Shown here: positions 1-64,000 of the stretch, one piece after another | Numbering within the stretch: the first letter of the stretch is position 1 | Layout: each line of letters opens with the position of its first letter | Origin: a virus | Lineage: Duplodnaviria > Heunggongvirae > Uroviricota > Caudoviricetes | Length of the DNA: 64,000 bases | Direction: 5' to 3' (one strand) | Virus record (IMG/VR): IMGVR_UViG_3300010383_000113 | Coordinates: 101,830-165,829 of that record | The notes under the pieces: model-generated | What the model was told of the DNA's origin: nothing | Database searches by the model: none | Seen by the model: only the letters and a program-made list of their open reading frames with translations | Made by a program: the position numbers and the translations under genes

Positions 1-228
1 CGGCCGGCCCCATGCAGAAGACGAGCTGATTCCTCGGATTTCGGATGGTCTCCAGGTAGGCCTGCTGGCCCGCCGTCTTGGGCATCACCCTTCGGATGAC
101 GTTGGTTTCCTTGCCGCCGCTGACCGTCTTCACCGCGTCAACGCCATCGAGATCGTCGAACAGATTCATGGGACCATCCCTCTGAGGGGGGATTCGGGGA
201 CTGCGACGCCACCCTTGTTTACACCCGA

Positions 229-714
229 TCAATTAAGCGACCAGACCTCGACGACGACGTCTCGGCCCGCCATGCAGGAGCTTAGGATGGACAGGATTTC
301 CGGCCATTCGCCGCCGCCCAGGCCCGCCCCGATTCGCGGCATCGCGATGCCGATCTTCTCTTCATTGCCGCTGTTGTAGTTGCCCAGGAAGTCCAGCAGA
401 CAGGTGAAGGAGTGCCGGACGGCTTCGTAGTCGACGTATCGGACGCCGGGCTTGCGGCCGTAGCCCTGCTGGGTCGCCATGTTGACGACGGCCTTGATGT
501 GCTCGCCGGGATTCCGAAGGCTGACGAGCTGAATCTGGCCTAGACGCCAGCCTTCGGCCCCATGCTGTTCCAGATAGGCCTTGCGGACCTCGGGGAAGAT
601 CCTGGCGATCTGGCCGGCGATACCGCTGCCGAATCCTCCCGAGCAGTTGACGCCGTGGGCGATGATCGCCTGGGTCGTGGAGAAGAGGTCGCCCTTCTTT
701 ATGATGATGGGCAT
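229..714 (-). CDS. macro domain protein (ADP-ribose binding/processing, MacroD-like)
   Basis: 161 aa; AHGVNCSGGFGSGIAGQIA and G-rich loops typical of macro domains; compact ORF. Confidence 0.6.
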   Translation of the reverse strand: MPIIIKKGDLFSTTQAIIAHGVNCSGGFGSGIAGQIARIFPEVRKAYLEQHGAEGWRLGQIQLVSLRNPGEHIKAVVNMATQQGYGRKPGVRYVDYEAVRHSFTCLLDFLGNYNSGNEEKIGIAMPRIGAGLGGGEWPEILSILSSCMAGRDVVVEVWSLN

Positions 715-1169
715 CAGGACTCGCCGCCCGACACATTCTTGAACAAGGCTTCCTTGCCGATCCGCTTCTTCAGAACAGCCTCGATAGAGGAGTTGATCTC
801 GTCAACAAGAGTCTCATGAATGGCGTTGATCACCACTCCCACCTCGGCGATCAAATCTTCTTTAAGAGATCGAATCACCTCACTTCCGCACAAGGAGATC
901 TTGATTGGATCAGCCTTCTTGCCGGCGTCGGACGCGGGAACTCCACAGAAGGCCTTGCCCTTCAGTGTGTCGGACGAATACTCGACCTCGAAACCCAACT
1001 CGCCCATGTACTGAGTCTCGGCCTGCATGTAGTCCGAGTAGGCCTTCTTGACGACTTCGACGAGCTTCTGGCCGTCGTGGGCGACCCCGGTCAAGGCAAG
1101 GGTGCGGGCGGCCAGGGACAGGTTCTCGAACTTCTCTCGCAGGTCGTTGATGTGCTGGGCACGATTCAT
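714..1169 (-). CDS. hypothetical protein
   Basis: likely real start MNRAQHINDL (ATG about 1167-1169) forming an ATGA overlap with the upstream ORF; the ORF-track N-terminal extension to 1565 is GC-rich run-through. Confidence 0.4.
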   Translation of the reverse strand: MNRAQHINDLREKFENLSLAARTLALTGVAHDGQKLVEVVKKAYSDYMQAETQYMGELGFEVEYSSDTLKGKAFCGVPASDAGKKADPIKISLCGSEVIRSLKEDLIAEVGVVINAIHETLVDEINSSIEAVLKKRIGKEALFKNVSGGES

Positions 1170-1525
1170 CGTTGATCCATGTCCTCGACGGTTTTGATGA
1201 TGTCCATCAGGTGGTGGGTCTGGAGCAGGGAGAGGAAGTCCCGGACCTGGGCCAGCCGTTCGTCCTTGGGGTCTTCGAGCGTGGCCAGGTAGGCGTCGAC
1301 GAAGGGCCCGACGTAGGCCTTGAGGTGCCGCTGGTAGAGGCTGAGGAGGAACTCGATCACCACGCGGGTCATGATCGGCACGTTGACCCCCATGATGAGG
1401 GGCCAGAGGGGCCTGACGACGATCCGCTTGACCATCGGGTACTGGCCCAGCACGTCCTCCTTGCAGACTTCCATGGCCGCCCGGACCTTGGGGGCGATCC
1501 GCTCGGCGAGATCTCGCGATGTCAT
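1166..1525 (-). CDS. hypothetical protein
   Basis: 119 aa ORF; ATG at 1523-1525 preceded about 30 nt upstream by the GC-rich motif and a TATAAT box. Confidence 0.45.
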   Translation of the reverse strand: MTSRDLAERIAPKVRAAMEVCKEDVLGQYPMVKRIVVRPLWPLIMGVNVPIMTRVVIEFLLSLYQRHLKAYVGPFVDAYLATLEDPKDERLAQVRDFLSLLQTHHLMDIIKTVEDMDQR

Positions 1526-1555
1526 GGGTCGGTCCTGAAATGAGGAGGGGGCGGG

Positions 1556-1578
1556 AACCTCCCACCCCCTGCTACTCT
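1556..1578 (-). repeat. GC-rich genome-wide motif copy (mRNA sense GAGTAGCAGGGGGTGGGAGG) in the 5' leader
   Basis: plus cccaccccctgctactc; one of about 45 copies. Confidence 0.6.
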
Positions 1579-1587
1579 CCTATTCAC

Positions 1588-1619
1588 ATTATAGGATATC
1601 AAGCTTCGCAACTCTGACA
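1588..1619 (-). promoter_or_regulatory. putative promoter (minus strand: TGTCAG..N20..TATCCTATAAT) in the nrdA-downstream intergenic gap
   Basis: plus-strand attata at 1588-1593 is TATAAT on the minus strand; 33-nt noncoding gap. Confidence 0.3.
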
Positions 1620-3251
1620 GGCCAGCAGGCTCGCCCCCAACTCCTGGGCGGCGTTCACGCTGTACTGGTAGTAGAAAGACTTGATCCCCATCCGCCACCC
1701 CTCGATGTAGAGGGCGTTCACGTCCTTCACGGGCACCTTGGGATGGATCATGAGGTTGAGGGACTGGCCCTGGTCGATGAACTTCTGACGCTGGGCGGCC
1801 TGGACGACCACCTCACGCTGCGAGATCTCGGCGTACGTCTTGAAGACGGCCTTCTCCCGGTCGTCGAGGAAGTCGAGGTGCTGGACCCCGCCGAAGTTCT
1901 TGAGGATCGAATCCCAGACCTCGTCGGTGTTCCTGCCCTTCGACTCCAGGAGGGCTTCGAGCTGGCGGTTCTTGAGGGTGAACTTGCCCTTGGCCCGGTC
2001 CTGGACCTCGTAGTTGGTCCGATACGGCTCGACGCCCTGGGAGACCTGCCCCAGGATGAACGAGGAGGACTTCGTCGGGGCGACGGCCATCAGGGTCGTG
2101 TTGCGTCGGCCGTAGCCCTTCAGGACCTCGGGCTCCCCGAACATCTCCGCCAGCCTCGCCGAGGCGGCGTAGGCGTCGTCGCGGATGGCCCGGAACAGCT
2201 CGACGTTGAGGTACTTGGCCTCCATCGACTCGAAGGGGATCATGCGGAGTTGGAGCAGCGTGTGCCAGCCCATGACGCCGATGCCGAGGGCCCTGTGGCG
2301 TTCCGCGAAGCGGACGGCCCGTTCCATGTAGGGCAGGCCGCCGGCCTTCTCGATGAACTCCGACATCACGGCTTCGAGGACGAAAGTGGCCGTCTCGACG
2401 GCGTCCGTCCCCTTCCACTCGTCGTAGGTGGCGGCGTTCATGCTGAGGAGGTCGCAGACGAACGACTCATCGGGGCCGTCCGGCAGGAAGATCTCGGTGC
2501 AGAGGTTCGAGTGGGTGATCTTGAGTCCGGCGTCCTTGTAGGCGTCGACCGTGGCGTTGTTGGCGTTGTCCGTGAAGAACAGGTACGGATAGCCGACGTT
2601 GGCCCGGCTCGCCAGGACCTTGGCCCAGACCTTCCGCTTGTCAAGGTCCCCGGCGATCATGGACTCCATCCAGGCGTCGGAGATGGTGACGCCGAACGAG
2701 ATGTCCTGGATCGGCGAACCTTCGGACTTGATCGCCAGGAACTCTTCGATGTCTCCATGATCGATCGGAAGGTAGGCGGCGAAACTGCCACGCCGCGTGC
2801 TCCCCTGCGAGATGACGCCGACGAGGGTCTGGAACATCTGCATGAAGTGGACCGACCCGGACGATTTGCCGTTATCCCGGATGTCGCTCCCGCGTGGACG
2901 AACCTCGCCGAAGTAAGCCGACGTGCCGCCGCCGTACTTCGACATCATGCCCACCTCGGCGTGGGTCGACAGGATCGAGGAGACGGTGTCCTCGATATGG
3001 GAGCCGAAGCACGAGATCGGGAGGCCGCGATCCGTGCCGAAGTTCGACCAGATCGGCGACGAGAGCGAGAACCACCCCCGGGCGACGGCGTGCTCGACCC
3101 TGCCGGCCAGTCCGGGGACGCCGATCCGACGCTCGACCTCGCTGGCGATCACCCGCACGCGATCGGGCACGGTCGCCCCTTCCAGCAGGGCGAACGATTC
3201 GAGGAATTTACGCGACAGGTCGTTCAGCCAGACATACTCGGGCGGCGTCAT
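1599..3251 (-). CDS. nrdA: ribonucleoside-diphosphate reductase large subunit (class I)
   Basis: NLCTEI active-site motif, SPIWSNFGT, LGIGVMGWH, C-terminal CQSCEA cysteine pair; start MTPPEYVW (ATG about 3249-3251) overlaps nrdB stop; ORF-track N-terminal extension rejected. Confidence 0.8.
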   Translation of the reverse strand: MTPPEYVWLNDLSRKFLESFALLEGATVPDRVRVIASEVERRIGVPGLAGRVEHAVARGWFSLSSPIWSNFGTDRGLPISCFGSHIEDTVSSILSTHAEVGMMSKYGGGTSAYFGEVRPRGSDIRDNGKSSGSVHFMQMFQTLVGVISQGSTRRGSFAAYLPIDHGDIEEFLAIKSEGSPIQDISFGVTISDAWMESMIAGDLDKRKVWAKVLASRANVGYPYLFFTDNANNATVDAYKDAGLKITHSNLCTEIFLPDGPDESFVCDLLSMNAATYDEWKGTDAVETATFVLEAVMSEFIEKAGGLPYMERAVRFAERHRALGIGVMGWHTLLQLRMIPFESMEAKYLNVELFRAIRDDAYAASARLAEMFGEPEVLKGYGRRNTTLMAVAPTKSSSFILGQVSQGVEPYRTNYEVQDRAKGKFTLKNRQLEALLESKGRNTDEVWDSILKNFGGVQHLDFLDDREKAVFKTYAEISQREVVVQAAQRQKFIDQGQSLNLMIHPKVPVKDVNALYIEGWRMGIKSFYYQYSVNAAQELGASLLACQSCEA

Positions 3252-4225
3252 GCGAAGAGGTCCTCGGCGGTGTAGGATTGGACTTTCTTGGAGTAGGAGA
3301 CGGGCCGTTTGTGGAAGAAGTCCGTGTCCACCGTGGCGAGGATCTCGACGTTGAACCACTCCAGTTCCTTGAGGGCCTCGCGATCGACTTCGAACGCGGG
3401 ACGTCCCCCGATCATCTCCAAACTCTCGTTGAAGCGGTGCTTGATGAATTCCTTGAGCGTGGCCTTCGAGAGGCACTCCAGCTCGCCCTTCTCGAAGATC
3501 CAGTCGATGATGGCACACTCGGCGTCGTAGGCCTTCTTGCAGGCCCGCTGGAGCTTCTCGTAGAAGCCCTCGTGGAACCACTCGGGGCACTCGGCCTTGA
3601 TCTGCTTGATCAGCCACACGCCGAACAGGGCGTGGATCTGCTCCTCCTTGAGGGTGGCCTGGACGACGTTGTCCACGTCCTTGAGGAGGTTGTAGTATTT
3701 GTTGAAGCTCTTGATGACGGCGAACTGGCTGAAGAGGCTGACGTTCTCGATGAAGATGCTGAAGAGGGTCAGCGAGAGCGTGTAGTTCTCGTTCGAGTTG
3801 TCGGCCGCCCCCTTGAGATACTTCGTCAGGTAGTCGACCCTGTCCTGGATCACCGGGTTCTGGAGGAGCTGCTCGAACTCCCCGTTGAAGCCCAGGACCT
3901 CCAGGAGGTGGGAATAGGCGTCGGCGTGGCGGACCTCGCTCTCGCCGTAGCTGATGCCGACCTGTTCGATCTCGGCCTTTGGGAATCGGTCGCCGATCTT
4001 GGTCCAGAAACGCTTGACGCTGACCTCGATCTGCGAGATGGCGAGAAGGGTGTTCTTGATCGCGTTACGCTGGACGTCGTCGAGCTTGACGTGGAAGTCC
4101 TGCACGTCGCTGATGAAGTTCCACTCGCTGACGAGCCAATAGCTGTGGTTGATCGCGTTCTTGAACTCCACGGCCTCCGGATACTCGAAAGGCTTGAACG
4201 CGACCCGACGGTCGAAGATCCCCAA
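3248..4225 (-). CDS. nrdB: ribonucleoside-diphosphate reductase small subunit (class I)
   Basis: SEVRHADAYSHLL (E-x-x-H iron ligands), FIENVSLFSQFAV; C-terminal EDLF; apparent TTG start with GGGGTGGAG upstream. Confidence 0.8.
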   Translation of the reverse strand: MGIFDRRVAFKPFEYPEAVEFKNAINHSYWLVSEWNFISDVQDFHVKLDDVQRNAIKNTLLAISQIEVSVKRFWTKIGDRFPKAEIEQVGISYGESEVRHADAYSHLLEVLGFNGEFEQLLQNPVIQDRVDYLTKYLKGAADNSNENYTLSLTLFSIFIENVSLFSQFAVIKSFNKYYNLLKDVDNVVQATLKEEQIHALFGVWLIKQIKAECPEWFHEGFYEKLQRACKKAYDAECAIIDWIFEKGELECLSKATLKEFIKHRFNESLEMIGGRPAFEVDREALKELEWFNVEILATVDTDFFHKRPVSYSKKVQSYTAEDLFA

Positions 4226-4282
4226 CGCTCCACCCCGTAGACGAAAAAAGCCAGGACGGAGCCCGGCTGCTGACGAATGAAC

Positions 4283-4295
4283 CTATGAACTTATT
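4283..4295 (-). promoter_or_regulatory. putative -10 element CGTCCTACAAT upstream of nrdB
   Basis: member of the cgTCCTAyAAT family, in the 4226-4304 intergenic gap. Confidence 0.3.
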
Positions 4296-4304
4296 GTAGG
4301 ACGA

Positions 4305-4901
4305 CTAGGCGAGGAACCCGTGCCGCTTCAGGTCGCTGATGAAGTTTCGGTCGACAATCCAGCCGAGATCCGGCCTCGTCCGCCTAATAGTTACCCCGTA
4401 CTTCGCGACGATCTCGGCGAATCGAGCGTCCTCGTTCATGGCCGCGTCGGAGAAGCCGCGACGGTCCGCCATCACCCAGTCCAGGACGCCGTGCTCGGCC
4501 AGATAGAGGGCACAGTCCGAGCAGCACTGGCCCGTCACGTACGCCCTCGCCGTGCCCAGCGAACGCAGGTCCACCGTGCTGTTGTCCACGGCGTTGCGTT
4601 CCGAATGGGATATCAGCGAATAGAGCTTGGGTTTGGTCGTCGCCAGGGCGAGGTCGTCGGACCCCGGAGCGAACCCGTTGTAGCCCGTCCCGAGGACGTG
4701 GTGCGTCGCCTTGTCCACGATGACGCAGCCGTGCTTGGTCGACAGGTCGGGGCTGCGACGCGAGGCCAGGAAGGCCAGGCCCATGAAGTAATCGTCCCAA
4801 CTAGGCCGGGAGAGAGTAGCAGGGAGGGCGGGACCAAGGCGGAAGCCGAAACGCCGGCCGAGGGACGCCAGGACGGCACGGAGATTACGCAGGATCGTCA
4901 C
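4305..4901 (-). CDS. dCMP deaminase (cytidine/deoxycytidylate deaminase family)
   Basis: PSWDDYFMGLAFLASRRS, HSERNA (H-x-E zinc motif), CCSDC; a GC-motif copy lies in the N-terminal codons. Confidence 0.7.
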   Translation of the reverse strand: MTILRNLRAVLASLGRRFGFRLGPALPATLSRPSWDDYFMGLAFLASRRSPDLSTKHGCVIVDKATHHVLGTGYNGFAPGSDDLALATTKPKLYSLISHSERNAVDNSTVDLRSLGTARAYVTGQCCSDCALYLAEHGVLDWVMADRRGFSDAAMNEDARFAEIVAKYGVTIRRTRPDLGWIVDRNFISDLKRHGFLA

Positions 4902-4906
4902 GGAAG

Positions 4907-5122
4907 TTATTTCCCATAGGAGAACATTCGGCGGTATTCTTCTTCCTCGGCGGCCGTCGGCTCGTAGGGGATCTTGTCGGGGTCGAGGTGGATGATCGAG
5001 TCGACTGGCGGCTCGTCATCTGGCTGGGGCGGACATGAAGATCCGCCGTAGATCGACCCACCCATCGAAAGCCAGTCTCGTAGAGAGACGACGGAAACGA
5101 ACGGCAACGGCTCAAGCAGCAT
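4907..5122 (-). CDS. hypothetical small protein
   Basis: 71 aa ORF in gene array. Confidence 0.3.
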   Translation of the reverse strand: MLLEPLPFVSVVSLRDWLSMGGSIYGGSSCPPQPDDEPPVDSIIHLDPDKIPYEPTAAEEEEYRRMFSYGK

Positions 5123-5126
5123 GGCT

Positions 5127-5471
5127 TTACCCTTCGGACTTGAGTTCTTCGACGCATGCCATGACGTCGCCCACCGTGAGGCTCCTCCCGAGGCCCAGGA
5201 CGGCCGCGTAGACCTCCTGGACGCTCAGGCCGCTGCCGGAGTCGGCCACGGCGTGCTTGACGATCCTGCGGACCTTCCAGCGGGCCAGGAGGCCGGGGTC
5301 GCGGCACTGCTCGACGGCCGACGCCGGGTACAACTGCCAGCACTCATAGGCCAGCAGGATGAGCTTCAGGATGGCGACCACCAGGACGACGTCGACCTGC
5401 TTGGGGGAATTCGAACCGCTGTCGGACGGAATCGACGCCAGGACTTGCGAGGCCAATCTTGTGATTGTCAT
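5127..5471 (-). CDS. hypothetical protein
   Basis: 114 aa ORF. Confidence 0.35.
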   Translation of the reverse strand: MTITRLASQVLASIPSDSGSNSPKQVDVVLVVAILKLILLAYECWQLYPASAVEQCRDPGLLARWKVRRIVKHAVADSGSGLSVQEVYAAVLGLGRSLTVGDVMACVEELKSEG

Positions 5472-6388
5472 TCAATCGCCACCTTAGTGCCCGGAATACA
5501 CCAGGACACATTGTCAGGAAAGAAACCACGGCTCAAATCTTTGCGTCTCAACCTAGCCTTGATATCAGGTGCATCTCCAACATCATTGAAAAACGCCATA
5601 ATGTCATCACGCCACGGTTGATGAACATCGATTCCGTTCTCTCGCGATCTCCTGAGCATCCCGTAGTAAGCGTGCCACTCCTTGGTATTCACTTTGTTGT
5701 GATCGGGCTTCAACAACAACGGCGTCGTCAGTGCCTCCTCGTCCGTCCAGCCATTCTTATGGCGGTTCCAGAGCACCTGATACGACACGCCGATTTCTTC
5801 CGCCCATTCCGACGCCGGCAGAGTCCTCCCGTTGTATGAGATGAACCAGGTGAGTTCTCTGTTGTTGGTGTTATCTCTCGGTGTTGACCAGGAGAGATTG
5901 TTCGGCATGCGGTTGGTCCGGCACCACTCGCAATCTCCGCAAGTATAAGATCCCGTATTGTCCCTCCGATCGATCTGATGCCGAGAGTCAGGTCTCGGAC
6001 CTACGACCTCAAGGAACTTGGCGAAGTCGTTTTTAATGCCGTCGCAAACCACCACGGGGATGGGAAGCCTTCCCCCATATCGATGGTAGGCATGGTGGTT
6101 GGGATTGCCACATCGTTCAAGGATCCCGTACCAAACTCCCCACTCCGGAGATTTTTCCTTACGTGTGGCATGTCCGTGTTTGGTATTTCGTCTGATCATC
6201 CTTTCCGACGTCAGGCACCCGCACGATCGAACATTTCCACGACGTAATTCACCGCCGGCCGACACATGCCAGGATTGCTTGGGGCAGGTACATCGACACA
6301 GCCAAACTCGATCGCCGTTCGACGCCCTGCCCCATTCTCTGACAACTTTCAGGCGGCCAAATTCGCGGCCGACCATCTCAATCATCAA
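5468..6388 (-). CDS. HNH homing endonuclease (HNH_3 type) with N-terminal DNA-binding domain
   Basis: HQIDRRDNTGSYTCGDCEWCRTNRMPNNLSWSTPRDNTNN (H-x-D..N..NL..N..N), NTKHGH..W..RC.NPN..Y..YGG; markedly lower GC than flanks. Confidence 0.65.
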   Translation of the reverse strand: MMIEMVGREFGRLKVVREWGRASNGDRVWLCRCTCPKQSWHVSAGGELRRGNVRSCGCLTSERMIRRNTKHGHATRKEKSPEWGVWYGILERCGNPNHHAYHRYGGRLPIPVVVCDGIKNDFAKFLEVVGPRPDSRHQIDRRDNTGSYTCGDCEWCRTNRMPNNLSWSTPRDNTNNRELTWFISYNGRTLPASEWAEEIGVSYQVLWNRHKNGWTDEEALTTPLLLKPDHNKVNTKEWHAYYGMLRRSRENGIDVHQPWRDDIMAFFNDVGDAPDIKARLRRKDLSRGFFPDNVSWCIPGTKVAIE

Positions 6389-6394
6389 GTTGCC

Positions 6395-7369
6395 TCACCA
6401 AAGATCGAAATGCGATCTGTCCAACTTCTGAGCCGGAAACCCATCAAACATACTGTAGACGAAGCTATCGCCCTGCTTGAGCATGGCGTCGATCGTCTCG
6501 GGACGTACCCGCAAGGTGCCCTTCGGCCAGAGGATCGTAGGATCGCGTAGGTCACGCAATTGTCCGTGAACGTCTCCCCAACTATTGAAGACGCACGCAT
6601 GCGGAGGAATGCCGTCGCCTCCGGTGTCGACGCCCAGGATGGCCATCTGATGGTTCCAGGTGCCCTGTGCCCTCATGAAGCCGGAAGAATCGGCGTTCAT
6701 TTGAAATCCGTAGTTGGATGCTACGGAAACGCCGTATCCATTCTTCACGGCGTCACAGCAGGCGTCCCATCCTGGAACAAGCGAAGAACTCTTGACAAGA
6801 TGCTTCTTACCCTCGGTGATGAAATTTGCCGGCGGACCACTGCCTCGGCCCCAGGACCTAGCCAAGGATCCGCTGTAAGGGGGCACGCCCTCACCATCGG
6901 CGGCCAAGGCTCCATACTGCAAGACGCCTCGACTCCCCCAGACGCCGAGCGACCCGTCCGTCAGTCCCAGACGAGTTCCTCCGATCTGGACGCGAGAAAT
7001 GCCGTAGAAGTATGGGGGAAAGGTGTCATGCCATTCGTAAAACTCGCCATTGAGGATCGGCAAGCACTGAGTCGCATTGATGGCGTTACGAATACCCCAA
7101 CTTACGCAGTCACCTATAGCTTGTGCAATGTTCGGCCAGTCTTTGCCACCACTGATCTTTCTGTAGAGTTCCCAGAGCATGACACGGGCGGGCTTCTCAC
7201 CCTGATCGCCCACGATACGGAACGTCGGAAACTCGTCACCCCAGAGATCGAAGGCCTGACGCAGCAGGTCCGGACGCTCCTGGCCGACGTATCCGCACAA
7301 CTCCTGGACCGGGAACGACCCGTGCTCATTGACGATGACGTCGGACATGGAAACGGCTCCCCTGTGCAT
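6395..7369 (-). CDS. papain-like (C1-type) cysteine peptidase-like protein
   Basis: Q..GDCVSWG (Cys), HQMAILGVD (His), NSWG (Asn) in papain order. Confidence 0.5.
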   Translation of the reverse strand: MHRGAVSMSDVIVNEHGSFPVQELCGYVGQERPDLLRQAFDLWGDEFPTFRIVGDQGEKPARVMLWELYRKISGGKDWPNIAQAIGDCVSWGIRNAINATQCLPILNGEFYEWHDTFPPYFYGISRVQIGGTRLGLTDGSLGVWGSRGVLQYGALAADGEGVPPYSGSLARSWGRGSGPPANFITEGKKHLVKSSSLVPGWDACCDAVKNGYGVSVASNYGFQMNADSSGFMRAQGTWNHQMAILGVDTGGDGIPPHACVFNSWGDVHGQLRDLRDPTILWPKGTLRVRPETIDAMLKQGDSFVYSMFDGFPAQKLDRSHFDLW

Positions 7370-7417
7370 AAAGGCGTGATTAGACCATCACACATAAATA
7401 CGCCGGGGAGCCGATCT

Positions 7418-8377
7418 TCACTTCTTGGGGATCGCGGCGAATCCCTTCGCGGCCTCGTCGGCGGCGGCCTTGAAATCCTCGGCCGTCCGACAGGTGCCGT
7501 TCTGGTAAAGGGTATAGAGATACCCGCTCATCGTCGACTTGAGGGTCTCGATCTTGGAGGTCGGCACCCCGCTGGAGGCCAGGTTGTCGTTCGCGAGGGT
7601 CTTGGCCGTCTGCAAGATCGTGTTCACGTCCCGCATCTGCGAGAGGGCCGCGATCTGAGACGAGACGGTCTCGTAGGTGACCTTCAACGCCTGCGAGACC
7701 TTGTATTTCTCCTCGCCGGTCAGGCCCTCATAGGTTTTCATGTAGTCGTAGAGCATCTTGGAGATGCCGTACTTGCCCGGATCGAAGGTCGGCTCGGGAT
7801 CCGGCTTGGGGGTCGGAGGGTCCGGATTCGGCGGCGTCGGCGGGGGCGGATTCGGGACGTCCGGCTCGGGCTTCGCCCCGCCCCCCACCTTGATCGTCTT
7901 GACGGAGATCTCGGGGCTGTCGATCTCGGGGTTGACGAGGGCCGACTTCCCTTCGACGGTCTGCTGGGTGCCGAAAAGGCAGTCGACGTCGAGGAAGACG
8001 TTGTAGGTGGCCGGCTTCATCCCGGCCGCGAAGAACAGCTTGGAGCCGTCCGGCCAGACGATGACGTTGTCCTTGGGCTTGCCGTCCTGGACCACGGTCC
8101 ACTGGAACTTGACCTGGACGAGGCCCTCGGGGAACTTCGTCCGGTCGAGGTTGGCCGACACGACGATCATCTCGCCGGGGTCAACCTCCTCCTGGCTGAC
8201 GATGTCGACGGTGGGCAGCACGTAGGTGGAGCCGCGAAGTTCGACGGCGTCGATGCCCTGGGCCTTGAGGATCCGGGCGGCCTCGGCCTTGGAGCCCTTG
8301 ACCTCCAGGATGGTCTTGGGGGCGTCCTGGAAGCCGACGACGCCGAGGCAGAGGACGAGGCTGAAGATCGAGTTCAT
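7418..8377 (-). CDS. secreted protein with proline-rich linker
   Basis: N-terminal signal peptide MNSIFSLVLCLGVVGF; PNPPPPTPPNPDPPTPKPDPEP linker. Confidence 0.5.
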   Translation of the reverse strand: MNSIFSLVLCLGVVGFQDAPKTILEVKGSKAEAARILKAQGIDAVELRGSTYVLPTVDIVSQEEVDPGEMIVVSANLDRTKFPEGLVQVKFQWTVVQDGKPKDNVIVWPDGSKLFFAAGMKPATYNVFLDVDCLFGTQQTVEGKSALVNPEIDSPEISVKTIKVGGGAKPEPDVPNPPPPTPPNPDPPTPKPDPEPTFDPGKYGISKMLYDYMKTYEGLTGEEKYKVSQALKVTYETVSSQIAALSQMRDVNTILQTAKTLANDNLASSGVPTSKIETLKSTMSGYLYTLYQNGTCRTAEDFKAAADEAAKGFAAIPKK

Positions 8378-8392
8378 GGGGTCCTTTCGGAA

Positions 8393-8764
8393 TTATTCGT
8401 CGGGAGTTTCGCCGTCTTCGCCCACCCCCTGCTCCTCTTCGGCCTCGGCCGTCTGGGGAGCAGCAGGGAGGGCGGGTTCGTCGACGGCCGTTTCGGCGGA
8501 GGCGGGGTCTTCGGTCGACTCAAGCTTGTCGATGTCGGCCTGGATGTCGGCGAGAGAAGGCCCGGGGACGATATCGGTCAGGTCGACCTCCTCGGCGGGG
8601 ACCTCGACCGTCTCGACCAGTAGTTCGTCGGCGTCGGTTTCGGGCGAGGGCACCAGGTTCTCGAAGAAGGTCGGCGGCAGGACGAGGTTGACCTGGCCGG
8701 TGTAGACGGGGGGCGTGTCGAGGACGTTCTCGGGCTTGGCGGGGTCGATGGGCTGGCTGGACAT
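8393..8764 (-). CDS. acidic hypothetical protein
   Basis: 123 aa, highly acidic; C-terminus EEEQGVGEDGETPDE encoded by an inverted pair of GC-motif copies. Confidence 0.45.
   Translation of the reverse strand: MSSQPIDPAKPENVLDTPPVYTGQVNLVLPPTFFENLVPSPETDADELLVETVEVPAEEVDLTDIVPGPSLADIQADIDKLESTEDPASAETAVDEPALPAAPQTAEAEEEQGVGEDGETPDE
8421..8476. repeat. inverted pair of GC-rich motif copies (CCCACCCCCTGCTCC..N19..GGAGCAGCAGGGAGGGCGGG)
   Basis: direct reading; lies inside coding sequence. Confidence 0.6.
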
Positions 8765-9240
8765 CAGCAGAACTCCTGGAATTGTCGGTCGGCTTTCTTC
8801 TTCATCTTGGCCATCGCGGCGTGGTAGACGCCTGCGGCCTCCTCGGGACTCATGGACAGGGCCTCGCCGATCCGCTTGAAGGTCATGTCGTCCCGGAATC
8901 GCATGTCGACGACGGCACGTTCGCGGTCGTCCAGATGGGCCAGGAGCCGGCCCGCCACCTCCTGGGCGTCGAGCCGGGCCTCCAGGTCCTCGAACGGCCG
9001 GGATTCGACCGGCCCCGGCGGGGCCTCCCTGACCTTCCGCATGAGCCGACGCTTCCGGAACTCGGTCCGCTGATGCGTGATCATCATGCGGCGGACGCTG
9101 AAGTACAGCGACGTGACGAATTTCCGGCGGCTGTCGGGCTTGTGGCCGATCAGGGTCTTCATGAGGGCGATGCGTCGGATCTGCTCGCCCTCCTCATGGG
9201 TGATATAGGGCACGAAGGGCAGGCACGCCCTCGCCATCAT
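8764..9240 (-). CDS. ECF-type sigma-70 family sigma factor
   Basis: region 4 LDDRERAVVDMRFRDDMTFKRIGEALSMS; region 2-like IRRIALMKTL..FVTSLYFSVRRMMI. Confidence 0.65.
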   Translation of the reverse strand: MMARACLPFVPYITHEEGEQIRRIALMKTLIGHKPDSRRKFVTSLYFSVRRMMITHQRTEFRKRRLMRKVREAPPGPVESRPFEDLEARLDAQEVAGRLLAHLDDRERAVVDMRFRDDMTFKRIGEALSMSPEEAAGVYHAAMAKMKKKADRQFQEFC

Positions 9241-9298
9241 CTTGACGTTGTTGGGATTCTTCCAAGCGGCCTCGAAAGCCTCGTCCGTGATTCGGGCC

Positions 9299-9955
9299 TC
9301 AGAGGTCGTAGTAGACCTCCCCGCCCACGGCCGTCTTGGCGTTCACGTAGTCGGCCAGGCGTCGCACGACGGCCCGGTCGTCGCCGCTCCGGACGAAGTC
9401 GACGGAGCCGTTGGGCAGGGCCAGGAGGGCCCAGAACTGCCCCTTCTCCCTCGCCTCGGACTCCACCTCGACGATGGCCCGGTCGACGTCCGGCCTCCCG
9501 TCCCGCGAGGAAGGGTCGGCCCCGAGGAGCCGCTCGATCCCACGCCGGATGCGGCTCGTGTTCCAGCCGCCGGCCGCGAACGCCTTGCCGAACCCCACCT
9601 TGAACCGATACCGGGTCAGGACGTCCAGGGTCTCCACCCCGGGGAACTCCTCGATCTCTTCGAGGACCTCCTCCGAGATGTTGAAGTTGGCGTGGCCCGT
9701 CCAGAAGTCGAAGGCCTTGGTCGTGTCGGCGGCGATCTTGGTGGGCACCAGGCCCGCCGAAGTCGGGATCAGGACCGGGAGGGCGGCCAGGCGATCGGGC
9801 CGGACGAACCCGTCCTCCACCTCGTCGCCGTCGTCGTCCTCGTGGTCGGCCCCCATGTACTCGGACGGCCGGGCCTCGTCCTCGGGCACCCACTCCCTGC
9901 TCCCGCCCAGCGGATGCTGCCAGTATTCCCAGCGGATCTTACGAACCGGCTCCAT
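9299..9955 (-). CDS. hypothetical protein
   Basis: 218 aa ORF; no recognisable motif. Confidence 0.45.
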   Translation of the reverse strand: MEPVRKIRWEYWQHPLGGSREWVPEDEARPSEYMGADHEDDDGDEVEDGFVRPDRLAALPVLIPTSAGLVPTKIAADTTKAFDFWTGHANFNISEEVLEEIEEFPGVETLDVLTRYRFKVGFGKAFAAGGWNTSRIRRGIERLLGADPSSRDGRPDVDRAIVEVESEAREKGQFWALLALPNGSVDFVRSGDDRAVVRRLADYVNAKTAVGGEVYYDL

Positions 9956-10883
9956 GAATCAGTTCCATGATCTGTCGTCCTTCGAGGGCGGCGTTCATGT
10001 CCAGCCCGAAAGTCTTTTCCGGAAATCCCCGCAGTTTTGCGAAGAACTCTCCCTGCTCCCGCTTGTTGTCGACCCCCTCGGCGATCAGGGCGTGTCGAAG
10101 GTCTTCCTCGTCGTATCCGTCCAGGAAGTCGCGAAGGACCGCCATCTCCATCCGCGTGAACGAGACGGCGTCGAACCGATAGTCCAGGAAGGCCTCGAAG
10201 CAGATCGGGGCCACCTTGTGGACGATGCCGGCGATCACGTCGGCGAACGACCGGGTCTGGGCCTGGGCGTCGGGCTTGCACCTCAGCGACAGGAAGTGGA
10301 ACAGGTTGTGGAGGTCCATCTTCCAGTTGAAGTAGGTGTAGGTCGACAGCGGCAGGTCGATCCGGGCCATCTCCCGGGCGATCCCATCCGCCAGGTTCTC
10401 TTTGTAGGACGAGAACGCTTGGCGGGCCAGGAAGTCGTGCAGCTCGACGAAATCCTCGTACTGGGCCGGCGAGACCGGGCCTCCGCTCCCCTGCTTGTTG
10501 TCGGACGACTGGAAGCAGACCTCGGAGGAGCAGGGGGTGTAGACGACGTCCGGCAGTTCGACGTATCGGCCGGAGATCTCATTGGCGTTGCTCGTGCGAT
10601 GTCTCATCCACTGCCGGGCCACGAAGATTGGCATTCCGATGTGGAAGCTCAGCTCGGTGGACTCGAACGGCGAGGTGTGGCGATGCCGCATGAGGTAGCG
10701 GAGAAGGCGTCGGGTGTCGGCGATGCTGCGGGCCTGCGGGGCGATCTCGTAGGAACCTCGGGCGAACCGTTCCACGGCCAGGTCCCCGCCCATGTAGTCG
10801 GTCAGGGCGACGAAGCCGTGGTCGAGTACGGGGAAGTACCTATCGAGGATCTCGTCGGCCGCCGGGATGGCGAGTCTCGGCAC
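9939..10883 (-). CDS. thyX: flavin-dependent thymidylate synthase ThyX
   Basis: RHRHTSPFESTELS (ThyX RHR-x7-S motif), LDHGFVALTDYMGGD; start probably GTG near 10883 rather than the ORF-track ATG at 10958, which would overlap the upstream gene by 74 nt. Confidence 0.8.
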   Translation of the reverse strand: MPRLAIPAADEILDRYFPVLDHGFVALTDYMGGDLAVERFARGSYEIAPQARSIADTRRLLRYLMRHRHTSPFESTELSFHIGMPIFVARQWMRHRTSNANEISGRYVELPDVVYTPCSSEVCFQSSDNKQGSGGPVSPAQYEDFVELHDFLARQAFSSYKENLADGIAREMARIDLPLSTYTYFNWKMDLHNLFHFLSLRCKPDAQAQTRSFADVIAGIVHKVAPICFEAFLDYRFDAVSFTRMEMAVLRDFLDGYDEEDLRHALIAEGVDNKREQGEFFAKLRGFPEKTFGLDMNAALEGRQIMELIHGAGS

Positions 10884-10884
10884 G

Positions 10885-11241
10885 TCAGTCCTCCGACGGC
10901 CGGTAGCCGTGCATGATCCGGGCGACGGCCTCGGTCGGGGGGACGACGGGGTCGTCACGCCGGGCCCGCATCTTCTCGTTCATGAAGCCGGCCATGTGAC
11001 GCTTGATCTCCCGGGCGTCGCCCTGGGCGTCCATGACCTCGGCGAACCCGTCGACGGCCTCGACGATCTGGGGGATGCAGGACCCGATCTGGAGGTGGGT
11101 GATCAGGCCGGCGAAGGCCTTCAGGTCGGTGTCGGGGCCCCACTCGGCCAGGAAGGTGGGCTCGTCGCCGGCCAGCTCGACCACGATCCGGGCCAGGATC
11201 TCGTCGTCCGCCTCCACCTCGATCTCGATCTCTTCGCTCAT
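10885..11241 (-). CDS. acidic hypothetical protein
   Basis: likely start MSEEIEIEVEADDE (ATG about 11239-11241). Confidence 0.4.
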   Translation of the reverse strand: MSEEIEIEVEADDEILARIVVELAGDEPTFLAEWGPDTDLKAFAGLITHLQIGSCIPQIVEAVDGFAEVMDAQGDAREIKRHMAGFMNEKMRARRDDPVVPPTEAVARIMHGYRPSED

Positions 11242-11251
11242 GAGAATCCTT

Positions 11252-11614
11252 TCAGGACGAGACGACCAGGCCGAGGGTCTTGAGGGCGGCCAGGATGTCC
11301 TGGAAGGCCCCGAGCTGGTCGGCCGGGGTGAGGACGAGGCGGCTGTAGGCACGGGCGACGAGTCCGCTGGCTTCGAGGTAGTCGGCGGCCGTCGCGTCCT
11401 TGAGGCCCCCCTTGACGCTCGTGCCGAGGCCGAAGAGGGACGCCGCCGCCAGCAGGTCGGTCACGCCCCCCTGGATGTCGCGGGGGTCGAGGACGAACTT
11501 GCTGTAGGCACGGGCCACGAGGCCGGTCCCCTGCAACACGTCGGTCGGGGCGAAGGAGGTAGAGGGATCGGAGATGAAGTCGAGGAACGTCACGGGCTTG
11601 GACATGGGTTTCAC
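11252..11614 (-). CDS. hypothetical protein with internal tandem duplication
   Basis: GLVARAYSKFVLDPRDIQGGVTDLLAAASLFGLG repeated as GLVARAYSRLVLTPADQLGAFQDILAALKTLGL. Confidence 0.4.
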   Translation of the reverse strand: MKPMSKPVTFLDFISDPSTSFAPTDVLQGTGLVARAYSKFVLDPRDIQGGVTDLLAAASLFGLGTSVKGGLKDATAADYLEASGLVARAYSRLVLTPADQLGAFQDILAALKTLGLVVSS

Positions 11615-12282
11615 ACCAATGTGGGGTTTTGGATTTTGGGATACTGTCGGTTGTAGATCCGGACCGTCGGCTTGCCGCCGAAGCCCTTGTGGGTGCCGTA
11701 CTCGCCGTACCGCAGGATCCGGTCGATCCCGTGGCGGTCGAGCAGCATGAACCAGGTTCCCCTGGGGAGGGACATCTCGACCTCGACGTCGGGGTCGCCG
11801 TTGCCGCCCACCATGTACGAGGGCGTCGCCACGACGAGGAGCCGGGCGTCCTTGGTGTCCAGGTAGTTGACCAGGTCGGCGACCTTGAAGGTCAGGAAGG
11901 CCTGGGAGGGGGCGTACTTGACCTCGACCGGGTAGGAGCCGGACGGCCCCGTCACCTTGAAGTCGAGCAGCCGATTCCGCCAGCCGCCGTCGACGACCAG
12001 GCGGCCCTCGTTGTCGAGTCCGAGGTCTTCGAAGGCCTCCCCTGCTCCTCCGAAATGCGGCCAGCAGGCCTCGAAGAGGAGGCGTTCCCGGACGGTGTTG
12101 TCGTAGAGGCCCAGGGCGAATCGGCCGAGGCTCCGCTCGTCGCGGCGGTGGCGGAACTTGGCGAGGGCGTGGGGCGGGAGGGAGGCGGCGATCGAGTTGA
12201 TCTGGTCGAAATAATCCCGGCGGGAGATTTCGCTTCGCTTCAGCCTGTCGAAAATATCATCGAGGGTTTTCTGGACGTCCAA
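11611..12282 (-). CDS. hypothetical protein (possible PD-(D/E)XK nuclease fold)
   Basis: D...VEVK arrangement (VVDGGW..YPVEVKYA); weak. Confidence 0.4.
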   Translation of the reverse strand: MDVQKTLDDIFDRLKRSEISRRDYFDQINSIAASLPPHALAKFRHRRDERSLGRFALGLYDNTVRERLLFEACWPHFGGAGEAFEDLGLDNEGRLVVDGGWRNRLLDFKVTGPSGSYPVEVKYAPSQAFLTFKVADLVNYLDTKDARLLVVATPSYMVGGNGDPDVEVEMSLPRGTWFMLLDRHGIDRILRYGEYGTHKGFGGKPTVRIYNRQYPKIQNPTLV

Positions 12283-12391
12283 CAGCGGGGCCGCCGTGCC
12301 TCACGCATTCCGCGTTCGCCTCCGCCGGATTCTGCGGCGGGTTCGAAAGGGACGGCCGGGCGAGGAGCGTGTCCAGGCCCGGCCGCGTGCG

Positions 12392-12667
12392 TCACGGGAG
12401 GAAGGTGCCCTGGTTGGGGCCGTGGCCGTTGGGGGCCAGCTCGACCTGGGCGGGCCGATTGCTGCGGGCCTGCTCATAGGCGGCGAAGTCGGCGAGGACG
12501 CCGTTCAGCGTGGCCAGCGTCATGCCGGTGTCGCGGAGGATGCCGTCCTTGTCGAACAGCCCGGCGGTCCGCTTGAAGAACCAGAGCAACTGGTTGATCA
12601 CGAGCTTGGCGGCGGCGGTCTCGGCCTCGGCGGCGTCGATCAGGTCTTGCATTTCTTCTTCAGTCAC
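12392..12667 (-). CDS. hypothetical protein
   Basis: 91 aa ORF; two GC hairpins downstream at 12330-12391. Confidence 0.4.
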   Translation of the reverse strand: MTEEEMQDLIDAAEAETAAAKLVINQLLWFFKRTAGLFDKDGILRDTGMTLATLNGVLADFAAYEQARSNRPAQVELAPNGHGPNQGTFLP

Positions 12668-13142
12668 TTCGGATCTCCAGGCTGTTTTCGTCTCGGGGTG
12701 GCGGGTTGAATTTGACCATGCGTGGGGCCGGAGCCCTGAATTTCGTCATCTTTTCGGGGGTGCGGACGATCGGCTCGGGCTTTTGCCATCCATCCTCTTG
12801 GAGGATCTCCTCGACCAGGGCCCACACATCCAGGATTCTAGGACATGAGGAAAAGTTCTTGGCGGCCCTCTTGGCTTCGAAGCGGCGGAGACGCTCGGCG
12901 TCGCGGTCGCTGTAGATGTGGTCGGACGTGGCGACGTGGGGATCACGAGACGGACGGTGGCTCATGACGGGCGGCTCCTGGATGTTCGGCGTCGAATCCT
13001 TCGTCGGACCCTGCGGTCTGGCTGATCGTGAGATGGCATCCTCCTCATGGATGTGCCGCCACTTTATGCGAGAGCGTCCTTGCACGCAAGCAAAATGCGG
13101 CTTCGACGACCGTTTTCGAAAAGAAACGGGAGGGGGTTCCAT
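12660..13142 (-). CDS. hypothetical basic protein
   Basis: ATG at 13142 preceded by GGAGGGGGTGCAGG and a promoter-like element. Confidence 0.35.
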   Translation of the reverse strand: MEPPPVSFRKRSSKPHFACVQGRSRIKWRHIHEEDAISRSARPQGPTKDSTPNIQEPPVMSHRPSRDPHVATSDHIYSDRDAERLRRFEAKRAAKNFSSCPRILDVWALVEEILQEDGWQKPEPIVRTPEKMTKFRAPAPRMVKFNPPPRDENSLEIRSD

Positions 13143-13162
13143 CCTGCACCCCCTCCAGTTAT

Positions 13163-13191
13163 ATTATAGGATACGAACTCTCGCCTGTCAG
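13163..13191 (-). promoter_or_regulatory. putative sigma-70-like promoter (minus strand CTGACA-N17-TATAAT, extended GTATCCTATAAT)
   Basis: 45-nt intergenic gap; 17-nt spacing. Confidence 0.4.
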
Positions 13192-13658
13192 CGAGGATCG
13201 ACTCCGACATAGAACCGCTCATACCCCTTGGGGATCATGGCGGACGGGATCACCTCGCCGGTCTTCCAGTTCTTGGAGTACGGCATGGTGGTCGGAGTGC
13301 CCATCACCATGTTGGGGATGCCACGCGGACCCGACTGGTCCGGCCTGAACGTCGGGCCGCCGATCTTCGGTGCCCTTCCCTCCTGCACGGCCGACATGGG
13401 GGTCCGCTTCTCTCTCGGGCGTCCCGCCGAGGCGTCGACGGCGGCCTTGTAGGCCTCGACCCGCCGCATGGACTCCATCTCGGCCATCATCTGGCGGGCC
13501 ATGGCCTCGTCGCGGGCCTGCTGGTTGTGGCGGGCGTAGGCGGCCCGCTTGCGGGCCATCCGCTCCTTCACACTCTGGGGCTGGGACTGGGCCCGGACGT
13601 CGGCCCCGACCAGGACGGCCGAGGCGGCGACGACCAGGGCGAGGATGCGATGCTTCAT
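13188..13658 (-). CDS. secreted hypothetical protein
   Basis: signal peptide MKHRILALVVAASAVLVGADVRA. Confidence 0.5.
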   Translation of the reverse strand: MKHRILALVVAASAVLVGADVRAQSQPQSVKERMARKRAAYARHNQQARDEAMARQMMAEMESMRRVEAYKAAVDASAGRPREKRTPMSAVQEGRAPKIGGPTFRPDQSGPRGIPNMVMGTPTTMPYSKNWKTGEVIPSAMIPKGYERFYVGVDPR

Positions 13659-15061
13659 CAGGACTCCTCCGTTTCGGATTCGGGTTTCCGGGGCTTGCGG
13701 GGACGGCCCGGCTTCTTGGCCGGCACGCCGTCCTTCTGCTGCTTATAAGCCTTCCAGCGGCCCTTGTCCACTCCCAGCGTGCTCGCACTCAGGATCTCGA
13801 TGAGTTCCGCCGGGACTCCGTCGACTTTCTCGAAAAATTCGCCGTCGGGCTTTTTGAGGGGTTGGTCCTTGCGGAACATGTCCGAGAAATAAGATTTGGC
13901 GAACTTGTACATGTCGCGACGCTTGTCCTCGGCCGACGTCCCCTCCAACTCCCGGTCGAAGACCAGGGAGGCGTGCTCGACCATCCGCTGGAGTTCCTCG
14001 TCGATCGGGTCGTCGTCCATGCCGATGGCGGCCAGCCTCCAGGCGAAGCAGTTGGCGATGCCGCAGATCATGTGGGAGCCGTACCGGGTGCCCCCCTTCG
14101 AGGTCGGCGACAGGGCCGAGCCCGGCATGAAGAGACGCTTCTCGGAGTTGGGGTTGGCGGGGTCGGACGGCTCGCCGCGTTCCTCCAGCAGTTGGTAGGC
14201 CTGGACGTAACGCTCGGCCAGCCATTCGGGCGACCTCTCGAAGTGCATCGCGATCAGGCTGCCGCCGTACACCGTGGTCGCCAGCGACGACGAATTGTCG
14301 GCGATGAGGGAGGCGTACTGCACCTTGTTCATGGCGGCCTCGTCGAACGTGACGAAGTTGCCCAGGTGGCTCCGCGTGTCCTTGGCCAGGAGGTGGACGG
14401 TCTCGGTGGCGTGCTTCACGACGGGCAGCTTCTCGTCGTCGTAGTCGCCCGACGCGATCGACATCGACTTGACGAGGTTCCGGCTGGCCGCCTTGCCCTT
14501 CTGGAAGTTCAGGAAGTCCTGGGGGAGGTGCTTGGGCGACAGCGACAGCTTGATGTTGATCGGCAGGGCGTCGATGCGACGCATCAGGTCCTCGTCGCCC
14601 TGGGCCTCGGCGAAGAAGAGTTCGAGGGCTTGGCGGCGATGATTGGCGTCGGGCAGGGGCAGTTTGCGGTCGGTCGTCGCCGTCACCTTGACCCAACGGG
14701 GCCCGCCCTCCTCGGTCGGCTCGGAATACTTCAGCCTATTGAGGTGCCAGTCCTCGATCGCCACCTCCCAGGTCGTGGGCGTGTAGGTGTCGTCCTTGAT
14801 GGCTTCGAGCAGGGCACGGACGTGGGCCTTGGTCGTCTTCCGCTGCCACCCGCCGAGTTTCTCGTAGTCGTACTCGCGGACGTAGATCAGACGCTTGAGG
14901 TAGCCGAACGGCACGACCATCGAGCTGAAGGGCCGGTCCTTCTCGGGGTCGTCGGTGACGTTCCAGACGTAGACGGGCCCGTCGAGTTCGAACGTCTCGA
15001 CCTTGGGGACCTCGGCCTTCGGCTTCGTCTTCGGCTTGGCGGGGGTCTTCGCGGCGGCCAT
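13658..15061 (-). CDS. DNA-binding protein with ParB/DGQHR-like core and C-terminal AT-hook
   Basis: 467 aa; N-terminal PAKPKTKPK; GWQRKTTKAHVRALLEAI and LPLPDANHRRQAL resemble DUF262/DGQHR signatures; C-terminal KKPGRPRKPRKP AT-hook. Confidence 0.45.
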   Translation of the reverse strand: MAAAKTPAKPKTKPKAEVPKVETFELDGPVYVWNVTDDPEKDRPFSSMVVPFGYLKRLIYVREYDYEKLGGWQRKTTKAHVRALLEAIKDDTYTPTTWEVAIEDWHLNRLKYSEPTEEGGPRWVKVTATTDRKLPLPDANHRRQALELFFAEAQGDEDLMRRIDALPINIKLSLSPKHLPQDFLNFQKGKAASRNLVKSMSIASGDYDDEKLPVVKHATETVHLLAKDTRSHLGNFVTFDEAAMNKVQYASLIADNSSSLATTVYGGSLIAMHFERSPEWLAERYVQAYQLLEERGEPSDPANPNSEKRLFMPGSALSPTSKGGTRYGSHMICGIANCFAWRLAAIGMDDDPIDEELQRMVEHASLVFDRELEGTSAEDKRRDMYKFAKSYFSDMFRKDQPLKKPDGEFFEKVDGVPAELIEILSASTLGVDKGRWKAYKQQKDGVPAKKPGRPRKPRKPESETEES

Positions 15062-15173
15062 GCGGCCCTCCTCGTGGATGATCGTGGGTGCGGCGGGCCG
15101 CGTCGAGCGGACGCCCTACACAATCAATCTACGCGGAGCGGCGAAAAATACAAATTGGATTTCGAGTTTTTCT

Positions 15174-15446
15174 TCAGTCCTGGATCTTGGACTCGATCTC
15201 GGCCTTCAGGTCGCCGACCTCGGGAGGGGCCATGCCGATCGCCACGGGCCCGTCGATGACCTTGTAGGCCTTGAGCGTGAGCGACTTCCACTCGGCGGAT
15301 TCCTTGACGGCCCGCTCGTACTCCGCCCCCGTCACGATGTAGCCGGCACCCCAGGCCAGGACGACGGCCACGAGGACCGCGATGGCCCCGCCCTTGTTGA
15401 CCCAGTCGTACAGCCCGTTCGCCACCGTCTGATTCACGTCAGGCAT
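15174..15446 (-). CDS. small membrane protein (single TM)
   Basis: start MPDVNQ (ATG about 15444-15446); TM AIAVLVAVVLAWGAGYIV. Confidence 0.45.
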   Translation of the reverse strand: MPDVNQTVANGLYDWVNKGGAIAVLVAVVLAWGAGYIVTGAEYERAVKESAEWKSLTLKAYKVIDGPVAIGMAPPEVGDLKAEIESKIQD

Positions 15447-15648
15447 GGACAGTCCTCTTCCCTCGGCATTCCCGGCAGACCTTCGCGTAGCGGCAACGCC
15501 GACACCCCGACGTGCCCCCGCATCCCGAACATACGCCGGTGCCCTCGCACTCGGGGCATTCGAAGGGGGAAGCCGCCACGGGGATCGCCGCCAGGGCCTC
15601 GGCCAGGGACGAACAGGACGGGCAATGGCAGCGGGCCTCATTCGCCAC
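15439..15648 (-). CDS. DnaJ-type zinc-finger (CxxCxGxG) mini-protein
   Basis: CPECEGTGVCSGCGGTSGCRRC; ATGA coupling with upstream gene. Confidence 0.45.
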   Translation of the reverse strand: MANEARCHCPSCSSLAEALAAIPVAASPFECPECEGTGVCSGCGGTSGCRRCRYAKVCRECRGKRTVHA

Positions 15649-16024
15649 GGCGGGCCCCCTCGATCTTGTGGGCCAGGTCCTTCACCTCGTTGGCCACCAG
15701 GGCCAGGCCCGACGTCATCTCGTGGACCTGGTCCCGCGTGTCCTTCGCAAGGCTCTCGATCTGGTGCTGGAAATTCTGCGACACGTTGGTGATCTGGGCC
15801 TGGAAGCTGTTCGTGAGGGCCTGGACCTGGGCCTGATGGTTGGCGATCACCGTATCCATGCGGGCGTTGTTCTTGTCGACCGCAGCCTGGTCCTTCGCGT
15901 CGCGTTCGTTGAGGTAATACCGGAAACCCCAGAGCATCAGGAGGACGACGCCGACGGTGCCCCCCTGCTGCCAGACGTGGACCATGTCGCCGAAACCGCC
16001 GGTCACGTTCGCCAGGATGTACAT
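15638..16024 (-). CDS. membrane-anchored coiled-coil protein
   Basis: N-terminal TM VGVVLLMLWGF then Q/A-rich heptads. Confidence 0.5.
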   Translation of the reverse strand: MYILANVTGGFGDMVHVWQQGGTVGVVLLMLWGFRYYLNERDAKDQAAVDKNNARMDTVIANHQAQVQALTNSFQAQITNVSQNFQHQIESLAKDTRDQVHEMTSGLALVANEVKDLAHKIEGARRGE

Positions 16025-16100
16025 CGTCTCGCCCTTCGCACTGGAGGAAAATGTATTCCCGCCGACGCGGCGGCGACTCCCCTATTGAATACCCCTGGCG

Positions 16101-16694
16101 TCAACGCCTAATAAAACCTAGCACTTCGTCGGGATACAGCTTCTCGACGTCGAAGCACATCCAGCGTTTGTGGTGGTTGAACGAGGCGGAGAAGGCGATC
16201 TCGTCGAGGTATCCGAGGACCCCGTCCATGTCGTCGAAGAAGAGTTCGTGGGGCAATTTCCCGAACAGCCAGTCGGGGATCGCCGCCTTGCCCTGCTTGC
16301 ACCAGACCAGGACGGGCTTCTTCTGGTCGTTGGCCCGGGAGATCTCGTCGTAGGTGCCGCAGGCGTGGACGTCAAGGTCGACGAGGGCCACCAGGAAGTC
16401 GGAGACGTTGACCATCCGCAGGTCGATGGCGTGGATCTTCTTCATGATCGAGGCGAAGTCGTCGTAACCGGCCGGGCCCTTGAAGGCGTGGCGGGCCTTT
16501 CGGCTCTCGTCGTCCTCGTGGGCCTCGTCGATCGGCTTGTCCATCGGGTCGAGCACGACGATCCCGCGACGGTGGAGTTCCGGGGTGATGCGTCGCCGCC
16601 ATTCGCGGCCGGAATTCGGGCATCGGTCGATGGGGCCGGCGAGGTAGGCTCTCTGGCCCAACAAACGCGAAACGGTTTTCAATTTCCTGGACAT
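16101..16694 (-). CDS. nucleoside 2-deoxyribosyltransferase-like protein
   Basis: start MSRKLK (ATG about 16692-16694); AYLAGPIDRCPNSGREWRRRITPELHRRGIVVLDP resembles the NDT family N-terminus. Confidence 0.5.
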   Translation of the reverse strand: MSRKLKTVSRLLGQRAYLAGPIDRCPNSGREWRRRITPELHRRGIVVLDPMDKPIDEAHEDDESRKARHAFKGPAGYDDFASIMKKIHAIDLRMVNVSDFLVALVDLDVHACGTYDEISRANDQKKPVLVWCKQGKAAIPDWLFGKLPHELFFDDMDGVLGYLDEIAFSASFNHHKRWMCFDVEKLYPDEVLGFIRR

Positions 16695-16734
16695 GATTTC
16701 TCCAACGAGGGCGATCCGGTCAAGCCACAACCTG

Positions 16735-16750
16735 TACGTAGGACGGGATC
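16735..16750 (-). promoter_or_regulatory. putative -10 element CGTCCTACGTA upstream of 16694 start
   Basis: cgTCCTAyAAT family member. Confidence 0.25.
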
Positions 16751-16830
16751 GGCCGCCTGCGGCGGCGGAGCAGGGAGGGCTGGGCCTGTGCGTTGCGGCG
16801 ACGTCGTCATGTCCCCCACTCCCTGCTACT
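16751..16830. repeat. hairpin GCCGCCtgcGGCGGC fused to GGAGCAGGGAGGGC, and inverted partner CCCCCACTCCCTGCTACTC 33 nt away
   Basis: direct reading. Confidence 0.6.
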
Positions 16831-17002
16831 CTTCTCCGTCCGGGCTGATCAGGATGGGGGCGACGATCTCTCACGAGGGTCGCGGAGCCGATCCCCGGGG
16901 CGGCCTTCCGGGGGAGGAGCAGGGAGTTCGGGGGAGGGGAAGATTTTCCACGCGGCTTGGCACGAGAGAACGGCACCGTTTTTGCTATTAATACTTCTTG
17001 GA

Positions 17003-17030
17003 AGCTTTATTGCCCGAAGGGCATAAAGCT
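17003..17030. other. stable stem-loop AGCTTTATTGCCC-GAA-GGGCATAAAGCT in AT-rich patch
   Basis: 12 bp stem with one bulge and GAA triloop. Confidence 0.4.
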
Positions 17031-17494
17031 CCAAGAAGAAGAAAGGTATGCCTCCCTCTCCCCTCCGAGCTTCTTTCCGGAATTCCCAAAGTTTTTTCCG
17101 AGATCGCCGCCCTGCCCTCCCGGCCCGTCCCGCCGCCGGTCTTGATGCGAGGCGTCCTAGAATAGTTATACCGGGGCACTGGGTCATGATGCCGCCGTCG
17201 GGATGTGGGTCCAGCCGAGACGAGTCGACCGTCGAGGCCGTTCCTGGGGTGCCCGAAACCAGTTCCGCGTCCCAGACGCCGGGTTGATCGAGAGATCGCC
17301 ACGCCGTCCGGTCGCGACGTTCGAGGATCCGAGCCTGTCAACGCGGCGTCCGACTGAGACGCCCGGCTCGGCCCGTCCGTCGCGTCGGCCCGGCGGGGTA
17401 GTCTCCCTCGGTCGGCCCGACGGATGGAGACGCGGTTGACCATCAAGACGACTCTTCAACGTGATGACAAGTGGATTTTTAGAAGGAATTTCTC

Positions 17495-19282
17495 GTGGCC
17501 GATTGTCAGACCTGGATGTTCAACCCCGGCAAGCCATGCTGCGGCGACGACGGACTCAAGTGCGGCGTCCCCCTCTTCCCGGGTGACACGCCGAACACCT
17601 GGATATACTCGCCCGTCGCCTCGGCTTCCGTAGCGGGCCGTGGGAACGTGTCCCTGGCCTTCAGGTACGCCCCTGACGGGAATCGGGGCTACTGGCGATC
17701 GTCCGTCGTCCGGTTCGACAGCGACCATGTCGTGAAGGTCGATCGTGATGGGAACCCCGTCTCGATCGGCCCCGGCGTCTCCGGCTTCCGGATCTTCTTC
17801 CGTGGGTCGTCTCGCAACCCCCTCGGGTACGAGGCCCAGCTCGTCTACATGACGGCCTTCAGCCCCCTCGACCCAGCGACCGGCGAGCCGTGGCCGAATC
17901 CCACGTCGATCAGCCAGGGGTTCCTTGACGTCGGCAGCAGGTATTTCCGGATCGACGGGCCCGTCGTCGACGGCGGTGATCCCTTCTCGTTCTTCGGCAT
18001 GAAGCGTGAGTATGAACCGGGTGCCGATGGGCCTTCGTTCGGCGTCTCCGCGTCCGGCCTCTTCGTCGGCACCTCCTTCGGATCGATCGCATTCAACTCC
18101 GCTTTGACGAGACCCGTCGGATCGTCGATCAATTACGGCGGCACGCCGAGGTTCTTGGCGTCCTCTCCTCCGACCGTCGCTTCAAGTTTCGGAGTCTCAA
18201 CCCAGACGGCCGACGCGAGCGAATGCTGCCGTCCATGGTGCCAGACCTGCCAATGCTTCCTGGATTACTTCGCCACGGTGGACGACGGCAACGGAGTCTG
18301 GTGGCTCAATCGGACGAACACGCAGTCTGGCATCGCCGGGGGTAGGAACGTCTACACGGGGAGTGGATGGAAGCACACCGGGCTGTTCTACCCGGACTAT
18401 CCTGGTTCGACCAAGTTGTTCGAGCGTTTCAGTAATTACGACTTCAACGTCTACTGCTGCGGTGATTCCATCAAGCTCGCCGTGCAGTACAACCTCTACG
18501 AATACGGCGTTGGGCTTGGCGGGCAGACCATCATCTACACGCGGAACATGGTGCCCTTGTATAAGCAGTTCGTCCTAACGGGCGACCCCGGTTCCGGTCA
18601 GATGTCGCTCGAACCGATGGATGGCGTCTACACACAGAACACCTACTCGCCGCCGAGCGTCCGGGACGCCTGCACGAACCTCGTCAAACTCGACGTCGAT
18701 GCCTACAACGCCCTCTACTCGAACAACCAGACCTTCCCTCACACGATGTTCGTGCTGGACCATGACGGCGGTCCGAACATGCCGGTCACCGGCGGCACGG
18801 TCGCCATCCGGACGATGGACCAGCGTCGTGTCGTGTGCTGTCGCTATCCCTTGCCGAAGAAGAACCTCGTCCTGAGCTGGACCCACCCCGAGATCGGCGA
18901 CGGATCCGTGAGGTTGATCTACAACGGCGGCGACCAGATATTCACGGCCGGGTGGGTCGCCGAGTCCGTCGTGCAGACGAGCGTGCCGTTCCCGGCCGGG
19001 ACTTCGTGTGCGGGTCGTCCGGCGGGATTGAAGTTCATCCTCGGATGCGGAGGCCTCGGCTACCAGCCTCATTCCACGGACGGATGCTTCAGCACGGACA
19101 CGTCATCCCTGCTCGAATTCCACCCCTATCCGGTCGCCACGACGTCGGAAGACCTCCTCTTCTGGATCAGCAGCCGCCCCCTCGTCATCGAATGGCAGAA
19201 GTATTGGCGTCCCGAACTGGGTACTCCCGTGCCCTCGTTCTTCTCTCAGCTCGGCTTCACCAGCCTGACGATCACGGAGTGA
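17495..19282 (+). CDS. large Gly/Ser/Cys-rich hypothetical protein (possible structural or adsorption protein)
   Basis: 595 aa; GTG 17495 or ATG 17516; CCRPWCQTCQC, YCCGDS; only long plus-strand gene. Confidence 0.5.
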   Translation: MADCQTWMFNPGKPCCGDDGLKCGVPLFPGDTPNTWIYSPVASASVAGRGNVSLAFRYAPDGNRGYWRSSVVRFDSDHVVKVDRDGNPVSIGPGVSGFRIFFRGSSRNPLGYEAQLVYMTAFSPLDPATGEPWPNPTSISQGFLDVGSRYFRIDGPVVDGGDPFSFFGMKREYEPGADGPSFGVSASGLFVGTSFGSIAFNSALTRPVGSSINYGGTPRFLASSPPTVASSFGVSTQTADASECCRPWCQTCQCFLDYFATVDDGNGVWWLNRTNTQSGIAGGRNVYTGSGWKHTGLFYPDYPGSTKLFERFSNYDFNVYCCGDSIKLAVQYNLYEYGVGLGGQTIIYTRNMVPLYKQFVLTGDPGSGQMSLEPMDGVYTQNTYSPPSVRDACTNLVKLDVDAYNALYSNNQTFPHTMFVLDHDGGPNMPVTGGTVAIRTMDQRRVVCCRYPLPKKNLVLSWTHPEIGDGSVRLIYNGGDQIFTAGWVAESVVQTSVPFPAGTSCAGRPAGLKFILGCGGLGYQPHSTDGCFSTDTSSLLEFHPYPVATTSEDLLFWISSRPLVIEWQKYWRPELGTPVPSFFSQLGFTSLTITE

Positions 19283-19284
19283 AC

Positions 19285-19722
19285 ATGAAGTGCGATCACT
19301 GTCCGGTCGCCCGAGGAGGATCGTGCCGTGGAGAACGGATCAAACGATATTGCGAGTTGTCCGACCCGGCCCGCAAGGACTACGACCCCACCTACGTCGA
19401 CTTCTTGATCGGGGATGCGAAGCAGGGAGGGGTTGGGCCCGGCCCCTCGTTCCTCAAGAAGGCCGCCAACTTCGCCAGGGCCGCCGTCAAGCACGCGGCC
19501 GACGGGTTCGGCGTCGTCCCGGACGAGGTCCGCGAGGCGAGGCTGGCCAGATGCCGCCCATGTCGCTTCTACGACGACGGGACGTGCCGGCACGAGGAAT
19601 GCGGCTGCCACCTGGAGACGAAGGCGTCCTGGGCCTCCCAGGCCTGCCCGATCGACGAGTGGGGCCCTCATGAGGTCGACGGCCCCGGGCATGGCTGTTC
19701 CTCGTGCGGGGGTGGGCGATGA
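19285..19722 (+). CDS. cysteine-rich putative metal-binding protein
   Basis: MKCDHCPVARGGSCRGE..CRPCRFYDDGTCRHEECGCH; the ORF-track upstream extension overlaps 17495..19282 in another frame and is rejected. Confidence 0.5.
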   Translation: MKCDHCPVARGGSCRGERIKRYCELSDPARKDYDPTYVDFLIGDAKQGGVGPGPSFLKKAANFARAAVKHAADGFGVVPDEVREARLARCRPCRFYDDGTCRHEECGCHLETKASWASQACPIDEWGPHEVDGPGHGCSSCGGGR

Positions 19723-20381
19723 AGATCTGCTGCGTTTCCGATCTCCACGGCCATCTGCCCGAGATCCCCGACTGCGACCTCCTGCTCCTCGGCGGCGACC
19801 TGGTCCCGAGGTGGGCCCACGAGCCTCTCATCGGCCGATCCTGGCTCGACACGAACTTCCGGCGATGGCTTGACGGTCTAACGAGTCGGTGTCGCGTCGT
19901 CGGCGTGGCGGGCAATCACGACTTCGTCTTCGAGGCCGGGATGGGCGATCTCGCACGCCCCCTGCCCTGGACCTACCTCCAGGACTCGGACTACACAGTC
20001 GGTGGCCTCAAGGTCTACGGGAGCCCTTGGCAGCCCTACTTCGGCGGATGGGCGTTCAACCTCGAAGAGGACGACCTGGCCGCCAGGTGGGAGATGGTCC
20101 CGGGCGACGCGGACATCCTCCTCCTGCACGGCCCTCCCTATCTCCATGGCGACTTGACGCCCGAGGGCCTCCATGTGGGCAGCCCCTCCCTGCTCCGATC
20201 CATCCGGAGGGTCCGACCACGCCTGGTTGTTTGCGGACACATCCATTCGGCTCGCGGCGTCTACGAGGTCGGCGTCACGACGATCGTGAACGCCTCATTG
20301 GTCGACGAGGCCTATCGGCCCATTCATGAGCCGTTCCTGGTCGAGATCGACGGCGACGAGGCCGAGGTCCTTCGGGTGTAA
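19719..20381 (+). CDS. metallophosphoesterase (calcineurin-like)
   Basis: VSDLHGH, GGDL, GNHDF, GHIHSARG; ATGA overlap with previous gene. Confidence 0.7.
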   Translation: MKICCVSDLHGHLPEIPDCDLLLLGGDLVPRWAHEPLIGRSWLDTNFRRWLDGLTSRCRVVGVAGNHDFVFEAGMGDLARPLPWTYLQDSDYTVGGLKVYGSPWQPYFGGWAFNLEEDDLAARWEMVPGDADILLLHGPPYLHGDLTPEGLHVGSPSLLRSIRRVRPRLVVCGHIHSARGVYEVGVTTIVNASLVDEAYRPIHEPFLVEIDGDEAEVLRV

Positions 20382-20383
20382 AC

Positions 20384-20426
20384 GAAAAAAGCCGCAGAGG
20401 TCGTGCCCCTGCGGCTTGGTTCTTCA
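20384..20426. terminator. bidirectional rho-independent terminator between convergent genes
   Basis: AAAAAA-GCCGCAG-loop-CTGCGGC-TTGGTTCTT; a U-run follows the hairpin on both strands. Confidence 0.6.
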
Positions 20427-21194
20427 GTCGATGATCTCGGCGATGGCCACCTTCATGCTGGCGGCGGCGGTCTCGTAGGCCTCGGCCGACTCCTTGGGGT
20501 TCAGCTTGAGGCGGCGGCCGATCTTGGCGAGGGACTCGGGCTCCTCCCGGTCGATCCCGAAACGCCTCACGAGGAAGTAGCGTTCGGCGGGGTCGATGCG
20601 ATGGAGGCCGTCCCGGACCAGCTTCACGACGCCGTCGCAGCCGATGTCCGAGGGGTCGGCCTCGTCCTCGTCGGCCACGTCGAGCCTGGTGCCGTCCTCT
20701 CGCGGCGAGTGGAAGGAGGCCGTCTTGCGAGACGCCAGCACGGCCACGATGGCGTCGTACTCGTCCGACGACAGGTCGAAGGACGACATCGCCTCCTCCT
20801 TGGTCGGACGGCGGCCGTTCTCGTCCTGGAACCAGCGGACGAGCCGCTGAAACTTCAGGATGGTCTTGCTGGCGTGGACGGGGACGCGGATCAGGGTGCC
20901 GTTGCGATAGATCGCGTTCTGGATGGCCTCGACCACCCGGAACTTCGCGTGGGTGGAGAACCGGGCCTTGCCGGGGTCGAAGTCCTCGACGGCACGGCAG
21001 AGGCCCAGCATCCCTTCCTGCATCAGGTCCTCGCGTTCGACGCCGCGTCCGACATATGTACGGGCGACGGCCCGGACCAGGGGGATGTGCTTGGCGACCA
21101 GGTCGGCTTTCGACGTGGGCCGGCAGTTCGTGTCGGCTTCGACGCCGCAACCTTCGAAAAAACCACGTTCCTCTTCCAGCGTCAGGTAGGCCAT
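20424..21194 (-). CDS. sigma-70 family sigma factor (group 3-like)
   Basis: region 2 DLMQEGMLGLCRAVEDFDPGKARFSTHAKFRVVEAIQNAI; region 4 YFLVRRFGIDREEPESLAKIGRRLKLNPKE. Confidence 0.7.
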   Translation of the reverse strand: MAYLTLEEERGFFEGCGVEADTNCRPTSKADLVAKHIPLVRAVARTYVGRGVEREDLMQEGMLGLCRAVEDFDPGKARFSTHAKFRVVEAIQNAIYRNGTLIRVPVHASKTILKFQRLVRWFQDENGRRPTKEEAMSSFDLSSDEYDAIVAVLASRKTASFHSPREDGTRLDVADEDEADPSDIGCDGVVKLVRDGLHRIDPAERYFLVRRFGIDREEPESLAKIGRRLKLNPKESAEAYETAAASMKVAIAEIID

Positions 21195-21205
21195 GCGAGG
21201 TTCTC

Positions 21206-21472
21206 TCAGGCGTGGATGTCGGTCAGGAGGTGGGGGAGGCGTTCGATCTGGTGGCCGTAGGTGCCGGTCTGCTCTTTCAGCGGGTCGACGATGACCAGGC
21301 GGACCTTCTGGTTGTCCGAACCGGGCTTGCCGGTGATCTTCCCGATGTAGATCTCGATGGGGCGTCCGGTCGAGGGGGGGACGAGTTCGATGCCTTCGTT
21401 CAGCTTCCGTTCGATGACGAGTGCCAAGCGGATTCTCCGTGCGTTCGATGCGTTTCCATGTGCGGTCTCCAA
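21206..21472 (-). CDS. hypothetical protein
   Basis: 88 aa ORF. Confidence 0.45.
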   Translation of the reverse strand: METAHGNASNARRIRLALVIERKLNEGIELVPPSTGRPIEIYIGKITGKPGSDNQKVRLVIVDPLKEQTGTYGHQIERLPHLLTDIHA

Positions 21473-21497
21473 GTGCCGGGGCCGGGCCCCTATTCAG

Positions 21498-21510
21498 AAT
21501 ATAGGACAGA
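21498..21510 (-). promoter_or_regulatory. putative -10 element TGTCCTATATT in 75-nt intergenic gap
   Basis: cgTCCTAyAAT family. Confidence 0.3.
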
Positions 21511-21548
21511 AGGTTTCGTGTTCGTGCGATCAGGAGTGCGTGATCATC

Positions 21549-21802
21549 TTAGGCGTGAAACGGCACGATGCAATAGGAATCTTCGAGATGTCCGCATGTC
21601 GATGCCAGTTCAGCCTTTCGGCAAGCCTCGCGGTAGGACGGGAATCGGGTGGCGGTGGCGGGGTCGGTCGTGAACCGGGTGCCCCAGACGTAGGAGGCGA
21701 TCGGGCGGCGGGGGTTGTCGACGCGGATGATGAGCGATTCGGCCATCGGGGTCTCCGGGTGAAAGTTCGGCGGACCCCTGTAATGTAGGACGAGCGGATC
21801 CA
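21549..21802 (-). CDS. hypothetical small protein
   Basis: ATGATG at about 21797-21802 lies 4 nt after GGAGCAGGGAGG; an alternative start MAESLII (about 21740) is preceded by CGTCCTACATT and GGAG. Confidence 0.35.
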
Positions 21803-22639
21803 TCATCCGGCCTCCCTGCTCCTCTGCCCTCCCCCTTTGGTCATGAGATGGTGACGGGCCAGGTCGAGGATCGTGATCGCCGCCGACTCCGGGAGGTCGG
21901 GGTGGACGATCTTCACCTCGACCGAGGCCTTGTACGCGGGCGTCTCGACGGGGATGATGAACTTGGAGACCTTGCCCTTCAGGAGGGTGGACTCCTTGGG
22001 GTTCTCGGCCCTGGCGACGCTGTAGGCTTTCGTCAGGCTGATCTTGCCCTCGATGAGCTGCTGCCTGGTCGTCTCGTTCAGCTTCAATATACTCAGCATC
22101 TTCGAGACGTGTCCGGCGGAAATCCCGATTTTCTTGGCGACCTGATCCTGGCTCATGCCGAGCTTGTCCATCATGGCCTTGTAGGCCTCGGCCTGCTCGA
22201 CCGGATTGAGGTCTTCGCGGGTGCAGTTCTCGATGAGCTGGTCGACCAGCAGGTTCCCGTCGTCCAGCTTGCTCGTCTCGATCAGGGCCTCGATCGCCGT
22301 CACGCCCGCCATCCGGCAGGCCTGCCAGCGACGCTCCCCGGCGATGATGACGTAGTGTTCGAGCAGGTCGTCCCACCGGACGCGGATCGCCTGGAGGAGC
22401 CCCCGGTCGCGGATCGTGTCGGCCAGGCGTTCGAGTTCGACCTGGTCGAATTGCTTGCGGGGCTGGTTCGGGTCCGGCTTGATCCGGTCGATCGGGATCA
22501 GGCCCGAGTTCTTGAGCTTCTTGACGCCCTGATGCTGGGCGGACCTGGCGGGGGCCGGCGTGGCGGCTTCGGCCGACGCGGCCTCTTCGAGCCCGGCCCC
22601 CATCGACTCGGCCATATGGTCTTCGTTGAACCTGCTCAT
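21803..22639 (-). CDS. parB: ParB partition protein
   Basis: IIAGERRWQA (ParB GERR box), HTH region; start MSRFNEDHMAESMG near 22639. Confidence 0.75.
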   Translation of the reverse strand: MSRFNEDHMAESMGAGLEEAASAEAATPAPARSAQHQGVKKLKNSGLIPIDRIKPDPNQPRKQFDQVELERLADTIRDRGLLQAIRVRWDDLLEHYVIIAGERRWQACRMAGVTAIEALIETSKLDDGNLLVDQLIENCTREDLNPVEQAEAYKAMMDKLGMSQDQVAKKIGISAGHVSKMLSILKLNETTRQQLIEGKISLTKAYSVARAENPKESTLLKGKVSKFIIPVETPAYKASVEVKIVHPDLPESAAITILDLARHHLMTKGGGQRSREAG

Positions 22640-23439
22640 GCCGCGATCTCCCCGTTTCCGTTCGTGAGGATGCGAAGCTCGATCTCGTTGGCGAGGTCCC
22701 CCACCGCCTCGTGGGCCGCCGACTTCTTCTTGAAGTGGCAGATGGGGGTCCGGCCGACCACGGCCTCCTTGAAGGCCGAGGCGTTGGGGATCGTGGTCAG
22801 CATCACCCGCTGCTTGTACGTGTTCCGGAGGAGTTGGTGGAACTTCTGGTGGACGGCCAGTTGGCGGTTGTATTGCGAGATGAGGTAGCCCAGGAGGGTG
22901 GGAGGGCCGCCCCGGATCTTCTGGGCCTTGGCGATGGCCTGGTTGACCTCGAAGATGCCCTGAGTGCCCAGGTCCTCGGGCTGGAGCGGCACCAGGACCC
23001 AGTCGCTCGCGATCAGGGCCGCGTGGGTCGTGAAGTCGAGCGACGGCCTCGTGTCGATGAGGACGTAGTCGTAGTCGTCGCGGACGTCGTCGAGGAAGTC
23101 CTTCAGCGACTCTTCGCCCTCGTGCCACTCCTCCTCGGCGGTCCGGTCACGCTTGATGACGTCGCGATGGCCGGGCAGCAGGTGGAGGTTGTCGAAGCCG
23201 GTCGGGTGGATCACGGACTCGTCGACGATCTCGTCCGAGTAGACCTGGTCGATCGACCGTTCGCGGGGCAGGGCGTGGAGGCCCTTCGGCCCCCAGAACA
23301 ACTGGGTGAGGCTCGACTGGGAGTCGTTGTCCACGACGAGGACTTTCCGGCCTCGTTGGGCCAGGACGCCCCCCAGGTGGAAGCAGGTGGACGTCTTGCC
23401 GACGCCCCCCTTGAGGTTCGTGACCGCGATGATGGGCAT
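22636..23439 (-). CDS. parA: ParA partition ATPase
   Basis: deviant Walker A KGGVGKTS, VDNDSQ; ATGA-coupled to parB. Confidence 0.8.
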   Translation of the reverse strand: MPIIAVTNLKGGVGKTSTCFHLGGVLAQRGRKVLVVDNDSQSSLTQLFWGPKGLHALPRERSIDQVYSDEIVDESVIHPTGFDNLHLLPGHRDVIKRDRTAEEEWHEGEESLKDFLDDVRDDYDYVLIDTRPSLDFTTHAALIASDWVLVPLQPEDLGTQGIFEVNQAIAKAQKIRGGPPTLLGYLISQYNRQLAVHQKFHQLLRNTYKQRVMLTTIPNASAFKEAVVGRTPICHFKKKSAAHEAVGDLANEIELRILTNGNGEIAA

Positions 23440-23549
23440 GACGATCGGGCTCCGGTTAGATGGTGATCACCACCCTTCTTATCGGAGCCGTGCCCGTGGG
23501 CCTGCAAGAAAAACGGGAGGAGCAGGGGGTGGTGTCGTCCCGGCCCCGT

Positions 23550-23728
23550 CTTTCTCGGAGAAAGTTGCCGGCCGCCCTCGCCGTCACGGTCCCCGGCGGG
23601 GCGATCTTTCCTCAAGAAAGGTCCGGCTGTGCGGCCTCTGATATGTTCGATCGACCCGTCTTTCTCGAAGAAAGATCGACCTGCGGCGTGCCGGCCGGCC
23701 CGTCGGACGACGCCTTTCTTGAGGAAAG
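23550..23728. repeat. centromere-like array: four 15-bp palindromes CTTTC-N5-GAAAG at about 55-bp spacing
   Basis: CTTTCTCGGAGAAAG (23550), CTTTCCTCAAGAAAG (23606), CTTTCTCGAAGAAAG (23660), CTTTCTTGAGGAAAG (23714); immediately upstream of parA. Confidence 0.6.
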
Positions 23729-23738
23729 ATCGCCCGTT

Positions 23739-23767
23739 CGCCCTCCCTGCTACGCGGCGAAGCCGCC
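23739..23767. repeat. motif-hairpin module CGCCCTCCCTGCTAC + GCGGCgaaGCCGC
   Basis: direct reading; flanks the parS array opposite GGAGCAGGGGGTGG at 23512-23530. Confidence 0.6.
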
Positions 23768-23780
23768 GAGGGTCGCGACC

Positions 23781-24311
23781 TCAGACGTGCTCGTAGATGT
23801 CGCCCAGGTCGAAGTGGCCGTAGACGACGCCGTCCAGGTCGATGGGCACCGGCTCGCCGGGACGGTAGTCCTTGACGCCTTCGAGCGAGGTTTCCTGGAG
23901 TACGCCCTCGATCGGGTCGATCATCCAGTGGGTCCTCAATCCGCTTCGAAGGTAGATTTGCCTGCCGACGACGATGCGTTCGTGATTCGATCGCGAGGCC
24001 ACGTCGATGACGAGCCCGGCGTCTTTGGCGTTGATCGCCCGATGGTCGGTCCCTCGGCAGACGAGGACGGCCGGCACGTAGACGTTGTAGGGGTCGCAGA
24101 AGACCCATTTCTCGCGATGCGACGCGGCCGTCCAGAGGGACGGGTCCAGGCTGTCTTCGACGAGGTGGACGAGGCGTTCCGCGATGGAGTCGACCGTGAA
24201 GCTCTGGAGCAGGAGGTGGGGGACGCCCCGGAAGAGTTCGACCTGGTTGCTCCGGGTCTCGTCCCTGTACCACCCCAGGCCGATCGTCTGGATGAATTGG
24301 CGGGCGTCCAT
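23781..24311 (-). CDS. Uma2-family (DUF820) putative endonuclease
   Basis: start MDARQF; DVASRSNHERIVVGRQIYLRSGLRTHWMIDP matches the Uma2 C-terminal pattern. Confidence 0.5.
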   Translation of the reverse strand: MDARQFIQTIGLGWYRDETRSNQVELFRGVPHLLLQSFTVDSIAERLVHLVEDSLDPSLWTAASHREKWVFCDPYNVYVPAVLVCRGTDHRAINAKDAGLVIDVASRSNHERIVVGRQIYLRSGLRTHWMIDPIEGVLQETSLEGVKDYRPGEPVPIDLDGVVYGHFDLGDIYEHV

Positions 24312-24340
24312 CCGGTACGGGGAGTAGGGGCGTGCCGGCG

Positions 24341-24803
24341 TCAGGTAGTCTCGACGCCGAACCTTAACTGGTGGTCGCTCAGGTCGCAGTAGCCCTTCAC
24401 CTTCGTGTGCTTGCATACGGCCCTCATGAAGTACCAGGCGTCGGCCTCGTGGGCCCGTTCGTCGTGCTCCATCCCGAGTCCCCGGAGGGCGTCGAGGCAC
24501 CTCTCCGTCAGACGATAGGCGGATTCGCCGGCAGCCGCAAGGCGAGGTACGGCCAGCCAGTCGTCCGGGGGGAGCCCGATCGGCCCCGGCTCCTCGGAGG
24601 CGGTGAGGACGACGCGGCCGTCCGGAAGCGGGATGAAGTCGAGGACCATCTTGGCGATGATCGTCCCGACGCGGAATTTTCTCGGGCCGTAGGGAGACGT
24701 GGCCGGTTCGGCGTAAGGCCCGACGACGGACTTGGGATCGAGCAGGCGGCCTCGACGATCGAAGGGGAGGGCGACCCCGCCGAGGTCGACGTAGCCCTTA
24801 ATG
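24341..24803 (-). CDS. hypothetical protein
   Basis: probable GTG start VTRIKGY overlapping the upstream stop. Confidence 0.35.
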
Positions 24804-25190
24804 CGTGTCACTGAGGTGCCCGATCGGCTGGAAGATGATGAGTTTCTGTCTGCGGACCGTCTTGCAAACCATGCTGAACGGCAAGGAGTCGACAGGGGCG
24901 GTCGTAAATGGGTGTACGGCCCGATCATGATCCGGGCCCAAGATCCAGCGAACGATCCCCTGGCCGTCGAGTTCCTTGAGCTTGGCTCGGTTGAGGCCGA
25001 ATTTGCTGTCGGTCAACAATTCCCCAACGCGATCGAAATCGAAACCCTCGGACACCCAGATCAGGGCGAACAGCGTTTCGTCTTCCTCTAGCAGTTCTAC
25101 CAGGTCGCCATAAGTCTTAAGCGGGTGGAGCATCTCGATCTCCGAAGGATTTCGTTCGTCACGGTGGCCCGTCGTCCCCACGAAGATCAT
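24798..25190 (-). CDS. hypothetical protein
   Basis: 130 aa ORF. Confidence 0.4.
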   Translation of the reverse strand: MIFVGTTGHRDERNPSEIEMLHPLKTYGDLVELLEEDETLFALIWVSEGFDFDRVGELLTDSKFGLNRAKLKELDGQGIVRWILGPDHDRAVHPFTTAPVDSLPFSMVCKTVRRQKLIIFQPIGHLSDTH

Positions 25191-25205
25191 ATTCGTCGCT
25201 CCGTT

Positions 25206-26606
25206 CTAGCGGGGCGTGTTTCCCCGATTTTCCAGGATGTAGCGAATTATCTTCTCTCGCAGGGCTGCCGACTTCAGCGTCTTCCGCCATCCAGCCTTCC
25301 TCGGCTCCGCATGCTCATTATCAATATCTCTGAATGTCAGTTCAAGTTCGTTTTTGTAAAGTTCCTCGACTTTCTCGGTAATTTCACGTCGCACGGCATC
25401 CGACATCTTCGACCAGATCCTCTCGGCGACCGCTGAATCGTCGAGTTTTGACTCATGATTGGCACCATCCCGTCCGACATGAATAGTTGTACGCACCCGA
25501 GATGAGATGTCAACGGGCAGTCGGTGGAAACCTCCCGGAATCGCACGAACGACATATCCTGCCAGGCTTCTCTTGATTTCCCCTTTTGACTGCATTTCCC
25601 GTGCCACCTTCACGGTGTGCAGGATGTCGTCCTCGCGATGCTCGGCGGCCAGCTTCTCGGCGGCCTGGCGGGCGACACCGCACTCCAGCAGGGCCCTCAA
25701 CCCCTCGGAGGCGGGGGCCTGGACGGGGAGGGGAGGAGCAGGGGGGGTCGAGGGGAGGGTCGCATTTCCGGCCCGGACGACGACGCGGACGTCCCAACCC
25801 CCGTCGGGCCTCTTCCTATAACGCCCCTCGGGGCCGGGTTGTTCCAGGAATCCGACGGATTCAAGCTGTGCAAAACCCGGGCTGAGCTTCTGTTTGATCT
25901 GGCCGGCGTCGAGCTTTTCACGCCCCATCATCCCCATCTTGTCGAACGCGAAGCTCCGAAGGTCATAGGCCTGCTCCAGGGAGCCGACGTGGGCCTGCCT
26001 CCCGAGGTAGCGGAACATGTGCTTGGCGAGGGGCTTCGAAATCCGGCGATACGTCTCGAAGTCGAACTCGCGGACGTTGCCGGCCCGCAGGCTGTTGAAC
26101 ATCCGGCTGTCCCAGGTGACCTCGTAATACGATCGCCCCCTGCTCCCGGCCCCCTTGCCCTCCACGAAGTTGCCGATCACCTGGAAGTGGGCGTCCTCCA
26201 GCACGCCCGTCGTCTTGTTGAACCAGGCGTTCTTGAAGTCGAGCAGGACGAGCCGCCACAGGCTGATGGAGGCTTGCAACCTCTCATACGACCACCCCTG
26301 CTTCCTCCACCCTATCAACTTGATCATTTCCGTAGGGGTGAACGAGAATGCGGGCGTCTCAAATCCGTCGATCCGATGATGCAGCGTAATCAGACCCAGG
26401 ATCACTTCCTCGTCGACCGTGGACGGGAGGTTCAGGCTGCCGTTGACCGATATCGTGAAGGACCTGACGACGGGCTGGCCCGTGATCGGGTGCGGGATCC
26501 GGTCCTGGTAGGTCACGGACCTGGCCCCGACCATCTTCTCGCTCGCGGGGAAGCACATGGGGAAGTCCGACATGTTCAACTCGTCGCGGCCGGGGTCCGT
26601 CGTCAT
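25206..26606 (-). CDS. repA: replication initiator protein (RepA-like)
   Basis: 466 aa; sits directly between an AT-rich inverted repeat and an eight-copy iteron array, and next to parAB; assignment is by context plus weak family resemblance. Confidence 0.5.
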   Translation of the reverse strand: MTTDPGRDELNMSDFPMCFPASEKMVGARSVTYQDRIPHPITGQPVVRSFTISVNGSLNLPSTVDEEVILGLITLHHRIDGFETPAFSFTPTEMIKLIGWRKQGWSYERLQASISLWRLVLLDFKNAWFNKTTGVLEDAHFQVIGNFVEGKGAGSRGRSYYEVTWDSRMFNSLRAGNVREFDFETYRRISKPLAKHMFRYLGRQAHVGSLEQAYDLRSFAFDKMGMMGREKLDAGQIKQKLSPGFAQLESVGFLEQPGPEGRYRKRPDGGWDVRVVVRAGNATLPSTPPAPPLPVQAPASEGLRALLECGVARQAAEKLAAEHREDDILHTVKVAREMQSKGEIKRSLAGYVVRAIPGGFHRLPVDISSRVRTTIHVGRDGANHESKLDDSAVAERIWSKMSDAVRREITEKVEELYKNELELTFRDIDNEHAEPRKAGWRKTLKSAALREKIIRYILENRGNTPR

Positions 26607-26612
26607 CCGGGT

Positions 26613-26660
26613 CTCCTGTTGTTGATTCTTTTCGAAAGAACATCAAACAAACAACAGGAG
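26613..26660. promoter_or_regulatory. AT-rich inverted repeat at repA start (operator or DNA-unwinding element candidate)
   Basis: CTCCTGTTGTT..N26..AACAACAGGAG with internal TTCTTTTCGAAAGAA. Confidence 0.45.
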
Positions 26661-26710
26661 CGGACGTCACGATCCGCAAATGCCGTTTGTTCCGCTACTT
26701 ACGATGGACG

Positions 26711-26883
26711 CCTACTCGGTTTGACTCCAAATCCTACCCGGGATGACGCCAACCCTACCCGATTTGACTCCAGATCCTACTCGGGACGACTCCAAGCCTA
26801 CTCGGTTTGACTCTTGGGGTTCCTACCGCCTTTGACTCCAGACCTACCCGAGATGACTCCAAAGCCTACTCGGTTTGACTCCA
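26711..26883. repeat. iteron array: eight tandem 21-22 bp direct repeats, consensus CCTACYCGRKWTGACTCCA (putative oriV)
   Basis: direct reading; two-helical-turn periodicity; adjacent to repA. Confidence 0.7.
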
Positions 26884-26907
26884 GGGCGACGGCGTCCGAG
26901 AGCATGG

Positions 26908-26951
26908 TAACAAGAAAGCCCCGCACCAGTCCAGGAGACTGATACGGGGCT
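26908..26951 (-). terminator. possible terminator for the minus-strand gene ending at 27011
   Basis: AGCCCCG-21 nt loop-CGGGGCT followed by TTTCTTGTT on the minus strand. Confidence 0.3.
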
Positions 26952-27010
26952 GCTATTAGGCTGGGGTTATGGCGGTCGCCCGGCCCGGAGGACGCATCCC
27001 GTATGCGGGA

Positions 27011-27270
27011 TTAGGTGGGCTTAAGCAGGCCGAGAGCCAGGTCCACGGCCTCTTTCTCGCCCTCGCACCACTTCAGGAGGCGGTAGCGGGGGGTCTCGCC
27101 CTCCGGGGCCTTCTCGTACACCAGGATGCGGTCGGCGGCGTGGTGGTCGATGTGGACCAGTCGATCGCCCAGGGCCACCGTGTAGACCCGGGGCCTGTCG
27201 CCCGTGGCCGAGACTCCATCCGTCCAGTCATGGAAGGCTTCATCCAGCCTGTCGTGGAAGGCGTCTTGCA
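27011..27270 (-). CDS. hypothetical protein
   Basis: start MQDAFHD; ORF-track extension rejected. Confidence 0.35.
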
Positions 27271-27969
27271 TCACTGGGGCCTCGCCTCCAGCAACTCCAG
27301 GATCAGGTCGAACGCCTCGTCGGCACTGGAGGCCGGCGTCTCCTTGCCCTGGTAGTCGTCGAGGGTGATGTGGTTCTCGTCCTTCCAGGACACCAGGAGT
27401 TTGGAGCCAGAAGGTGACTCGACGACGAATAGGTAGCAGTCGTTCAAGGGTGCCGAGTAAGCCCATCGAACGATGATGCCCATCGGCACGAGTTGCTGGG
27501 ATGTTCTATTCCAGAATTGTTCCAGGAGGAGCTGACTGCGTTTTCCGTCTTCGTACTTCCTGACCCGAGCGGCGGCTTCGGGGTTGTCGTTAAGGTAACG
27601 CCGTCGCGTCTCGATGGCCACCTGCCTGGCGTGCTCGATGCTGATCGGCGAATAGACCCAGGCTCCCCAGTTGCTTTGATCGACGAGGCACTTCTCGGGA
27701 TGCCGCAGGAACCTGATCGGATCGTATCGACTATCGTCCGATATCTCGCCGCTCTCGAAGTTGATGACGACACAATGAAGGTCCCCGACCTCATATCCCT
27801 CGATGGGGACGGAGTCCGAGTCGAGTTCGAACTCCTTGGGTGAGTTCCAGATTCCGGGGCCGTCTTCGATGTGGGCCGCCATGTACTGGAAGGCCTTCTC
27901 CTCCGAAGAGAAGACGCCCTCGACCGTGTAATCCGAGTAAGACCCTGTGCTTGCGATCCAGACTTTCAT
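27271..27969 (-). CDS. hypothetical protein
   Basis: start MKVWIASTG with ATG 5 nt after GGAGCAGGGAGGGG. Confidence 0.45.
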   Translation of the reverse strand: MKVWIASTGSYSDYTVEGVFSSEEKAFQYMAAHIEDGPGIWNSPKEFELDSDSVPIEGYEVGDLHCVVINFESGEISDDSRYDPIRFLRHPEKCLVDQSNWGAWVYSPISIEHARQVAIETRRRYLNDNPEAAARVRKYEDGKRSQLLLEQFWNRTSQQLVPMGIIVRWAYSAPLNDCYLFVVESPSGSKLLVSWKDENHITLDDYQGKETPASSADEAFDLILELLEARPQ

Positions 27970-27972
27970 GAG

Positions 27973-28002
27973 GCCCCTCCCTGCTCCCCGCCGAAGGCGG
28001 CG
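27973..28002. repeat. motif-hairpin module GCCCCTCCCTGCTCC + CCGCCGaagGCGGCG
   Basis: direct reading; functions on mRNA as hairpin-GGGAGGGG-5nt-ATG. Confidence 0.6.
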
Positions 28003-28036
28003 AACGAAAGTATTCTCGATCGGCCGAAGGTCGATC

Positions 28037-28331
28037 TTAGTAGAGGTAGTTGACGCACCAGACGGCCCCGGTGTGTTCCCCGGCCATGATGTGGCGGAAC
28101 GGGACGCCTTCGAGCTGGGCCATGTCGGAGGCCTTGGCGGCGTTGCAGAGGATGGCGTCGCCCCTGGCCGAGTAGTAGGTGCCGTACTGGCGACCCTCGT
28201 CCCAATACTGACCGGCTTCAAGCTCGATCCACGTCGAGGTGCCCAGGATCTTGCGACGCTTCAGGTAAGCCCAGGGGGGACGGCCAAGGTCGGAGGTGAC
28301 GGGCGGGCGTTCGATGGTGACGGTGCTCATG
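28037..28331 (-). CDS. hypothetical protein
   Basis: start MSTVTIERPP. Confidence 0.35.
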
Positions 28332-28359
28332 ATGCCTTCGGCATTATCCAGGTTGTTCG

Positions 28360-28914
28360 TCAAAGGGGACAGTTCCAATTCAGGTCTTTCGGGATGGGGA
28401 TGGGTTTGTCGCGGAGTCGCTGGTCGACCTCCTCCCAGGGCAAGGGCCTGAAGTCGTTCGCGTCGACCCCTACGTCGAGACGACGCATCAAGGGGTGGTC
28501 CGGCAGGTTGCCGTGCGTGTGGCCGTGAAGGTGGTAATAGCCCTTCCAGATCCCAGGCCAGGTGTAGAGGGGATAGTGCGAGAGCCACATGGTCGTCTCG
28601 TCGTACTTCAGCTTTTGGATCTGCTTGATGGTCACGAAACGGTCGCGACACTTCGTCGAAATCATGGACTCGTCGTGATTGCCCTCGATGGCGTGGATGC
28701 GGCCCTTGAGCCTGTCGAGTATCTTTCGCAGCTCCGGTTTGGGGGCTCCACCCAAGTCCCCCAGGAAATAGACTCGGTCTTGCTTGGATACGACGGCGTT
28801 CCATCTCGCGATGATCGTCTCGTCGTGTTCTTCGACGGATTTGAACGGCCTGAACTTGAGGACGCCGGGTGACAAGAAATGCGTGTCGGCCGTGAACCAA
28901 ATGTTCTCAGGCAT
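28360..28914 (-). CDS. metallophosphoesterase (calcineurin-like)
   Basis: start MPENIWFTADTHF; GDLGG, GNHDE, HGHTHG. Confidence 0.65.
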   Translation of the reverse strand: MPENIWFTADTHFLSPGVLKFRPFKSVEEHDETIIARWNAVVSKQDRVYFLGDLGGAPKPELRKILDRLKGRIHAIEGNHDESMISTKCRDRFVTIKQIQKLKYDETTMWLSHYPLYTWPGIWKGYYHLHGHTHGNLPDHPLMRRLDVGVDANDFRPLPWEEVDQRLRDKPIPIPKDLNWNCPL

Positions 28915-29398
28915 TATGGCTTTCCACCACGATTTGAGACTGGGCCTCCACGGATCCCTGATAGGACGTCGGGGCCTTGCCGTAGGGCCGAACGACGAAG
29001 CGGCTCCCGTCCCAGTCGTCGTCGGGTAGTGAGGTGACATCGGTGACCCTCATGACGCCTCCATAGTTAACGTCGATCGATACCGTGAGATCACCGTCAT
29101 TTCGAAAGATGTGCTTGGCGATAGGTCGGATCACGGACCCGGTCAGGGTTTGGGCGAGGGCCTTGGCGGCCTGATCTTCGTATGGCCCGAAGACCTCTTT
29201 GACCCCGACTTCCAGATTGCCCGTTATCACGACATAGCGAGTGGCCAGGGTCTTGGATTCCTCAAGAAGGGCGTCTCGCTCGGGCTTCATGAGGCTTTCG
29301 TATTTGAGGACGGCCAGGGCTACGGCATGCATGAGGACGTCGGCGTTCGATCCAGTGACGTCCAGGGCTTCGTTGGCGATGCCTTCGATGTAGGACAT
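28907..29398 (-). CDS. hypothetical protein
   Basis: 163 aa ORF, TAATG overlap with downstream start. Confidence 0.4.
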   Translation of the reverse strand: MSYIEGIANEALDVTGSNADVLMHAVALAVLKYESLMKPERDALLEESKTLATRYVVITGNLEVGVKEVFGPYEDQAAKALAQTLTGSVIRPIAKHIFRNDGDLTVSIDVNYGGVMRVTDVTSLPDDDWDGSRFVVRPYGKAPTSYQGSVEAQSQIVVESHNA

Positions 29399-29405
29399 AG
29401 GAGCC

Positions 29406-29888
29406 TCAGAGGTTGAAGGGCCAGAAGTTCCGGAACGGCTCGTCGCCCTGGTCGGTCGGGGGAGTAGCAGGAGGGGTAGGAAGGTCGGGTAGTCGGATCT
29501 CTGGCAAGGAGGCGAACTCCTCGACCAGCCCTGAGACGGCCGACCTGTAGCCTTTCAGGTCCGTGGGAATGTCGCTCATCGAGGTCTGGTACAACGGATA
29601 GTGCAGCATAGTGAACCATCGCCCCAGCCGTTGGATTTCGTCGGGACCTAGACTGTCGCCGCACTGCCTCAGCCGCCTGGAGGTGTCATCGCGAAATCGC
29701 TCGATCTCGTAGAAAAGCTCGTGGACGGCCTTCTCGGCGTCCTGGATCAAGGCCACACCTTCTTCGATGTGGTCGAAGGCCTCGGCGACGGATTCTCGGA
29801 AGCCATCGTCGGCAAGGCTGATGCGGTCGGCATAGTGACTATGAGCGAAGTTGGTGGCCTGAATGAAGGATTCGAGATTGGTTTTCAT
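29406..29888 (-). CDS. hypothetical protein
   Basis: 160 aa ORF. Confidence 0.4.
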   Translation of the reverse strand: MKTNLESFIQATNFAHSHYADRISLADDGFRESVAEAFDHIEEGVALIQDAEKAVHELFYEIERFRDDTSRRLRQCGDSLGPDEIQRLGRWFTMLHYPLYQTSMSDIPTDLKGYRSAVSGLVEEFASLPEIRLPDLPTPPATPPTDQGDEPFRNFWPFNL

Positions 29889-30310
29889 GACTTAGTCCAA
29901 AGGTAGGATGGTAGCCAGGGCCAGCGTCGAGGTGCTGATGGGTCTCGATCTGTAGGAAGAGACTCGAAGTCTTCGAGCAGTTGCTTGAGGCTGTCGCCGC
30001 GATCGTCCAGGTCCGAGAGGTCGTCTTCGGGCGGACCCGATCGGTAGTCGCAAAGCTCGATGGACCAGTCGGTCCAGCCGGGCGTGTCGACTTGGGACTC
30101 GACGGTCTCTCGGAAGGATTCTAGGACGTGGCGACAGTCGTCGAGGATATGGTCGGCCAGCCGGCTGTGGGTGACGGCCAGGAGGAAGTAGTGGCGGGCC
30201 TGGTCGATGTGCTCTCTGTACTTGACGTCGCGTTTACTAACCTCGACGATTGCCTGCCGGCGTTGTTCGAGCAATTCTTCACTGAACTCGAAGGGCTTCG
30301 CTTGGCTCAC
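29885..30310 (-). CDS. hypothetical protein, paralog A of a tandem pair
   Basis: MSQAKPFEFSEELLEQRRQAIVEV aligns with the next gene MPTPKPFKFTKELLEQRQAVIEGV. Confidence 0.45.
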   Translation of the reverse strand: MSQAKPFEFSEELLEQRRQAIVEVSKRDVKYREHIDQARHYFLLAVTHSRLADHILDDCRHVLESFRETVESQVDTPGWTDWSIELCDYRSGPPEDDLSDLDDRGDSLKQLLEDFESLPTDRDPSAPRRWPWLPSYLWTKS

Positions 30311-30725
30311 TGGTCTTGACCTTATTGACGTGGATTGGGAGTTCGAGGAACTGATCGAGCATCTCTTGATGGACGTCTTCTGCTCCGGACAAGACGGGAA
30401 TGCTGGAGGCCGACGTTTCGCCGGACGGATACTCGATCTCCAGTTCCATCCAGTCGTTCCACTTCTCCATCTGCCTCGGCGTCATGTCGTAGTGGAGATT
30501 CTCGATGTCATCCACGATCTTGCTCCGAAACTCTTCCAGTTCATCCCAGGACTGGTCCATCAGATTTTCCGCGTCATGGATAGTCGATGCGGCTTCTTTG
30601 AGAAGGTCGTCAGCCCTGGCGATCAGACGCCTGTAGGTGGCGTCGCGAGCCTTCACCCCTTCGATGACGGCCTGACGCTGTTCGAGCAGTTCCTTGGTGA
30701 ACTTAAAAGGCTTTGGCGTGGGCAT
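30279..30725 (-). CDS. hypothetical protein, paralog B of a tandem pair
   Basis: N-terminal similarity to 29885..30310. Confidence 0.45.
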   Translation of the reverse strand: MPTPKPFKFTKELLEQRQAVIEGVKARDATYRRLIARADDLLKEAASTIHDAENLMDQSWDELEEFRSKIVDDIENLHYDMTPRQMEKWNDWMELEIEYPSGETSASSIPVLSGAEDVHQEMLDQFLELPIHVNKVKTSEPSEALRVQ

Positions 30726-30901
30726 TTCAACGTCCGATTCTTGGGGGCGGAGGAGGTGGGTTGGGTAGTGGTTTTGTGAGCGTCGGAGGCTGTCGAGGCT
30801 TCGGTGTGGGCAGAACCCACTCTACAAGCCGTGAGAGCTTACTCATGAACACGGTGATCTCCACATCAAGCACAAAGGACGAGCCGGAGAGTCTCCGAAC
30901 T

Positions 30902-30931
30902 CGCCCTCCCTGCTACGTCGGCGTAGCCGAC
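30902..30931. repeat. motif-hairpin module CGCCCTCCCTGCTAC + GTCGGCgtaGCCGAC
   Basis: direct reading, just downstream of the 30934 stop. Confidence 0.6.
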
Positions 30932-30933
30932 TC

Positions 30934-31854
30934 TTAGGACAAGACAACGCTGGGCTTCGGGCCGTCGTCTTCTCCACCAGTCAGGTAGTCCGAGATCCAA
31001 GTCCACCGTCGCTTGTTCTCGATCCTGGGGCCGTGGACGACCCGTCTCCAGTGCCCCCTCCTGTGTTGGGGTGCCATCCGGAGATCTGAGAAAGTAGCAG
31101 GGGGAGTATAGGACGAAGGCCTGGCCTTCAAGACCAGGTCCCTGAAGACGATCTGCTGGAACTGGCGAGCGGCGAGGTGCTGGAGCTTGGGGTCGCGGCC
31201 TTGGCGGTGCCGGACCGTCTTCGTGGGCAGGGGCGTCGTCGAGATCTGCCGGTGGGCCGCGAGCATGACCAGGTTGCAGGCCACTCGGCCGCCCAGCACG
31301 ACCAGGCGGACCTCGTCCTCGTCGTCGGCCCCCTCGGCCAGGATGAGCTGGTCCTCGATCGTGGGGGTTCTGGTATCACCGATCATTGTATGGTACATCA
31401 CCTGGTTATACTTCGAGAGAGTCCAAAGCATGACGGTGTCCGGAAACATCTTCCAGGCCATCGTCAGCGATCCCTTGTGGCGTCCGACGATCTCCTCGGG
31501 CAGTTCGACGCCGATGATGGGGAACGGCATCCGGAACTCTCGGGTCGAAACACGGATCTCCGTCTCATGCAGAGCACGACAGAGATCCAGGTTCGGCCGG
31601 ATGATGACGGGACCCTGACGCATCCAGAGGCCGAGGCAGCGGTACGCCAGGGCGGTGGGGGCGATCTCCGAGCGAGGAATCTCGGTCCCGCTGAGTAGTT
31701 GTTCGGCTAAAGGGCCCCTGTCGCCGATCCGGACGTCGTGACTGGTCGTGGATTCGCCCCTCTCGATCTCCAACTCGTCGTAGACGTCCCAGGACAACTG
31801 GAGGGCCTCTTTCGGGAAGTATCGCGTCAGGTCATCCACGGCCACGCCTCTCAA
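30934..31854 (-). CDS. hypothetical protein
   Basis: 306 aa ORF; internal CGTCCTATACT -10-like element at 31100-31115 with adjacent motif. Confidence 0.4.
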   Translation of the reverse strand: MRGVAVDDLTRYFPKEALQLSWDVYDELEIERGESTTSHDVRIGDRGPLAEQLLSGTEIPRSEIAPTALAYRCLGLWMRQGPVIIRPNLDLCRALHETEIRVSTREFRMPFPIIGVELPEEIVGRHKGSLTMAWKMFPDTVMLWTLSKYNQVMYHTMIGDTRTPTIEDQLILAEGADDEDEVRLVVLGGRVACNLVMLAAHRQISTTPLPTKTVRHRQGRDPKLQHLAARQFQQIVFRDLVLKARPSSYTPPATFSDLRMAPQHRRGHWRRVVHGPRIENKRRWTWISDYLTGGEDDGPKPSVVLS

Positions 31855-32522
31855 TCGAGTTCGACGACGGAATCCTCGATGGCATTATCCACTTCGCGGC
31901 GATCCTCGACCAGACGGAGCTGGTCCTGGGCCATCAAGAGGGCCTTGTGGAGTTGGTGGGCGTCGATCTCGCCCTTGGCCATCGTGACGATGTTCTGCAT
32001 CTGCTCGCCGAACGAGTCGAGGACGAACGGCAGATTGCAGACGATCTGCGTATGGGCCTTCTCGACGAGGCCTTGGACCTCCTGCATTTTCGACTTGGTG
32101 ATCGTCTTGCCCGACATCGCTTCTTCGATGACGCTCTGAACCTCGTCGAGGATCTTGCCGACCTTCCTGACGCCTTGTTGGAACTCGTTGTGGAACTGCT
32201 CGGCCCTGTCAGTGAACGGCGGCCTGGGGACGTCTCCCACACCCTTCGTCCACGAGATGGTGCAGGGCACTCCGGTCCCGTGAGTCGTCAAGAGTTCGGC
32301 GAATTGGACGGGCGACATCAGGACCTCGATGATCCGGCCCTCGTCGGTGATCCAGTCGGAATGCAGATCTCGCTTGAGGGAGGCCTCCGAGATCCGGATG
32401 GCGATGAATTCGCCGTGCTTGACCGAACTCGCGAATAGGACCCCGGGACTGCCCGTGCAACGCGAGATTTGGATCTTGCCGTAACTGGGATGCGTTTCCC
32501 TCTCGGGGCTGTCTTTCATCAT
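31851..32522 (-). CDS. hypothetical protein
   Basis: start MMKDSPERETH (ATGATG about 32517-32522). Confidence 0.4.
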   Translation of the reverse strand: MMKDSPERETHPSYGKIQISRCTGSPGVLFASSVKHGEFIAIRISEASLKRDLHSDWITDEGRIIEVLMSPVQFAELLTTHGTGVPCTISWTKGVGDVPRPPFTDRAEQFHNEFQQGVRKVGKILDEVQSVIEEAMSGKTITKSKMQEVQGLVEKAHTQIVCNLPFVLDSFGEQMQNIVTMAKGEIDAHQLHKALLMAQDQLRLVEDRREVDNAIEDSVVELD

Positions 32523-32545
32523 AGGGTCCTTAGTGTGCTTGTTGG

Positions 32546-32869
32546 TCAGACGAACATCGCAAAGCCGTCGGTGTCGGTGTCGTACCTGACGCCGCATCGT
32601 ATCAGATCGAGGATATCTTCCCGAGTAGCAGGGGAGTCCACCTCGAAGAGTTTCTGGGGGTCGCCCTTGAGGTAGATCTCGTCATGTTCGGCGGCGACCA
32701 CGACATCGCCTGGCTCGTTGGGGAACAGGCGGTCGATCAGGATGAAGGCGTTCAGGTCGTTGGACATGGCGACCCTGTTCCCGGGCGTGATCCGCTCACT
32801 CATCAGATATTCGTCTTCATTGTCTTCCCAGAACTGGTGGGCGTATTGCAAGGTGTCGTTCTCGGTCAT
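32546..32869 (-). CDS. hypothetical protein
   Basis: 107 aa ORF. Confidence 0.35.
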   Translation of the reverse strand: MTENDTLQYAHQFWEDNEDEYLMSERITPGNRVAMSNDLNAFILIDRLFPNEPGDVVVAAEHDEIYLKGDPQKLFEVDSPATREDILDLIRCGVRYDTDTDGFAMFV

Positions 32870-33318
32870 CGGCTCTTGTTCTCAATCATTCGCTCGTCGT
32901 CGCAGACGAAGCAGATTTGATGGCGGTAGTGGGTGACGATGGCTTGATAGTCCTGCCCGTCCCAATCGTTAGACTCACGGATCGTTTGCCAGAAGTGCTG
33001 GCAGGAGGTGCGATGGTTCTTGATTTGGTCCTTAGCTTGCTCGATCTCACGCCGGAGATCATTTATAGCGATTCTTGGTGATAGTCTTCCCTTGGCGAGA
33101 GTGACGAGTTCCAGGGCGGTTTCGACCCACAGCTTGGGGTCGTCGGCAACAGCACCCAAGAAGGCGGCCGTGAGGTTAATCTTCTGGATACGGGGCTCAA
33201 GATCGTTGCGGAGGTCCCGGCACATCTCCTGCTTTTCATGATCGGTGAGTAGTGGATGAGAGAGGATCTGGTGAGCTTGTGTAATGGTCCGAAGAAGCAT
33301 GTCGGCGTCGCTCACCAC
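32866..33318 (-). CDS. hypothetical protein
   Basis: 150 aa ORF. Confidence 0.4.
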   Translation of the reverse strand: MVSDADMLLRTITQAHQILSHPLLTDHEKQEMCRDLRNDLEPRIQKINLTAAFLGAVADDPKLWVETALELVTLAKGRLSPRIAINDLRREIEQAKDQIKNHRTSCQHFWQTIRESNDWDGQDYQAIVTHYRHQICFVCDDERMIENKSR

Positions 33319-33569
33319 CCACCCCCGTCGTATCTGAAGCCGACAAGAGCCACGACGGCCCCGAAGTCGGGGTCGCCATCATTGGTGTGCTCGGGCCTGG
33401 AGTCGTGGATCAAATTCCCTATTCCGTCGTTCCCGTAAACGGTCAGTTTCAAGTCCTGGAGGAGGGGTTGGCACTGGTCGAACAGCTTCAGTAGTCGAGT
33501 CAGTTTGCGTTTGTCGATGCCGGCCTCCGCGATTTGGGCGTCGGTCCAGCGGATGTTTGGGTGGTTCAT
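33312..33569 (-). CDS. hypothetical protein
   Basis: ATG 3 nt after GTAGCAGGGAGGGCG. Confidence 0.4.
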   Translation of the reverse strand: MNHPNIRWTDAQIAEAGIDKRKLTRLLKLFDQCQPLLQDLKLTVYGNDGIGNLIHDSRPEHTNDGDPDFGAVVALVGFRYDGGGW

Positions 33570-33823
33570 TCGCCCTCCCTGCTACCCGCCATCGGCGGCC
33601 AGAGCAGTTCAAGAGTGGGACGGCCCGTGATCTGGGTCTTGTCGACGAAGGCAAAGGAGCCGTCATACTCCCCCTTCTCCTGGGCGTGTCTGACGGCCGT
33701 GGGGAAATCGGCGTAGCGATCCTCCAGGGTCTCGACTTGTCCGGTGTCGTACCAGGCCTGGACGACCCAGGCGTCCTTCTGCTGGGCCACGACGTAGATG
33801 TAGGAGCAGTATTTCCTGTTCAT
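33566..33823 (-). CDS. hypothetical protein
   Basis: 85 aa ORF. Confidence 0.4.
   Translation of the reverse strand: MNRKYCSYIYVVAQQKDAWVVQAWYDTGQVETLEDRYADFPTAVRHAQEKGEYDGSFAFVDKTQITGRPTLELLWPPMAGSREGE
33571..33598. repeat. motif-hairpin module CGCCCTCCCTGCTAC + CCGCCatcGGCGG
   Basis: direct reading; encodes the C-terminus AGSREGE of the upstream gene and the ribosome-binding region of the downstream gene. Confidence 0.6.
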
Positions 33824-34003
33824 TTGAGGTTATCCACGACGCTGATGAAGGCTTCCAGGCGGACGGGGCGGTTCAACCCGAGCTTCTCCACGACCTGGAG
33901 CACGTCGAAGTAGGAGAGGTGGCCGGAGAGGGGAGCCCCGTCGGCGTCCCAGGACGCCAGCATGCAGTTCAGCACCTCACGTTCGCGGTTGATCAGCATG
34001 GCC
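33823..34003 (-). CDS. small hypothetical protein (59 aa, below ORF-track cutoff)
   Basis: MLINREREVLNCMLASW...; ATGA overlap with the downstream start; GGAGCC 10 nt upstream. Confidence 0.3.
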
Positions 34004-34058
34004 TCGGGGCTCCGAAATCAGGGGAGTAGCAGGGGGTGGGCCGTACCCACCTCAGAGA

Positions 34059-34586
34059 TCATACGCACGACCCACGAATCTTGCCGAGGATTTTGAGGGA
34101 TTTCTTGTGGTGGTCGTAGACCTGGCGGAATCCATGGCCGCCGACCGTCGCCAGGAAGGGGTAGCAGCAGGCCGACGCGAAGCACGCGACCTGATTGAAC
34201 TCGTCCTCGAATGGGAAGTCGGCCGCCTCTTCCCCGCAACGACTAGCCCTGAAACGCCGCCATGTCCCGACGCTTTCGACGGGCTTGGTGTTCTTCAGGA
34301 TCTCGTCCCAGGTCTTCTCCAGGATGAAAACCGATCGTTCCTGGGGGTGGGTGTCGCCCTTCGCGAACTCGGGCTCGAAGCCTTCGACCCAGCCGTAGTG
34401 GTTGTAGGCCCCCTTGACGATCGCATGGACGAACTCGCTGATGTCGCAGTGGGTCGTGAGGAAGTTGTGGTGCGGATGTCGTGAATCCTCGACGCCCTCC
34501 TCTGTAAGCCAGATCATCACGACCCGGCGGCCCTTGCGGATGGGCTCCTGGGTGAAAGCGTCGGTAGCCTCGAAGCAGCCCATCAA
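34059..34586 (-). CDS. hypothetical protein, paralog pair member
   Basis: MMGCFEATDAFTQEPI..VVMIWLTEEG..YNHYGWVEGFEP parallels the next gene. Confidence 0.45.
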   Translation of the reverse strand: MMGCFEATDAFTQEPIRKGRRVVMIWLTEEGVEDSRHPHHNFLTTHCDISEFVHAIVKGAYNHYGWVEGFEPEFAKGDTHPQERSVFILEKTWDEILKNTKPVESVGTWRRFRASRCGEEAADFPFEDEFNQVACFASACCYPFLATVGGHGFRQVYDHHKKSLKILGKIRGSCV

Positions 34587-35092
34587 AACTCCTCCATTTC
34601 TTTCTCATGATCGTGAAGCCTCTGCTTTCCCCAGGCTCGAAGATCAGAGAGGAGTTCGTACTTATCGACGTCGTCGCCTCCCCAGTATTGAAGACCTTTG
34701 GTGGCCAGTGGTCCCTTGAGATCAATCCTGCATCGGCAAGCGAAATCTAGGACCGTCGCCAGCTCGTTCATAAACTCGATGCCTTTTGGGTCGTTCGCCC
34801 TCACTTCGGTTTTAACGATGGTGTCCCAGACGTGCCGAGCAACGAAGATCGTGTGGCATTGAGGATGAGTGTACTTCTCGTCGGTGTCGTCTGGGTCGTC
34901 AAGATCCTCAAGCCAGCCATAGTCGTCGTACACTCCCTTCTTGATGAATCCCACTGAGTATTTGAGCGAATATGCGTCTCTCAGCATAATGTTGTTCTTG
35001 AGACCGGAGTGTGTCAAAAATATCATAACGACTTCATCGCCCGCGAAAATCGGATGTGTCGTGATGGCATCAGACTCTTGCCAGCAACCCAT
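34583..35092 (-). CDS. hypothetical protein, paralog pair member
   Basis: MGCWQESDAITTHPI..VVMIFLTHSG..YDDYGWLEDLDD. Confidence 0.45.
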   Translation of the reverse strand: MGCWQESDAITTHPIFAGDEVVMIFLTHSGLKNNIMLRDAYSLKYSVGFIKKGVYDDYGWLEDLDDPDDTDEKYTHPQCHTIFVARHVWDTIVKTEVRANDPKGIEFMNELATVLDFACRCRIDLKGPLATKGLQYWGGDDVDKYELLSDLRAWGKQRLHDHEKEMEEF

Positions 35093-35093
35093 A

Positions 35094-35279
35094 TCAGATG
35101 TTCTCCTTCGTGTGCTTCAGGATGATGGCGACACAGTCGTCGACCAACGCCCAGGTGTCCTCCCATTCGTCTTCGTTGCACTCTTCGTCATCGGGGTAGA
35201 CGAACATCTCCTTGTACATGTCGTAGTCGAGGCGTTCCGTGAGTTCTTTGAGCAGTTCGACGGCCTGGGCGTGAGTCAT
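35094..35279 (-). CDS. small acidic hypothetical protein
   Basis: start MTHAQAVELL. Confidence 0.3.
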   Translation of the reverse strand: MTHAQAVELLKELTERLDYDMYKEMFVYPDDEECNEDEWEDTWALVDDCVAIILKHTKENI

Positions 35280-35710
35280 GACTGGGTTTCCTGTTGCTTC
35301 CAGTGGGCTTTGCGGATTTCGACGATCTCTTCCCGGGTCAGGATGGGGCCTTTGACGTAGTCTCGAACCAGGTGTTTGCGTTCGAGCTGTGGCAGTGGGC
35401 CGCTGACGTTCAATCGCCAGAAGGCCCATCCCTCCTCGGCGTAGCCGCAGCCCGTGCAGACGCGGACTGGCAAGAAGTCGCAGATCATGCCGTACTCGGC
35501 GGGGCTTTCGAGCACGATGTGATTGTGATCGCATTCCTCCTGTCGGCGGGCGATGATGTCCTTGATGCGGGCCCTGTGCTCGGCGATGACGACCTTGGAC
35601 TTTTCGATCTCTTCACTATCCGCCTGACGTCGTTCCTTGAGATCCTTGGAGATCGATTCCATGCTTTTGATGAGGCCTTGGCCAAGTAGGGTCTTCTCGT
35701 CCGTGCTCAT
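35276..35710 (-). CDS. hypothetical protein with CxxC..CTGCG zinc-binding pattern
   Basis: CDHNHIVLE...VCTGCGY. Confidence 0.4.
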   Translation of the reverse strand: MSTDEKTLLGQGLIKSMESISKDLKERRQADSEEIEKSKVVIAEHRARIKDIIARRQEECDHNHIVLESPAEYGMICDFLPVRVCTGCGYAEEGWAFWRLNVSGPLPQLERKHLVRDYVKGPILTREEIVEIRKAHWKQQETQS

Positions 35711-36204
35711 TCGGCCAACCTCTTGAGGACATCCTCTTGTTCATTGCTAATCATCTCCACAACCTCGCGAACTCGATCCAGACGAGAAAGACAGGGGGTA
35801 TCCTGACGGTTCGCCCTCCCTGCTCCGTCGCCGAAGGCGACCTCTCTGAGGTAGAGGAGACGATACAGGACGGCCTGCCAGCCGAAGTGCGACCTCGGAT
35901 CGAACTCAAAGCGTTCGCCTTCGTCGGTTATGTCGTTGGCCAGGCAACTCTCCCATGTCGCAGATAGCTCGTCCCCGAATCCCCAGATCGTGATGTAGGG
36001 CAGGAACTTGCCCATGTTGTACCAGACAAGTTCGACGACGTTCCTGTCTTCGGCGGAATCAATCATGGTGCATTCATCGAAGGTGATGTCGTGGATCCCT
36101 GACATCGTCTTTAGGGTGGGCTCGAAGTCTTCGCCAAGGTTCAGTGCCCGAAGGCTTGATAGGAGTTTGACCATCGGTAATCCTTGGGTTTGAGTCGTCC
36201 GCAC
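35707..36204 (-). CDS. hypothetical protein
   Basis: 165 aa; motif-hairpin module 35812-35841 is read in-frame as VAFGDGAGRAN. Confidence 0.4.
   Translation of the reverse strand: MRTTQTQGLPMVKLLSSLRALNLGEDFEPTLKTMSGIHDITFDECTMIDSAEDRNVVELVWYNMGKFLPYITIWGFGDELSATWESCLANDITDEGERFEFDPRSHFGWQAVLYRLLYLREVAFGDGAGRANRQDTPCLSRLDRVREVVEMISNEQEDVLKRLAE
35812..35841. repeat. motif-hairpin module CGCCCTCCCTGCTCC + GTCGCCgaaGGCGAC
   Basis: direct reading. Confidence 0.6.
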
Positions 36205-36719
36205 ATGCCCCAGCCGTCACAGTCCTTGCACACGCCGTCGATGATGTACTGGTGCGAGTACAGCCCGCCGCCGCAGATGCCGCACCAGTCCGAGCCGTCC
36301 ACCTCGCGGAAGTCCCCGAAGCAGTAGCCCTTGCCTCCGCAGGTGCGGCACTCCAGAACCCTGTGGATGGCCTTGGAAGCGTTGGCCTGGACCTGGCTGT
36401 GGACGCTGCGGCGGGCCCAGAACATCCAGCGGAGGACCTCTGGGCCCATCTTGGCGACGTCCTCGACGCCGCGATCCTTGCACCTTGGGCACTCTTCATC
36501 CCAGAGGTCCACGGCCTTGGCCACCTCCGGGGGCATGAAGGAGCCGTACAGCACCGGCTTCTCGGGATGGCTTTCTCGTTGGGCGGCGATCGTGCTGTCG
36601 ATCACGAAGTCTTCCTGGGCCCGGTCGAACCAGAAGTCGTCGATCGTGTAGGAGCCGGAAGACCAGACGGGGGTTTGGGCTAGGAGGCAGAGGAGCAGGG
36701 TGGTGGATAGGATACTCAT
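36141..36719 (-). CDS. secreted cysteine-rich protein
   Basis: signal peptide MSILSTTLLLCLLAQTPVWS; multiple CxxC pairs. Confidence 0.45.
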   Translation of the reverse strand: MSILSTTLLLCLLAQTPVWSSGSYTIDDFWFDRAQEDFVIDSTIAAQRESHPEKPVLYGSFMPPEVAKAVDLWDEECPRCKDRGVEDVAKMGPEVLRWMFWARRSVHSQVQANASKAIHRVLECRTCGGKGYCFGDFREVDGSDWCGICGGGLYSHQYIIDGVCKDCDGWGMCGRLKPKDYRWSNSYQAFGH

Positions 36720-37017
36720 TCCATAGACCAGATCAGGGGCTTGATGTTGAGTTCACGGTTCAGGGCCAGGACGATCTCGCGTTTCTCGTCGTCGGTCAGC
36801 CCTACGAGGTCTTCGGGCATGTACTTGCGGATCTTGCTTTGTGACGACAGCACGATGATGTCGACGTCGATACTGGGCGTGTCTGCGTCCAAGTCGGGCA
36901 GGTTGGTGTTGATGAGGTAGTCGGGCATCCGGCCGCTGTAGTGGACGATGATTTCGTCGCCCTCGACAACGCTGAAGGGGGCGTCATCTTCGCCGAATGG
37001 AACGGAGTTCTCAGCCA
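36716..37017 (-). CDS. hypothetical protein
   Basis: start MAENSVPFGEDD. Confidence 0.35.
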
Positions 37018-37358
37018 TCGAGGAGGCACCTGATTGAGATGGAATAGCCGGACTTGAACAGCAGAAGGAAGTGCCCATCGTCCGAGATCCCCAGCGAGGA
37101 CGGATCGAAGCCGACCGTCCCCATCGTCTGGTCGTAGAGGATCTGCTCGATCGTGTCGTACCTGACGCGATGGACCTTGAGACTGGCGGTGATTAGTTCG
37201 ATCCAGTCGTTCGCTAAGTCACGGCGAACCCCGATGAGGATCTCGTCCAGGTCGAGGTCGTCTTTCTTTGTCGCGATGGCGTAGAGCCGATCGAAGGGGA
37301 CGACGTAGGTGGAGTGGTCGAACATAAGGGGCTCTAGGATCCTGGTTTTTAGTTCCAT
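37011..37358 (-). CDS. hypothetical protein
   Basis: start MELKTRILEPL. Confidence 0.35.
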   Translation of the reverse strand: MELKTRILEPLMFDHSTYVVPFDRLYAIATKKDDLDLDEILIGVRRDLANDWIELITASLKVHRVRYDTIEQILYDQTMGTVGFDPSSLGISDDGHFLLLFKSGYSISIRCLLDG

Positions 37359-37563
37359 TTTTTCGGGCACGAAGTGCTCATCGCCTTCCGAACTTCTTCG
37401 GGCCACTCACGCAGCATCCGAGTCATGTAGTCGAGCCACGCTTGATGTTCGGCGTCAAACTCGGCGTTCTTGCGGTCTTCTTCGAGCCTCTCCCGATCCT
37501 TGCGGCCGATGCGGCTCAGGATCCGTTCTTCGCGGGCTTGGCGGCGTTCGTTGTGAGATTTCA
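37349..37563 (-). CDS. hypothetical basic protein
   Basis: start MKSHNERRQ. Confidence 0.35.
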
Positions 37564-38358
37564 TCAGCAGTTCTTGGCCAGGGCCGAATAGAAGGCGTCG
37601 GGGTCGATGCACGAGAGGCCGGACTGTTCGAAGGTGTTCATTTCGACCATGATCCAGCCGCCGGCCGCCTTCTCCGCGACGTCGATGACGAAGGAATGGG
37701 CGTGGCACTTGGCGACGGCGGCGACCTGGTCGGCGAACTCCCTGGCTTCCGCAGGCACTTCGCCACGGCTGTCCGCCCTGTCGGACTCGCTCCAGTAGAA
37801 GCCGCCGGCAAGATACTCGCCCTGGTCGTAGAACAGCCGATACTCATTCGTGAACGGCAGGCCGTTGAGGCCGACCTCATGGGTGACCAGCGGCTCATAC
37901 TTCCGATATAGGATGGACTGCGAGGCCAGCAGCGAGTCTTCGCTCAGCATGCAGCCGATCCGGACGGCGTCTTGCTTGGTCCGGGCGAACATGTGGGTGT
38001 CCCAGTTGTACTTCTTCGAGTTGGTCCTTCCCTTGACCACGAACGGCCCGGGGTGGGTGCATCGGTAGAAGTCGTCTGGGGTCCAGGTCTGGAACGTAAA
38101 CTCCTTCAGTTGGTCGTAGTAGCCGAAGTCGGCGATCCACCTGAAGGCGTCGGGGCTGCTCGGATACTCGTTGCAGTTGAATTCGAGATCCAGGACCAGG
38201 TCGACGTAGTGGGGCAGGGCGGAATATCGCGGGATGACCAGGGTGCGTCGGCACGAACATCGGCTGGTCGTGACGTCGAAGTACCTGGCCGCAGCCTCGA
38301 ACTCGTCAGGGTTGTTAAGCAGTGCTTCCGTGGTCGTCAGGATCGTAGCCCGTCTCAT
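37564..38358 (-). CDS. ATP-grasp-like domain protein (phage DUF4343-type)
   Basis: YVDLVLDLEFNCNEYP, KGRTNSKKYN, GGWIMVEMN resemble the ATP-grasp_4 family; weak. Confidence 0.4.
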   Translation of the reverse strand: MRRATILTTTEALLNNPDEFEAAARYFDVTTSRCSCRRTLVIPRYSALPHYVDLVLDLEFNCNEYPSSPDAFRWIADFGYYDQLKEFTFQTWTPDDFYRCTHPGPFVVKGRTNSKKYNWDTHMFARTKQDAVRIGCMLSEDSLLASQSILYRKYEPLVTHEVGLNGLPFTNEYRLFYDQGEYLAGGFYWSESDRADSRGEVPAEAREFADQVAAVAKCHAHSFVIDVAEKAAGGWIMVEMNTFEQSGLSCIDPDAFYSALAKNC

Positions 38359-38594
38359 CCAACGACCTCCATGGAGGGGGAGGAGCAGGGGGTGTAGGGG
38401 ACGACGTCGTGACGGCGGGTGATCGTCGTGGTGGTCTTGAGGATGCGGAACTCCCAGGCGTTGTCGGGCCGAGACGTGAAGTAGTCGACCTCGGCCTTGG
38501 CCTCGGGCAAACTAAGGTTGTCAGCCCAGACCTCCCAGGAAGTGGCTCCCGGGAGTCGATGGCATACGCAGTAAGTGATCTCAGTGCTTTTCAT
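38355..38594 (-). CDS. hypothetical protein
   Basis: 79 aa; its C-terminal codons form the palindrome CCTCCATGGAGG next to a motif copy. Confidence 0.35.
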   Translation of the reverse strand: MKSTEITYCVCHRLPGATSWEVWADNLSLPEAKAEVDYFTSRPDNAWEFRILKTTTTITRRHDVVPYTPCSSPSMEVVG

Positions 38595-39075
38595 GGGCGG
38601 CAGACTTCCTCTTGAGGCACTCTATAATCTCTTCCACGGAATTGATTCGATCACTCGGGTCGACGTCGAACATCTTGAGGGCTTCTTCGAGGGCGGGCCG
38701 AAGCTTACCCATGACCTCGCTCGCCCTCGGGCCCTTGACAGTGATCATCTGCCTCCAGTGCCCCTCGTACTCGAAGGCGATCGTTGTGTCGGAGCCCTTG
38801 GCGTAAAGTTCGACGAACTTCGAGGTGACAAGTGGCACTCGGTACTTGTCTTGGATCACCTCGACGTCGAAGTAGAGTTCGTCGTTGTGGGTGTTGTATG
38901 AGACGACCTGAAAGATGTCGCCGGCCCTGACGGTGTGGGGCTGGCCGTCGGTCGTCCGGTCGGCTGCGTATTCGTGGTCGGGCCCCGTATACCGAACCCA
39001 ATCACCAGGCTCAATCTTCAAGGTAGGATCTCCCATCGCGAGACTGTTCTCCAAGTTGGGCTTAGACATCTCCAC
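38581..39075 (-). CDS. hypothetical protein
   Basis: ATG directly follows GTAGCAGGGGGTGGAG. Confidence 0.4.
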   Translation of the reverse strand: MEMSKPNLENSLAMGDPTLKIEPGDWVRYTGPDHEYAADRTTDGQPHTVRAGDIFQVVSYNTHNDELYFDVEVIQDKYRVPLVTSKFVELYAKGSDTTIAFEYEGHWRQMITVKGPRASEVMGKLRPALEEALKMFDVDPSDRINSVEEIIECLKRKSAAHEKH

Positions 39076-39790
39076 CCCCTGCTACTGTCTTTTCTAGGGC
39101 GGCCCAGGCGTTCTTGGCTTCTTCCTCGGACAGCCCGGACGAAGACAGTCGATGGACTAGAGTCTCAAGCTGCTCGGTCGATTGAGCGAGGCATTCCGAC
39201 GCTTCCGTAAAAGACTTGGCCGCCGCCTTGATCTTCAAGTGATCCACCACGTCGGACGACCCGAAGCCGTTGGTCCCACGCGAGGTCTTCGGGAGGGCTT
39301 CGTAGGCTTTCGGCGTGATGTAGTCGGGCCGAGGGAACTTGGTCTCGACCACGAGGATCTGGGTCAGGGCCTTGCCGTAGGGTACGGTGATCGTTGCTTC
39401 CTGGATGGCGTTGTTGATTGCCCAGACGGATGCGGCGGCATTATGGCCGATCTCCATGGCCGACGCTAATCGGCCGAGCATGGTCTGGATGATGGGCCAG
39501 ATGTTCACGTTCGTCGCCACGACCTTGAGTTCGCCCCGATAGGGCCCGTCGATGCAGCCGCCGAGGATGGTGAGGCCTACTTTGGCACGGCCGCTCTTGT
39601 CCCAGGCTAACGCCGTTTGGCCTTCGTCTAGGGCGATCTGAAGGCCGGTCCGGATGCTGACGACTTCGCCAGGGCGGATGACAACCTCTTCAAGGGCGAA
39701 GATGTCGATGCCTGCGTCGTCGGGGTTGTTCCTGACGGGGTCGATGGCACGGGGGTCATTTTTGGTATAGGGGAGCAGGGGGGTGGTCAT
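39062..39790 (-). CDS. dut: dUTP diphosphatase with C-terminal extension
   Basis: DAGIDIF, GCIDGPYRGELKVV, SRGTNGFGSSD (dUTPase motifs 1, 3, 5). Confidence 0.75.
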   Translation of the reverse strand: MTTPLLPYTKNDPRAIDPVRNNPDDAGIDIFALEEVVIRPGEVVSIRTGLQIALDEGQTALAWDKSGRAKVGLTILGGCIDGPYRGELKVVATNVNIWPIIQTMLGRLASAMEIGHNAAASVWAINNAIQEATITVPYGKALTQILVVETKFPRPDYITPKAYEALPKTSRGTNGFGSSDVVDHLKIKAAAKSFTEASECLAQSTEQLETLVHRLSSSGLSEEEAKNAWAALEKTVAGGGDV

Positions 39791-40506
39791 GATGCGAGAC
39801 TCGCGATTCCTTTGTCGTTGTGGTTACGGACGAATGCGTATTCCTTCGACTTGCCCTTGGAGGTCTTGAAGTCGCCCAGTTCTCGGAAGGGGAGCCAGTC
39901 TGCGTTCGGTCCTTCGCAGACGATGAGTTGTCCCGTCCTCGTTAGGCACCAGGAAGCCAGCCGCTCGTAGTCGTCGAACCTCATCCGGTAGTATTTGCCC
40001 TTCTCCTTGTAGGGCGGGTCGACGTGCCAGGTCGCCTGGATTTCGGGGGCCGTTTCGAAAGATCCCAGTGAAACGGTCCATTCCCGGATGAAACTGATCT
40101 GTTCCGCGATCCTCTGCTTGGCCTTCGGCCCCCAGTTTAGCTGGGCCTTATCGGATCTAGCCGAGTAGGCGGTTCGCGACTTTTTGGGGCTGGCACTACC
40201 TCGATTTAACCAGAAGCCGATCAACCACTTGGCTTCTTCGGGGATGGTGTGATCATCGACGGAGTCGCCCACCAAGGGGAGTTCTGGAAGGGAGAGGATT
40301 TCCTCTTCCGAGACGGAGATCAAGTATGACCAGACACCCACGATGATGGGGTCTGCGTCGACCAGGATTGCTTTTTGAACGTGGTGGAACGTCGAGTATC
40401 CGGCTGATCCAGCGAACGGTTCGATGACGGTTTCGTGTGCTGGTGACGGATAGTGTTTCGCCAGGCTCCACTTGGATCCGTAATAAGGGAAGAACGGCCG
40501 CAGCAC
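39787..40506 (-). CDS. DNA N6-adenine methyltransferase (Dam-like)
   Basis: YYGSKWSLAKHY..VIEPFAGSAGY and WHVDPPYKEKGKYY (DPPY motif). Confidence 0.75.
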   Translation of the reverse strand: MLRPFFPYYGSKWSLAKHYPSPAHETVIEPFAGSAGYSTFHHVQKAILVDADPIIVGVWSYLISVSEEEILSLPELPLVGDSVDDHTIPEEAKWLIGFWLNRGSASPKKSRTAYSARSDKAQLNWGPKAKQRIAEQISFIREWTVSLGSFETAPEIQATWHVDPPYKEKGKYYRMRFDDYERLASWCLTRTGQLIVCEGPNADWLPFRELGDFKTSKGKSKEYAFVRNHNDKGIASLAS

Positions 40507-40788
40507 TTAGTTGAACTCCAAAACGATGTTCGAGTCGTTGTTGGTGGTCAGGCAGTTCCAGGGGGAGAAGTCGCTCTGCATGGTGGCTTCAAGCCAGCCG
40601 AAGAGGATGTGGTCTCCGGCCATCTTGCGGATCTCCTCATAGGGCACCATGATTGGGCGAGTCCAGTGTTCCCAGTCGAACTCGCACTGGTCTTCGATCT
40701 CGTTCCAATGCTCCAGCTCCTCATCGACGTCGAGACTCTCAGAGTAGGAGCGTTTGCCGGCGTGGATCGTGGCTTTCAGGTAGCTCAT
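40507..40788 (-). CDS. hypothetical protein
   Basis: 93 aa ORF. Confidence 0.4.
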   Translation of the reverse strand: MSYLKATIHAGKRSYSESLDVDEELEHWNEIEDQCEFDWEHWTRPIMVPYEEIRKMAGDHILFGWLEATMQSDFSPWNCLTTNNDSNIVLEFN

Positions 40789-41363
40789 CAGACCCTCACT
40801 TCGACCTTGAGCTTGTCGGAAATCTCCTTGAGCTGGATCTTGACGGTCTCGTGGATCCCCTTGGCGATCGAGTTGTTGGCGTTCTTCAGGGCTTCTCGCA
40901 TGGTGGATTCGATCTGGACGTACAGCATGCTGTGGACCAGGTGGGCGACGCGGGTCTGCTTGGGGCTGAAGTTGTAGTCGCCTTGCCCCTTGGGCTTGCC
41001 GCTGTAGTCGACCGGCTCGTTGAGATACCTCTCGGCCTGGGAGATGAGGTACTCGCGGAAGGTGACCTCTTCACCCTTCTTCTCGCCCCACTTGTTGGTC
41101 GCCTGGAGCTTGATGTTCTCGACGGCCTCCGCCGTGATGGGCTCGACGACCCGCGTCGCCAGGTCCTCGACGGCCTTATCGATCTTCTTGCGGGCCTCGT
41201 TCAGGATGGTGTCGCGGAACTTGGAGGATCCCTCGAAGTCGTAGAGATCTCCGTACTCGTCGTAGCGGGCCGACGAAAGGATGTTCTTGACGATGCCGTC
41301 GACGACGCGATCCTGGAGGACTTCGGGGGTGAGGCCGGCGAGCTGGAGCAGTTCGTTGTTCAT
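40788..41363 (-). CDS. hypothetical protein
   Basis: 191 aa ORF. Confidence 0.4.
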   Translation of the reverse strand: MNNELLQLAGLTPEVLQDRVVDGIVKNILSSARYDEYGDLYDFEGSSKFRDTILNEARKKIDKAVEDLATRVVEPITAEAVENIKLQATNKWGEKKGEEVTFREYLISQAERYLNEPVDYSGKPKGQGDYNFSPKQTRVAHLVHSMLYVQIESTMREALKNANNSIAKGIHETVKIQLKEISDKLKVEVRV

Positions 41364-41418
41364 GGCGTTCCTCGGGGAAGGGGGAAAGGCCGGAGAGTTG
41401 TTCCCCGGCCCTTAAGAA

Positions 41419-42318
41419 TTACTTGCTGTCCGGAACCTGAATGAAGGGCAGGGGGGATTGGCCGCTCATGAGGGTGGGGAGCTTGCCGTCCCACTTCTCG
41501 ACGGTCTGATACTTGAGCAGGTCGGGCGTGATGCTCTGCTGCAACAACTGGTTGGCCTTGGATTCGGCCTCGGCGATGGCCAGCGTGGCAGCCGCCTTGC
41601 CCTCGGCCTCGGCCTTCTGGGCGTCGGCCTTACCCTTGGCGACCGCGACGGCCTGGCGGGCCTCGGCCTCGCTCTGCTTGACCTTGGCGTCGGCTTCGAG
41701 GGCCTTTTGCTGCTGCGTGATCGTCGCACTGATCGCGTCGATGACCTTGCTGTCGACACGCATTTCGCCCACGATGCTCACCATGTCGATGACATAGCCC
41801 TTGGACTCAAGCTCCTCCTTCAGGTCGTTCGTGACGTCCGTGAGGACCTTCTCCTTGCCGCTGCCCATCACCTCGTGGACCAGGGCCTTTCCGCCGTGAC
41901 GCACGAAGGCGTCGCGTACCTTCGACCGAAGATAGACGTTGGTGATGCCGTCGATGTCGCGACGCTGCTCGCGGAAGATCGTCGTGACCTTGTCCTCCTT
42001 GATGGAGTAGGCCAGGGCCACGTCGCAGTTCACCGAGTTGCCCTCGGCGGTGTTGAAGGTGATCGACTCGTCGCCGTCCGGCCCGTCCTTGTGCCAGACG
42101 GGCTGCTGCATGAAGATGGGGAAGGTGTAGATCTCGGTGGCCAGGGGGTTGTACCAGACTCGGCCATAGGCGATGTCGTAGTCCTTCTTGGCCTCCTTGG
42201 AGCCGTAGAGCGGCACGATGACCCCGACGTAGCCGGGCTTGATGGTCTCGCAGCAGCAGCCGGTGTTGAAGATGCTGGCCAGGGCGATGAGGCAGAGGCC
42301 GATTCGGTTGAACTTCAC
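41419..42318 (-). CDS. SPFH/band-7 (prohibitin/HflC-like) lipoprotein
   Basis: lipobox-like LIALASIFNTGCC; coiled Ala/Lys/Gln segment and C-terminal LLKYQTVEKWDGKLP typical of SPFH. Confidence 0.6.
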   Translation of the reverse strand: MKFNRIGLCLIALASIFNTGCCCETIKPGYVGVIVPLYGSKEAKKDYDIAYGRVWYNPLATEIYTFPIFMQQPVWHKDGPDGDESITFNTAEGNSVNCDVALAYSIKEDKVTTIFREQRRDIDGITNVYLRSKVRDAFVRHGGKALVHEVMGSGKEKVLTDVTNDLKEELESKGYVIDMVSIVGEMRVDSKVIDAISATITQQQKALEADAKVKQSEAEARQAVAVAKGKADAQKAEAEGKAAATLAIAEAESKANQLLQQSITPDLLKYQTVEKWDGKLPTLMSGQSPLPFIQVPDSK

Positions 42319-42545
42319 TTCGAGGGGCTCCAGAGCTTGAACAGGTGGGCGACCAGGTAGACGGGCAGGAGGAGAGAGCCGACGAACGTAGCGAACCCCA
42401 TGAAGAGGAGCAGGGGGTCTCCCGAATTCACCATGTGGGAGGAGGCGACGAAGCCGAGCTGACAGACGAGGAACGCCAGGGCGATCCAGATGACGGTGAG
42501 GGCGATCTTGTGCTGAATGCGTTTGATCTTGGGGGCTCCTTGGGG

Positions 42546-42749
42546 CTACCGCTCGTTGGTCCAGAAGACCAGACCTGCGTCGTCTCGGATCCGGTAGAGA
42601 CGCTCGCCGTCGAACTTGCAGGTCACGACGCGGCGATGACAGTCGGCGAGTACGGGCGACGAGATGATTTCGTGCCAGGCCTTACCGTAGTTGTAGGACA
42701 CCTCAAGCAGGTACTTGGGCGTCGCCTCTGCGATTTCTTGGGTGGTCAT
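42546..42749 (-). CDS. hypothetical protein
   Basis: start MTTQEIAEATP. Confidence 0.3.
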   Translation of the reverse strand: MTTQEIAEATPKYLLEVSYNYGKAWHEIISSPVLADCHRRVVTCKFDGERLYRIRDDAGLVFWTNER

Positions 42750-43234
42750 TGGGGTAGGGGCATCCAGTGGGTGGGTCGTGATCCTCCGTCGGTGAATCGG
42801 TCGTTCGCGTGGTTGACCCAGTCGTCTCGAAAGTCTGCGATCCACGCCCCGACGCTGACTCGATAGGGAGTGGTTGAATAGCCGCTAGGCCCCCTTAGAA
42901 GGACGTAGGTGCCGTCGAGAGGGGCCGTGGAGATCGGCATCCATGGGGACTCTGGAATGTCGACGTCCCGTTTGCCAGCACTCTGAAGTGCCTCGACACC
43001 TCGATCTGTGAGGATGGCAGGGACGTTTGATTTCTCGCAGAGCCCTGTGTGATACCATCCGGATTTGATGTAGCCGAGCATGCGGAGCGTCTCGAACGCA
43101 TCGACAAAGGCTTGGCGGTCCGAGAAGCTGTATCGAGTCGCCCCGATCCTCCAGATTTCCTTGATGTCGAACCCGCGATCTCGGCTCGCGATGATGTCGA
43201 GGATGTCGCACTCGATCTGCGAGATGGGATTCAA
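42746..43234 (-). CDS. DUF551-domain phage protein
   Basis: C-terminal WMPISTAPLDGTYVLL...THWMPLPQ. Confidence 0.5.
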   Translation of the reverse strand: MNPISQIECDILDIIASRDRGFDIKEIWRIGATRYSFSDRQAFVDAFETLRMLGYIKSGWYHTGLCEKSNVPAILTDRGVEALQSAGKRDVDIPESPWMPISTAPLDGTYVLLRGPSGYSTTPYRVSVGAWIADFRDDWVNHANDRFTDGGSRPTHWMPLPQ

Positions 43235-43551
43235 GCGTCTTCCTTCCTGAGAATGTCGTCCCAGATGGGGGTCGTGGTCCGCTTCAGCTCGTCGATGTCA
43301 GCCTGGGTGACTTTGACGAGTCCGTAATGGCCGGAGTGCCACTGGGCTGAGAATGGGTCTTCGTCTTTCAGGCCGTTGTGATCAGCGACGGACACAACCC
43401 GGATGGGGTAGTTCATGAATCTTTTGCCGTCGGCCTCCCGATCTATCCCAACCACCCTCCAGAAAGGTCCATAGGGTTTTCCATCCAAGTCAACCATGCG
43501 GAGGACATCGCCGACCTCCAGGCCCATTTCACCGAGAGTTTGAATCATCAT
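43231..43551 (-). CDS. hypothetical protein
   Basis: start MMIQTLGEMG 3 nt after GGAGCAGGGGACG preceded by hairpin GCGTCCaaaGGACGC. Confidence 0.4.
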   Translation of the reverse strand: MMIQTLGEMGLEVGDVLRMVDLDGKPYGPFWRVVGIDREADGKRFMNYPIRVVSVADHNGLKDEDPFSAQWHSGHYGLVKVTQADIDELKRTTTPIWDDILRKEDA

Positions 43552-43843
43552 CGTCCCCTGCTCCGCGTCCAAAGGACGCCGCTTCCCTGACCTCGAAGCC
43601 GTGAACCTTGCTCTGGTCGTCTTCGATGGTCACGGCGATCCGATACTCAGGCTCGATCAATGCATTCAGCACGCCGAGCAGTCCGACCTCGCACGAGCCG
43701 TCCTCCCTCGCCCTGACCTGGATCGTAGGATGATCGGCCAGGGCGTCGTTGCAGGGCACCCGATTGAAGACGAGATTGCGAGTCGCCTCGGGATCCAACG
43801 CAAGCATTTCGTTCAGCAGACTTGCGACTTGTTTGGCGTCCAT
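43529..43843 (-). CDS. hypothetical protein
   Basis: 104 aa; AAGGAG 12 nt upstream of ATG. Confidence 0.4.
   Translation of the reverse strand: MDAKQVASLLNEMLALDPEATRNLVFNRVPCNDALADHPTIQVRAREDGSCEVGLLGVLNALIEPEYRIAVTIEDDQSKVHGFEVREAASFGRGAGDDDDSNSR
43552..43579. repeat. motif-hairpin module CGTCCCCTGCTCC + GCGTCCaaaGGACGC
   Basis: direct reading. Confidence 0.55.
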
Positions 43844-43891
43844 CTCAGAAGAACTCCTTGTCGATCAGGCTCATTTCACCGGGGGTTTGCT

Positions 43892-44347
43892 TCACGATCG
43901 CCCTCCCTGCTCCGTCGCCGCAGGCGACTTCTTCGGGTGTTCAGGTAGCGGCATCCAGTGGGTCACCTTGTCGATCGGAGGTCGTCCGTCGACACCCAGC
44001 CATCTACCATCTTTCTCCTCGCGATTCTTGACGAAGCCCATTTCTCGGACGTTCCCGTTGTCCATGGCCGCCAAAACCCTAACATAGAGCTGATGGTATC
44101 GATGATCGTGAGGGATGGTCGGAAGTTCGGTCTTGACGGAGATCCAAGGCTCGATGTGTTCGTCGGCAGTCTGCATGTTAACATTTCCTGTTCTAAGGTA
44201 CGTGAAGATCATAGGTCGATGATTAGGGCGACCGCCCACAGCGATCACCTCACCATCCGTCCTGGATAAAGCACCGCTCTGCTCGTACGACCGTTCAACG
44301 ACCACACCGTCTTTCTTCACCATAACGAACGAGCTGTTAGTGGGCAT
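43892..44347 (-). CDS. DUF551-domain phage protein (second copy)
   Basis: KVTHWMPLPEHP; ATG 5 nt after TAGCAGGGAGGGCGGCC. Confidence 0.5.
   Translation of the reverse strand: MPTNSSFVMVKKDGVVVERSYEQSGALSRTDGEVIAVGGRPNHRPMIFTYLRTGNVNMQTADEHIEPWISVKTELPTIPHDHRYHQLYVRVLAAMDNGNVREMGFVKNREEKDGRWLGVDGRPPIDKVTHWMPLPEHPKKSPAATEQGGRS
43899..43928. repeat. motif-hairpin module CGCCCTCCCTGCTCC + GTCGCCgcaGGCGAC
   Basis: direct reading. Confidence 0.6.
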
Positions 44348-44567
44348 GGCCGCCCTCCCTGCTACCCGCCGTAGGCGGCACCAGCCGGTCCAACTTCTCC
44401 TCGATCCGCTTGAGCCTCCAGATGATGTGGTGATGGACAGTTGGTCCGTCGCCCCGAGGCTCGTAGTCGTTCGACTCGGGGTTGTCGCAGCCCTGGATTA
44501 GAATCGAGAGCAGAACCAGCGACATGACGGCGAAGTAGAGAAGGGCAGTTTTTAGACCTTCGGTCAT
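44337..44567 (-). CDS. small lipoprotein-like protein
   Basis: signal and LIQGCDN. Confidence 0.4.
   Translation of the reverse strand: MTEGLKTALLYFAVMSLVLLSILIQGCDNPESNDYEPRGDGPTVHHHIIWRLKRIEEKLDRLVPPTAGSREGGHAH
44349..44377. repeat. motif-hairpin module CCGCCCTCCCTGCTAC + CCGCCgtaGGCGG
   Basis: direct reading. Confidence 0.6.
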
Positions 44568-44893
44568 TTCTCTTTTCCTACCTGTGAGGTGCCCAGCACC
44601 ACCATGCTGGTGCCGTACTCCTCATCCTCGACCTTGGGAGGATTGACGGAGCCCGAGGAACGCAGCACGACCGTCTCACGGGACAGTTTCTTGTCCACGA
44701 TGGTGACGACCTCGAAGAAGGTGTTCGTGCCGGGGTGGCGGTCGACGCCCGAGGTCGTCACCTGGAAACGGCCGGCGTCGAAGGCGAGGGGTGCTGGCGG
44801 GGGTTTCGTCTCGCAGCCACAAATCACTAATATCGCGACGCCGAGAAGTTTCAAGCGTCCTTCAGAAATCTTCGTCTTCGTCGATGAATTCAA
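44564..44893 (-). CDS. lipoprotein
   Basis: LGVAILVICGCETK lipobox. Confidence 0.4.
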   Translation of the reverse strand: MNSSTKTKISEGRLKLLGVAILVICGCETKPPPAPLAFDAGRFQVTTSGVDRHPGTNTFFEVVTIVDKKLSRETVVLRSSGSVNPPKVEDEEYGTSMVVLGTSQVGKEK

Positions 44894-45140
44894 AGAGGGG
44901 CTCCTCGCTGTCGGCCAGGGCTTCGTTCAGGGCCTCGCAGGCTCGGTTGAGTTGATCGTACCTGTCAGCTTCGGGGAGATGGTGATTTTCGCTGACATAG
45001 GACGAACGGACGATTTCCCCCGTTCTTTCGAACTTCACTTCGACACTTCCATAAATCACCGTCAGTACGCCGACTTTCTCCCTGTCTAGGAAGAACTCAT
45101 AATGGTCGGAGTCCTTTTGCCTAACCTTTAGTTTCTGCAC
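44862..45140 (-). CDS. hypothetical protein
   Basis: GTG start with GGAG 9 nt upstream; motif in leader. Confidence 0.35.
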   Translation of the reverse strand: MQKLKVRQKDSDHYEFFLDREKVGVLTVIYGSVEVKFERTGEIVRSSYVSENHHLPEADRYDQLNRACEALNEALADSEEPLFEFIDEDEDF

Positions 45141-45179
45141 GATCGGATCTCCAGGGGTGAAGGGGAGGAGCAGGGAGGG

Positions 45180-45710
45180 TCAGTCATCGAGTCCGTGCCA
45201 ACGCACGAAGTTGTCGATGAGGCCACGATAGAACTTAGGATAACGGTGGGCGAAGGCGTCCTCGATCAGGCAGAGGCCGAGGATGAGGTTCAGGGGCAGT
45301 CGCACGATCAGTGTGGCGACGGCGGTGAGGCCTTTGAGCATCGGGAGGATCGGCCGAGCGAAGAAGAGGACGCAGTAGTCTCGTCGTTCGGACTCGATCT
45401 TGACCCGGAGCCAGCCAATGAACTCGTGGTCGGTCAGATCCGGCGAGGGGTACGTCAACTTCCGAGACCGGCCGACGATCTTGCCCATCTGGACTTCGTT
45501 GAAGTAACTCTGGCAGATCCCACAGACGACCACGTAGAAGGTGCAGAGAAGGATCCCAAGGGCGAACAGACCGTTCATCGAATCTCCAAACAGGGCTGAG
45601 AGGGAGGGGGTTTGAGCAACGTCCGATTTCGTGAAAATCATTATCAGCGTGGGACGAGGGCTCGAACCCCCAGAAACCCTGGAAAACAAGCCCCCTGCCC
45701 GTGCATCCAC
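45180..45710 (-). CDS. membrane protein
   Basis: several hydrophobic segments (LFALGILLCTFYVVVCGI, LTAVATLIVRLPLNLILGLCLI). Confidence 0.4.
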   Translation of the reverse strand: MDARAGGLFSRVSGGSSPRPTLIMIFTKSDVAQTPSLSALFGDSMNGLFALGILLCTFYVVVCGICQSYFNEVQMGKIVGRSRKLTYPSPDLTDHEFIGWLRVKIESERRDYCVLFFARPILPMLKGLTAVATLIVRLPLNLILGLCLIEDAFAHRYPKFYRGLIDNFVRWHGLDD

Positions 45711-45778
45711 TCATGAAATTCAGACCGGGAATCGCGTTTATGTATCAGAACGACTGGTGTAGGACCCAGTAAGGGGTC

Positions 45779-46506
45779 TCAGGTGACGTTTGTGCGGCGT
45801 TTGTTCTCTACGATGAGTTTGATCGCCGCCGGGGAAACGCCGTATACTCGGGCGATTTCGGCCTTCCGACGGCCGTCCTGATAGAGTTTGCGAATTCCAC
45901 GTACGTCATCGTCCGAGAGTTTCTTCCTCGGTTGACCCTGAGCTTTAGGATTGGGCGTAGGACTGTAGTGAATGCCCGTGAGGCTGCTCCAGGATCTTCC
46001 TTTGATGATCGCGTTGATGGTGGTCGGGTCAACGCCAAAGAGAGCGGCGATTTGCTCCTGCGAAAGGCCCTCGTCTTTGTAGAGCCTGATGATTTCCAGG
46101 ACTTTATCAGGGTCGAGTTTTGCGTGGGGGTGGTGACCACCGGGTTGGAGGTAGTTGGTGCCGTGCTCGACCTGATCCTGGTAGTTCTCGGCCGGGCTAC
46201 CGTATTTGAGGTTGTCCAGTCTGTTGTTGGATGGATCCCCGTCGAGGTGCCGGATGAGCATCCCATCCGGTCTAGGCCCAACGTAAGTCAGGAGTACGAG
46301 TTCGTGGACGAAGAAGAAGTTCTTCCTCCCGAGTTCCACCCCGCGATGCCCCCTGTACTGGACGCTCTGCTTAAGCTGCTTCCAAGGCCCGGTGACGATA
46401 TGGTCTTTTCGTTTGTAGTGAAGGTTTGACCAAACGGTGCCGTCGTTGCCAACTCGGTAGTTGCTATAGCCGGGAACAAGGCGATACTCAACTCGAAATT
46501 CCACCG
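45779..46506 (-). CDS. HNH homing endonuclease (NUMOD4 + HNH_3 + C-terminal HTH repeats)
   Basis: YRVGNDGTVWS, HLDGDPSNNRLDNLKYGSPAEN; GTG start with AAGGAG; lower GC than flanks. Confidence 0.65.
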
Positions 46507-46680
46507 GCAGACGTCTCCTTGATGTTGAAGTGCATGGCCTGGGTGATGATCGGACCTTCGCAGTAGACCGAAAGGTCGATGGCGACCTTGACGGCGGCCT
46601 TGGGGTCGTGGCCGAGGTGCATGGCGGCCGTGGCGAAGTCGCAGCCGGCCCCGATGGCGTCGTACGCCAGGATCTCGTCA
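46507..46680 (-). pseudogene. C-terminal fragment of an HslV/proteasome-beta-like (Ntn hydrolase) gene
   Basis: NHCDGYYVDEILAYDAIGAGCDFATAAMHLGHDPKAAVKVAIDLSVYCEGPII aligns with the HslV C-terminus; N-terminal 100+ residues absent, in-frame stop upstream. Confidence 0.3.
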
Positions 46681-46795
46681 ACGTAGTAGCCGTCGCAGTG
46701 GTTTCAAAAGCTTCTTCGAAGCTTAACGGATGGGATCGGTAGGGAGTTTGAGGTGATACTCAAGTGATGGAACAACTCGGCCGGGAGGTCGACCT

Positions 46796-47041
46796 TCAAC
46801 TGTCTTGCCCCTCCCTGCTCCTCTTTCTCCACGACTCCTCCAGGTATTGGGTCAGAAGTTCACACTCCAGCATGGTCATCGTCGACCACTCCGAGTACAT
46901 GCCGTCCTTGACTTCAGCGTAACGTGCCGGGAGGCCCATTCTGACGGCCTCACAGTAATCTTCATAGGACGCGGCTTTGTGGACCCTGAGAGACGCCCTG
47001 CCCTCCAGGATCATCCTGGCGATAGCCCGCAAGTCAGACAT
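46796..47041 (-). CDS. hypothetical protein
   Basis: start MSDLRAIARM. Confidence 0.35.
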   Translation of the reverse strand: MSDLRAIARMILEGRASLRVHKAASYEDYCEAVRMGLPARYAEVKDGMYSEWSTMTMLECELLTQYLEESWRKRSREGQDS

Positions 47042-47305
47042 CGGAGATGTAGCCCCGCACATGGTCGTTGACGCAGCGATGCTCAGACTCAGTGACCTCG
47101 ACAAGCCCCTTCTTGAGTTTGAGGATGGGACCGAAGTGGGAACTGCTCATCGCTTCTCCTTCTTGATTGTGGCGATCTCGGCTTTCAGTTGGCGGATCTC
47201 GCTGTCTTGAGCGAAGTTGTAGATCATGGTCAGCAGGATCATGAGCGTTAAGCCGACCACTTGGACGAGACAGAATCGCTCTCCTTCAGACACGAAGGGC
47301 TCCTT

Positions 47306-47536
47306 TCAGATGTCGTAGTGTTCTTTCAGCAGCAGCGTGAGTTCTTCGGGATCCACGATCACGGCCTTGTCCTTCCAGGCCAGGCACTTGTCACGCTCGA
47401 TCACGGCGTCTTCATAGGACGGGAAGGTGTAGATGTGGCGGACGTCGTCCTCCGAGGATCCCGCGATGACGATCCAGCAGTTCAGGGTGATGGTCTCGCG
47501 GACTTTCTCGTACTCGTCACAGCCTCGCAGGGCCAT
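47306..47536 (-). CDS. hypothetical protein
   Basis: start MALRGCDEYEK. Confidence 0.35.
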   Translation of the reverse strand: MALRGCDEYEKVRETITLNCWIVIAGSSEDDVRHIYTFPSYEDAVIERDKCLAWKDKAVIVDPEELTLLLKEHYDI

Positions 47537-47793
47537 CAAGAATTCTCCGGAGTAGCAGGGAGGGAAGGGTGATATTCCTTTGTCCTGTCTGGCAGGTCTG
47601 TGTATATAAGAGCCGCATAGACAGAGCCTTGAGTGCCCTGGCGAACATGCTTCCAATATGGACCCTCGGCTACAACCCAGATGTACTCAACGTCCGCCGG
47701 GATTAGGTCCCTGCAATAGTTTGTGTCCGGCAAGGTAAGCACTGGAATGTCAGGACCAAGAAGTAATTTGCGAGCGAGTTCATGTGTGGTCAT
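47536..47793 (-). CDS. hypothetical protein
   Basis: ends PATPENS within a repeated 30-nt junction sequence. Confidence 0.4.
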   Translation of the reverse strand: MTTHELARKLLLGPDIPVLTLPDTNYCRDLIPADVEYIWVVAEGPYWKHVRQGTQGSVYAALIYTDLPDRTKEYHPSLPATPENS

Positions 47794-48401
47794 CAGGAAT
47801 TCTCCGGACTGGCGGGGAGGATGATCGAGGTACGCTTAGTGCCCGGAAACCAAGACAGGGGATCTTTGCGGGCTTCACGACCTCGGATCACCTGGTTGAG
47901 GCTTTCGATGGCCTGGTAGATGTCGGGGGCGGCCTCAGAGAGACTGTGACCCTCGGGCAGGAAGTCGCAGGCCCAGTCGTCCGGATCGATCTCGCGGCCG
48001 TATTCGGGCTCGCAGACGACGAGGTCAAGGTCGGCCGGGTCCAAGTCCTGATCTTCGCAGTAGTCGTAGACGTCATCTTCATCGAAGAAGTAGCGGTCGC
48101 CGCTGTAGAGAGTCAGCGGCGTTTCACCGTCCCACTCGACGAATTCAAGGCCTTGGTAGGCCAGCCGATCCTTTGCGGCTCGGCACTTCTCGCAGGACAT
48201 CCAGCCATGCTTCTTAACGAAGGCCCCACACTCGCACTGCCGATGGGTCGAGCCGTCGTAGCGGGCCGCACGCTCATCGGCCCCGTAGAAATGGCCTTCT
48301 CGCGAAACCCAGCCGGTGACGGTCTGGAGTTTGGCGGCCTCGTCGGATTCGGGCAGGACTACCAGTTCGTCCTTCTTGGTCTCAGGCATCGTCGGCCTCA
48401 T
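47793..48401 (-). CDS. hypothetical acidic protein
   Basis: ends PASPENS, same junction sequence as previous gene. Confidence 0.4.
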   Translation of the reverse strand: MRPTMPETKKDELVVLPESDEAAKLQTVTGWVSREGHFYGADERAARYDGSTHRQCECGAFVKKHGWMSCEKCRAAKDRLAYQGLEFVEWDGETPLTLYSGDRYFFDEDDVYDYCEDQDLDPADLDLVVCEPEYGREIDPDDWACDFLPEGHSLSEAAPDIYQAIESLNQVIRGREARKDPLSWFPGTKRTSIILPASPENS

Positions 48402-48903
48402 TCCCGTTGGAGATCACGGTCAACCTGCCCTGTGCGAAGGCCTTCAGAAGTTCTTCGAGGAACCGGCAGTCGTAGTGGGCCCCCTCGTAGACGTGCCCAA
48501 GGGTGATGCCGGACGATCCGAGGGTGGAGCACTCAGGGTAGTAATAGCTTCCCGGCTCATCCTCGTAAGAACTTCGCCCATCCCACTCGTAGTCGCCGTC
48601 CTCGGCCCACGAGGTCTTCTCGAACAGGCGGCGGAGGGCTTTGTCCGACATCCCCACCCCCTGCTCCTCCCACTGCATTTCGGTCGTCTCCACCGCGTCA
48701 CTCGCGAGCCGCAGCAGAACGCCGGCATCCTCCAGGACGGTGACGACCTTGGTGATCTTGAAGCGGGAGTATCCCATCGAACGTCGCTCGGCCGCCGCCT
48801 CGACGGCCTGCTCGATCGTGTTGTAGCCGTCGAACAGGCAGAGCCAGGGCGTCGTCCCGTCCGCGTCGTCGACCTGGCCGTACAGGACGTATCCAGTCCG
48901 CAC
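48382..48903 (-). CDS. hypothetical protein
   Basis: 173 aa; an internal motif copy encodes EEQGVGM, so it could be two genes. Confidence 0.35.
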   Translation of the reverse strand: MRTGYVLYGQVDDADGTTPWLCLFDGYNTIEQAVEAAAERRSMGYSRFKITKVVTVLEDAGVLLRLASDAVETTEMQWEEQGVGMSDKALRRLFEKTSWAEDGDYEWDGRSSYEDEPGSYYYPECSTLGSSGITLGHVYEGAHYDCRFLEELLKAFAQGRLTVISNGNEADDA

Positions 48904-49130
48904 TATGAAACCCTCTCCGCTTTGAGTTCGAATGATGCGATCGTCTTGACCTCCTCTTCATAGGACACGATCCGGACGATCTTGTAGGTGCGGACGATGT
49001 CCGCACTCTCGCAGGTCTCCTCGATGTCCCAGATGGCCTGTTCCGCATCTTCGAGCGTCCGGTATCCGTCGAAGACCCAGGCCCATTTTCCGTTCTTTTC
49101 GAGCGTGTAGATCGTGAACGTGACGTTCAT
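48903..49130 (-). CDS. hypothetical protein
   Basis: 75 aa ORF. Confidence 0.4.
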   Translation of the reverse strand: MNVTFTIYTLEKNGKWAWVFDGYRTLEDAEQAIWDIEETCESADIVRTYKIVRIVSYEEEVKTIASFELKAERVS

Positions 49131-49552
49131 GAGGTTGTTCCGGGGAGTAGCAGGGAGGGGCGAAGTTTGGTTTCCACTTGGAGTTCACCATGTTCATCTT
49201 GGAAGAACTTGGCGTAGACGACCTCGATATGCAGATGCTCGTTGTAGTAGGTTTGATCCACCCCCTGCTCCAGGCCCGCCAGGGCCTTCTTGTGCAGAGT
49301 TCGAGGGTTCCACCTTCGCCACTTGAACTCGCGAATGGAGCCGGGATCGAAGTTCTTTGCGATACCCTCCCCGTCGTCGTCTGCTGTCAGAAGATCGACT
49401 ATGGCGTCTTCGATGATCTCGTCCGTCGAAGTGAACGAGTAACGCTGGACGGGCTCAAGCAACAGGACAGGCCGGTCGAATTCCCAGCGGGCGTCCCAGG
49501 TCACGGACAGGAAGCGGATGGTCTGGTTCAGGGGTGGGCGATAGTTAGGCAT
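49127..49552 (-). CDS. hypothetical protein
   Basis: start MPNYRPP; CGTCCTACTGT -10-like element at 49560-49575. Confidence 0.4.
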   Translation of the reverse strand: MPNYRPPLNQTIRFLSVTWDARWEFDRPVLLLEPVQRYSFTSTDEIIEDAIVDLLTADDDGEGIAKNFDPGSIREFKWRRWNPRTLHKKALAGLEQGVDQTYYNEHLHIEVVYAKFFQDEHGELQVETKLRPSLLLPGTTS

Positions 49553-49839
49553 CAGTCTACCCAAGACAGTAGGACGAGGCTCCAGTCGACGGGTTCCAGG
49601 TTGGACTTTGCACGGGCCGCATTCACCTTGCCGAGCCACACGTCAATGAAGTCGTCGTCCATGTGGTGTCCGACCCCGACCTCTTCGTCCTGGTCGTCGT
49701 AGAGCGTGAGGAAGGTGTCGTCGTTGTAGCCCTCCAGGCTGATCCTCCAGCCGTCGGGCAGATACTCGGCGGTCGCGAAGAGTTTCTGGAGGTCCATGCA
49801 GAAGTCGGTCCGGCTCGTATGCGTGAGAAGTGGAGGCAA
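49552..49839 (-). CDS. hypothetical acidic protein
   Basis: 95 aa ORF. Confidence 0.35.
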   Translation of the reverse strand: MPPLLTHTSRTDFCMDLQKLFATAEYLPDGWRISLEGYNDDTFLTLYDDQDEEVGVGHHMDDDFIDVWLGKVNAARAKSNLEPVDWSLVLLSWVD

Positions 49840-49883
49840 GGGTGACCTCGATGTGATTGTGGGGGCGTTACCGCCTCCTGAAC

Positions 49884-50285
49884 TTAGTCATAGGGCAACA
49901 ATACGGCGTCTTCCAAAGGCCCGACCATGATGATCGGGGACAGCGGGATGATGTATTGGTAGTGGTCAAACCAGCCCTTATGTGGCGGATACATGATCTT
50001 TGCGTGATGTGCCGCACGCTCTCTGGCCTCTTCGATCGAGTTTGCCGCGTCCAGAAGATGACCGTGCGTAATGTGCAGTGAGACAGTTCCGTCTTTCAGG
50101 CGATAACGACGAGCCGTATGCACGACGGCAAAAGCTTGCGATGCTCGAACGGCTTTGATGCCTGTCGCGATAACTTCTGGCTGAGTATCTGGAACTACGA
50201 AGATCTCCTCTCTTGGTGCCTCCTCCAGTTCGCTCTTAGCAAACAGACTCAGGACGCGATTCCAGAGACATCTGAGGTGTTCCAT
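49884..50285 (-). CDS. hypothetical protein in locally lower-GC segment
   Basis: 133 aa; LHITHGH; AT-richer than surroundings. Confidence 0.4.
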   Translation of the reverse strand: MEHLRCLWNRVLSLFAKSELEEAPREEIFVVPDTQPEVIATGIKAVRASQAFAVVHTARRYRLKDGTVSLHITHGHLLDAANSIEEARERAAHHAKIMYPPHKGWFDHYQYIIPLSPIIMVGPLEDAVLLPYD

Positions 50286-50286
50286 C

Positions 50287-50553
50287 TCAGTCCTTCTTGG
50301 CGGCCTCGTCGGCCTTCTTCTGGTTCTGTTCGATGGCGATCTGGGCGTCGACGAAGTAGCCGACTCGGGCCATGTCGTTCATGGCTTTGAGTTTGGGCAG
50401 GGCTTCCGGGTTCTGGATGATCCAGGCCGATCGTGCCTCCCAGTACGAGTTGTGCGTGTCGCAGGCGAAAGGGACCGTCGCGAACAATCCGGCGACAGAG
50501 AAAAGCAAACAGCCGAAGCCAAACTGGATAAAGCCTTCGAGGATGTCGCTCAC
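50287..50553 (-). CDS. small membrane protein
   Basis: TM FGFGCLLFSVAGLFATV. Confidence 0.4.
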   Translation of the reverse strand: MSDILEGFIQFGFGCLLFSVAGLFATVPFACDTHNSYWEARSAWIIQNPEALPKLKAMNDMARVGYFVDAQIAIEQNQKKADEAAKKD

Positions 50554-50798
50554 TTCAGTCCCTCGATCTTGAGCTTGGCATCAATGTAGGTGGACCTGTC
50601 TTCGAAGCTGCTGAGTTGTTTGATGGCTGAAACTTCGTCGAGATGGGTCAAGACGTATTCCAGGCGAGCACTCTCTTCGGCGGCGTACGATTTACCGTTC
50701 ATGATGACGGTAAACCAGCAGACGACGAACATCACCATCAGCAAGAAGATCATAAGCGGGCCCGTGTAATCATCATTCGACTGCGGCTGTGTCTGCAT
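50550..50798 (-). CDS. small membrane protein
   Basis: TM LMIFLLMVMFVVCWFTVIM. Confidence 0.4.
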   Translation of the reverse strand: MQTQPQSNDDYTGPLMIFLLMVMFVVCWFTVIMNGKSYAAEESARLEYVLTHLDEVSAIKQLSSFEDRSTYIDAKLKIEGLK

Positions 50799-50893
50799 CG
50801 GGTGAGTCCAGTAAGTCTGCGAGGAATTGGTCGGCGGCCGGAGTTAGTCTGGTATAGCGAACGCCGACGTAGCGGCTACGGGCACGTTGTTCG

Positions 50894-50924
50894 GGGCTGG
50901 CTTCGCCAGCCGTAGCAGGGAGGG
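50894..50924. repeat. hairpin-motif module GGCTGGCttcGCCAGCC + GTAGCAGGGAGGGC
   Basis: direct reading (opposite orientation to most modules). Confidence 0.6.
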
Positions 50925-50926
50925 CC

Positions 50927-51226
50927 TCAGACGATGGCGACGTGCTCGTGGGCGATGATGACGGCTCGGGAGGTGACTTTGAATCCGGCGGAGGGGCTTC
51001 TCTCCTTGAGGACGTTGGCATGGTCGACGGCTTCCTTCTGGCTTGTGAAGGTGAGATGGCGTTCGCGGTCGTCCCTGACGATCTCCCAAAAGCCACCATA
51101 CGTCGCCCAGGGGTCTCCGATCCGAGTCTCCCAGATCAGGTACTCGATCCGGGCCTCCACTGCGTCGGCTTCCTGGATGTAGTAGACGATATCGTCGGGG
51201 TCGCTGAGGATCTTGGTCATGGTCAC
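50927..51226 (-). CDS. hypothetical protein
   Basis: 99 aa ORF. Confidence 0.4.
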   Translation of the reverse strand: MTMTKILSDPDDIVYYIQEADAVEARIEYLIWETRIGDPWATYGGFWEIVRDDRERHLTFTSQKEAVDHANVLKERSPSAGFKVTSRAVIIAHEHVAIV

Positions 51227-51558
51227 CGGAGGTTTTGAAGGAGTTTGTTCATCTTGTCCTCACCGCAGAGTTCGACGAGGCGTCTCTCCGCCCTCTTGAT
51301 ATAGGTCGGACGGTATGCCAGCTTCTCTCGGACGCACCGGGTGATGACGATCGCAGACATGACGAGGACGGAACTGAGCCGGTCTGGGTCGAGGAATCCA
51401 AGGAAATCGTTGATCTCGCCAAACATGCCCGCATGGCACATGCGGTCAATCTGGTCGAAAAGGAGATCGGCAGCCTCTTCGTCCCTGTCTTCGTCCGGCT
51501 CCGCCAGGCGATAGAACTCATCAAGCAGTTCAGCGACGCCGAGAATCTCATTCGCCAT
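51223..51558 (-). CDS. hypothetical protein
   Basis: 111 aa ORF. Confidence 0.4.
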   Translation of the reverse strand: MANEILGVAELLDEFYRLAEPDEDRDEEAADLLFDQIDRMCHAGMFGEINDFLGFLDPDRLSSVLVMSAIVITRCVREKLAYRPTYIKRAERRLVELCGEDKMNKLLQNLR

Positions 51559-51663
51559 GCACGCCGCTCCATTAATCCAATTCGTACGACAAGAGTAGAA
51601 GGCCCATGAAGATGGCGATCAGCATCAAGATAAGGCCGTAAGCCATGAGGTGCCGCAAGTAGT

Positions 51664-51933
51664 TCACGAGGGATCCGAGTTGAGGGCCACCTGGTAGTCG
51701 TAGAGACTCTGACGTTCCTCCTCAAGCTGCTTCTCGTCGATCTCCAGGTAGGCCATGATTAGCGACTCGTGCGACCGGGTATGCTCCACGACGCGGTCGT
51801 TCGGCAGATACTCGCCGATCATGAGGTCCTGTTCGTAATACAGCCATTCGAGGAAGGACTGGATGGTGAGTCGCTCGGACCGGAAGGCGGCCAACTTCTC
51901 GCACATCGGCGTGTCGGGACACTCAGTGGGCAT
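51664..51933 (-). CDS. hypothetical protein
   Basis: 89 aa ORF. Confidence 0.35.
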   Translation of the reverse strand: MPTECPDTPMCEKLAAFRSERLTIQSFLEWLYYEQDLMIGEYLPNDRVVEHTRSHESLIMAYLEIDEKQLEEERQSLYDYQVALNSDPS

Positions 51934-52140
51934 TCTTTCGCTCCTTGGCCTGTTCGATCGTGATTTTGGTGTCGATGAAAGGGTAGATTTGGCGAATAGT
52001 GTCGAGGGTCAGAATGTCGTCAGCGGCCTCGGGGTGAGACGCAACCCAATGGATGCGACTAGTGATGAGTTTATCGTGTTGTTCGGTGATCCAGACGATA
52101 AGCCCTGTAAGGAGGGTAGAGAACGCCACTATCATCAGCA
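51923..52140 (-). CDS. small membrane protein (paralog of 52858..53076)
   Basis: MLMIVAFSTLLTGLIVW..HWVASHPEAADDIL vs ..NWLAAHPEAGAHVL. Confidence 0.4.
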
Positions 52141-52190
52141 TGATTCGCACGCGAGGTTCCTTTCGTGGTGGTGGAGGGCCGTGTTGGACT

Positions 52191-52220
52191 TTGCCCTCCC
52201 TGCTACGTGGCCGAAGGCCA
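52191..52220. repeat. motif-hairpin module TGCCCTCCCTGCTAC + GTGGCCgaaGGCCAC (intergenic)
   Basis: direct reading, immediately after the TAA of the 52224 gene. Confidence 0.6.
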
Positions 52221-52223
52221 CTC

Positions 52224-52499
52224 TTACTCAATGACGACCATGTCTTGTTCACCGAGGATCACGATACGCCTGACGATCTTGTAGATGAAGTCGGCGTTCT
52301 TGTTGGTCGCCACCCAGAGCTTGGCCTGGTCCAGGGACGCGGCGATCACCGGCTGTCCGCCCTCGATCGGGGCACGCCAGAAGCCGTTGGACAAGCTGAC
52401 CGAGTCGCCGATCTTGGTACGCAGGACGTGAAACTCTTCCCTAGCCTCAAGACCCTGGAGGTCGTCGAAGATTGTCTCGTCGAAGTTTTGATAGATCAT
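52224..52499 (-). CDS. hypothetical protein
   Basis: 91 aa ORF. Confidence 0.4.
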   Translation of the reverse strand: MIYQNFDETIFDDLQGLEAREEFHVLRTKIGDSVSLSNGFWRAPIEGGQPVIAASLDQAKLWVATNKNADFIYKIVRRIVILGEQDMVVIE

Positions 52500-52861
52500 C
52501 GATCCTCATTCTCGCGAAGAAAGTTTAGGGCGGACCTTACACTCTGCTCAAACCCTGGCTTCGAGGTGATTTGCCGTAAGGATGCGGCGAGACCACTTCT
52601 GTCGGATGGGTAATCGATGATTCGTGGATCAGCCAGGCTGTGCGGCAGAGCATTCGATTCTGGATGATCGGTTATAGTGCCGACACGTACTTGCTCGCCG
52701 ACTTCCAGCTTGAGCATGTCGAGCATGATGAAACGCTCGATTGGAATCCCATCGAAGTCGTCGTCGGCCAGGCCGCACTCCTCATCATTCAGTAGGATGA
52801 CGAAGCACTTGGATCCGCGAACGTCGGCGATACGCTTCAGATAGATGTGGCCGTAGTTCAC
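52496..52861 (-). CDS. hypothetical protein
   Basis: 121 aa ORF. Confidence 0.4.
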   Translation of the reverse strand: MNYGHIYLKRIADVRGSKCFVILLNDEECGLADDDFDGIPIERFIMLDMLKLEVGEQVRVGTITDHPESNALPHSLADPRIIDYPSDRSGLAASLRQITSKPGFEQSVRSALNFLRENEDR

Positions 52862-53076
52862 GGACGCTCCTTCTCGATTTCGGCGTCGATGTAGCGACGC
52901 ACCGCGTCGTAGTCTCGGAGCTGGAGCACATGAGCACCGGCCTCGGGATGGGCGGCCAGCCAGTTGATTCGTGTGTGGTGTTGGTTAGTGCCGCCAATCA
53001 TCAGAAGCATCACGATCAGGGACGCCACCACGCAGATCAAGATTCCGGCCAGCGAGAGAAGGTCTAGGTCTTTCAT
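52858..53076 (-). CDS. small membrane protein (paralog of 51923..52140)
   Basis: start MKDLDLLSLAGILICVV. Confidence 0.4.
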   Translation of the reverse strand: MKDLDLLSLAGILICVVASLIVMLLMIGGTNQHHTRINWLAAHPEAGAHVLQLRDYDAVRRYIDAEIEKERP

Positions 53077-53111
53077 GGGGTCTCCTAGGTGAGAATGTGG
53101 GAGCAGTGAGG

Positions 53112-53568
53112 TCATCCCTTGTCGTCCTGGTTGAAATACTCATAGGACAGGTGTTCGGCCCGGGGGACGCGGATGGCGTTCACGCGGTCGCACATAGGGC
53201 TGTTCGCGAGCATTGTGCATCGGAAGTCGAGAGAGTCCGGCTTCGCGTTATGTACGAACGGGTGACAGCACAATGAACAGCTCGCGGGAACCATGATCTC
53301 GCTCCAGGCAATGTCGTCCGGGTCGATGAGGTCGCCGTCTTGATACTTGGGAGGTCCGATCCCATCTTCGACGAAGGGGATGATAACGCTCCATGACATC
53401 GGGGCGGCCCCATAGACCTTGTCGGGATTCTGGGTGTGGAGCGACTCGGCCGCCGCACGAGCCTCCTTCCAGGTCATGTGGCGAGACACCACGTCCAGAC
53501 AGTCCGCTCGCTGGACCAGGACGAAGTATCGAGGCTTGTTGTAGAGATCATCAACATCAACCATCACG
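53112..53568 (-). CDS. hypothetical protein with Cys-rich C-terminus
   Basis: probable start MVDVDDLYNK; SCSLCCHPF. Confidence 0.4.
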
Positions 53569-53585
53569 TAGTCTCCCACAAAGAA

Positions 53586-53634
53586 GAGGAGCAGGGAGGG
53601 CACGTCTCCACCCCCTGCTCCCCGACGAAGTCGG
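53586..53634. repeat. near-perfect inverted motif pair GGAGCAGGGAGGG-8nt-CCACCCCCTGCTCC plus hairpin CCGACgaaGTCGG
   Basis: direct reading; 12-13 bp potential stem. Confidence 0.65.
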
Positions 53635-53826
53635 TCAGCTTTTGACGCCCCTGTGAAGATCACGGCACTTCTCTGAGCAGTAGTGCAGCCATCTTCCCTT
53701 TCGGCTCCGCTCGTAGATCAGGGTTCCTTCATCGACCATCTTACGTCGAGCCGTGCAACCATCTACGAGTTCGTTGAATATCTCCCTGGAACATCGATCG
53801 CAGATGGCCTTCCATCCTTTGGTCAT
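53635..53826 (-). CDS. zinc-ribbon mini-protein
   Basis: CDRC...CSEKC. Confidence 0.35.
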   Translation of the reverse strand: MTKGWKAICDRCSREIFNELVDGCTARRKMVDEGTLIYERSRKGRWLHYCSEKCRDLHRGVKS

Positions 53827-54293
53827 TCATCCGCCCTCATCAGATTGATGCTGCGGTCGTTGTTGATCATGATCCGGAAGATGTCGCCGACTTGCGGGAG
53901 GTGGTCGAAGAAGACCCTGTCGGCGTGTTCTCGCAGGATCATGGTCCGGCCGTCCTTCAGGCCGCGAACTTCTACGACGACATCATAGGACCGGGCCTCG
54001 TGCTGCTTGTAATTGCCGTACTTGTAGACGTCGGTTTCGCCCAGGGCTCGAACAACTTCGACCAGGCCGTCGTTGCTCTTGGCATAGCCCTGAAGATTTG
54101 TCAGGACGGCCTGTTTCTTCAGGTGGTCGTTAACGGCCATGTAGCCGAACACAGTCAGAATCAGGAACAACGGGAGGAGTAAACCTCCCATCATCGTCCA
54201 GAAAAAGATCTGGGCGTCTTTGTCGGCGTCGGAGACGCCTCCCTTGGTGGTTCTGGTCGCATTCGAGATCGCCACCATCGCTGGTAGGTTCAA
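53823..54293 (-). CDS. membrane protein
   Basis: TM MMGGLLLPLFLILTVFGYM. Confidence 0.4.
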   Translation of the reverse strand: MNLPAMVAISNATRTTKGGVSDADKDAQIFFWTMMGGLLLPLFLILTVFGYMAVNDHLKKQAVLTNLQGYAKSNDGLVEVVRALGETDVYKYGNYKQHEARSYDVVVEVRGLKDGRTMILREHADRVFFDHLPQVGDIFRIMINNDRSINLMRADE

Positions 54294-56080
54294 GACTGGG
54301 CCCTCCTGCGGATCTCGGCGAAGGTCTCGTCGATCAGCAGGCGGCCATCGCGAAAGACTTCACGCATCTGGTCGTCCGGCTCGTTGATCGAGGCACAACG
54401 ATCCACCAGGCGGTAGTCGCCGTTCTCGTCGAGGACCACCTTAGTATATCCACGAGCTGATTTCTTGGTGCCGGAATCGGTCGCGGGATCCTTGAAGATC
54501 TCGCGGAACTCGCCGTTGACGATGCCGGCCGTGGACTTCACAGCGAAGCCGAAGGTGTCCCGAGTGACCATCTGATAGGTGTTGTGGGATAGGTAGCCGT
54601 TCGTGATGAACGTGCCACACGAGGTCTGAATGCCTGCGATCGGTTGTTTCCCGACGGGGTTGATCGAGGTGATCGTCGCCAGTTGGTAGGTCCTCCCTCT
54701 GGCCAGAGCGGGCATCTCTGCGGTAATCGCGTCGATCTTCTCCAGTAGTCGTTCGGGTCGTACCTGGCCGAGGAAGCGGAGTGTTTCTACCCATCCCCCC
54801 GTAAGGATGACGTGTTCGCACTTACGGTCAAGACGGTAGTACGTGAATTCTCGATCGTCGAGTCGGGCTTTGATTCGTTCCAGTGTGGGCGTTTGGTTTT
54901 GGGAGATGCTTACCTTCCATGACGGAATTCGATCCCCGGTGTTGCAGACACCAAGTCCTCCTTCGCCGTCGAACATGCCCGCAAGCCACCCGCCTTCGCG
55001 GGTATTGTCTGTTTCCCAGGGGTCGCATAGGTAGGCGATCTGATCGCCCACTTCGAGTTCGTAGGTTCGTTTCCAAACCAGGCCGGGATTTCGAGGGAAG
55101 TCCTTCGATGATTGGGCTTTGTTTGGGTCGAAGAAGACGTTGTTCTTACGGCGGCTTGGTGCGTAGACCAGCCAGGGATGGTCGTCGCTGGCGGTGATGT
55201 CTGGTCCGATATCGGTTGAGATCTGGGTCGAGAGTTTCGTGCCTGGATTGTTGTACTCGATGGTAGCCTTGCGGAATCGACGAGTGGCATGACGACCATT
55301 GTCGAAATTCGGATCCTCGTCGAACGCGATGATTTCCTGCCCGACTTTCAAATCACCGGCACGTCGCCAGATCAAATCGGCACACAAAATGAGAGTTTCG
55401 GGATGGACGCAATAGGAACCGACCCCAAACGTGATGTTCGAGGATGCGAACCCCTTTGCTTTCAGGCCCTCCAGGATGGCCTTGGCACGCTCCAGGGTGA
55501 TCGAGTCCCCATAAATCGTCCCGATGTGGCTGTCGAGGACTTTGTAGCCCTTGGAGTTGATGGTCCCGCCGAACGTCTGCCATAGCACGTCCAGGGTTCC
55601 CATCTCGGCGGGCTCGGGAATGGCGACATTCCAGTCAGAGATCCAAACCCGGGTCGCGACGCCCTGCTGGGCCTCGTACGAGCAGGTAAGGTCCCAGTAG
55701 ACGACCAGACCATCCTTGTCCACGCGAATGCGGTCGACGTACTTATGAGGCCGTCCGCCGACATGCAAGACCTCCTCGTTGATCTTGAACTTGGCTACAT
55801 CGCCGTGTTCCTGTATCGCTTGCTCGATCGACGAGTAGGTCCGGACTGGCTTTCCGCAGATCACTTCGACTGGACTGCCAGAATCTGGTCTCACTACAGT
55901 CTTCCCGTCGCGGGACATGATGACTTTCTTGAGACGTGGAAGGCTGTCTGATAGCACAGACCAGTAGTCGAATGAGTCAGACACCAGCGATACGATCCCC
56001 TTGGGATAAACGTTGGTGATCATGTGCTTGATGAAGGCGGTTTCAGACAGCAGTCGGTAGTTCGTCTCGAAACTCGTCAT
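54290..56080 (-). CDS. nicotinamide phosphoribosyltransferase-family protein, C-terminal half, interrupted by an intein
   Basis: LVSDSFDYW and RPDSGSP (NAMPT motifs) then GVGSY|CVHPETL...TASDDHPW...LAGMFDGEGGLG...ITNGYLSHN|T (intein blocks A, B, LAGLIDADG, terminal HN). Confidence 0.7.
   Translation of the reverse strand: MTSFETNYRLLSETAFIKHMITNVYPKGIVSLVSDSFDYWSVLSDSLPRLKKVIMSRDGKTVVRPDSGSPVEVICGKPVRTYSSIEQAIQEHGDVAKFKINEEVLHVGGRPHKYVDRIRVDKDGLVVYWDLTCSYEAQQGVATRVWISDWNVAIPEPAEMGTLDVLWQTFGGTINSKGYKVLDSHIGTIYGDSITLERAKAILEGLKAKGFASSNITFGVGSYCVHPETLILCADLIWRRAGDLKVGQEIIAFDEDPNFDNGRHATRRFRKATIEYNNPGTKLSTQISTDIGPDITASDDHPWLVYAPSRRKNNVFFDPNKAQSSKDFPRNPGLVWKRTYELEVGDQIAYLCDPWETDNTREGGWLAGMFDGEGGLGVCNTGDRIPSWKVSISQNQTPTLERIKARLDDREFTYYRLDRKCEHVILTGGWVETLRFLGQVRPERLLEKIDAITAEMPALARGRTYQLATITSINPVGKQPIAGIQTSCGTFITNGYLSHNTYQMVTRDTFGFAVKSTAGIVNGEFREIFKDPATDSGTKKSARGYTKVVLDENGDYRLVDRCASINEPDDQMREVFRDGRLLIDETFAEIRRRAQS
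54580..55410 (-). mobile_element. intein (about 277 aa) with LAGLIDADG homing-endonuclease-like domain inside the NAMPT C-half
   Basis: N-terminal Cys, TxxH block B, LAGMFDGEGG, C-terminal SHN followed by Thr; lower GC; coordinates approximate. Confidence 0.6.
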
Positions 56081-56663
56081 AGTACATCCAGATTAGTGGC
56101 TCGTTGGTTTCCGGGTGTTTGCCCGCAGATCTACATCCGTAGAGCTTACGACAAACCCGAGTCAAGTTGCCGCTGTCGATTCCGTATTTCTGAGCGGCTA
56201 ATCTAGCAGATTCAAAAACATCGCCTGTGTTCAATAGGACAACAGGCGTTGACTTGGGATTTTCCTTGCCTGTGCGTTTGCCCTTGTGGGCCTTGGATAG
56301 CTTCTCGCTGCGTTCCACGGTCGATTTCAGGAGATTGTTGTCCCATGCGTGTTGAATGTTCTCAGCGTGGGTCATCCACTCCAGGTTGCCGTGGTGGTTG
56401 TCGAGTTTGTTTCCGGACTTGTGGTTCACCTCCGGCTTATCGTCCGGATTTGGAACGAACAGGATCGCTACTAGCCGATGAATCCGAAGCGTTTTGCGTC
56501 GACCGTCGTCGCCTCGAAGAGTGATGACCGGATAGCCGTCCTCGTTGATTTGAACGGGAAGGTGCGATTCAGACTTTGTGTCGCACACTTCGCCGGAGTC
56601 GGATATCCGGTAGCGGCCGAACCCCTCATAGGTCTTCCAGGTTGATTCCGTTCCACGATCCAT
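56043..56663 (-). CDS. HNH homing endonuclease (NUMOD4 + HNH_3) inserted between NAMPT halves
   Basis: YEGFGRYRISDSGEVCD, EVNHKSGNKLDNHHGNLEWMTHAEN; about 50% GC; overlaps both NAMPT half-ORFs by about 37 nt. Confidence 0.7.
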   Translation of the reverse strand: MDRGTESTWKTYEGFGRYRISDSGEVCDTKSESHLPVQINEDGYPVITLRGDDGRRKTLRIHRLVAILFVPNPDDKPEVNHKSGNKLDNHHGNLEWMTHAENIQHAWDNNLLKSTVERSEKLSKAHKGKRTGKENPKSTPVVLLNTGDVFESARLAAQKYGIDSGNLTRVCRKLYGCRSAGKHPETNEPLIWMYYDEFRDELPTAV

Positions 56664-57456
56664 TGACGCGAAGGCTCTCCTCGATGTTGAAGATGTTGAG
56701 CGTGGCGACGCTGTGTTCCGTGGCTGGAACGCTTACGCCCACCACCTCCTGCTCCACATCCGCGTTGTAGTAGCTCTCGACCAGGTCGATGGCACAGATC
56801 GAGTCCGTCCCGATGAACGAAGTCAGGTGCCCCGCTCCGCTCATCGCCCCGTCTTCGAGCCCACTCAAACCACGCATCGAAAAATCGTGTGCCTGAGTGT
56901 TCAGATGGGCGTCCGAGTCGCAGGTCTCATCCGCGTACTTCTTGAGGAGCAGGCGGTAGTGCCTCGCCACCGTCGCGGAAGTCGTGGGCTTCCAGAGGTA
57001 GGCCGAGAGGGCCGTCTCCAGGAAGTTGGTCAGCCACGCGAAGTCCTCGTGGGTGTTGTAAAGAACCAGCACAGGGGTCTTCATCGGCACCTGACAGCCT
57101 TCGGGCAAGGCCTTGATGCAGATGGGCAGGTAGCCGAGGTCGTGGAGTTGTTCGATGTGGTCGGTCGGGACCGCGTCCTTGCCGAGGTAGGCGTCCATAC
57201 GACGCTTGAACCGCAGGACGACCTCTCGCTTGGGCCGCTGGAAGAAGCCGACGTCCCAGGTTTCCTGCAAGAACTCCTTCAGGAAGTATTGGAGGCCGAA
57301 GAACGTGACCTTCCCCGTCCACAGATCGTCGGGGATGTTCTTGAGGCGATCACTTCTAGGGGTCAGGTTGCTGTACACCATCGAGGTGCCGGCCGGGTAC
57401 TGCTGGCGGTGGCTCTGCTTGTAGCCGTCAGCACACGTCAGGGGGTTCTTAAGCAC
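56626..57456 (-). CDS. nicotinamide phosphoribosyltransferase-family protein, N-terminal half
   Basis: ADGYKQSHRQQYPAGTSMVYS, DFSMRGLSG, GAGHLTSFIGTDSI, VSVPATEHSVAT match the NAMPT N-terminal region; homology stops where the HNH insert begins. Confidence 0.7.
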   Translation of the reverse strand: MLKNPLTCADGYKQSHRQQYPAGTSMVYSNLTPRSDRLKNIPDDLWTGKVTFFGLQYFLKEFLQETWDVGFFQRPKREVVLRFKRRMDAYLGKDAVPTDHIEQLHDLGYLPICIKALPEGCQVPMKTPVLVLYNTHEDFAWLTNFLETALSAYLWKPTTSATVARHYRLLLKKYADETCDSDAHLNTQAHDFSMRGLSGLEDGAMSGAGHLTSFIGTDSICAIDLVESYYNADVEQEVVGVSVPATEHSVATLNIFNIEESLRVNGSWNGINLEDL

Positions 57457-57718
57457 TGTCTTTCCTCCGGGCGTATCGCCCGTCCAATTCTTCAGTTTCG
57501 AACATTTCCATCCGGCCGTTCGGGAAGCGGATGTAGTAGGCGGCTCTCGGGGTCACTAGACAGCGAATGATGTCCTCGACGATCCCTTCCTGCCCAAGCA
57601 AGTCACGGATTGCGTGGACGTTCTCGGTGAGATTCTTGCGTACCCTGACGGCCTGGCCCACCTCGAAGATGGGCTCTGGCCGAGGTGCCTGTGCGGCGAG
57701 TTCGATCATGTGTTTCAC
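57449..57718 (-). CDS. hypothetical protein
   Basis: 89 aa ORF. Confidence 0.4.
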   Translation of the reverse strand: MKHMIELAAQAPRPEPIFEVGQAVRVRKNLTENVHAIRDLLGQEGIVEDIIRCLVTPRAAYYIRFPNGRMEMFETEELDGRYARRKDSA

Positions 57719-58116
57719 GAGAGAGTGACCCCTGACTCTTCGATCCGTTCAACGAAGTAGTCAAGAGTCCGGCCGATCGCTTCGACGACATAGGTGGTGT
57801 TGACGGGCTTGTCCATGGTGCCGGATGAGGAACTCGCACAGAGGGATGAGATCTGACTCTCAACCCTGAAATGAGCGGTGACCCAATTGACTTCCTCGTG
57901 GCACGAGAGGGTCAAACTGATGGGGTCTTTCCCCTTCTGCCAAAATCGGGCCTTGGCGTAAAGCTTCCGGTTGTCGTTCCACCAACTGAAGAAACCATGG
58001 CAGGTCTTCACGACGACGGTGCGGTTTTCATAGCCGTGGTTTTCCAAAATGTCGGCGATATCAGAGATTTTGGCGGAAGTCGCCTCGACGACCTCATCCC
58101 AAGCGATGGTTTCCAT
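57715..58116 (-). CDS. hypothetical protein
   Basis: 133 aa ORF. Confidence 0.4.
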   Translation of the reverse strand: METIAWDEVVEATSAKISDIADILENHGYENRTVVVKTCHGFFSWWNDNRKLYAKARFWQKGKDPISLTLSCHEEVNWVTAHFRVESQISSLCASSSSGTMDKPVNTTYVVEAIGRTLDYFVERIEESGVTLS

Positions 58117-58125
58117 GAGAACCTC

Positions 58126-58368
58126 TCAAAATTCGTGACAGATACAGGGACAGTCGTAGTCCAGACCCAGGCACTCACAGCACTCCTCGTCCTCGAAGTC
58201 AAACGACGGAGGGCCTGCTTCCTGCTGTTCGAGCTTTCGTTCGAGTTCGTCGAGTCGCCGGGTGGCGTTGTGCCACTCGTTCTCAACCCTGGCGAACTGA
58301 CTGATGGCCCAGAACGCCCAGGACCCGTGTAAGATAGTTAGGACGACGACGGTGATCAGGATGCTCAT
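58126..58368 (-). CDS. membrane protein with Cys-rich tail
   Basis: start MSILITVVVLTIL; CCECLGLDYDCPCICHEF. Confidence 0.35.
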   Translation of the reverse strand: MSILITVVVLTILHGSWAFWAISQFARVENEWHNATRRLDELERKLEQQEAGPPSFDFEDEECCECLGLDYDCPCICHEF

Positions 58369-59286
58369 GAGAAGCTCCGAAGGTTGCCGTAGGAATCGAA
58401 GTCGAGGGGCATCACGCCGAAAGGTTGATTGGGCCAGAGCCACAGCATGTCGTCGGCTCGCAGGACGGATTCCGACTTAAAGCTGTCGGTCGTGTAGATT
58501 CCGTCGATATCTTGGTAGAGAACGTCCACACCCTTGGAGAAGATCCCGTGGGTGACGTACAGGAGGACCTTGGAGGCCCCCGCCTTCTTCAAGACCTTGG
58601 CCAGTTCGAGGAAGGTGCGTCCGCCGTCGCAGATGTCGTCGACGATGAGGCAGGCCCTCCCTGCTACCTTGTGACCCTCGGGCAGCTCGGTCGAAAGGAT
58701 GTCGCCCGTCTTCGTGCATCGCACCTTGGTGGCCGTCACCACGTCCAGGCCGTAGGCCGAGGCGGTCTTCCAGGCCTTCTTGTAGGCCCCGGCGTCCGGG
58801 CTGACGATAACCGTCTGGGAATCCTTGAGGACGCCCTGGAGGCCGCTGTGGGCCCTCACAAGGGCATCCTGCTCGATCACCCGGCAGTTGTTCAGGAGGG
58901 CCGGCGTGACGTCCGAGTGAGGGTCGCAGATGATGATGTTGTCGTGCCAGGGATGGTCGTCGATGAGGCGGGCGATCGACTTCAGGGAGAAGGCCTCGCC
59001 GTGTGCCATCCGACGGTCCTGGCGGGCGTACGGGAAGTAGGGCACGACGAGGTTGCAGATCCCACCAAAACTGCATTGCTCGTTCAACAGATCGAGGAGG
59101 AGCAGGAGGTGAATGACATCGTCGCTCGACTGGAGCCTCGCCGTGATGGTTACGTCGCCGGAGAAGTGCTGTGGGACCAGGGAGGCCTTGGCCTGAATCT
59201 CTCCTCCAGAGAACTGGAAGGAATTGGTGTTGAGGATCTCGCGTTCCCAGGGTTTCGGCCAGTGGGAGATTTCGATCTGATTCATG
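58365..59286 (-). CDS. ribose-phosphate pyrophosphokinase homolog (Prs-like; possibly ADPR-pyrophosphate synthetase)
   Basis: start MNQIEISHW; VVPYFPYARQDR and LIVDDICDGGRT (PRPP-binding loop). Confidence 0.7.
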
Positions 59287-59344
59287 GGGCCTTCAGTTGG
59301 TGTCGTGATAGAGGACTTCCAGGACCGTCTTGTGGCAGCAGCGA

Positions 59345-59722
59345 TCAAGATTTGCCATTTACTCGTTCGACCACATAGAAATACAGGTAAGACGACGCTA
59401 TCAAGGCCACGGTGATTGGTCCAAAGGCGGAACCGACGGCGACGGTCCCACTGAGTTTGAGACGCTCTCTCCAGCAGAGGTCTTTGATTGGGAAGCCGAG
59501 ACGAAGGTCGATCTTGTAGTGGCGGTCCAGGTAGAAGAGAAGGCTTTCCGTCATCATCACGCAGGCGATGAGCGAACAGACGGCCCAGAAGACGAAGAAG
59601 TTCACTTGACGGTTCCTCTGACCTTGATGGAGTTCGAGAGGCGACGCATGATACCATTCCAGCCGTTCACGGCCCCTGCCCTCGTGTACCACTTGGGGCC
59701 ACCGCTGCCGCACCGCCGACAA
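59345..59722 (-). CDS. membrane protein
   Basis: hydrophobic segments VNFFVFWAVCSLIACVMM, ITVALIASSYLYFYVV. Confidence 0.35.
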   Translation of the reverse strand: MSAVRQRWPQVVHEGRGRERLEWYHASPLELHQGQRNRQVNFFVFWAVCSLIACVMMTESLLFYLDRHYKIDLRLGFPIKDLCWRERLKLSGTVAVGSAFGPITVALIASSYLYFYVVERVNGKS

Positions 59723-59835
59723 ACGACCTGGTAGGTGCGACTGCCGAGGTCGAGGAGGTCGGGAGCAGGGAGGGCGGCCAGGTCGAGCATCTCGCAGACG
59801 CGACAGCCCTCTAGTCTGTAACGGGTTCTCGGCAT
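59602..59835 (-). CDS. zinc-ribbon mini-protein
   Basis: CRVC...CRRCG. Confidence 0.3.
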   Translation of the reverse strand: MPRTRYRLEGCRVCEMLDLAALPAPDLLDLGSRTYQVVCRRCGSGGPKWYTRAGAVNGWNGIMRRLSNSIKVRGTVK

Positions 59836-59874
59836 CGTCTCGTCGCCTCTCGGGTTAGGGTGCGACGAAGTATA

Positions 59875-60111
59875 TCACGAACGCCGCAGTTTCCTTCGTC
59901 GGCAGTTCGAACACCCTTCGCAGGGGCCGAGTTCGCCGCTACCACCGCACCTCTTGCAGGTGATGACGACTCGAAGTTCGCCGCCGAGGTAGATCGAGCC
60001 GCCGCCACCGCACTTCTCGCAGATCTTACGGCCGAACCAGTTACAGCCGAAAATGATCGAGCCGAGACCTGACTTCTTCGGGAAGCTGGAAATCCAAGAG
60101 GTAGATTTCTT
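59875..60111 (-). CDS. DnaJ-type zinc-finger (CxxCxGxG) mini-protein, second copy
   Basis: CEKCGGGGSI, CKRCGGSGEL, CEGCSNC. Confidence 0.4.
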   Translation of the reverse strand, partial: KKSTSWISSFPKKSGLGSIIFGCNWFGRKICEKCGGGGSIYLGGELRVVITCKRCGGSGELGPCEGCSNCRRRKLRRS

Positions 60112-60565
60112 CATCCCAGGTGTCGTCGGTGTTCCTGTCGCGGTAATGGAAGCCTCCAAAGCATTCGCCGATGTAGAGGGAGGCGTGGCGGCCGTCCCTG
60201 TTCCAGTAGTAGATGATGTCGCCCTCTCCATCGGGCATGGCGTCGGGTAGTTCTAACTTGCCCTTGTAGTCGAGGGACAGTCGCCCCCAGATTTCGATCG
60301 CCAGCATCGCGACGCTGTGGCTGATGTTCTTCTCGTCGACCTGGGAGAAGAGATAGGTGATGTGCCTCCGCTTGTCGTTGTCGATGACCCACTGGAAGGA
60401 CTGAAGTCGTTCGATGGCTTGCCGAGTCTCTTGGAGTAGGATCTCCACTCGCGTGAACGCCTCCTTCTCGCCTTCACAATACCTATTGTAACCGCGATGG
60501 ACGATGAGATCGGCCATTTCTTGAAGGTTTTGCCGGCAGTCATTAAGCTCAAGAATCTTTCTCAT
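60041..60565 (-). CDS. hypothetical protein
   Basis: 174 aa ORF; overlaps the previous gene by about 70 nt. Confidence 0.4.
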   Translation of the reverse strand: MRKILELNDCRQNLQEMADLIVHRGYNRYCEGEKEAFTRVEILLQETRQAIERLQSFQWVIDNDKRRHITYLFSQVDEKNISHSVAMLAIEIWGRLSLDYKGKLELPDAMPDGEGDIIYYWNRDGRHASLYIGECFGGFHYRDRNTDDTWDEEIYLLDFQLPEEVRSRLDHFRL

Positions 60566-61002
60566 GATTCATCTCCCAGGGCGTTCTTCTCCATCTCGAT
60601 GGCCCTCTTGAGCCTCTTCAGGGCGACCCTCAACGCGAGGATGGCCGACGCCACCTCCAGTTCGACCTCATCACCCCCTGCTCCTCCCTCCCTCTCGGCC
60701 ATCTCAAGAGTGAGAACAGCGAGGCGGTGGTGAAAATCGGCCAGGCGATGAGATGGATCTTGCTGCGTATGAAATGTGACCAGTTCGTCCTGGGCCTTCC
60801 GTACCAGGTTGTAGTCGCTTCGGTCAAAGTAGACCATGCTGAAGTTCTGGTCTTCTTCGATGCAGTTGTGCACGTAGTTGACCAGTTTTACGACAGCACT
60901 CTCTGTTTTGCTTTCCGTGCTTTCCCCCTGGCCGATCTCGTCGGGTGCACTTTCAGATTCTAGTTTTGGCTCCGGCGAGAACAGCTTGGTTTCCTCAATC
61001 AT
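60562..61002 (-). CDS. acidic hypothetical protein
   Basis: 146 aa ORF. Confidence 0.4.
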   Translation of the reverse strand: MIEETKLFSPEPKLESESAPDEIGQGESTESKTESAVVKLVNYVHNCIEEDQNFSMVYFDRSDYNLVRKAQDELVTFHTQQDPSHRLADFHHRLAVLTLEMAEREGGAGGDEVELEVASAILALRVALKRLKRAIEMEKNALGDES

Positions 61003-61214
61003 TCAGAGTTTCCTGATGTCTTGTATGCTTTGCCGCTGCATCTGGGACAGATCGTGGTTCCGTCTCTCTTGAAGACCCAGCCCCGTCGACGTGCCATTCG
61101 ACGGCAGGAGGATCCCTTCTGGTCGATGAACTGGTGCGGGAACTCATCAAAGGCATGGTTCGAGTTCTCGGCGTCGCAGTAGAGATCGAGCGTGTAGCAG
61201 CCGTATTCGCTCAT
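60999..61214 (-). CDS. zinc-ribbon mini-protein
   Basis: CYTLDLYC...CPRCSG. Confidence 0.35.
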   Translation of the reverse strand: MSEYGCYTLDLYCDAENSNHAFDEFPHQFIDQKGSSCRRMARRRGWVFKRDGTTICPRCSGKAYKTSGNSE

Positions 61215-61747
61215 AGCGGAGGATCCATGTTGAGTTCACGGCGAGCGTCGTCGACCGCTTCGTCGCTGAGGACCGCCAGGAAACGGTCGCCAGGCACGCC
61301 CGGCCCCTCCGCCCTGGGCATCGCCTGATAATTCGACAGAACGTCCATCAGGTACTTCACCCCCTCGCCAATCTCCACTTTGGGCCTTCGCTCCACGGTA
61401 AGGAGGAGTGAGAGCAGATTCTCAAGCCCCTCTCGGGGAATCGTCAGCCACTTGCTGTTGGGCTGTACTGAGTAAAGGTCTAGCCATCCGAGCACCATGG
61501 TTTCGGCCTTGGCCAACTTTTCGGAATTTCCGGATAGCTGACCGCCCGCCCGCTCGGCCGGCGGGACGGCGAGGTGGGTGGCGAACTTCGCAGCCTCGGC
61601 AATCGCCCACGCGGCGGTAAACCGTCTCTGGCGAGACGGGCTGTAGGCGTAGCCCTGATCGACCTCCCAGTCGTCCACCCCGTCCCATGCAACCCTGTTC
61701 ATCCATTCGCACGCCCGCTCAAGGCTCATCTCAGACATGATCGTCAA
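61211..61747 (-). CDS. hypothetical protein
   Basis: 178 aa ORF. Confidence 0.4.
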   Translation of the reverse strand: MTIMSEMSLERACEWMNRVAWDGVDDWEVDQGYAYSPSRQRRFTAAWAIAEAAKFATHLAVPPAERAGGQLSGNSEKLAKAETMVLGWLDLYSVQPNSKWLTIPREGLENLLSLLLTVERRPKVEIGEGVKYLMDVLSNYQAMPRAEGPGVPGDRFLAVLSDEAVDDARRELNMDPPL

Positions 61748-62153
61748 TCCTCGCTAGAACGGCCTCGTACATCTGCTCGTCTGGCAGGTTGAACAGCCTA
61801 ACCAGACCATCGAACGCTTCGTCATCGACCTGAAGACGCGAATCGACAGCCCTTCTAGCGGCGTCGCGGATCATGTGGGCGACCGTGGTCATCGCCCGTC
61901 GAACGGCGTTGGTGTCAAACGACTCGGCAGGCGTCTTGTGACCCAACATCCATCTGACGGCCTCTTTGAAACCGGCGTCGAACCCGAGGTGGTAGCACGT
62001 CTCCTTTCCGATGGTATGCCATGTGCTGTCGTTGAACAGGCGGTCCATCATCCAGGCCCGATCGGCCGCTTCGCACGCCTCGCTGATCTCTTTTGCCGTC
62101 ATCTCAGCCATCACTCGCACCTTCCTTTGTCCATATTTTCGATGCGGATCCAC
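61731..62153 (-). CDS. hypothetical protein
   Basis: start may be MAEMTAKEIS near 62111. Confidence 0.35.
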   Translation of the reverse strand: MDPHRKYGQRKVRVMAEMTAKEISEACEAADRAWMMDRLFNDSTWHTIGKETCYHLGFDAGFKEAVRWMLGHKTPAESFDTNAVRRAMTTVAHMIRDAARRAVDSRLQVDDEAFDGLVRLFNLPDEQMYEAVLARIDDHV

Positions 62154-62410
62154 TCGCGATCGATGGACAGGGCATCGAGCATCTCAAGAAGCTCGTTATA
62201 GCCATCCTTCAGGAGTATGCCGTCGACGAAGATCGCCAGATTCTTGTTCTTGTCATCGACCACGATTTGAATCCTCAGTTCCTTGCCGGTCCTGCTGTTT
62301 TGCAGGCTGGTTTTCGTCCGATAGGTGTCTAGGGGTATCAGGCCACTCCCGGCGGTGATGGTAGGATCGGTCCTGTCGATGGGGCCACGGTAGAAAGTCA
62401 ATTCAGCCAT
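62111..62410 (-). CDS. hypothetical protein
   Basis: 99 aa ORF. Confidence 0.35.
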   Translation of the reverse strand: MAELTFYRGPIDRTDPTITAGSGLIPLDTYRTKTSLQNSRTGKELRIQIVVDDKNKNLAIFVDGILLKDGYNELLEMLDALSIDREWIRIENMDKGRCE

Positions 62411-62759
62411 TAGCGAGTTCCTCAGCGTGCTCTTTGAGTGCTTGAAGTTCTTCTCGGGCGGACCTCACGTCTTGAGGGCAGATGAACCCTCGATGGGTCT
62501 CATGCGTGCCTTTGGCCACATAAACAATGGCTTGGACACCCTCGTGACCGCTCGACGATTCAAACTCCGAGATGAGTAGGTCGATGATTTCTGTCGATGG
62601 TGTGTTCTTAAGTGCCGGCCGACGATTCCACTTCAGAAGGCTGTCCGTCCAGATGTCGCAGGACTCACAGCCATAGGTGTTGTACCACCAGCCAGTTTCA
62701 TCTAGGGTTCGCTCGCTGGTCGCCGCCTCGCCGCAGAATGGGCAATTCTCAACTATCAC
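62403..62759 (-). CDS. Lar-family-like zinc-ribbon protein (possible restriction alleviation)
   Basis: N-terminal NCPFCGE...CESC resembles the Lar-family KPCPFCG signature. Confidence 0.4.
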   Translation of the reverse strand: MIVENCPFCGEAATSERTLDETGWWYNTYGCESCDIWTDSLLKWNRRPALKNTPSTEIIDLLISEFESSSGHEGVQAIVYVAKGTHETHRGFICPQDVRSAREELQALKEHAEELANG

Positions 62760-63349
62760 GTCTCGCTCTCCTCTGTTCCGGGTGATTGGTTTAGTAGTTC
62801 ACGCAATGTAGCGACAGCGATGGAGACTGGCGGTTGTGAGGTGTGGGTGTTGATCTCGACCCTCCATTCGTTCGGCATGTCGGCCATGACGAGCAACAGA
62901 AGCGATCGGGCACCGTCCATCTGAGCCTTCGTTAAATTGTTGGCGTCACGGGCCTCGGTTGACGCTTGCTCAAACTTCGCCGCGAATGCCCGGGGCTTGT
63001 ATGAACGCACCTCGCCATCGGGCATGGTGACGATCCAATCACCTACGTCCACGGGGCACTTGCCGCTACGGGTTTGGACTCCTGGTAGTGGGACTCCATC
63101 GAAAGTACAGCCGACCACTGCGGGGTGATCTCCCCACTTAAACCATTGAATAGCTTCAACTTCGAATGACCTCGGTCGATATCGTCCAACATTCATTAGT
63201 CGAATTGCCTTTCGTCTTGGTACTTCCAACGCTCGGAGGATCTGATCTCCGGATTGGGCATTGTCGTCGCTGAGGAATGCTTTCGTCAGGGCGTGACTGT
63301 CTTGGTCGAGCAGTCTTCGGACTTCGGGCGACATGGGGACTTTTGACAT
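62756..63349 (-). CDS. hypothetical protein
   Basis: 197 aa ORF. Confidence 0.4.
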   Translation of the reverse strand: MSKVPMSPEVRRLLDQDSHALTKAFLSDDNAQSGDQILRALEVPRRKAIRLMNVGRYRPRSFEVEAIQWFKWGDHPAVVGCTFDGVPLPGVQTRSGKCPVDVGDWIVTMPDGEVRSYKPRAFAAKFEQASTEARDANNLTKAQMDGARSLLLLVMADMPNEWRVEINTHTSQPPVSIAVATLRELLNQSPGTEESET

Positions 63350-63385
63350 CAGTCTGTCGACCTTTTCTTTGGTTGGTCTAAGTGG

Positions 63386-64000
63386 TCAATGACGCAGTTG
63401 CAATTCGATACCGCTTCTTGACGTGCCCACCCCCTGCTCCTCTTCGCGTTTCTGATCGTACTTCCAGACGCCCCAGGCCACGGCCCAAAGGGCCCAGATC
63501 AGGCCGTATGAGGGAGCCGTCAGATTGTAGTCGTAGATGCTCTCGAAACCGAAATCGCAGGCAATCCTCGTCGCCTCTTCCTGGCCGTGGTCGGCATATC
63601 CCGCGACATCTGCCCCCTCAAGACGCTCGTCTTCCGTCCCGTCTTCTACCATCTCCATGATGGCCTCGCGGAAGCGTTCGGGGCTGTATCGCTCCATCCC
63701 ACGGCCGACGTCGGCGGCGACCACCTTCTCGCCCCAGTAGTACGGATTGATGGTCAGGGACGCTTGGGGCCCGGCCTGCCGGAAGAACTCGAACATGTCC
63801 TCCGTCCGCCGGAAGACGTAGCAGCCGAGGTCTCCGCTCAAGGCTAGGTGGTCGGGCCAGGTCGTCAGGCTGTAGCTGGAGAAGCCCGTGCCCGGCGTCG
63901 CGAATCGGATGTGGCGGTGGACGCCCTGGTCCAGGACCACCTCCATGACGTGGCCACGCACCTCACGCAAGAATTCCTCAAGGCTCGGCTCGAACTTCAC
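63386..64000 (-). CDS. hypothetical protein, 5' end beyond window
   Basis: partial; C-terminus KREEEQGVGTSRSG encoded through a motif copy at 63425. Confidence 0.4.
   Translation of the reverse strand: MKFEPSLEEFLREVRGHVMEVVLDQGVHRHIRFATPGTGFSSYSLTTWPDHLALSGDLGCYVFRRTEDMFEFFRQAGPQASLTINPYYWGEKVVAADVGRGMERYSPERFREAIMEMVEDGTEDERLEGADVAGYADHGQEEATRIACDFGFESIYDYNLTAPSYGLIWALWAVAWGVWKYDQKREEEQGVGTSRSGIELQLRH

Follow-up and report, generated by a model that had tools for sequence, protein, structure and literature searches.

The window analysed here, a stretch of 64,000 nucleotides, belongs to a phage-like element of about 172 kb whose source is a single 171,667-bp JGI contig. Nearly all genes of the window lie on the minus strand, and nucleotide-metabolism, NAD-salvage and HNH genes are encoded there; the element further holds plasmid-type parAB, parS-like palindromes and a RepA-like gene with iteron-like repeats. 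No structural phage genes were found within the window, and the label "phage" is drawn from gene content, from the uniform contig size of the relatives (each about 172 kb, spanning 38–64% GC) and from a homolog of the window gene Z, which in a Planctopirus phage-plasmid is the neighbour of TerL. The preliminary description of this DNA had reported two element-encoded sigma factors of different classes. Both reading frames, here called sigA and sigB, are exactly as it gave them (Table 1), and domain and structure evidence confirms that both encode members of the sigma-70 family, which fall into different classes. In a set of 5.8 billion proteins each is a singleton at the 90% identity level, and BLAST against 50,697 deposited phage records gives neither of them a relative nearer than about 33%. 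Scans of IMG/VR with sigB, with sigA-family alignments and with one protein of the relative L005 gave no useful relatives, and a single metagenome scan returned short, distant contigs only and did not extend the L005 contig.

Table 1. Features of the window discussed in the text, in order of position
Feature	Position	Strand	Remarks
TCCTATAAT	1588..1596	−	intergenic, 3' of RNR large subunit, 5' of 1166..1525
TCCTACAAT	4293..4301	−	intergenic, 5' of RNR small-subunit gene; followed by inverted copy and terminator-like hairpin
Acidic Pro/Ala-rich low-complexity ORF, 123 aa	8393..8764	−	start overlaps sigA stop (ATGA)
sigA as annotated, 158 aa	8764..9240	−	minimal σ2–linker–σ4 sigma
sigA in-frame N-terminal extension ITDEAFEAAWKNPNNVK	9241..9291	−	conserved helix
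Gene X, 218 aa	9299..9955	−	conserved upstream neighbour of sigA
Near-consensus σ70 promoter CTGACA-17-TATAAT (11/12)	13163..13191	−	contains TCCTATAAT
TCCTAGAAT	17155..17163	+	divergent intergenic region, toward + strand gene 17495..19282
Intrinsic terminator, 12-bp stem, 8 GC pairs, T-run	20389..20417	−	directly 3' of sigB stop
sigB, 256 aa	20424..21194	−	RpoD/RpoS-type sigma
88-aa ORF, co-transcribed	21206..21472	−	directly 5' of sigB (11-nt gap)
−10-like TCCTATATT	21498..21506	−	candidate promoter of sigB unit

The reading frame of sigA is intact beyond its disputed 5' end, with a GC3 of 0.90 and codon-position GC of coding type. Among Pfam families it matches Sigma70_r4 (36.3 bits), lies just under the cutoffs of Sigma70_ECF (21.0 vs 21.1) and Sigma70_r4_2 (23.6 vs 25.7) and gives no match to Sigma70_r2 on its own; it is above cutoff for the NCBIfam superfamily TIGR02937 (46.8 bits vs 42.9). 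Exhaustive phmmer searching recovered 89 homologs, and the profile of this family, compared with the PDB, matches RpoS in two separate domains, region 2 at 21 bits and region 4 at 37 bits; the two regions on which the preliminary description had made its assignment depend are thus both found by profile search. The AF2 model (pLDDT 84.8) has helices at residues 3-88 and 109-174 joined by a disordered linker at 91-106, and Foldseek aligns it over its full length with the ECF sigmas SigL, SigH, AlgU, SigW and RpoE. This is the ECF, or group 4, architecture, in which σ2 and σ4 are joined by a short linker without σ3. Family profile, AlphaFold model and Foldseek therefore bear out the earlier ECF-type label: sigA is a minimal σ2–σ4 sigma of an uncharacterised family, whose members are seen only in syntenic phage-like elements.

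The surroundings of sigA are a core block, ThyX–X–σ–acidic ORF–Y–Z…RNR, common to the elements of about 172 kb, and the synteny is kept in L001, L005-L008, L023, L025 and L026. Gene X has orthologs at 33-38% identity in L001, L005, L023 and L025 and no family matches; in all relatives the stop of X adjoins or overlaps the sigma gene start, and in the window, L005, L023, L025 and L026 the frame of sigA is +1 with respect to X. Because sigA is coupled to X, it has no intergenic region of its own. The acidic ORF on its other side is conserved in position only: L001 and L005 have a low-complexity ORF there without detectable sequence similarity, L025 has a 79-aa ORF, and none is called in L023. 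No match to this ORF was found in Pfam, NCBIfam or the PDB, nor any anti-sigma domain or Cys/His motif, and sigA is accordingly without the co-transcribed cognate anti-sigma gene that belongs to the ECF, or group 4, definition.

By its codon usage sigB is also coding in type (GC3 = 0.91, with matching codon-position GC), and its start is taken as the ATG at 21194, since the in-frame extension upstream is Arg/Pro-rich junk. Regions 2, 3 and 4.1 are present in the protein, region 1.2 is partial and region 4.2 degenerate; region 1.1 is absent, and only 27 residues precede region 2. Region 2 (residues 32-98) is recognised by Pfam Sigma70_r2, PF04542, at 65.5 bits (E 4e-18; cutoff 24). Across residues 28-232 the NCBIfam models cyanoRpoD, RpoS and RpoD_Cterm score 114, 110 and 98 bits, against 73 for SigB/F/G, 56 for FliA and 52 for RpoH; among PDB chains B. 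subtilis SigA (7ckq_F) scores 95, RpoS 84, SigF 50 and FliA 47 bits, and PHROG 351 matches at 118 bits. Region 3 is supported by the RpoD, RpoS and SigA models and PDB chains, which align continuously through residues 112-183, and by the group 1/2 region 3.0 motif "IRVPVH", which is retained; Pfam r3 alone stays sub-threshold at 12.5 bits, and the L023 ortholog carries a precomputed r3 match. In region 4, subregion 4.1 and the first helix of the HTH can be aligned (Pfam r4 alone, 12.3 bits, E 0.13, sub-threshold). The recognition helix of region 4.2 keeps its length and has lost its conserved Arg residues (NPKESAEAYETAAASM in sigB vs SSDAVRKLERKALAEL and TRERVRQIEVQALARL in relatives), and in region 2.4/3.0 three residues differ from σ70 (Q437E, T440Q, E458K) while H455 is kept; in σ70 the changed residues read positions −12 to −15. 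The scores are far under the RpoD and RpoS equivalog cutoffs (114 vs 384 and 110 vs 379), and sigB has neither the region 1.1, the full region 1.2 nor the curated score of a group 1 primary sigma. The profile check thus upholds sigB as a sigma factor and withdraws the "group-3-like" label of the preliminary description: judged from its sequence, sigB is a group 1/2-derived sigma-70 protein, RpoD/RpoS-like and not group 3. The proteins closest to it, at 33-36% identity, are cellular sigma factors about 324 aa long, among them some from Solirubrobacterales MAGs. Matches on two large contigs, P0020 and P0015, were set aside as lying in cellular or plasmid contexts unrelated to the element, and the small ORFs upstream of them bear no relation to the 88-aa ORF.

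The sigB transcription unit is compact, running from the −10-like TCCTATATT through the 88-aa ORF and sigB to a strong terminator, which separates sigB from the convergent plus-strand gene 19704..20381. The −10-like sequence lies 26 nt 5' of the 88-aa ORF; its inverted copy (CCTAT…ATAGG) and a GC hairpin come after it. A likelier start codon for this ORF is a TTG, in frame at 21427..21425 and with GGAG ahead of it at 21438..21435; the product would then have 73 aa. Searches with it found no match in Pfam, NCBIfam or PHROG and no PDB sequence match at E<=10, which, together with the equally empty searches of the other flanking small ORFs, agrees with the earlier remark that no anti-sigma factor is evident nearby. 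A likeness to CsrA, seen by eye, was dropped, as it has no Pfam or PDB sequence support and the AF2 single-sequence model is unusable (pLDDT 51.5). At least one divergent relative, L023, has kept the pairing of sigA with sigB; there the sigB ortholog (29% identity over 228 aa, E 7e-25) occupies the same relative position and is followed, as in the window, by two opposite-strand genes.

The preliminary description had further offered two recurrent DNA signals, cgTCCTAyAAT and a GC motif, as recognition sites of the two sigmas. TCCTAYAAT occurs in 3 exact copies (0.17 expected), all intergenic and on the coding strand, and every intergenic copy is oriented toward the downstream gene; it is plausible as a −10 element. 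The copy in the near-consensus σ70 promoter at 13163..13191 belongs to the nearest promoter-like site 5' of the co-directional array that includes ThyX, X and sigA. At 1588..1596 the motif is followed by ATAGGA and a hairpin with the GC motif, and the hairpin after the motif at 4293 comes only about 30 nt downstream, an unusual arrangement for a promoter. In relatives, the intergenic DNA has no exact copy of the motif. GTCCTA is intergenic in 3 of its 8 copies in L023 (48% GC; p about 0.009), an enrichment not seen in the window (p 0.21), and a strand bias of 26:2 is explicable by codon usage; as a shared upstream promoter element GTCCTA is only a lead. De novo k-mer and bipartite dyad promoter searches gave nothing above shuffled controls, and 43 upstream regions held no bipartite motif above shuffles and no AAC/CGT-type autoregulated promoter. 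The GC motif fared worse: its 32 copies lie 15 on the minus and 17 on the plus strand despite the mostly minus-strand genes, and in L023 it is mostly intragenic and again on both strands. With this lack of orientation it is not a promoter, and its proposed role as a sigma recognition site is unsupported. A reading of this motif as a pure Shine-Dalgarno leader was likewise rejected, with 5-8 of 17 copies in that orientation against a background of 24% and 0 L023 copies explained. CCCTCCCTGCTAC, a conserved element of 13 bp, is found on either strand, in L023 as well as in the window.

We favour, with moderate confidence, the view that the window is part of a phage-like extrachromosomal element of about 172 kb that encodes two functional sigma-70 family subunits. 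On this view sigA and sigB would steer the core RNA polymerase of the host toward promoters of the element. Transcription would first be started by the host enzyme carrying its primary sigma, at σ70-like promoters such as 13163..13191, and would yield both sigmas. Given that the 4.2 helix of sigB has lost its DNA-contacting arginines and that its 2.4/3.0 residues differ from those of σ70, sigB would probably use promoters of the −10 or extended −10 type without a canonical −35, for which cgTCCTAyAAT is the best candidate site; sigA would serve a different promoter class, probably outside the window. A temporal cascade of the two sigmas, as suggested in the preliminary description, is plausible by analogy with known phages.

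The strongest competitor concerns the motif. It may be the host primary sigma that reads TCCTAyAAT, as the signal of early promoters, in which case the window would hold no signal for sigA or sigB and the link between motif and sigma would be coincidental. Since the copy at 13163 is near-consensus for σ70, sigB is no better a candidate reader than the host sigma; the motif contains TAyAAT, such sites lie 5' of both sigma genes, and the relatives lack the exact sequence in their intergenic DNA. Against this, the invariant TCC 5' of the hexamer does not belong to the canonical extended −10 (TGn), sigB is substituted at exactly the residues that read positions −12 to −15 in σ70, and GTCCTA-type elements recur in intergenic DNA of L023 at 48% GC. 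We lean away from the host sigma as the sole reader, while granting it a real chance of being right. It is also conceivable, and in our judgement unlikely, that the sigmas reprogramme host expression or provide plasmid-type accessory regulation instead of a phage temporal programme, with sigB a recent cellular capture. The cellular affinities of sigB and the partition and replication genes of the element would suit this, and phage sigmas can act on host regulons (Schwartz et al., PMC9429907). However, the divergence of the L023 ortholog, retained in the same position, points to long residence in the lineage; the 4.2 helix has diverged from that of the cellular relatives, so that host promoters of the donor type are unlikely to be read; and the sigA family is restricted to syntenic elements.

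For sigA itself the annotated 5' boundary is wrong, as a conserved N-terminal helix is encoded upstream, to about 9291. Homologs align to the extended protein from query residue 1-2 (phmmer), 10 of 19 positions match in one of them (P0029), and with the extension the BLAST E-values improve from 2.6e-7 to 1.4e-13 for the L001 ortholog and from 6e-22 to 5e-28 for that of L023. The AF2 model of the extended protein reaches pLDDT 94-96 at residues 1-20, and 14 of the 17 extension codons end in G or C; in the NCBIfam and Pfam libraries the extension brings no score gain. Between 9241 and 9291 there is no ATG, GTG or TTG. The candidate start is an ATC at 9291..9289, with GAGG at 9300..9297 lying 5 nt 5' and overlapping the TGA of gene X at 9301..9299. 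In L023, an independent relative, the conserved helix is likewise without a canonical start and an ATT stands there, so that the pattern is present in 2 of 6 family members; L026 was not counted as a third, its ATG lying 24 codons 5' of the helix. Fusion of X and sigA by a programmed +1 frameshift was rejected on two counts, since the slip sites are not conserved (CUC-UGA, AAA-UGA, AUU-UGA) and other relatives have separate ATG-initiated genes. Conservation thus suggests that sigA may be translated from a non-canonical AUC just past the stop of gene X, a position that would imply weak initiation dependent on coupling to X. That sigA is instead non-working, either a decaying gene or one truncated from the ATG at 9240 to an HTH regulator or decoy, would fit the missing start, the lack of a Pfam match to region 2 alone, the lack of a score gain from the extension in curated libraries and the "ATG ATG" pair kept at the annotated start in the window, L023 and L025, and is nonetheless unlikely, as protein-level conservation and third-position bias in the extension would be unexpected in untranslated DNA, recurrence of the arrangement in an independent assembly of other GC content argues for function over decay, and the remaining frame is intact with a confident two-domain model.

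A translated, functional pair of sigmas would have several counterparts. The infC gene, for IF3, is autoregulated through an AUU start codon that makes its translation sensitive to initiation fidelity. It resembles sigA by analogy only, as a regulatory gene with conserved coding sequence from an AUY codon; the sigA case differs in being one of sequence conservation in a minority of the family, and termination-reinitiation after X is possible instead. Cellular ECF sigmas (M. tuberculosis SigL and SigH, E. coli RpoE, B. subtilis SigW) share the σ2–linker–σ4 layout and length of sigA and are its best structural matches, with TIGR02937 above cutoff. They differ in the Pfam domains, Sigma70_r2 being undetected in sigA and Sigma70_ECF 0.1 bit short, in the cognate anti-sigma gene and autoregulated promoter, neither of which was found for sigA, and in the restriction of the sigA family to syntenic phage-like elements.

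Among phages, a minimal sigma accompanied by an RpoD-like one is common in large genomes that encode no RNA polymerase (Iyer et al. 2021, PMC7824862), and about 2% of RefSeq phages have at least two sigmas (PMC9429907). The group 2 jumbo phages (PMC7824862) resemble the element in their large genome, in one small and one RpoD-like sigma with presumed recruitment of the host core, and in that no RNA polymerase of its own was seen in the element sequence; they differ in that their minimal sigma is of the single-HTH gp55 type, where sigA has σ2 and σ4, and no gp33, AsiA, T4-type replication or capsid genes were seen in the window. In Bacillus phage SPO1 several phage-encoded sigmas (gp28, then gp33/gp34) successively replace the host sigma after early genes read by the host primary sigma (PMC13401047), a scheme that the element may share; no sequence relationship to the SPO1 sigmas was detected. 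Phage sigma promoters are typically few but well conserved (PMC4331800), as in phiEco32 and 7-11, where the gene of a sigma distantly related to σA is first read from host-type promoters (PMC4331800). In these phages there is a single sigma and a known inhibitor of the host polymerase; the element encodes two sigmas, and neither an inhibitor nor an anti-sigma was detected in it. Phage-borne sporulation-like sigmas, finally, have been described as reprogrammers of host expression (PMC9429907).

Phage sigma factors are a classic means of host-transcription takeover, and carrying two is uncommon but established, so that the two-sigma finding is mostly a correct annotation. What is added is an uncharacterised minimal σ2–σ4 family fixed in the core of widespread uncultured elements of about 172 kb, with hosts of 38-64% GC, and a two-sigma arrangement kept in at least one other member of the group. 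The conserved N-terminus of sigA without a canonical start in two independent genomes marks a reproducible gene-calling error and, if real, points to translational control of a sigma factor. We would go further only tentatively, and with more doubt than belief, to suggest that the AUY start at the stop of gene X is deliberate, a throttled translation coupled to X, and separately that the 13-bp sequence is a DNA signal specific to the lineage and read by an element-encoded factor. If this is true, the start of sigA would act as an inbuilt timer, working through translation, of a transcription switch.

The element carries two sigma factors of different classes, as the preliminary description had it: a small one, here sigA, of ECF architecture (NCBIfam TIGR02937 at 46.8 vs a cutoff of 42.9, with ECF sigmas as structural matches), and a larger one, sigB, of the RpoD/RpoS type. 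Both ORFs lie where they had been placed (Table), with GC3 values of 0.90 and 0.91 under self-trained codon scoring, and each is a singleton at 90% identity in a set of 5.8 billion proteins. The observation is correct but ordinary. The combination of a minimal sigma with an RpoD-like one is known from large phages that encode no RNA polymerase (PMC7824862), and 1.1% of RefSeq phages have two sigmas and 0.7% three (PMC9429907). Mechanistic precedents for phage sigmas are provided by phiEco32 and 7-11 (PMC4331800) and by SPO1 (PMC13401047). Two points of the earlier annotation need correction, namely the start of sigA and the class of sigB.

Coordinates of the sigma genes and of associated DNA features (window positions unless stated)
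Feature	Position	Strand	Remarks
sigA as annotated	8764..9240	−	158 aa; coding by self-trained codon scoring
sigB	20424..21194	−	256 aa; coding by self-trained codon scoring
−10-like element TCCTATATT	21498	−	26 nt 5' of the 88-aa ORF
Terminator, 12-bp stem and T-run			directly 3' of the sigB stop, between sigB and the convergent metallophosphoesterase gene
Four palindromic sites CTTTCTYSRGAAAG	23440..23780		upstream of parA (22636..23439) and parB (21803..22642)
Iteron-like direct repeats GGAGTCAAAYCGRGTAGG and CCCGRGTAGGAT	26607..26797		adjoin the weakly RepA-like gene 25206..26606 on its upstream side
GC motif, example sites	4816, 23741, 30904, 33573, 44353, 47552, 49147, 50912, 52194, 58655
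GC motif, sites in L023	945, 2602, 3437, 15380 and others

sigA is a minimal σ2–σ4 sigma factor of ECF architecture, as TIGR02937, a family profile, the AlphaFold model and Foldseek support, and its family is barely recognised by curated ECF models. In Pfam, region 4 scores 36.3 bits, region 2 finds no match and Sigma70_ECF falls narrowly below its cutoff (21.0 vs 21.1); TIGR02937 aligns residues 20-149 with profile positions 33-164. A word-indexed protein search returned no relative and exhaustive phmmer returned 89, most of 150-180 aa. A profile built from 16 of these matches RpoS as two separate domains, at profile positions 17-115 for region 2 (21 bits) and 99-168 for region 4 (37 bits), matches WhiG and SigW in a single stretch, and also picks up SigK, ECF and further sigmas, of which many have a region 2 Pfam match alone. 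The AlphaFold model, from an 11-sequence alignment (mean pLDDT 84.8), has two four-helix domains, N-terminal (3-88) and C-terminal (109-174), joined by a disordered linker (91-106). Against the PDB, Foldseek returns sigma factors only, with same-size ECF sigmas as the top full-length matches (M. tuberculosis SigL, E 4e-5, and SigH), followed by AlgU, SigW and RpoE; the low TM-scores (0.3-0.4) are expected, because two flexibly linked domains are superposed as one body.

The frame of sigA stays open for 34 codons 5' of the annotated ATG, reading …SEARITDEAFEAAWKNPNNVK-MM…, and we read this extension as translated. Homologs align from its residue 1 or 2, and one of them, P0029, is identical to it at 10 of 19 alignment positions, vs 29% overall. 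Among relatives sharing the sigA block, adding the extension improves the BLAST E-value from 2.6e-7 to 1.4e-13 for the ortholog in locus L001 and from 6e-22 to 5e-28 for that in L023. Its pLDDT is 94-96 and 14 of its 17 third codon positions are G or C; curated HMMs gain no score from it. ATG, GTG and TTG are absent from the extension (9241..9291, within the region 9241..9306), whose sole near-cognate codon is an ATC (9291..9289) with GAGG 5 nt 5' of it, overlapping the TGA stop of the upstream gene X. An ordinary ATG stands 1-5 codons ahead of the corresponding Ile or Val in L025, L001 and L005. In L023, an independent Logan assembly of 48% GC, the conserved ITNEEYEEAW is found 3' of an in-frame stop and 5' of the called ATG (9932..10000), in a segment that is devoid of ATG, GTG and TTG and offers only ATT codons as starts. 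In both the window and L023 the N-terminal helix adjoins or overlaps the stop of X, and gene callers shorten the proteins, to 158 and 156 aa respectively. L026 was set aside as a clean missing-start case on account of a distant upstream ATG. Decay of the gene, instead of a translated extension, remains a rival account of this start region, as does a truncated isoform produced from the conserved ATG-ATG. On our reading of a translated extension, sigA is probably initiated from an AUY codon, and its translation is probably coupled to the termination of X.

sigB is derived from the group 1/2 lineage, and not from the group 3 to which it had been likened, because RpoD/RpoS/SigA entries outscore group 3 ones both among models and in the PDB. 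Whole-protein NCBIfam models align residues 28-232 without a break, with 114 bits for cyanobacterial RpoD, 110 for RpoS and 98 for the RpoD C-terminal model vs 73 for SigB/F/G, 56 for FliA and 52 for RpoH; PDB sequences give the same ranking (SigA of B. subtilis, distinct from the sigA described here, 95 bits; RpoS 84; SigF 50; FliA 47), and PHROG 351 (sigma factor) scores 118 bits. Region 2 is strong in Pfam (65.5 bits), with regions 3 and 4 below threshold at 12 bits each. Only 27 residues stand ahead of region 2, so that region 1.1 is absent, and the in-frame sequence 5' of the ATG is Arg/Pro-rich junk, so that the annotated start is correct. The nearest relatives, at 33-36% identity, are cellular sigmas of ~324 aa, including proteins from Solirubrobacterales MAGs. 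Aligned with these, sigB keeps the IRVPVH motif of region 3.0 and, in the E. coli σ70 numbering of established structural work, shows the substitutions Y430H, W433F, W434R, Q437E, T440Q and E458K, with H455 kept; its recognition of −10 and extended −10 elements would be altered. HMM alignments end just short of the region 4.2 recognition helix, which is NPKESAEAYETAAASM in sigB vs SSDAVRKLERKALAEL or TRERVRQIEVQALARL in the relatives; the −35-contacting arginines are thus lost, and sigB would be predicted to read a canonical −35 little or not at all.

An 88-aa ORF directly 5' of sigB (gap 11 nt) forms with it a compact two-gene unit. It more plausibly starts at the in-frame TTG at 21427, which has GGAG 7 nt ahead of it; the ORF has no match in Pfam, NCBIfam, PHROGs or the PDB, and its single-sequence AlphaFold model is unusable (pLDDT 51.5). 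Between this ORF and parB lies a small gene of 85 aa (MMDPLVLHYRG…; 21549..21806, −), which takes its Shine-Dalgarno from a copy of the GC motif and starts 3 nt after it; TCCTACATT at 21782 lies inside this gene and is hence not a promoter. We likewise found no evident anti-sigma factor near the sigmas. The ORF overlapping the sigA stop (8393..8764, 123 aa) is acidic, Pro/Ala-rich and of low complexity, and low-complexity ORFs follow the sigma also in L001 (7399..7638, 79 aa) and L005 (10550..11266, 238 aa), with no sequence similarity detectable among the three; L025 has a 79-aa ORF in this position and L023 has none called. The L005 ORF ends in a basic KRKRGRPRK tail.

Two recurrent DNA signals had been put forward as sigma recognition sites. 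Exact TCCTAYAAT occurs three times in the window vs 0.17 expected, always intergenic and on the coding strand; one-mismatch sites lie at 21498, upstream of the sigB unit, and at 17155, in a divergent region and toward a + strand gene, and all intergenic sites of this type fall within the first 22 kb. The copy at 13163 reads CTGACA-17-TATAAT, an 11/12 match to the σ70 consensus, and the others have no −35. These sites are plausible promoters, which either the host sigma or sigB may read. At three TCCTAyAWT sites (1588..1570, 4301..4282 and 21506..21488) an inverted copy of the site comes next (TCCTAT-N7-ATAGGA type), with a GC-rich hairpin after it, an arrangement that may represent either an operator overlapping the −10 or structure in the 5' RNA. 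The hexamer GTCCTA is strongly biased to the coding strand (26 vs 2 in the window, 8 vs 0 in L023), probably a codon-usage effect (xxG-TCC-TAy); three of its eight L023 copies are intergenic (p ~0.009).

The second signal, the 13-bp GC motif CCCTCCCTGCTAC, does not hold as a sigma site. Its 32 copies at up to 2 mismatches (1.8 expected), spanning 1222 to 59774, are split between the − (15) and + (17) strands and lie at gene boundaries and, in many cases, inside genes, which does not fit a promoter role; L023 is likewise enriched (10 vs 0.94 expected), on both strands and within genes. The motif looks like a DNA-level site or a small repeat element. In its GTAGCAGGGAGGG orientation it sometimes serves as Shine-Dalgarno, with an ATG at 3-5 nt for five copies and a start codon of some kind within 15 nt of 8 of the 17 (24% background). 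Nine copies are directly followed by a short GC hairpin of 5-7 bp, mostly with G-N-A triloops and covarying stems. No exact copy occurs in the other loci examined, of which L025 and L026 show isolated near-matches (2 mismatches at most).

Both sigmas are old residents of the lineage, being present in the same arrangement in L023. The first gene of that locus is a 232-aa sigB ortholog (29% identity over 228 aa, E 7e-25; weak precomputed Sigma70_r3 match), followed, as in the window, by two opposite-strand genes and the DndB-like … ThyX–X–sigA block; for the L005-type relatives, the DNA covered stops short of where sigB would be expected. The gene order DndB-like … ThyX–X–σ–(low-complexity ORF)–Y–Z … dCMP deaminase–RNR recurs in relatives with GC contents of 55% (L001), 38% (L005-L008), 48% (L023), 64% (L025) and 59% (L026); the window itself varies from ~63-67% over 8-24 kb to ~57% over 44-64 kb. 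In genomes of the L005 type, a PAS-histidine kinase paired with a response regulator is encoded 5' of the DndB-like gene (L005 404..2060), a pair absent from the window. In L023 (13675..18350) the RNR large subunit bears intein/LAGLIDADG domains, also absent from the window, and the RNR small-subunit gene is ~2x the window's length, with a large insertion.

Nearly all window genes are on the − strand. They encode RNR large and small subunits, dCMP deaminase, ThyX, a nucleoside deoxyribosyltransferase-like protein, PRPP synthetase, DndB-like, ParA, ParB, ATP-grasp and Band-7 proteins, NAPRTase, HNH endonucleases and a weak RepA-like match; no virion genes or tRNAs were seen in the 64 kb. The four palindromes are reminiscent of parS sites or of a partition operator, and the repeats 5' of the RepA-like gene resemble a plasmid-type replication origin. 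L005-L008 contigs measure 171,839, 146,232 and 57,509 bp, and the recurrence of sizes near 172 kb (171,667 bp for the window's own JGI contig, 171,839 and 172,773 bp) suggests complete genomes. The best-conserved lineage-specific protein, Z (6395..7369; 40-60% identity to relatives), has a homolog at 30% identity on the 37-kb Planctopirus limnophila pPLIM01 (NC_014149.1 1184..2218), evidently a phage-plasmid, just upstream of an HNH–TerL–portal–capsid module. This is a hint that the host may be a planctomycete and that Z may have a role connected with packaging or the virion. Given the gene content, the relatives, the ~172 kb sizes and the Z homolog beside a TerL module, we regard the element as phage-like with plasmid-type maintenance functions, a virion not being proven by the window.

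Beyond the two corrections, this analysis leaves two by-products that may merit follow-up: a conserved phage sigma factor with a non-canonical start, and the bidirectional GC motif.

Follow-up and report, generated by a model that had tools for sequence, protein, structure and literature searches.

Short opposite-strand units that are preceded by a non-coding promoter region and closed by a convergent end are found among moron-like or separately timed divergent cassettes. A second familiar arrangement is the fibre gene followed by a downstream assembly chaperone, as in T4 (gp37-gp38), lambda (stf-tfa) and Mu (S-U). Among the enzymes, MPPED2 has a class-III cyclic-nucleotide phosphodiesterase fold, and Acb1 and Apyc1 are anti-signal phosphodiesterases. 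PDC-S10, which is a PADLOC candidate defence family only, has also been reported from freshwater jumbophages (bioRxiv 10.64898/2026.04.22.720137), and MisA, an enzyme of the calcineurin-like type, cleaves NAD+ in phage defence or phage-host conflict (bioRxiv 10.1101/2025.11.05.686725).

We analysed a 64-kb stretch of phage DNA, referred to here as the window, which carries a block of three genes on the plus strand. On balance, we favour the view that these three genes make up an ancestral operon that is transcribed separately and belongs to a small clade of large, uncultured phages. The genomes in this clade are 170 kb or longer and carry a sigma-factor gene of their own. Because just three lineages are known, "ancestral" applies to this narrow clade only.

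Organization of the plus-strand block

The features of the locus are as follows.

16101-16694, minus strand: nucleoside 2-deoxyribosyltransferase-like (NDT-like) gene, the left neighbour (Pfam Nuc_deoxyrib_tr, E 3.9e-8), with its ATG at 16694 and GGAGAAATC upstream
16695-17494, no strand: non-coding spacer of 800 bp between the divergent genes
16767 (plus), 16819 (minus) and 16916 (plus): GGAGCAGGGAG motif copies in the left ~240 bp of the spacer, able to pair mutually as inverted pairs
16978-17012, no strand: AT-rich patch 1, just upstream of the hairpin
16995-17037, no strand: hairpin or palindrome of 19 bp with one bulge and a GAA loop
17462-17493, plus strand: AT-rich patch 2, containing GAAGGA as the ribosome-binding region, directly upstream of the P595 GTG
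17495-19282, plus strand: P595 gene (GC3 0.82, CAI 0.68, coding score +138)
19285-19722, plus strand: P145 gene, DUF6171 type (PF19668, E 2.1e-7; phrog_13558, E 3.4e-10)
19719-20381, plus strand: MPE gene, encoding a predicted stand-alone, single-domain metallophosphoesterase of 220 aa (MPPED2 / PADLOC PDC-S10 type)
20389-20417, minus strand: intrinsic terminator hairpin at the MPE/sigma junction, with a stem of 12 pairs (8 GC)
20424-21194, minus strand: phage sigma70-family factor gene, the right neighbour (Sigma70_r2, E 3.8e-18; phrog_351, E 1.2e-33)

Genes were called with a likelihood model of codon usage, for which 14 confident genes served as the training set; it picked about 115 genes in the window. 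The only credible plus-strand calls were 17516-19282, 19357-19722 and 19719-20381; one further plus-strand call was a 22-aa artefact. Homology moved the start of P595 to a GTG at 17495 and that of P145 to an ATG at 19285; MPE starts at the ATG at 19719. The plus-strand genes of the window are confined to 17495-20381. The codon-usage model and homology thus agreed with the first-pass annotation, which had described a single opposite-strand island of three genes. Its descriptions of the products were also borne out: the 595-aa protein said to be rich in Gly, Ser and Cys contained 11.6% G, 9.2% S and 17 Cys, the 145-aa Cys-rich protein had 12 Cys and matched DUF6171, and the 220-aa metallophosphoesterase matched the Metallophos family. 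As read from the sequence, P145 starts 2 nt past the P595 stop, and the MPE start overlaps the P145 stop in an ATGA. The three genes are a real operon with translationally coupled junctions. The NDT-like gene is the first in the minus-strand array that resumes after the block, whereas the sigma-factor gene is convergent with the block. The same genome also encodes a NARP1-like NAMPT/Namat and Prs/Adps pair, and at 25206-26656 the window contains a RepA-like gene that has an AT-rich palindrome of its own.

Every ORF inside the spacer scored negative for coding, in line with the proposal that this is the largest non-coding stretch in the window. Two nominally larger gaps were rejected as non-coding, as one (5468-6388) holds an HNH endonuclease gene and the other (62403-63349) holds two low-GC3 ORFs. 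The motif copies reported for the spacer were real: the window contains 43 copies of GGAGCAGGGAG when up to one mismatch is allowed, compared with 2.4 expected, and three of these copies are in the spacer. The reported AT-rich patch proved to be two, out of only nine stretches in 64 kb with at least 67% AT over 30 nt (binomial P about 0.005). By inspection of the letters, positions 16983-16992 of patch 1 (plus strand, TGcTATTAAT) may be an extended -10 element, although a strict sigma70 scan returned zero promoters. An Rfam search of the spacer gave zero family matches.

The spacer hairpin had a dG of -25.3 kcal/mol, with z-scores of -6.2 (plus strand) and -5.4 (minus strand), and none of 200 shuffled sequences folded equally well. 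It had been described as a 12-bp stem at 17003-17030; the hairpin and its GAA loop are real, but the stem is larger, as listed above. It is not a canonical terminator because a U-tract is absent on both sides. At the other end of the block, the junction hairpin had been called a textbook bidirectional terminator. This is correct for the sigma transcript, in which the minus-strand tail is TTTTTTCGTTT and the A6 tract on the upstream side reads as a perfect U-tract. In the plus direction, the tail is only TTGGTTCTTC, which is weak, and the scan called no terminator there; for the plus-strand block, the terminator is at best moderate. The description was therefore overstated, since a clear T-run is present only in the sigma direction.

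Conservation of the locus in related lineages

The NDT-like gene was used as the anchor in a search for relatives, and two further lineages (L003 and L008) were found to carry the locus. In both, the order is NDT-like gene, long spacer, P595 homolog, DUF6171 gene, metallophosphoesterase gene and convergent sigma gene, with the sigma gene in identical position and orientation. The P595 and DUF6171 genes are tightly joined, by an ATGA overlap in L003 and with a 2-nt gap in L008, and the L008 block carries two additional genes (a Trypsin_2 gene and a 76-aa gene). The neighbourhood of the block includes NDT-like, DndB-like, sigma, ParAB and nucleotide-metabolism genes in all three lineages. The three-gene block is absent from more distant NDT-bearing phages. 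Ortholog identities among the three lineages were 60-68% for the NDT-like protein, 55-61% for MPE, 37-44% for the DUF6171 protein and 21-31% for P595, which indicates that P595 evolves far faster than the neighbouring genes. The NDT-like protein of the window is 60-62% identical to those of L003 and L008, and P145 is 41-44% identical to its orthologs there.

The codon usage of the block is native, with a CAI of 0.68-0.70 (rest of the genome, 0.72 +/- 0.12) and a GC3 of 0.82-0.83. We found no boundary repeats besides copies of the genome-wide motif, one of which is inside the MPE gene. An invertible or mobile segment was rejected, as proper boundary repeats and an adjacent recombinase are lacking and the orientation is constant in all lineages. 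Because it is kept at the same place in three related lineages, the block is an old fixture and not a recent island. The claim of an accessory cassette is not supported, in view of the shared locus (three of three lineages), the codon usage and the missing boundary repeats. The first-pass annotation had set two findings against its own claim, namely a block that is syntenic in all relatives and a P595 that matches a core replication or structural family; the first was found, whereas P595 matches no family at all.

The spacer stays long in the relatives (878 bp in L003 and 678 bp in L008), and each of these spacers also has an AT-rich patch. In L003, a near-consensus sigma70-type promoter (TTGACC-16-TATAAT) is aimed at the NDT-like gene. 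Promoter scans found no promoter for the plus-strand operon in any of the three lineages. Comparison of the three spacers revealed zero DNA, ORF or structure homology, and neither L003 nor L008 has an equivalent of the hairpin; the label "control region" is therefore based on where the spacers lie, how long they are and their AT-rich patches. In L003 and L008, the convergent MPE and sigma genes share 51 and 90 nt, respectively, at their 3' ends, and no terminator was found at this junction in either. The hairpin and the terminator are thus specific to the lineage of the window.

Proteins of the block and their possible roles

The best-defined product is MPE, which is assigned from its sequence to the MPPED2/PDC-S10 subgroup of the calcineurin-like metallophosphoesterases. 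It matched PF00149 (Metallophos) with an E of 1.3e-12 and 49 bits against a cut-off of 21.5, and PDC-S10 with an E of 3e-60 (residues 1-211 on profile positions 10-217 of 223); the match to MPPED2 (PDB 3rl4, E 4.4e-34) covered query residues 85-211 only. The metal-binding motifs SDLHG (DxH), GGDL (GD), GNHD, LLHGPP (H) and CGHIH (GHxH) are all present in the translation. MPE homologs were found in 99 deposited phage genomes. The gene occurs beside thymidylate synthase in crAss-like phages and near a dNMP kinase in Tunturi_5. Since the MPEs of other phages adjoin nucleotide-metabolism genes, this enzyme may serve plain nucleotide metabolism rather than host interaction.

These contexts weigh against the likeliest of the alternatives, which is still an unlikely one: that the block is a counter-defence or nucleotide-signal module, in which MPE would degrade an immune nucleotide signal or remodel NAD-related metabolites and P595 and the DUF6171 protein would be accessory inhibitors. 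The end-to-end match to PDC-S10, the match to MPPED2 and the arms-race speed of P595 evolution are in its favour, as are the NARP1-like pair of the same genome (bioRxiv 10.1101/2024.02.11.579819) and the NAD+ cleavage by MisA. Nevertheless, PDC-S10 is a candidate family, the phage MPE has no sensor domain, and the nucleotide-metabolism contexts in other phages fit poorly. Acb1 and Apyc1 also differ from MPE in fold.

P145 scored above the Pfam gathering threshold (31.7 bits against a cut-off of 27), with residues 80-126 aligned to positions 36-80 of the 80-position PF19668 profile, that is, to its C-terminal half only. Its 12 Cys are invariant and sufficient for three Cys4 sites, and the P145 orthologs in the relatives open with MKC(D/K)(H/Y)CP. 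Distant homologs are present in cyanophages, and our literature search found DUF6171 mentioned in zero papers.

P595 is an acidic (pI 5.4), soluble protein that is rich in G/S/T/P/F/Y and also N, with zero TM segments. Its GTG start, upstream of the JGI-called ATG, is backed by a conserved TW(M/L)(F/Y)N, and its extreme N-terminus is conserved while the body diverges fast. In a search of 1.84e9 representative proteins, P595 matched P0003 only, besides itself, and the L008 ortholog aligned with it in hhalign at 99.7% (E 1.6e-26). P595 gave zero matches in Pfam, PHROG, NCBIfam, PADLOC and PDB, the three family members or their profile gave none in PHROG, Pfam or PDB, and tblastn with any member against 50,697 phage genomes also gave none. 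P595 is the founding member of a very rare, unannotated family, with three lineages among 1.84 billion representative proteins. AlphaFold2 models of the family had pLDDT values of 31 and 27, which made a fold search unwarranted; given these values and the lack of homology to known proteins, any role for P595 is a guess. Eight Cys are invariant (N-terminal PCCG..C, and CC-x2-W-C-x2-C at 244-252). A radical SAM enzyme was considered because the invariant C245-x3-C249-x2-C252 gives CX3CX2C spacing, and it was rejected as neither Radical_SAM nor any other Pfam match appeared up to an E of 5.

The composition and fast evolution of P595 fit a virion or host-interaction protein. We regard it as doubtful that the block is a virion module, with P595 as a tail-fibre or receptor-binding-type protein and the DUF6171 protein as a co-translated assembly factor. 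The residue composition, the absence of TM segments, the conserved N-terminus with its diverging body and the tight coupling, in every lineage, to the small gene that follows would suit such a protein, and a DUF6171-like gene of Synechococcus phage S-CBS2 is flanked by "tail fiber" and "host specific protein J". However, the neighbouring S-CBS2 proteins do not match the P595 profile, and the DUF6171 homolog of S-SSM7 is not near structural genes. The comparison with tail-fibre and receptor-binding families that had been proposed as a check yielded zero profile matches in PHROG, Pfam and PDB, family profile included. Moreover, the block lies among nucleotide-metabolism, partition and sigma genes, outside any structural module, and the operon includes an enzyme.

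It is improbable that the spacer is a replication origin or the gene of a structured non-coding RNA, with the strand switch as a by-product. Its length in three lineages, its AT-rich patch and very stable hairpin, and its location at the strand switch would agree with this, but the GC-skew change is limited to the block and tracks gene orientation with no global inflection, iterons, tandem repeats and Rfam matches are absent, the lineages share no spacer sequence or structure, the hairpin is unique to the window, and the RepA-like gene with its AT-rich palindrome is elsewhere. Least probable, and already largely refuted, is a recently acquired accessory island or moron, that is, a foreign cassette variably present among relatives: the block is the sole opposite-strand block in the window, has its own terminator, is not fixed in content (as the extra genes of L008 show) and contains the near-ORFan P595, but its position, order and orientation are the same in three lineages at 21-61% ortholog identity, its composition is not atypical, it has no flanking repeats, and MPE is as well conserved as the core neighbours.

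We therefore return to the ancestral, separately transcribed operon. The block needs its own promoter because it is on the opposite strand, and minus-strand transcription must resume in the spacer because it is stopped after sigma. The spacer is the presumed site of both divergent promoters; it would fire the plus-strand operon and restart minus-strand transcription toward the NDT-like gene. The independent regulation suggested by the first-pass annotation is supported by reasoning from the opposite strand and, indirectly, by the AT-rich patches and the L003 promoter. With lower confidence, we infer a host-interaction or take-over module. The operon is probably for host interaction, with a predicted nucleotide phosphodiesterase as its enzyme: MPE may hydrolyse a nucleotide-type phosphodiester, for example in cyclic nucleotides or in metabolites or signals that are dinucleotide-like, and P595 and the co-translated P145 could form a complex that binds metal and makes contact with a variable target of the host or the virion. 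A bolder version is very unlikely, in which P595 and the 12-Cys DUF6171 protein form a novel metal/Fe-S complex and, with MPE, a new counter-defence or take-over system, and convergent transcription also restrains the late-gene sigma through antisense or interference effects; the 3' ends of the MPE and sigma genes overlap in two of the three lineages.

Our results suggest that the accessory status of a block is poorly predicted from its strand orientation alone, as this lone opposite-strand block is among the most stably placed features of its phage clade. In each lineage, the P595-family protein is accompanied by a DUF6171 protein and linked with a phosphoesterase of the MPPED2/PDC-S10 type, so that DUF6171 and PDC-S10 gain a reproducible genomic partner for testing. 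If MPE acts on immune nucleotides or NAD-related metabolites, phage counter-defence would gain an enzyme fold that is new to it; if it does not, the block would be an ordinary, separately timed operon with an uncharacterised protein.

Comparison with described systems

MPE resembles MPPED2/239FB-type enzymes and PDC-S10 in being single-domain, with a full-length match to PDC-S10 and a catalytic-core match to MPPED2; it differs from them in being phage-encoded and in belonging to an operon with two uncharacterised Cys-rich proteins. P145 shares the C-terminal C-x2-C...C-x4-CGC...CP...W core of the small Cys-rich phage proteins of DUF6171/phrog_13558. In contrast to these, its subfamily has an extra N-terminal MKCxxCP...C...C cluster and a C-terminal CxxC, and in every case its gene is coupled to a P595-family gene that precedes it. 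P595 and P145 are similar to the fibre/chaperone pairs in that the first protein is large and evolves fast, has a conserved N-terminus and is followed by a tightly coupled small gene, although they show no sequence or profile similarity to such pairs, lie outside any structural module and are joined by an enzyme as the third gene. As a whole, the block has the layout of the moron-like or separately timed divergent cassettes, and in the window it is closed by a hairpin terminator. It differs from moron-like cassettes in its native codon usage and in a position, order and orientation that are fixed in three deeply diverged lineages.

Organisation of the plus-strand block

The window has a GC content of 60% and is a section of a large phage-like genome that encodes both ribonucleotide reductase (RNR) subunits, ThyX, NAMPT-like and Prs-like proteins, a sigma70-family factor, ParA/ParB, a RepA-like protein and an HNH endonuclease. 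Genes were picked with a likelihood model of codon usage, for which 14 confident genes served as the training set, and a GC3 survey was run alongside. Both agreed that credible plus-strand genes account for only 3 of about 115 and that all of them lie within 17495-20381, so the first-pass annotation was right to describe a single opposite-strand block, and its overall anatomy of the block is real. The reversal of GC skew was confined to the block and tracked gene orientation.

Features of the block and its flanks (window coordinates)
16101-16694, minus strand: nucleoside 2-deoxyribosyltransferase-like (NDT-like) gene
16695-17494: noncoding spacer (800 bp)
16995-17037: 19-bp hairpin within the spacer
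17495-19282, plus strand: P595, the first gene of the block
19285-19722, plus strand: P145, the DUF6171-type gene
19719-20381, plus strand: MPE, the metallophosphoesterase gene
20389-20417: terminator stem
20424-21194, minus strand: sigma factor gene, convergent with the block

The first and second genes are separated by a 2-nt gap and the second and third share an ATGA stop/start overlap, which indicated one translationally coupled operon; its codon usage (CAI 0.68-0.70) was inside the genome range of 0.72 +/- 0.12. The block lies between the point at which the minus-strand array restarts and the convergent sigma gene. At the latter border, the description as a textbook bidirectional terminator was overstated: the stem exists and has a clean T-run solely on the minus strand, serving the sigma gene, but its plus-strand tail is weak. 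In two divergent related lineages, L003 and L008, the 3' ends of the convergent MPE and sigma genes overlap by 51 and 90 nt, respectively, and no terminator was found at this junction; the terminator of the window is an addition specific to its lineage. Neither inverted nor direct repeats were present at the block borders, save copies of a genome-wide motif, and an invertible or mobile segment was rejected accordingly.

Conservation of the block in related lineages

Among 5.8 billion proteins, a word-seeded search returned only P595 itself, which is recorded from a single JGI contig (171,667 bp). Running phmmer exhaustively on 1.84 billion cluster representatives revealed one further match, P0003 (587 aa, E 4.8e-5), which is encoded on Logan contigs that reach 194,617 bp and have approximately 51% GC (L003). 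The two proteins aligned end to end and had the motifs TW..N.G.PCCG, CC..WC..C and L.LSW...GDGS in common. The third lineage was found by anchoring the search on the NDT-like protein, which is well conserved, and contains a P595 homolog (hhalign 99.7%, E 1.6e-26). Apart from the source contig, no match came from tblastn with all three members against 50,697 phage genomes or from scanning IMG/VR and GTDB genomes for P595.

Gene order at the related loci
L003: NDT-like (minus), 878-bp gap, 587-aa gene (plus), uncalled DUF6171 gene MKCDHCPV... (plus), MPE (plus), sigma (minus)
L008/L009 (61% GC), arrangement as in the window: P595 homolog, DUF6171, inserted Trypsin_2 and 76-aa genes, MPE, convergent sigma

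Outside the block, the L003 locus is entirely minus-strand. The block was found at the same locus in all three lineages and was absent from more distant NDT-bearing phages (NDT identity of 48-54%; most encode T4-type rIIB), which shows that it is fixed in a narrow clade; the earlier idea of an accessory island was therefore not borne out. The block is best read as an ancestral operon, probably with its own promoter, in a small phage clade, and its organisation is well supported. Divergence, measured as pairwise identity among the orthologs of the three lineages, differed widely between genes.

Pairwise identity among the three lineages
NDT-like: 60-68%
MPE: 55-61%
DUF6171: 37-44%
DndB-like: 37-40%
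Sigma: 23-29%
P595: 21-31%

The DndB-like protein (467-489 aa; window 13658-15061, L003 5740-7209, L008 6962-8383) is present in all three lineages; it showed a weak match to DndB, which is associated with DNA sulfur modification (E 2e-4), and no match in deposited phage genomes. We also observed that approximately 33 kb of the window (21.2-54 kb), from sigma to the NAMPT-like gene, is absent from L003 (counterpart 13.5-15.6 kb). This stretch contains dozens of small ORFs along with ParB, ParA, a Uma2-like nuclease and a RepA-like protein; the difference is a large indel between the relatives, and a plasmid-like maintenance module may be part of it. Directly upstream of the RepA-like gene (25206-26606) is a near-perfect AT-rich palindrome, TGTTGTTGATTCTTTTCGAAAGAACATCAAACAAACAACA (26617-26656), a candidate operator or origin element. 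In L004, a near-identical variant of L003, a plus-strand gene of 1353 aa (21604-21764) begins about 8 kb past sigma and runs off the locus; the strand switch in L003/L004 suggests that a plus-strand arm probably exists in the genome, perhaps a structural or late one, with the three-gene block in the same orientation.

The spacer and a genome-wide element

The spacer is the largest noncoding stretch of the window, as first described: all ORFs inside it scored negative with the codon-usage model, and the two nominally longer gaps are both coding, one containing an HNH gene whose codon usage is atypical and the other two low-GC3 ORFs. The HNH endonuclease gene (5468-6388; phrog_374, E 1.4e-43) is flanked by the RNR genes and ThyX, has a GC3 of 0.61, markedly below its neighbours, and is probably a mobile homing endonuclease.

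The motif copies reported in the spacer proved to be instances of a genome-wide element, GGAGCAGGGAG (extended form approximately G[G/T]AGCAGGG[A/G]G[G/T]G), with 43 copies in the window at no more than one mismatch versus 2.4 expected and about equal numbers on the two strands. The exact 11-mer also occurs in the 51%-GC relative, indicating that the element is conserved in the clade.

Examples of element copies
Window: 1222, 9893, 10049, 16767, 16916, 20186, 21812, 27977, 35816, 43903, 45167, 46811, 53588, 59762
L003: 73, 629, 5186, 9002, 9171

Many sense-strand copies lie immediately 5' of start codons and resemble an extended SD, and a small GCCT[T/G]CGGCG hairpin precedes a subset of copies; others form inverted pairs that could fold into hairpins, such as 53590/53613, which has a T-rich tail after it.

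An origin or an RNA gene in the spacer is one of three main alternatives to our reading of the block, which we jointly graded as low to moderate in likelihood. Features that could suit it include the AT-rich patches and the hairpin. Two of the nine AT-rich patches of the 64-kb window fall in the spacer (P about 0.005), in agreement with the first description, and each lineage's spacer holds such a rare patch. The hairpin also exists, but its size had been given too small (19 bp, z -6.2), and it is lineage-specific. On the other side, a replication origin was unsupported by GC skew or repeats, and Rfam revealed no family in the spacers of the window or its relatives. The spacers of the three lineages (678 bp in L008) were compared with MAFFT, blastn-short, nhmmer and six-frame blastp; they showed no homology beyond the genome-wide 11-13-mer and had no ORF and no strong hairpin in common. 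Within each set of variants (L003/4/5 and L008/9/10), the spacers were only 0-2 substitutions apart and therefore too alike for covariation analysis or an RNA model.

In L003, a near-consensus promoter, TTGACC-16-TATAAT, is directed at NDT approximately 380 nt upstream of its start. In the presumed NDT-like leader of the window (16680-16932, minus strand), inspection by eye suggested two mutually exclusive pairings among three motif copies, together with a possible 41-codon ORF (ATG at 16810) whose end overlaps the NDT start.

Alternative pairings in the presumed NDT-like leader
16813-16831 with 16914-16932, minus strand
16769-16788 with 16808-16827, minus strand

A comparable long-range pairing, GGAGCAGGGG/CTCCCTGCTCC, is present in L003, but L008 has no counterpart of the ORF or the pairings; these might represent an attenuator-like leader or chance.

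Predicted functions of the block proteins

P595 is acidic and soluble, is rich in G/S/T/P/F/Y and contains little K/E/R, with no transmembrane segment and no detectable internal domain duplication (hhalign of thirds). The three orthologs start at GTG, GTG and TTG upstream of a conserved TW(M/L)(F/Y)N, so that the true starts are fixed by homology. The three members and their profile had no match in Pfam, PHROGs, NCBIfam, PADLOC or PDB, PDB profile searches with the P595 and DUF6171 alignments gave chance-level matches only, and the AlphaFold2 models were unusable (pLDDT 31 with a single sequence and 27 with a two-sequence alignment). Eight cysteines are invariant in the family, including a CX3CX2C spacing, for which a radical-SAM reading was rejected upon finding no radical-SAM profile match. 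P145 matched DUF6171 and phrog_13558, and 12 cysteines are invariant in this partner; we found no paper mentioning DUF6171. Together, the fast-evolving P595 and this Cys-rich partner are probably a metal-binding pair that contacts a variable target of host or virion.

The second alternative is a tail fibre with its chaperone. Distant DUF6171 homologs were found in cyanophages only, and that of Synechococcus phage S-CBS2 lies between genes annotated "tail fiber" and "host specific protein J". The S-CBS2 neighbours did not match the P595 profile, and the homolog in S-SSM7 is surrounded by unrelated genes.

MPE is a stand-alone metallophosphoesterase that matches MPPED2 (PDB 3rl4, E 4.4e-34). The third alternative, a counter-defence module, draws on its full-length match to the PADLOC candidate defence family PDC-S10 (E 3e-60), which has been noted in freshwater jumbophages (bioRxiv 10.64898/2026.04.22.720137). 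Members of the MPE family are widespread in phages (99 records, among them crAss-like, Flavobacterium and jumbo phages), where their genes are often near those of nucleotide metabolism. The conserved enzyme of the block is most probably a nucleotide phosphodiesterase. In Tunturiibacter phage Tunturi_5, a 308-kb jumbophage, an MPE homolog with 38% identity lies near a dNMP kinase and overlaps a co-directional gene annotated as a nucleoside deoxyribosyltransferase (locus 7001-8405). The latter showed no BLASTP similarity to the window NDT and no Pfam NDT match, and this linkage is only a lead.

MisA, a calcineurin-like enzyme of the Metis defence system, cleaves NAD+ (bioRxiv 10.1101/2025.11.05.686725); MisA has a sensor domain, whereas the window MPE does not. 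The phage phosphatase that extends the NARP1 pathway was ruled out as MPE, as it is a Macro-domain enzyme. Elsewhere in the window, we observed a NAMPT-like protein (596 aa, 54290-56080; residues 362-408 gave a weak HNH-like match) and a Prs-like ribose-phosphate pyrophosphokinase homolog (430 aa, 58365-59657), whose genes are approximately 2.3 kb apart and are adjacent in L003 (15621-18187). The two proteins resemble those of NARP1, a phage pathway for NAD+ reconstitution (Namat + Adps; bioRxiv 10.1101/2024.02.11.579819).

Follow-up and report, generated by a model that had tools for sequence, protein, structure and literature searches.

A candidate non-canonical parS cluster upstream of parAB on a large phage-like element, with counterparts in Planctomycetota plasmids

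Four 15-bp palindromes of the form CTTTC-N5-GAAAG precede a parAB operon in the 64-kb window (i.e. the whole stretch of DNA analysed here). They probably constitute the cognate, non-canonical parS cluster of the adjacent ParB, together with which parA and parB would form a ParABS partition system; we put the probability of this reading at roughly 80%. It is supported by analogy with homologous operons that use different palindromes. The window covers 64 kb of a ~172-kb contig, and additional or better sites for ParB may exist in the remainder. The initial annotation had seen in these repeats a centromere-like array of ParB sites for the adjacent parAB, a core reading that is supported by the comparison with related operons (10 out of 10, see below).

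The parAB operon

Open reading frames confirmed that the array lies directly upstream of parA and parB, as initially annotated on the basis of the KGGVGKT and GERRWQA boxes. The two genes are:

22636 to 23439, minus strand: parA, 267 aa, deviant Walker A ATPase without N-terminal helix-turn-helix (HTH) extension
21803 to 22639, minus strand: parB, 278 aa, with ParB_N and HTH_ParB domains

The stop codon of parA overlaps the start codon of parB in the tetranucleotide ATGA (22636 to 22639), and both genes, on the same strand, form one operon. ParA matched domains AAA_31 (1.7e-40) and CbiA (3.3e-18) and was 38% identical to ParA of plasmid pPL62-2. Its Walker A motif KGGVGKT (residues 10-16, within NLKGGVGKTST at residues 8-18) lies right at the start of an ORF that cannot exceed 267 aa. 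Since ParA begins with the Walker A box and lacks a DNA-binding domain at its N-terminus, sequence-specific binding by this protein is unlikely, which argues against the earlier proposal of ParA as a possible binder of the array.

ParB displayed clear ParB_N (2e-21) and HTH_ParB (1.9e-18) domains and scored 133.8 bits against TIGR00180 (cut-off 58.45). It carries the boxes GERRWQA (residues 101-107) and ENCTREDL as well as a conserved N-terminal AESMGAG peptide, and its best solved relative was Caulobacter ParB (6t1f, E 1.9e-31). The third arginine of the GERRxRA box is a glutamine in this protein, whereas the Planctomycetota plasmid relatives display GERRWRA; the seven plasmid homologues aligned all have arginine at this position, as do nearly all of 40 others (one has lysine). 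Four features by which ParABS systems are recognized, namely a deviant Walker A ParA, a ParB with ParB_N and HTH domains, a single operon and adjoining repeated palindromes, were all found at this locus.

The palindrome array

The array occupies the region between parA and an upstream Uma2-like gene:

23440 to 23780, minus strand: non-coding region from the Uma2-like gene to parA, containing the four sites
23550 to 23564, no strand assigned: parS-like site 1, CTTTCTCGGAGAAAG, with a central G and 7-bp arms
23606 to 23620, no strand assigned: parS-like site 2, CTTTCCTCAAGAAAG, within the 23-nt arm 23599 to 23621
23660 to 23674, no strand assigned: parS-like site 3, CTTTCTCGAAGAAAG
23714 to 23728, no strand assigned: parS-like site 4, CTTTCTTGAGGAAAG, within the 23-nt arm 23713 to 23735

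All four palindromes reported initially (at 23550, 23606, 23660 and 23714) proved to be exact matches, and their period of 54-56 bp was likewise verified, with start-to-start distances of 56, 54 and 54 bp. They were the only CTTTC-N5-GAAAG matches in the 64-kb window and all fell in the 341-bp gap upstream of parA, at 111-290 bp from the gene. Shuffling gave an expectation of 0.08 per window, and none of 100 shuffles reached four. The check for further copies of the 15-mer that had been suggested yielded none besides these four in the window, even at one mismatch. The extended consensus of the four sites, read from the sequence, is YCTTTCYYNRRGAAAGR. Sites 2 and 4 are held by the arms of a perfect 23-nt inverted repeat (23599-23621 and 23713-23735).

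Spacers between sites were 39-41 bp long and their sequence was not conserved. Such fixed-length but non-conserved spacers fit selection on sites and spacing rather than recent duplication. Tandem duplication was also rejected as the origin of the array since TRF did not report any tandem repeat and no alignment was obtained between the spacers. The par promoter presumably lies in the same region (23440 to 23780), where no credible small ORF was found; a consensus scan of the intergenic region upstream of parA revealed no sigma-70-type promoter.

From the regular spacing it had been proposed that binding takes place on one DNA face. This does not hold, since at 10.5 bp per turn the four centres have phases of 0, 0.33, 0.48 and 0.62. 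The argument from regular phasing also loses its basis among the related arrays, which are spaced by 45-47, 24-36 or irregularly. A link with GATC and Dam was discarded as well: GATC adjoins three of the sites, but it occurs 9.5 times per kb window-wide, and four copies per 200 bp were seen in 12% of segments of that length.

Related parAB operons in Planctomycetota

The comparison set consisted of ten related Planctomycetota parAB operons, from seven plasmids and three metagenomic contigs. Each of the ten displayed its own short odd-length palindrome, in 2 to more than 10 copies, just upstream of parA, and most of these palindromes were 15 bp long with a 5-N5-5 organization:

pSINAC01: five copies of GTTAC-N5-GTAAC, spacing 47, 45, 47 and 35
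pPL62-3: TATAC-N5-GTATA, four copies within ~630 bp upstream of parA
pSINAC02: two copies of TGCAC-N-GTGCA
pK2D_1: two copies of GTTTC-N5-GAAAC
pPL62-2: three copies of GTTTC-N5-GAAAC
pEP7_02: four copies of GGTGnAnCGTnCACC, spacing 46, 47 and 45
pEP7_01: three copies of CTGCAC-N-GTGCAG
Three metagenomic contigs: TATAC-N5-GTATA or GATTC-N5-GAATC

A relationship was observed between palindrome and ParB recognition helix across the homologues, which supports the centromere-like reading put forward initially. Core identities between the seven plasmid ParBs and that of the window were 39-43%. Yet, the two ParBs associated with GTTTC-N5-GAAAC matched the window recognition helix at 9-10 of 17 residues, as against 3-5 of 17 for the five plasmid ParBs with unrelated palindromes. 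In ParB pairs that were 77% and 88% identical and had a common recognition helix, the palindrome was unchanged; the upstream DNA surrounding the palindromes had largely diverged in L009/L152 and partly in L153/L154. In L153/L154 and L011, the palindrome also occurred inside and downstream of parAB.

We define here a Planctomycetota plasmid ParABS clade to which, judged by sequence, the window system belongs, with the same site geometry. Like the Isosphaeraceae and other Planctomycetota plasmid operons, it combines a ParA of ~270 aa devoid of HTH, a Spo0J/HTH-type ParB and the AESMGAG peptide with replicon-specific odd-length palindromes upstream of parA (2-5 copies in the plasmids, mostly 15-bp 5-N5-5). 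A 'replication initiator protein A' gene is often adjacent and sigma-70 genes lie nearby, as they do here. The window system distinguishes itself by its half-site, which is CTTTC instead of GTTTC, GTTAC, TATAC, GATTC or TGCAC, and by a shorter ParB (278 aa versus ~300-315), which has ~40 linker residues fewer. Its carrier resembles a large phage rather than a metabolic plasmid. To our knowledge, the palindromic sites of these plasmids have not been described before. They are not mentioned in the comparative-genomics paper devoted to these replicons (PMC5352709).

Comparison with known partition systems

Canonical chromosomal ParABS systems involve the same protein families (ParBs of Caulobacter, Thermus and B. 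subtilis matched the window ParB with E 1e-28 to 1e-31), and have the CTPase boxes and a TTTC/GAAA-like half-site in common with the window system. Yet, the 16-bp canonical parS, TGTTNCACGTGAAACA, had no match in the window at up to three mismatches. The window site is 15 bp long with an odd centre (CTTTC-N5-GAAAG versus GTTTC-N4-GAAAC) and, unlike canonical chromosomal parS, its copies are clustered upstream of parA. Specificity of Caulobacter ParB was assigned to R173, T179, A184 and G201 (PMC7383237). The aligned residues in the window ParB are A, M, K and T, which fits a different target sequence.

Small ParAs are also typical of type Ib loci (TP228 parFGH, pB171, pSM19035), where a repeated centromere upstream of parA serves as operator too. 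The small ParA and upstream site array found here match this organization, but in type Ib the centromere is bound by small proteins of the ribbon-helix-helix type, which have no relationship to ParB/Spo0J, whereas the window protein is a full ParB_N and HTH_ParB protein. Type Ia is likewise excluded as an assignment by the lack of a ParA of ~400 aa with N-terminal HTH and of a centromere downstream of parB. In the type Ia system sopABC of plasmid F, the centromere sopC comprises twelve units of 43 bp, every one of which includes an inverted repeat of 16 bp (PMC9178275). It likewise consists of short inverted repeats placed at regular intervals, with one ParB dimer per repeat; however, sopC is found downstream of sopB and conservation extends over the entire 43-bp unit, while the window sites lie upstream and their spacers are not conserved. 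Moreover, SopA is a long ParA with an autoregulating N-terminal HTH, in contrast to the short ParA of the window.

An odd centre is also encountered in OB, the 13-bp palindromic site of KorB. This RK2 protein, a CTPase clamp of the ParB family, loads onto short palindromic sites close to promoters and thereby acts as a transcriptional repressor (PMC11790492). KorB was a weak PDB match of the window ParB (8qa8, E 6e-11). It acts together with KorA, and its dozen or so sites are scattered across the plasmid, whereas four sites are clustered at one promoter here and no KorA-like partner was identified.

Replication module and nature of the element

A replication module was found close to the par locus:

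25206 to 26606, minus strand: repA-like replication initiator gene (PF10134 at 25.8 bits, below the cut-off of 27)
26711 to 26886, no strand assigned: eight direct 21-22-bp iterons, CCTACyCGnnwTGACTCCAr, directly upstream of repA; putative origin

The RepA protein was 26-28% identical (E 5e-42 and 5e-44) to the 'replication initiator protein A' of pPL62-2 and pSINAC01. The putative iteron-RepA origin lies ~3 kb from the palindrome array, and the 15-mers are 1.4 kb from repA. The best reading of this ensemble is a plasmid-type maintenance module, composed of iteron-RepA and ParABS, of a ~172-kb phage-like element. The joint presence of origin and partition module suggests that this element persists as a low-copy extrachromosomal replicon.

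Genes typical of phages in the window code for RNR, ThyX, dUTPase, NAMPT (split by an HNH) and PRPP synthetase, while none of the ORFs scanned in 64 of the ~172 kb codes for capsid, portal, terminase or tail proteins. We infer the phage identity of the element from this gene content alone. Phage-plasmids such as P1 (parABS) and N15 (sopAB) are phage-like genomes that have their own replication initiator together with a ParABS system, by which they are maintained as plasmids (reviewed in PMC11652158). The parS of P1 has its box A and box B motifs arranged about an IHF site, and the sites of N15 are dispersed. The window element appears similar in this respect, although the two known systems have a type Ia ParA, another site architecture and hosts from another phylum.

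Taken as a whole, the data allow a broader but tentative reading, to which we give somewhat less than even credence: the ~172-kb element may be a Planctomycetota phage-plasmid, with a probably Isosphaeraceae-like host, that captured an iteron-RepA/ParABS module of host-plasmid type. As parts of the same reading, and as tentative as the whole, its ParB may belong to a previously undescribed clade with odd-length, mostly 15-bp 5-N5-5 palindromes, in which one extra base separates the half-sites by comparison with canonical parS, and a code may relate recognition helix to half-site, covering CTTTC, GTTTC, GTTAC, TATAC and GATTC.

Alternative explanations

An operator-only role of the palindromes, used by a KorB-like ParB or another repressor while the centromere lies elsewhere on the 172-kb element, is unlikely. 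The four sites are located in the promoter-leader region of parA, several homologues have their nearest site just 20-50 bp from the parA start codon, ~108 kb of the ~172-kb element lie outside the 64-kb window scanned, and KorB offers the precedent of a ParB-family CTPase that represses promoters from its loading sites (PMC11790492). Against it, the window contained neither additional copies of the motif nor canonical parS, and palindromes located inside and downstream of parAB, as in L153/L154 and L011, are what parS clusters typically show, as opposed to a single operator. Since dual use of sites as centromere and operator is common, this reading overlaps with the parS interpretation more than it competes with it. 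It is very improbable that the sites are bound not by ParB but by another regulator, for instance a small protein encoded nearby or a phage repressor, with the parAB adjacency being incidental. Four neighbouring ORFs without recognisable family (24798-25190, 24341-24928, 21549-21800 and 21206-21472) could be thought of as its source; however, no DNA-binding domain was detected in them, the layout of palindromes before parA recurs in ten homologous operons despite differing neighbour genes, and palindrome sequence tracks the ParB recognition helix.

Two further readings have next to no likelihood. The 15-mers might be RepA iterons, origin repeats or a generic dispersed repeat of host or element, as their regular spacing 1.4 kb from repA could suggest. 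Yet, iteron origins are made of tandem direct repeats (~17-22 bp) whereas the 15-mers are palindromes in mixed orientation, confined within the window to the par locus, and look-alike arrays elsewhere turned out to be unrelated tandem, REP-like or coding repeats without par genes nearby. Moreover, true iterons occur separately, immediately upstream of repA (26711-26886), so that the 15-mers are not iterons and are not needed as origin repeats. Equally improbable is a role of the region as folded leader RNA or as cruciform DNA, in either case through pairing of the inverted arms around sites 2 and 4, in place of protein sites. The sense RNA 23430-23785 does fold to -173.5 kcal/mol versus -148.9 for shuffled sequences (z = -4.2), a fold driven by the perfect 23-nt inverted repeat, but excess stability is expected from any palindrome array in alternating orientation, single 5-bp CUUUC/GAAAG stems are weak, and homologues retain the palindromes but neither the long-range pairing nor the spacing.

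Proposed mechanism and significance

Returning to the preferred parS interpretation, the mechanism is most likely standard ParABS biology, i.e. a familiar system with an unusual site sequence, and would as such be unsurprising to a specialist. By reference to the ParB/Spo0J CTPase family, each palindrome would serve as nucleation site for a ParB dimer, which would bind by way of its helix-turn-helix. The N-terminal gate would close upon CTP binding, and the closed clamps would slide to flanking DNA, giving rise to the partition complex. The conserved N-terminal ParB peptide would then stimulate nucleoid-bound ParA-ATP, and the resulting ParA gradient would separate sister copies of the element. 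Given the position of the sites, with the upstream gene on one side and the parA start on the other, loading of ParB probably represses parAB transcription, and the centromere would thereby double as par operator.

If confirmed, the system would bring to light a ParB/parS pair whose 15-bp site is odd-centred and non-canonical and, more broadly, a clade of Planctomycetota replicons that have this geometry in common and differ by replicon-specific half-sites, which bears on the evolution of ParB specificity and on plasmid incompatibility. Orthogonal ParB/parS pairs are useful DNA-labelling tools, and a helix-to-half-site code, if true, would yield a natural set of them. Confirmation would also provide evidence for a large phage-like Planctomycetota element maintained as a plasmid. 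Few phages or phage-plasmids of Planctomycetota have been described; a full-text search combining 'phage-plasmid' and 'Planctomycet' gave none on the subject among the matches listed, judged by title and abstract.

Searches for relatives and flanking motifs

None of the collections searched contained a ParB relative with more than 48% identity. The best relative in IMG/VR viral contigs was 42% identical, those in INPHARED phages were all below 60% (best ~42%), and a set of 5.8 billion proteins contained only the window ParB itself, on a 171,667-bp JGI contig, followed by matches of at most 48%. Scans for two-site patterns were equally devoid of par-linked arrays: viral contigs gave one chance match in AT-rich coding DNA, none of 107 loci in reference genomes had a ParA or ParB relative within 8 kb, and none of 27 metagenomic loci was par-linked. 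Among look-alikes, an array of TTTC-N5-GAAA palindromes beside an Arc/RHH-like gene in viral contigs (L008) was unrelated, and two loci with 54-bp spacing and identical 15-mers (L141 and L143) belonged to an 18-residue coding tandem repeat (...RKLSSRKK...).

The array is flanked on both sides by further motifs:

23519 to 23532, plus strand: copy of motif GGAGCAGGGGGTGG, window-wide and not par-specific
23739 to 23766, plus strand: CGCCCTCCCTGCTAC (23739-23753) followed by hairpin GCGGC-GAA-GCCGC, a window-wide intergenic module, not par-specific

The hairpin module was correctly placed at 23739 in the initial annotation, while the GGAGCAGGGGGTGG copy, assigned there to 23512, actually occupies 23519-23532. 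Pairing between the two motifs was absent from the predicted RNA fold. Nor are these inverted copies, as had been assumed, a bracketing feature of the par locus: their motif family is present in 27 and 29 copies in the window, versus ~1-2 expected, and in front of many genes a sense-oriented copy immediately precedes the start codon, in the manner of an extended Shine-Dalgarno element.

A partition operon and its upstream palindromes

The ParABS system described here is intact, and sequence comparison indicated that the four palindromes upstream of parA are very probably its cognate parS cluster. The locus was ordered iterons, repA, three small genes, four palindromes, parA and parB, with the following features (window positions):

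21803-22639, minus strand: parB, 278 aa, ParB_N and HTH_ParB domains
22636-23439, minus strand: parA, 267 aa, AAA_31 and CbiA matches
25206-26606, minus strand: repA-like ORF, weak Pfam RPA match, three kb upstream
26711-26886: iterons, eight copies of a 21-22-bp direct repeat (CCTACyCGnnwTGACTCCAr) just upstream of the repA-like gene

The deviant Walker A box NLKGGVGKT stood at the very start of ParA, whose ORF was at maximal length, no longer version being possible; this ParA thus lacks an N-terminal DNA-binding extension. ParB, whose gene overlapped the parA stop as ATGA, scored above the NCBIfam TIGR00180 cut-off (133.8 bits vs 58.45) and had Caulobacter ParB (6t1f, E 1.9e-31) as closest solved relative. 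It displayed the CTPase boxes GERRWQA and ENCTREDL, as well as an N-terminal peptide, AESMGAG, that was conserved clade-wide in the alignment. The CTP-binding GERRWQA box covered residues 101-107 (window 22319-22339); its Q position was occupied by R in all seven aligned plasmid homologues and in nearly all of 40 others, K occurring in one; the difference may bear on CTP binding or hydrolysis. At 0.6 kb downstream of parB (20424-21194, minus strand), a gene encoded an RpoD/RpoS-like protein of the sigma-70 family (region 2; about 100-114 bits, under every equivalog cut-off), and sigma-70 genes likewise occurred near parAB in plasmids pSINAC01 and pEP7_02.

The palindrome CTTTC-N5-GAAAG was found at 23550, 23606, 23660 and 23714 (sites 1-4; start-to-start distances of 56, 54 and 54 bp), in agreement with the initial annotation. 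Dinucleotide-preserving shuffles of the window yielded a mean of 0.08 and a maximum of one; the array is a real, non-random feature. The 64-kb window contained no further copy of the 15-mer, and allowing one mismatch added none. All eight half-site arms fitted RR-GAAAG-R, with a 17-bp consensus YCTTTCYYNRRGAAAGR. The spacers (39-41 bp) were mutually unalignable and Tandem Repeats Finder reported no tandem repeat in the array, which rules out a recent tandem duplication as its origin; the array therefore comprises four palindromes conserved at set intervals, with no conservation of the DNA between them. The constant length of the spacers is notable and may result from steric spacing between neighbouring ParB dimers. 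The previously proposed location of the sites on one DNA face did not hold, the centre phases being 0, 0.33, 0.48 and 0.62 at 10.5 bp per turn, nor was it supported by homologous arrays, whose spacings differ.

A perfect 23-nt inverted repeat (23599-23621 / 23713-23735) enclosed sites 2 and 4 and dominated the predicted RNA fold of the array region (z = -4.2). No credible ORF was found in the 341-bp gap at 23440-23780, and scanning the gap upstream of parA for sigma-70-type promoter consensus gave no match.

Palindromes in related operons

The exact ParB sequence was recorded on a single 171,667-bp JGI contig, of which the window represents 64 kb. Among 5.8 billion proteins the next-best match was at most 48% identical; the best matches reached 42% in IMG/VR viral contigs and about 42% in INPHARED phages, where every match was below 60%. 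Since no close relative was available for motif conservation, upstream architecture was compared instead in the nearest homologues, namely seven Planctomycetota plasmid parAB operons and three metagenomic relatives. All seven plasmid operons retrieved displayed their own short odd-length palindrome arrays upstream of parA, and in several homologues the nearest site lay 20-50 bp from the parA start codon.

Palindromes upstream of parA in plasmid operons
pSINAC01: GTTAC-N5-GTAAC, 5 copies, 47, 45, 47 and 35 bp apart
pPL62-3: TATAC-N5-GTATA, 4 copies in the 630 bp or so preceding parA and additional ones beyond
pSINAC02: TGCAC-N-GTGCA, 2 copies, and another 2 close to the junction of parA and parB
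pK2D_1: GTTTC-N5-GAAAC, 2 copies
pPL62-2: GTTTC-N5-GAAAC, 3 copies
pEP7_02: GGTGnAnCGTnCACC, 4 copies, 46, 47 and 45 bp apart
pEP7_01: CTGCAC-N-GTGCAG, 3 copies, plus 1 near the parA end

Metagenomic contig L152 encoded a ParB 77% identical to that of pPL62-3, with the same recognition helix, and carried the same TATAC-N5-GTATA upstream of parA, while the remaining upstream DNA had diverged. In the Planctomycetota-like contigs L153 and L154, whose ParBs were 88% identical to each other, GATTC-N5-GAATC arrays occurred within parAB as well as on both sides of it. Upstream of parA, five copies were counted in L153 and at least ten in L154; others lay at matching positions in parA (2341), parB (about 3105 and 3495) and downstream (about 3991), a layout resembling a spread-out parS cluster.

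Recognition helix and probable cognate sites

Over the conserved core, identity between the window ParB and the seven plasmid ParBs was 39-43%. The recognition-helix segment of the window ParB (residues 171-187, IGISAGHVSKMLSILKL) was matched at 9-10 of 17 positions by the two ParBs associated with GTTTC-N5-GAAAC, but at only 3-5 by the five with unrelated palindromes. In Caulobacter, ParB specificity for parS versus NBS is set by R173, T179, A184 and G201 (Jalal et al. 2020, PMC7383237); alignment placed A175, M181, K186 and T203 at these positions in the window ParB. No canonical parS was found across the window with up to three mismatches. Shared architecture, together with the association of same helix with same palindrome and of similar helix with similar palindrome, argues that the palindromes are the cognate ParB sites. 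In the present data set, the odd-length 5-N5-5 geometry appears to be a clade feature.

That the palindromes serve as operator only is improbable, and this possibility overlaps with the cognate parS assignment. Binding by a regulator other than ParB is unlikely, since no neighbouring ORF displayed a DNA-binding domain and the palindromes recur upstream of parA beside different neighbour genes. The 15-mers are not iterons, a separate iteron array being present upstream of repA, nor a generic repeat, the motif being unique to the par locus within the window. Look-alike arrays in genomes and metagenomes lacked par genes and proved to be unrelated repeats of tandem, REP-like or coding type. In viral contig L008 (IMGVR_UViG_3300031842_000031), at least seven different xTTTC-N5-GAAAx palindromes were densely arrayed (5730-5930, about 30-bp spacing) directly downstream of an Arc/MetJ-like ribbon-helix-helix protein gene; this array is unrelated to ParB and may serve as a regulatory or centromere region of a phage.

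As probable cognate parS sites, the palindromes fall within ordinary ParABS biology. By analogy with established ParB-CTPase/ParA systems, one ParB dimer would nucleate per palindrome and be converted by CTP-dependent gate closure into a sliding clamp, clamps building up around the array. The AESMGAG peptide would activate nucleoid-bound ParA-ATP, and the ensuing ParA gradient would move sister copies apart. The array probably also autoregulates the parAB operon, because it sits in the parA leader-promoter region; KorB provides a precedent for ParB-family clamps controlling promoters (PMC11790492).

The locus shares its protein type (short ParA with HTH ParB-CTPase) with chromosomal/Spo0J systems and its centromere placement with type Ib plasmids. 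Like F sopC, whose twelve units of 43 bp each hold an inverted repeat of 16 bp (PMC9178275), it displays a regular array of spaced inverted repeats; sopC differs by its downstream location, fully conserved units and long ParA partner. Compared with canonical parS, the TTTC/GAAA-type half-sites of the 5-N5-5 palindrome are separated by one additional base pair. The closest relatives are plasmid loci from Isosphaeraceae; the palindromic sites of these loci were unmentioned in a comparative-genomics paper on the plasmids (PMC5352709). The locus is of modest interest for its non-canonical site, for a relation between recognition helix and half-site that extends across the clade, and for a hint of phage-plasmid lifestyle in Planctomycetota.

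A window-wide motif family

The inverted motif copies initially described as bracketing the array (23519-23532, rather than from 23512, and from 23739) both belong to a window-wide family, [GT][GT]AGCAGGG[AG]G[GT]GG, and no pairing between them appeared in the predicted RNA fold. CCCTCCCTGCT occurred 27 times in the window (2.1 expected) and GGAGCAGGGGGTGG, with up to two mismatches, 29 times (1.0 expected). The family totalled about 50 copies against 1-2 expected, for example at 21810, 23741, 27975, 30904, 33573, 35814, 43901, 44353 and 52194 (plus strand) and 8422, 48654, 49258, 53608 and 63427 (minus strand). In gene direction, copies were usually located 3-8 nt ahead of a start codon, so that the motif looks like an extended Shine-Dalgarno element; a GC hairpin (CCGCC-N4-GGCGG) frequently stood ahead of them, and one copy serves the gene that follows parB. 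At other start codons, the reverse orientation (CCCTCCCTGCTAC/CTCC) lay about 17-40 nt upstream, and both orientations formed a hairpin at 53598-53621. The family may be an element-specific translation-control or transcript-processing signal.

Replication module and phage-like context

The repeats at 26711-26886 are a classical iteron array. In pairwise comparison the repA-like product was clearly homologous to 'replication initiator protein A' as encoded by two Isosphaeraceae plasmids, at 26-28% identity (E 5e-42 and 5e-44). The stretch between iterons and gene (about 26620-26700) was more AT-rich, and together they look like an iteron-type origin. Palindromes and parAB belong to a plasmid-type iteron-RepA/ParABS maintenance module of a large phage-like element. 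Nearly all window genes lay on one strand, and they included ribonucleotide reductase, ThyX, dUTPase, DNA methyltransferase, PRPP synthetase, an HNH-interrupted nicotinamide phosphoribosyltransferase, further HNH genes and the sigma-70 family protein; no structural gene was matched among the ORFs scanned in the 64 kb.

Large phages typically carry a homing-endonuclease load of this kind. The nicotinamide phosphoribosyltransferase was apparently split (54290-57456) into an N-terminal half (ORF 56626-57456) and an ORF with the remainder plus an HNH endonuclease segment (54290-56080); free-standing HNH genes occurred at 5468-6388 and 45779-46681. G+C content was 62-67% over about 8-26 kb, including ThyX, the sigma factor, parAB and repA, and 57-61% elsewhere; this compositional step could mark a region of different origin.
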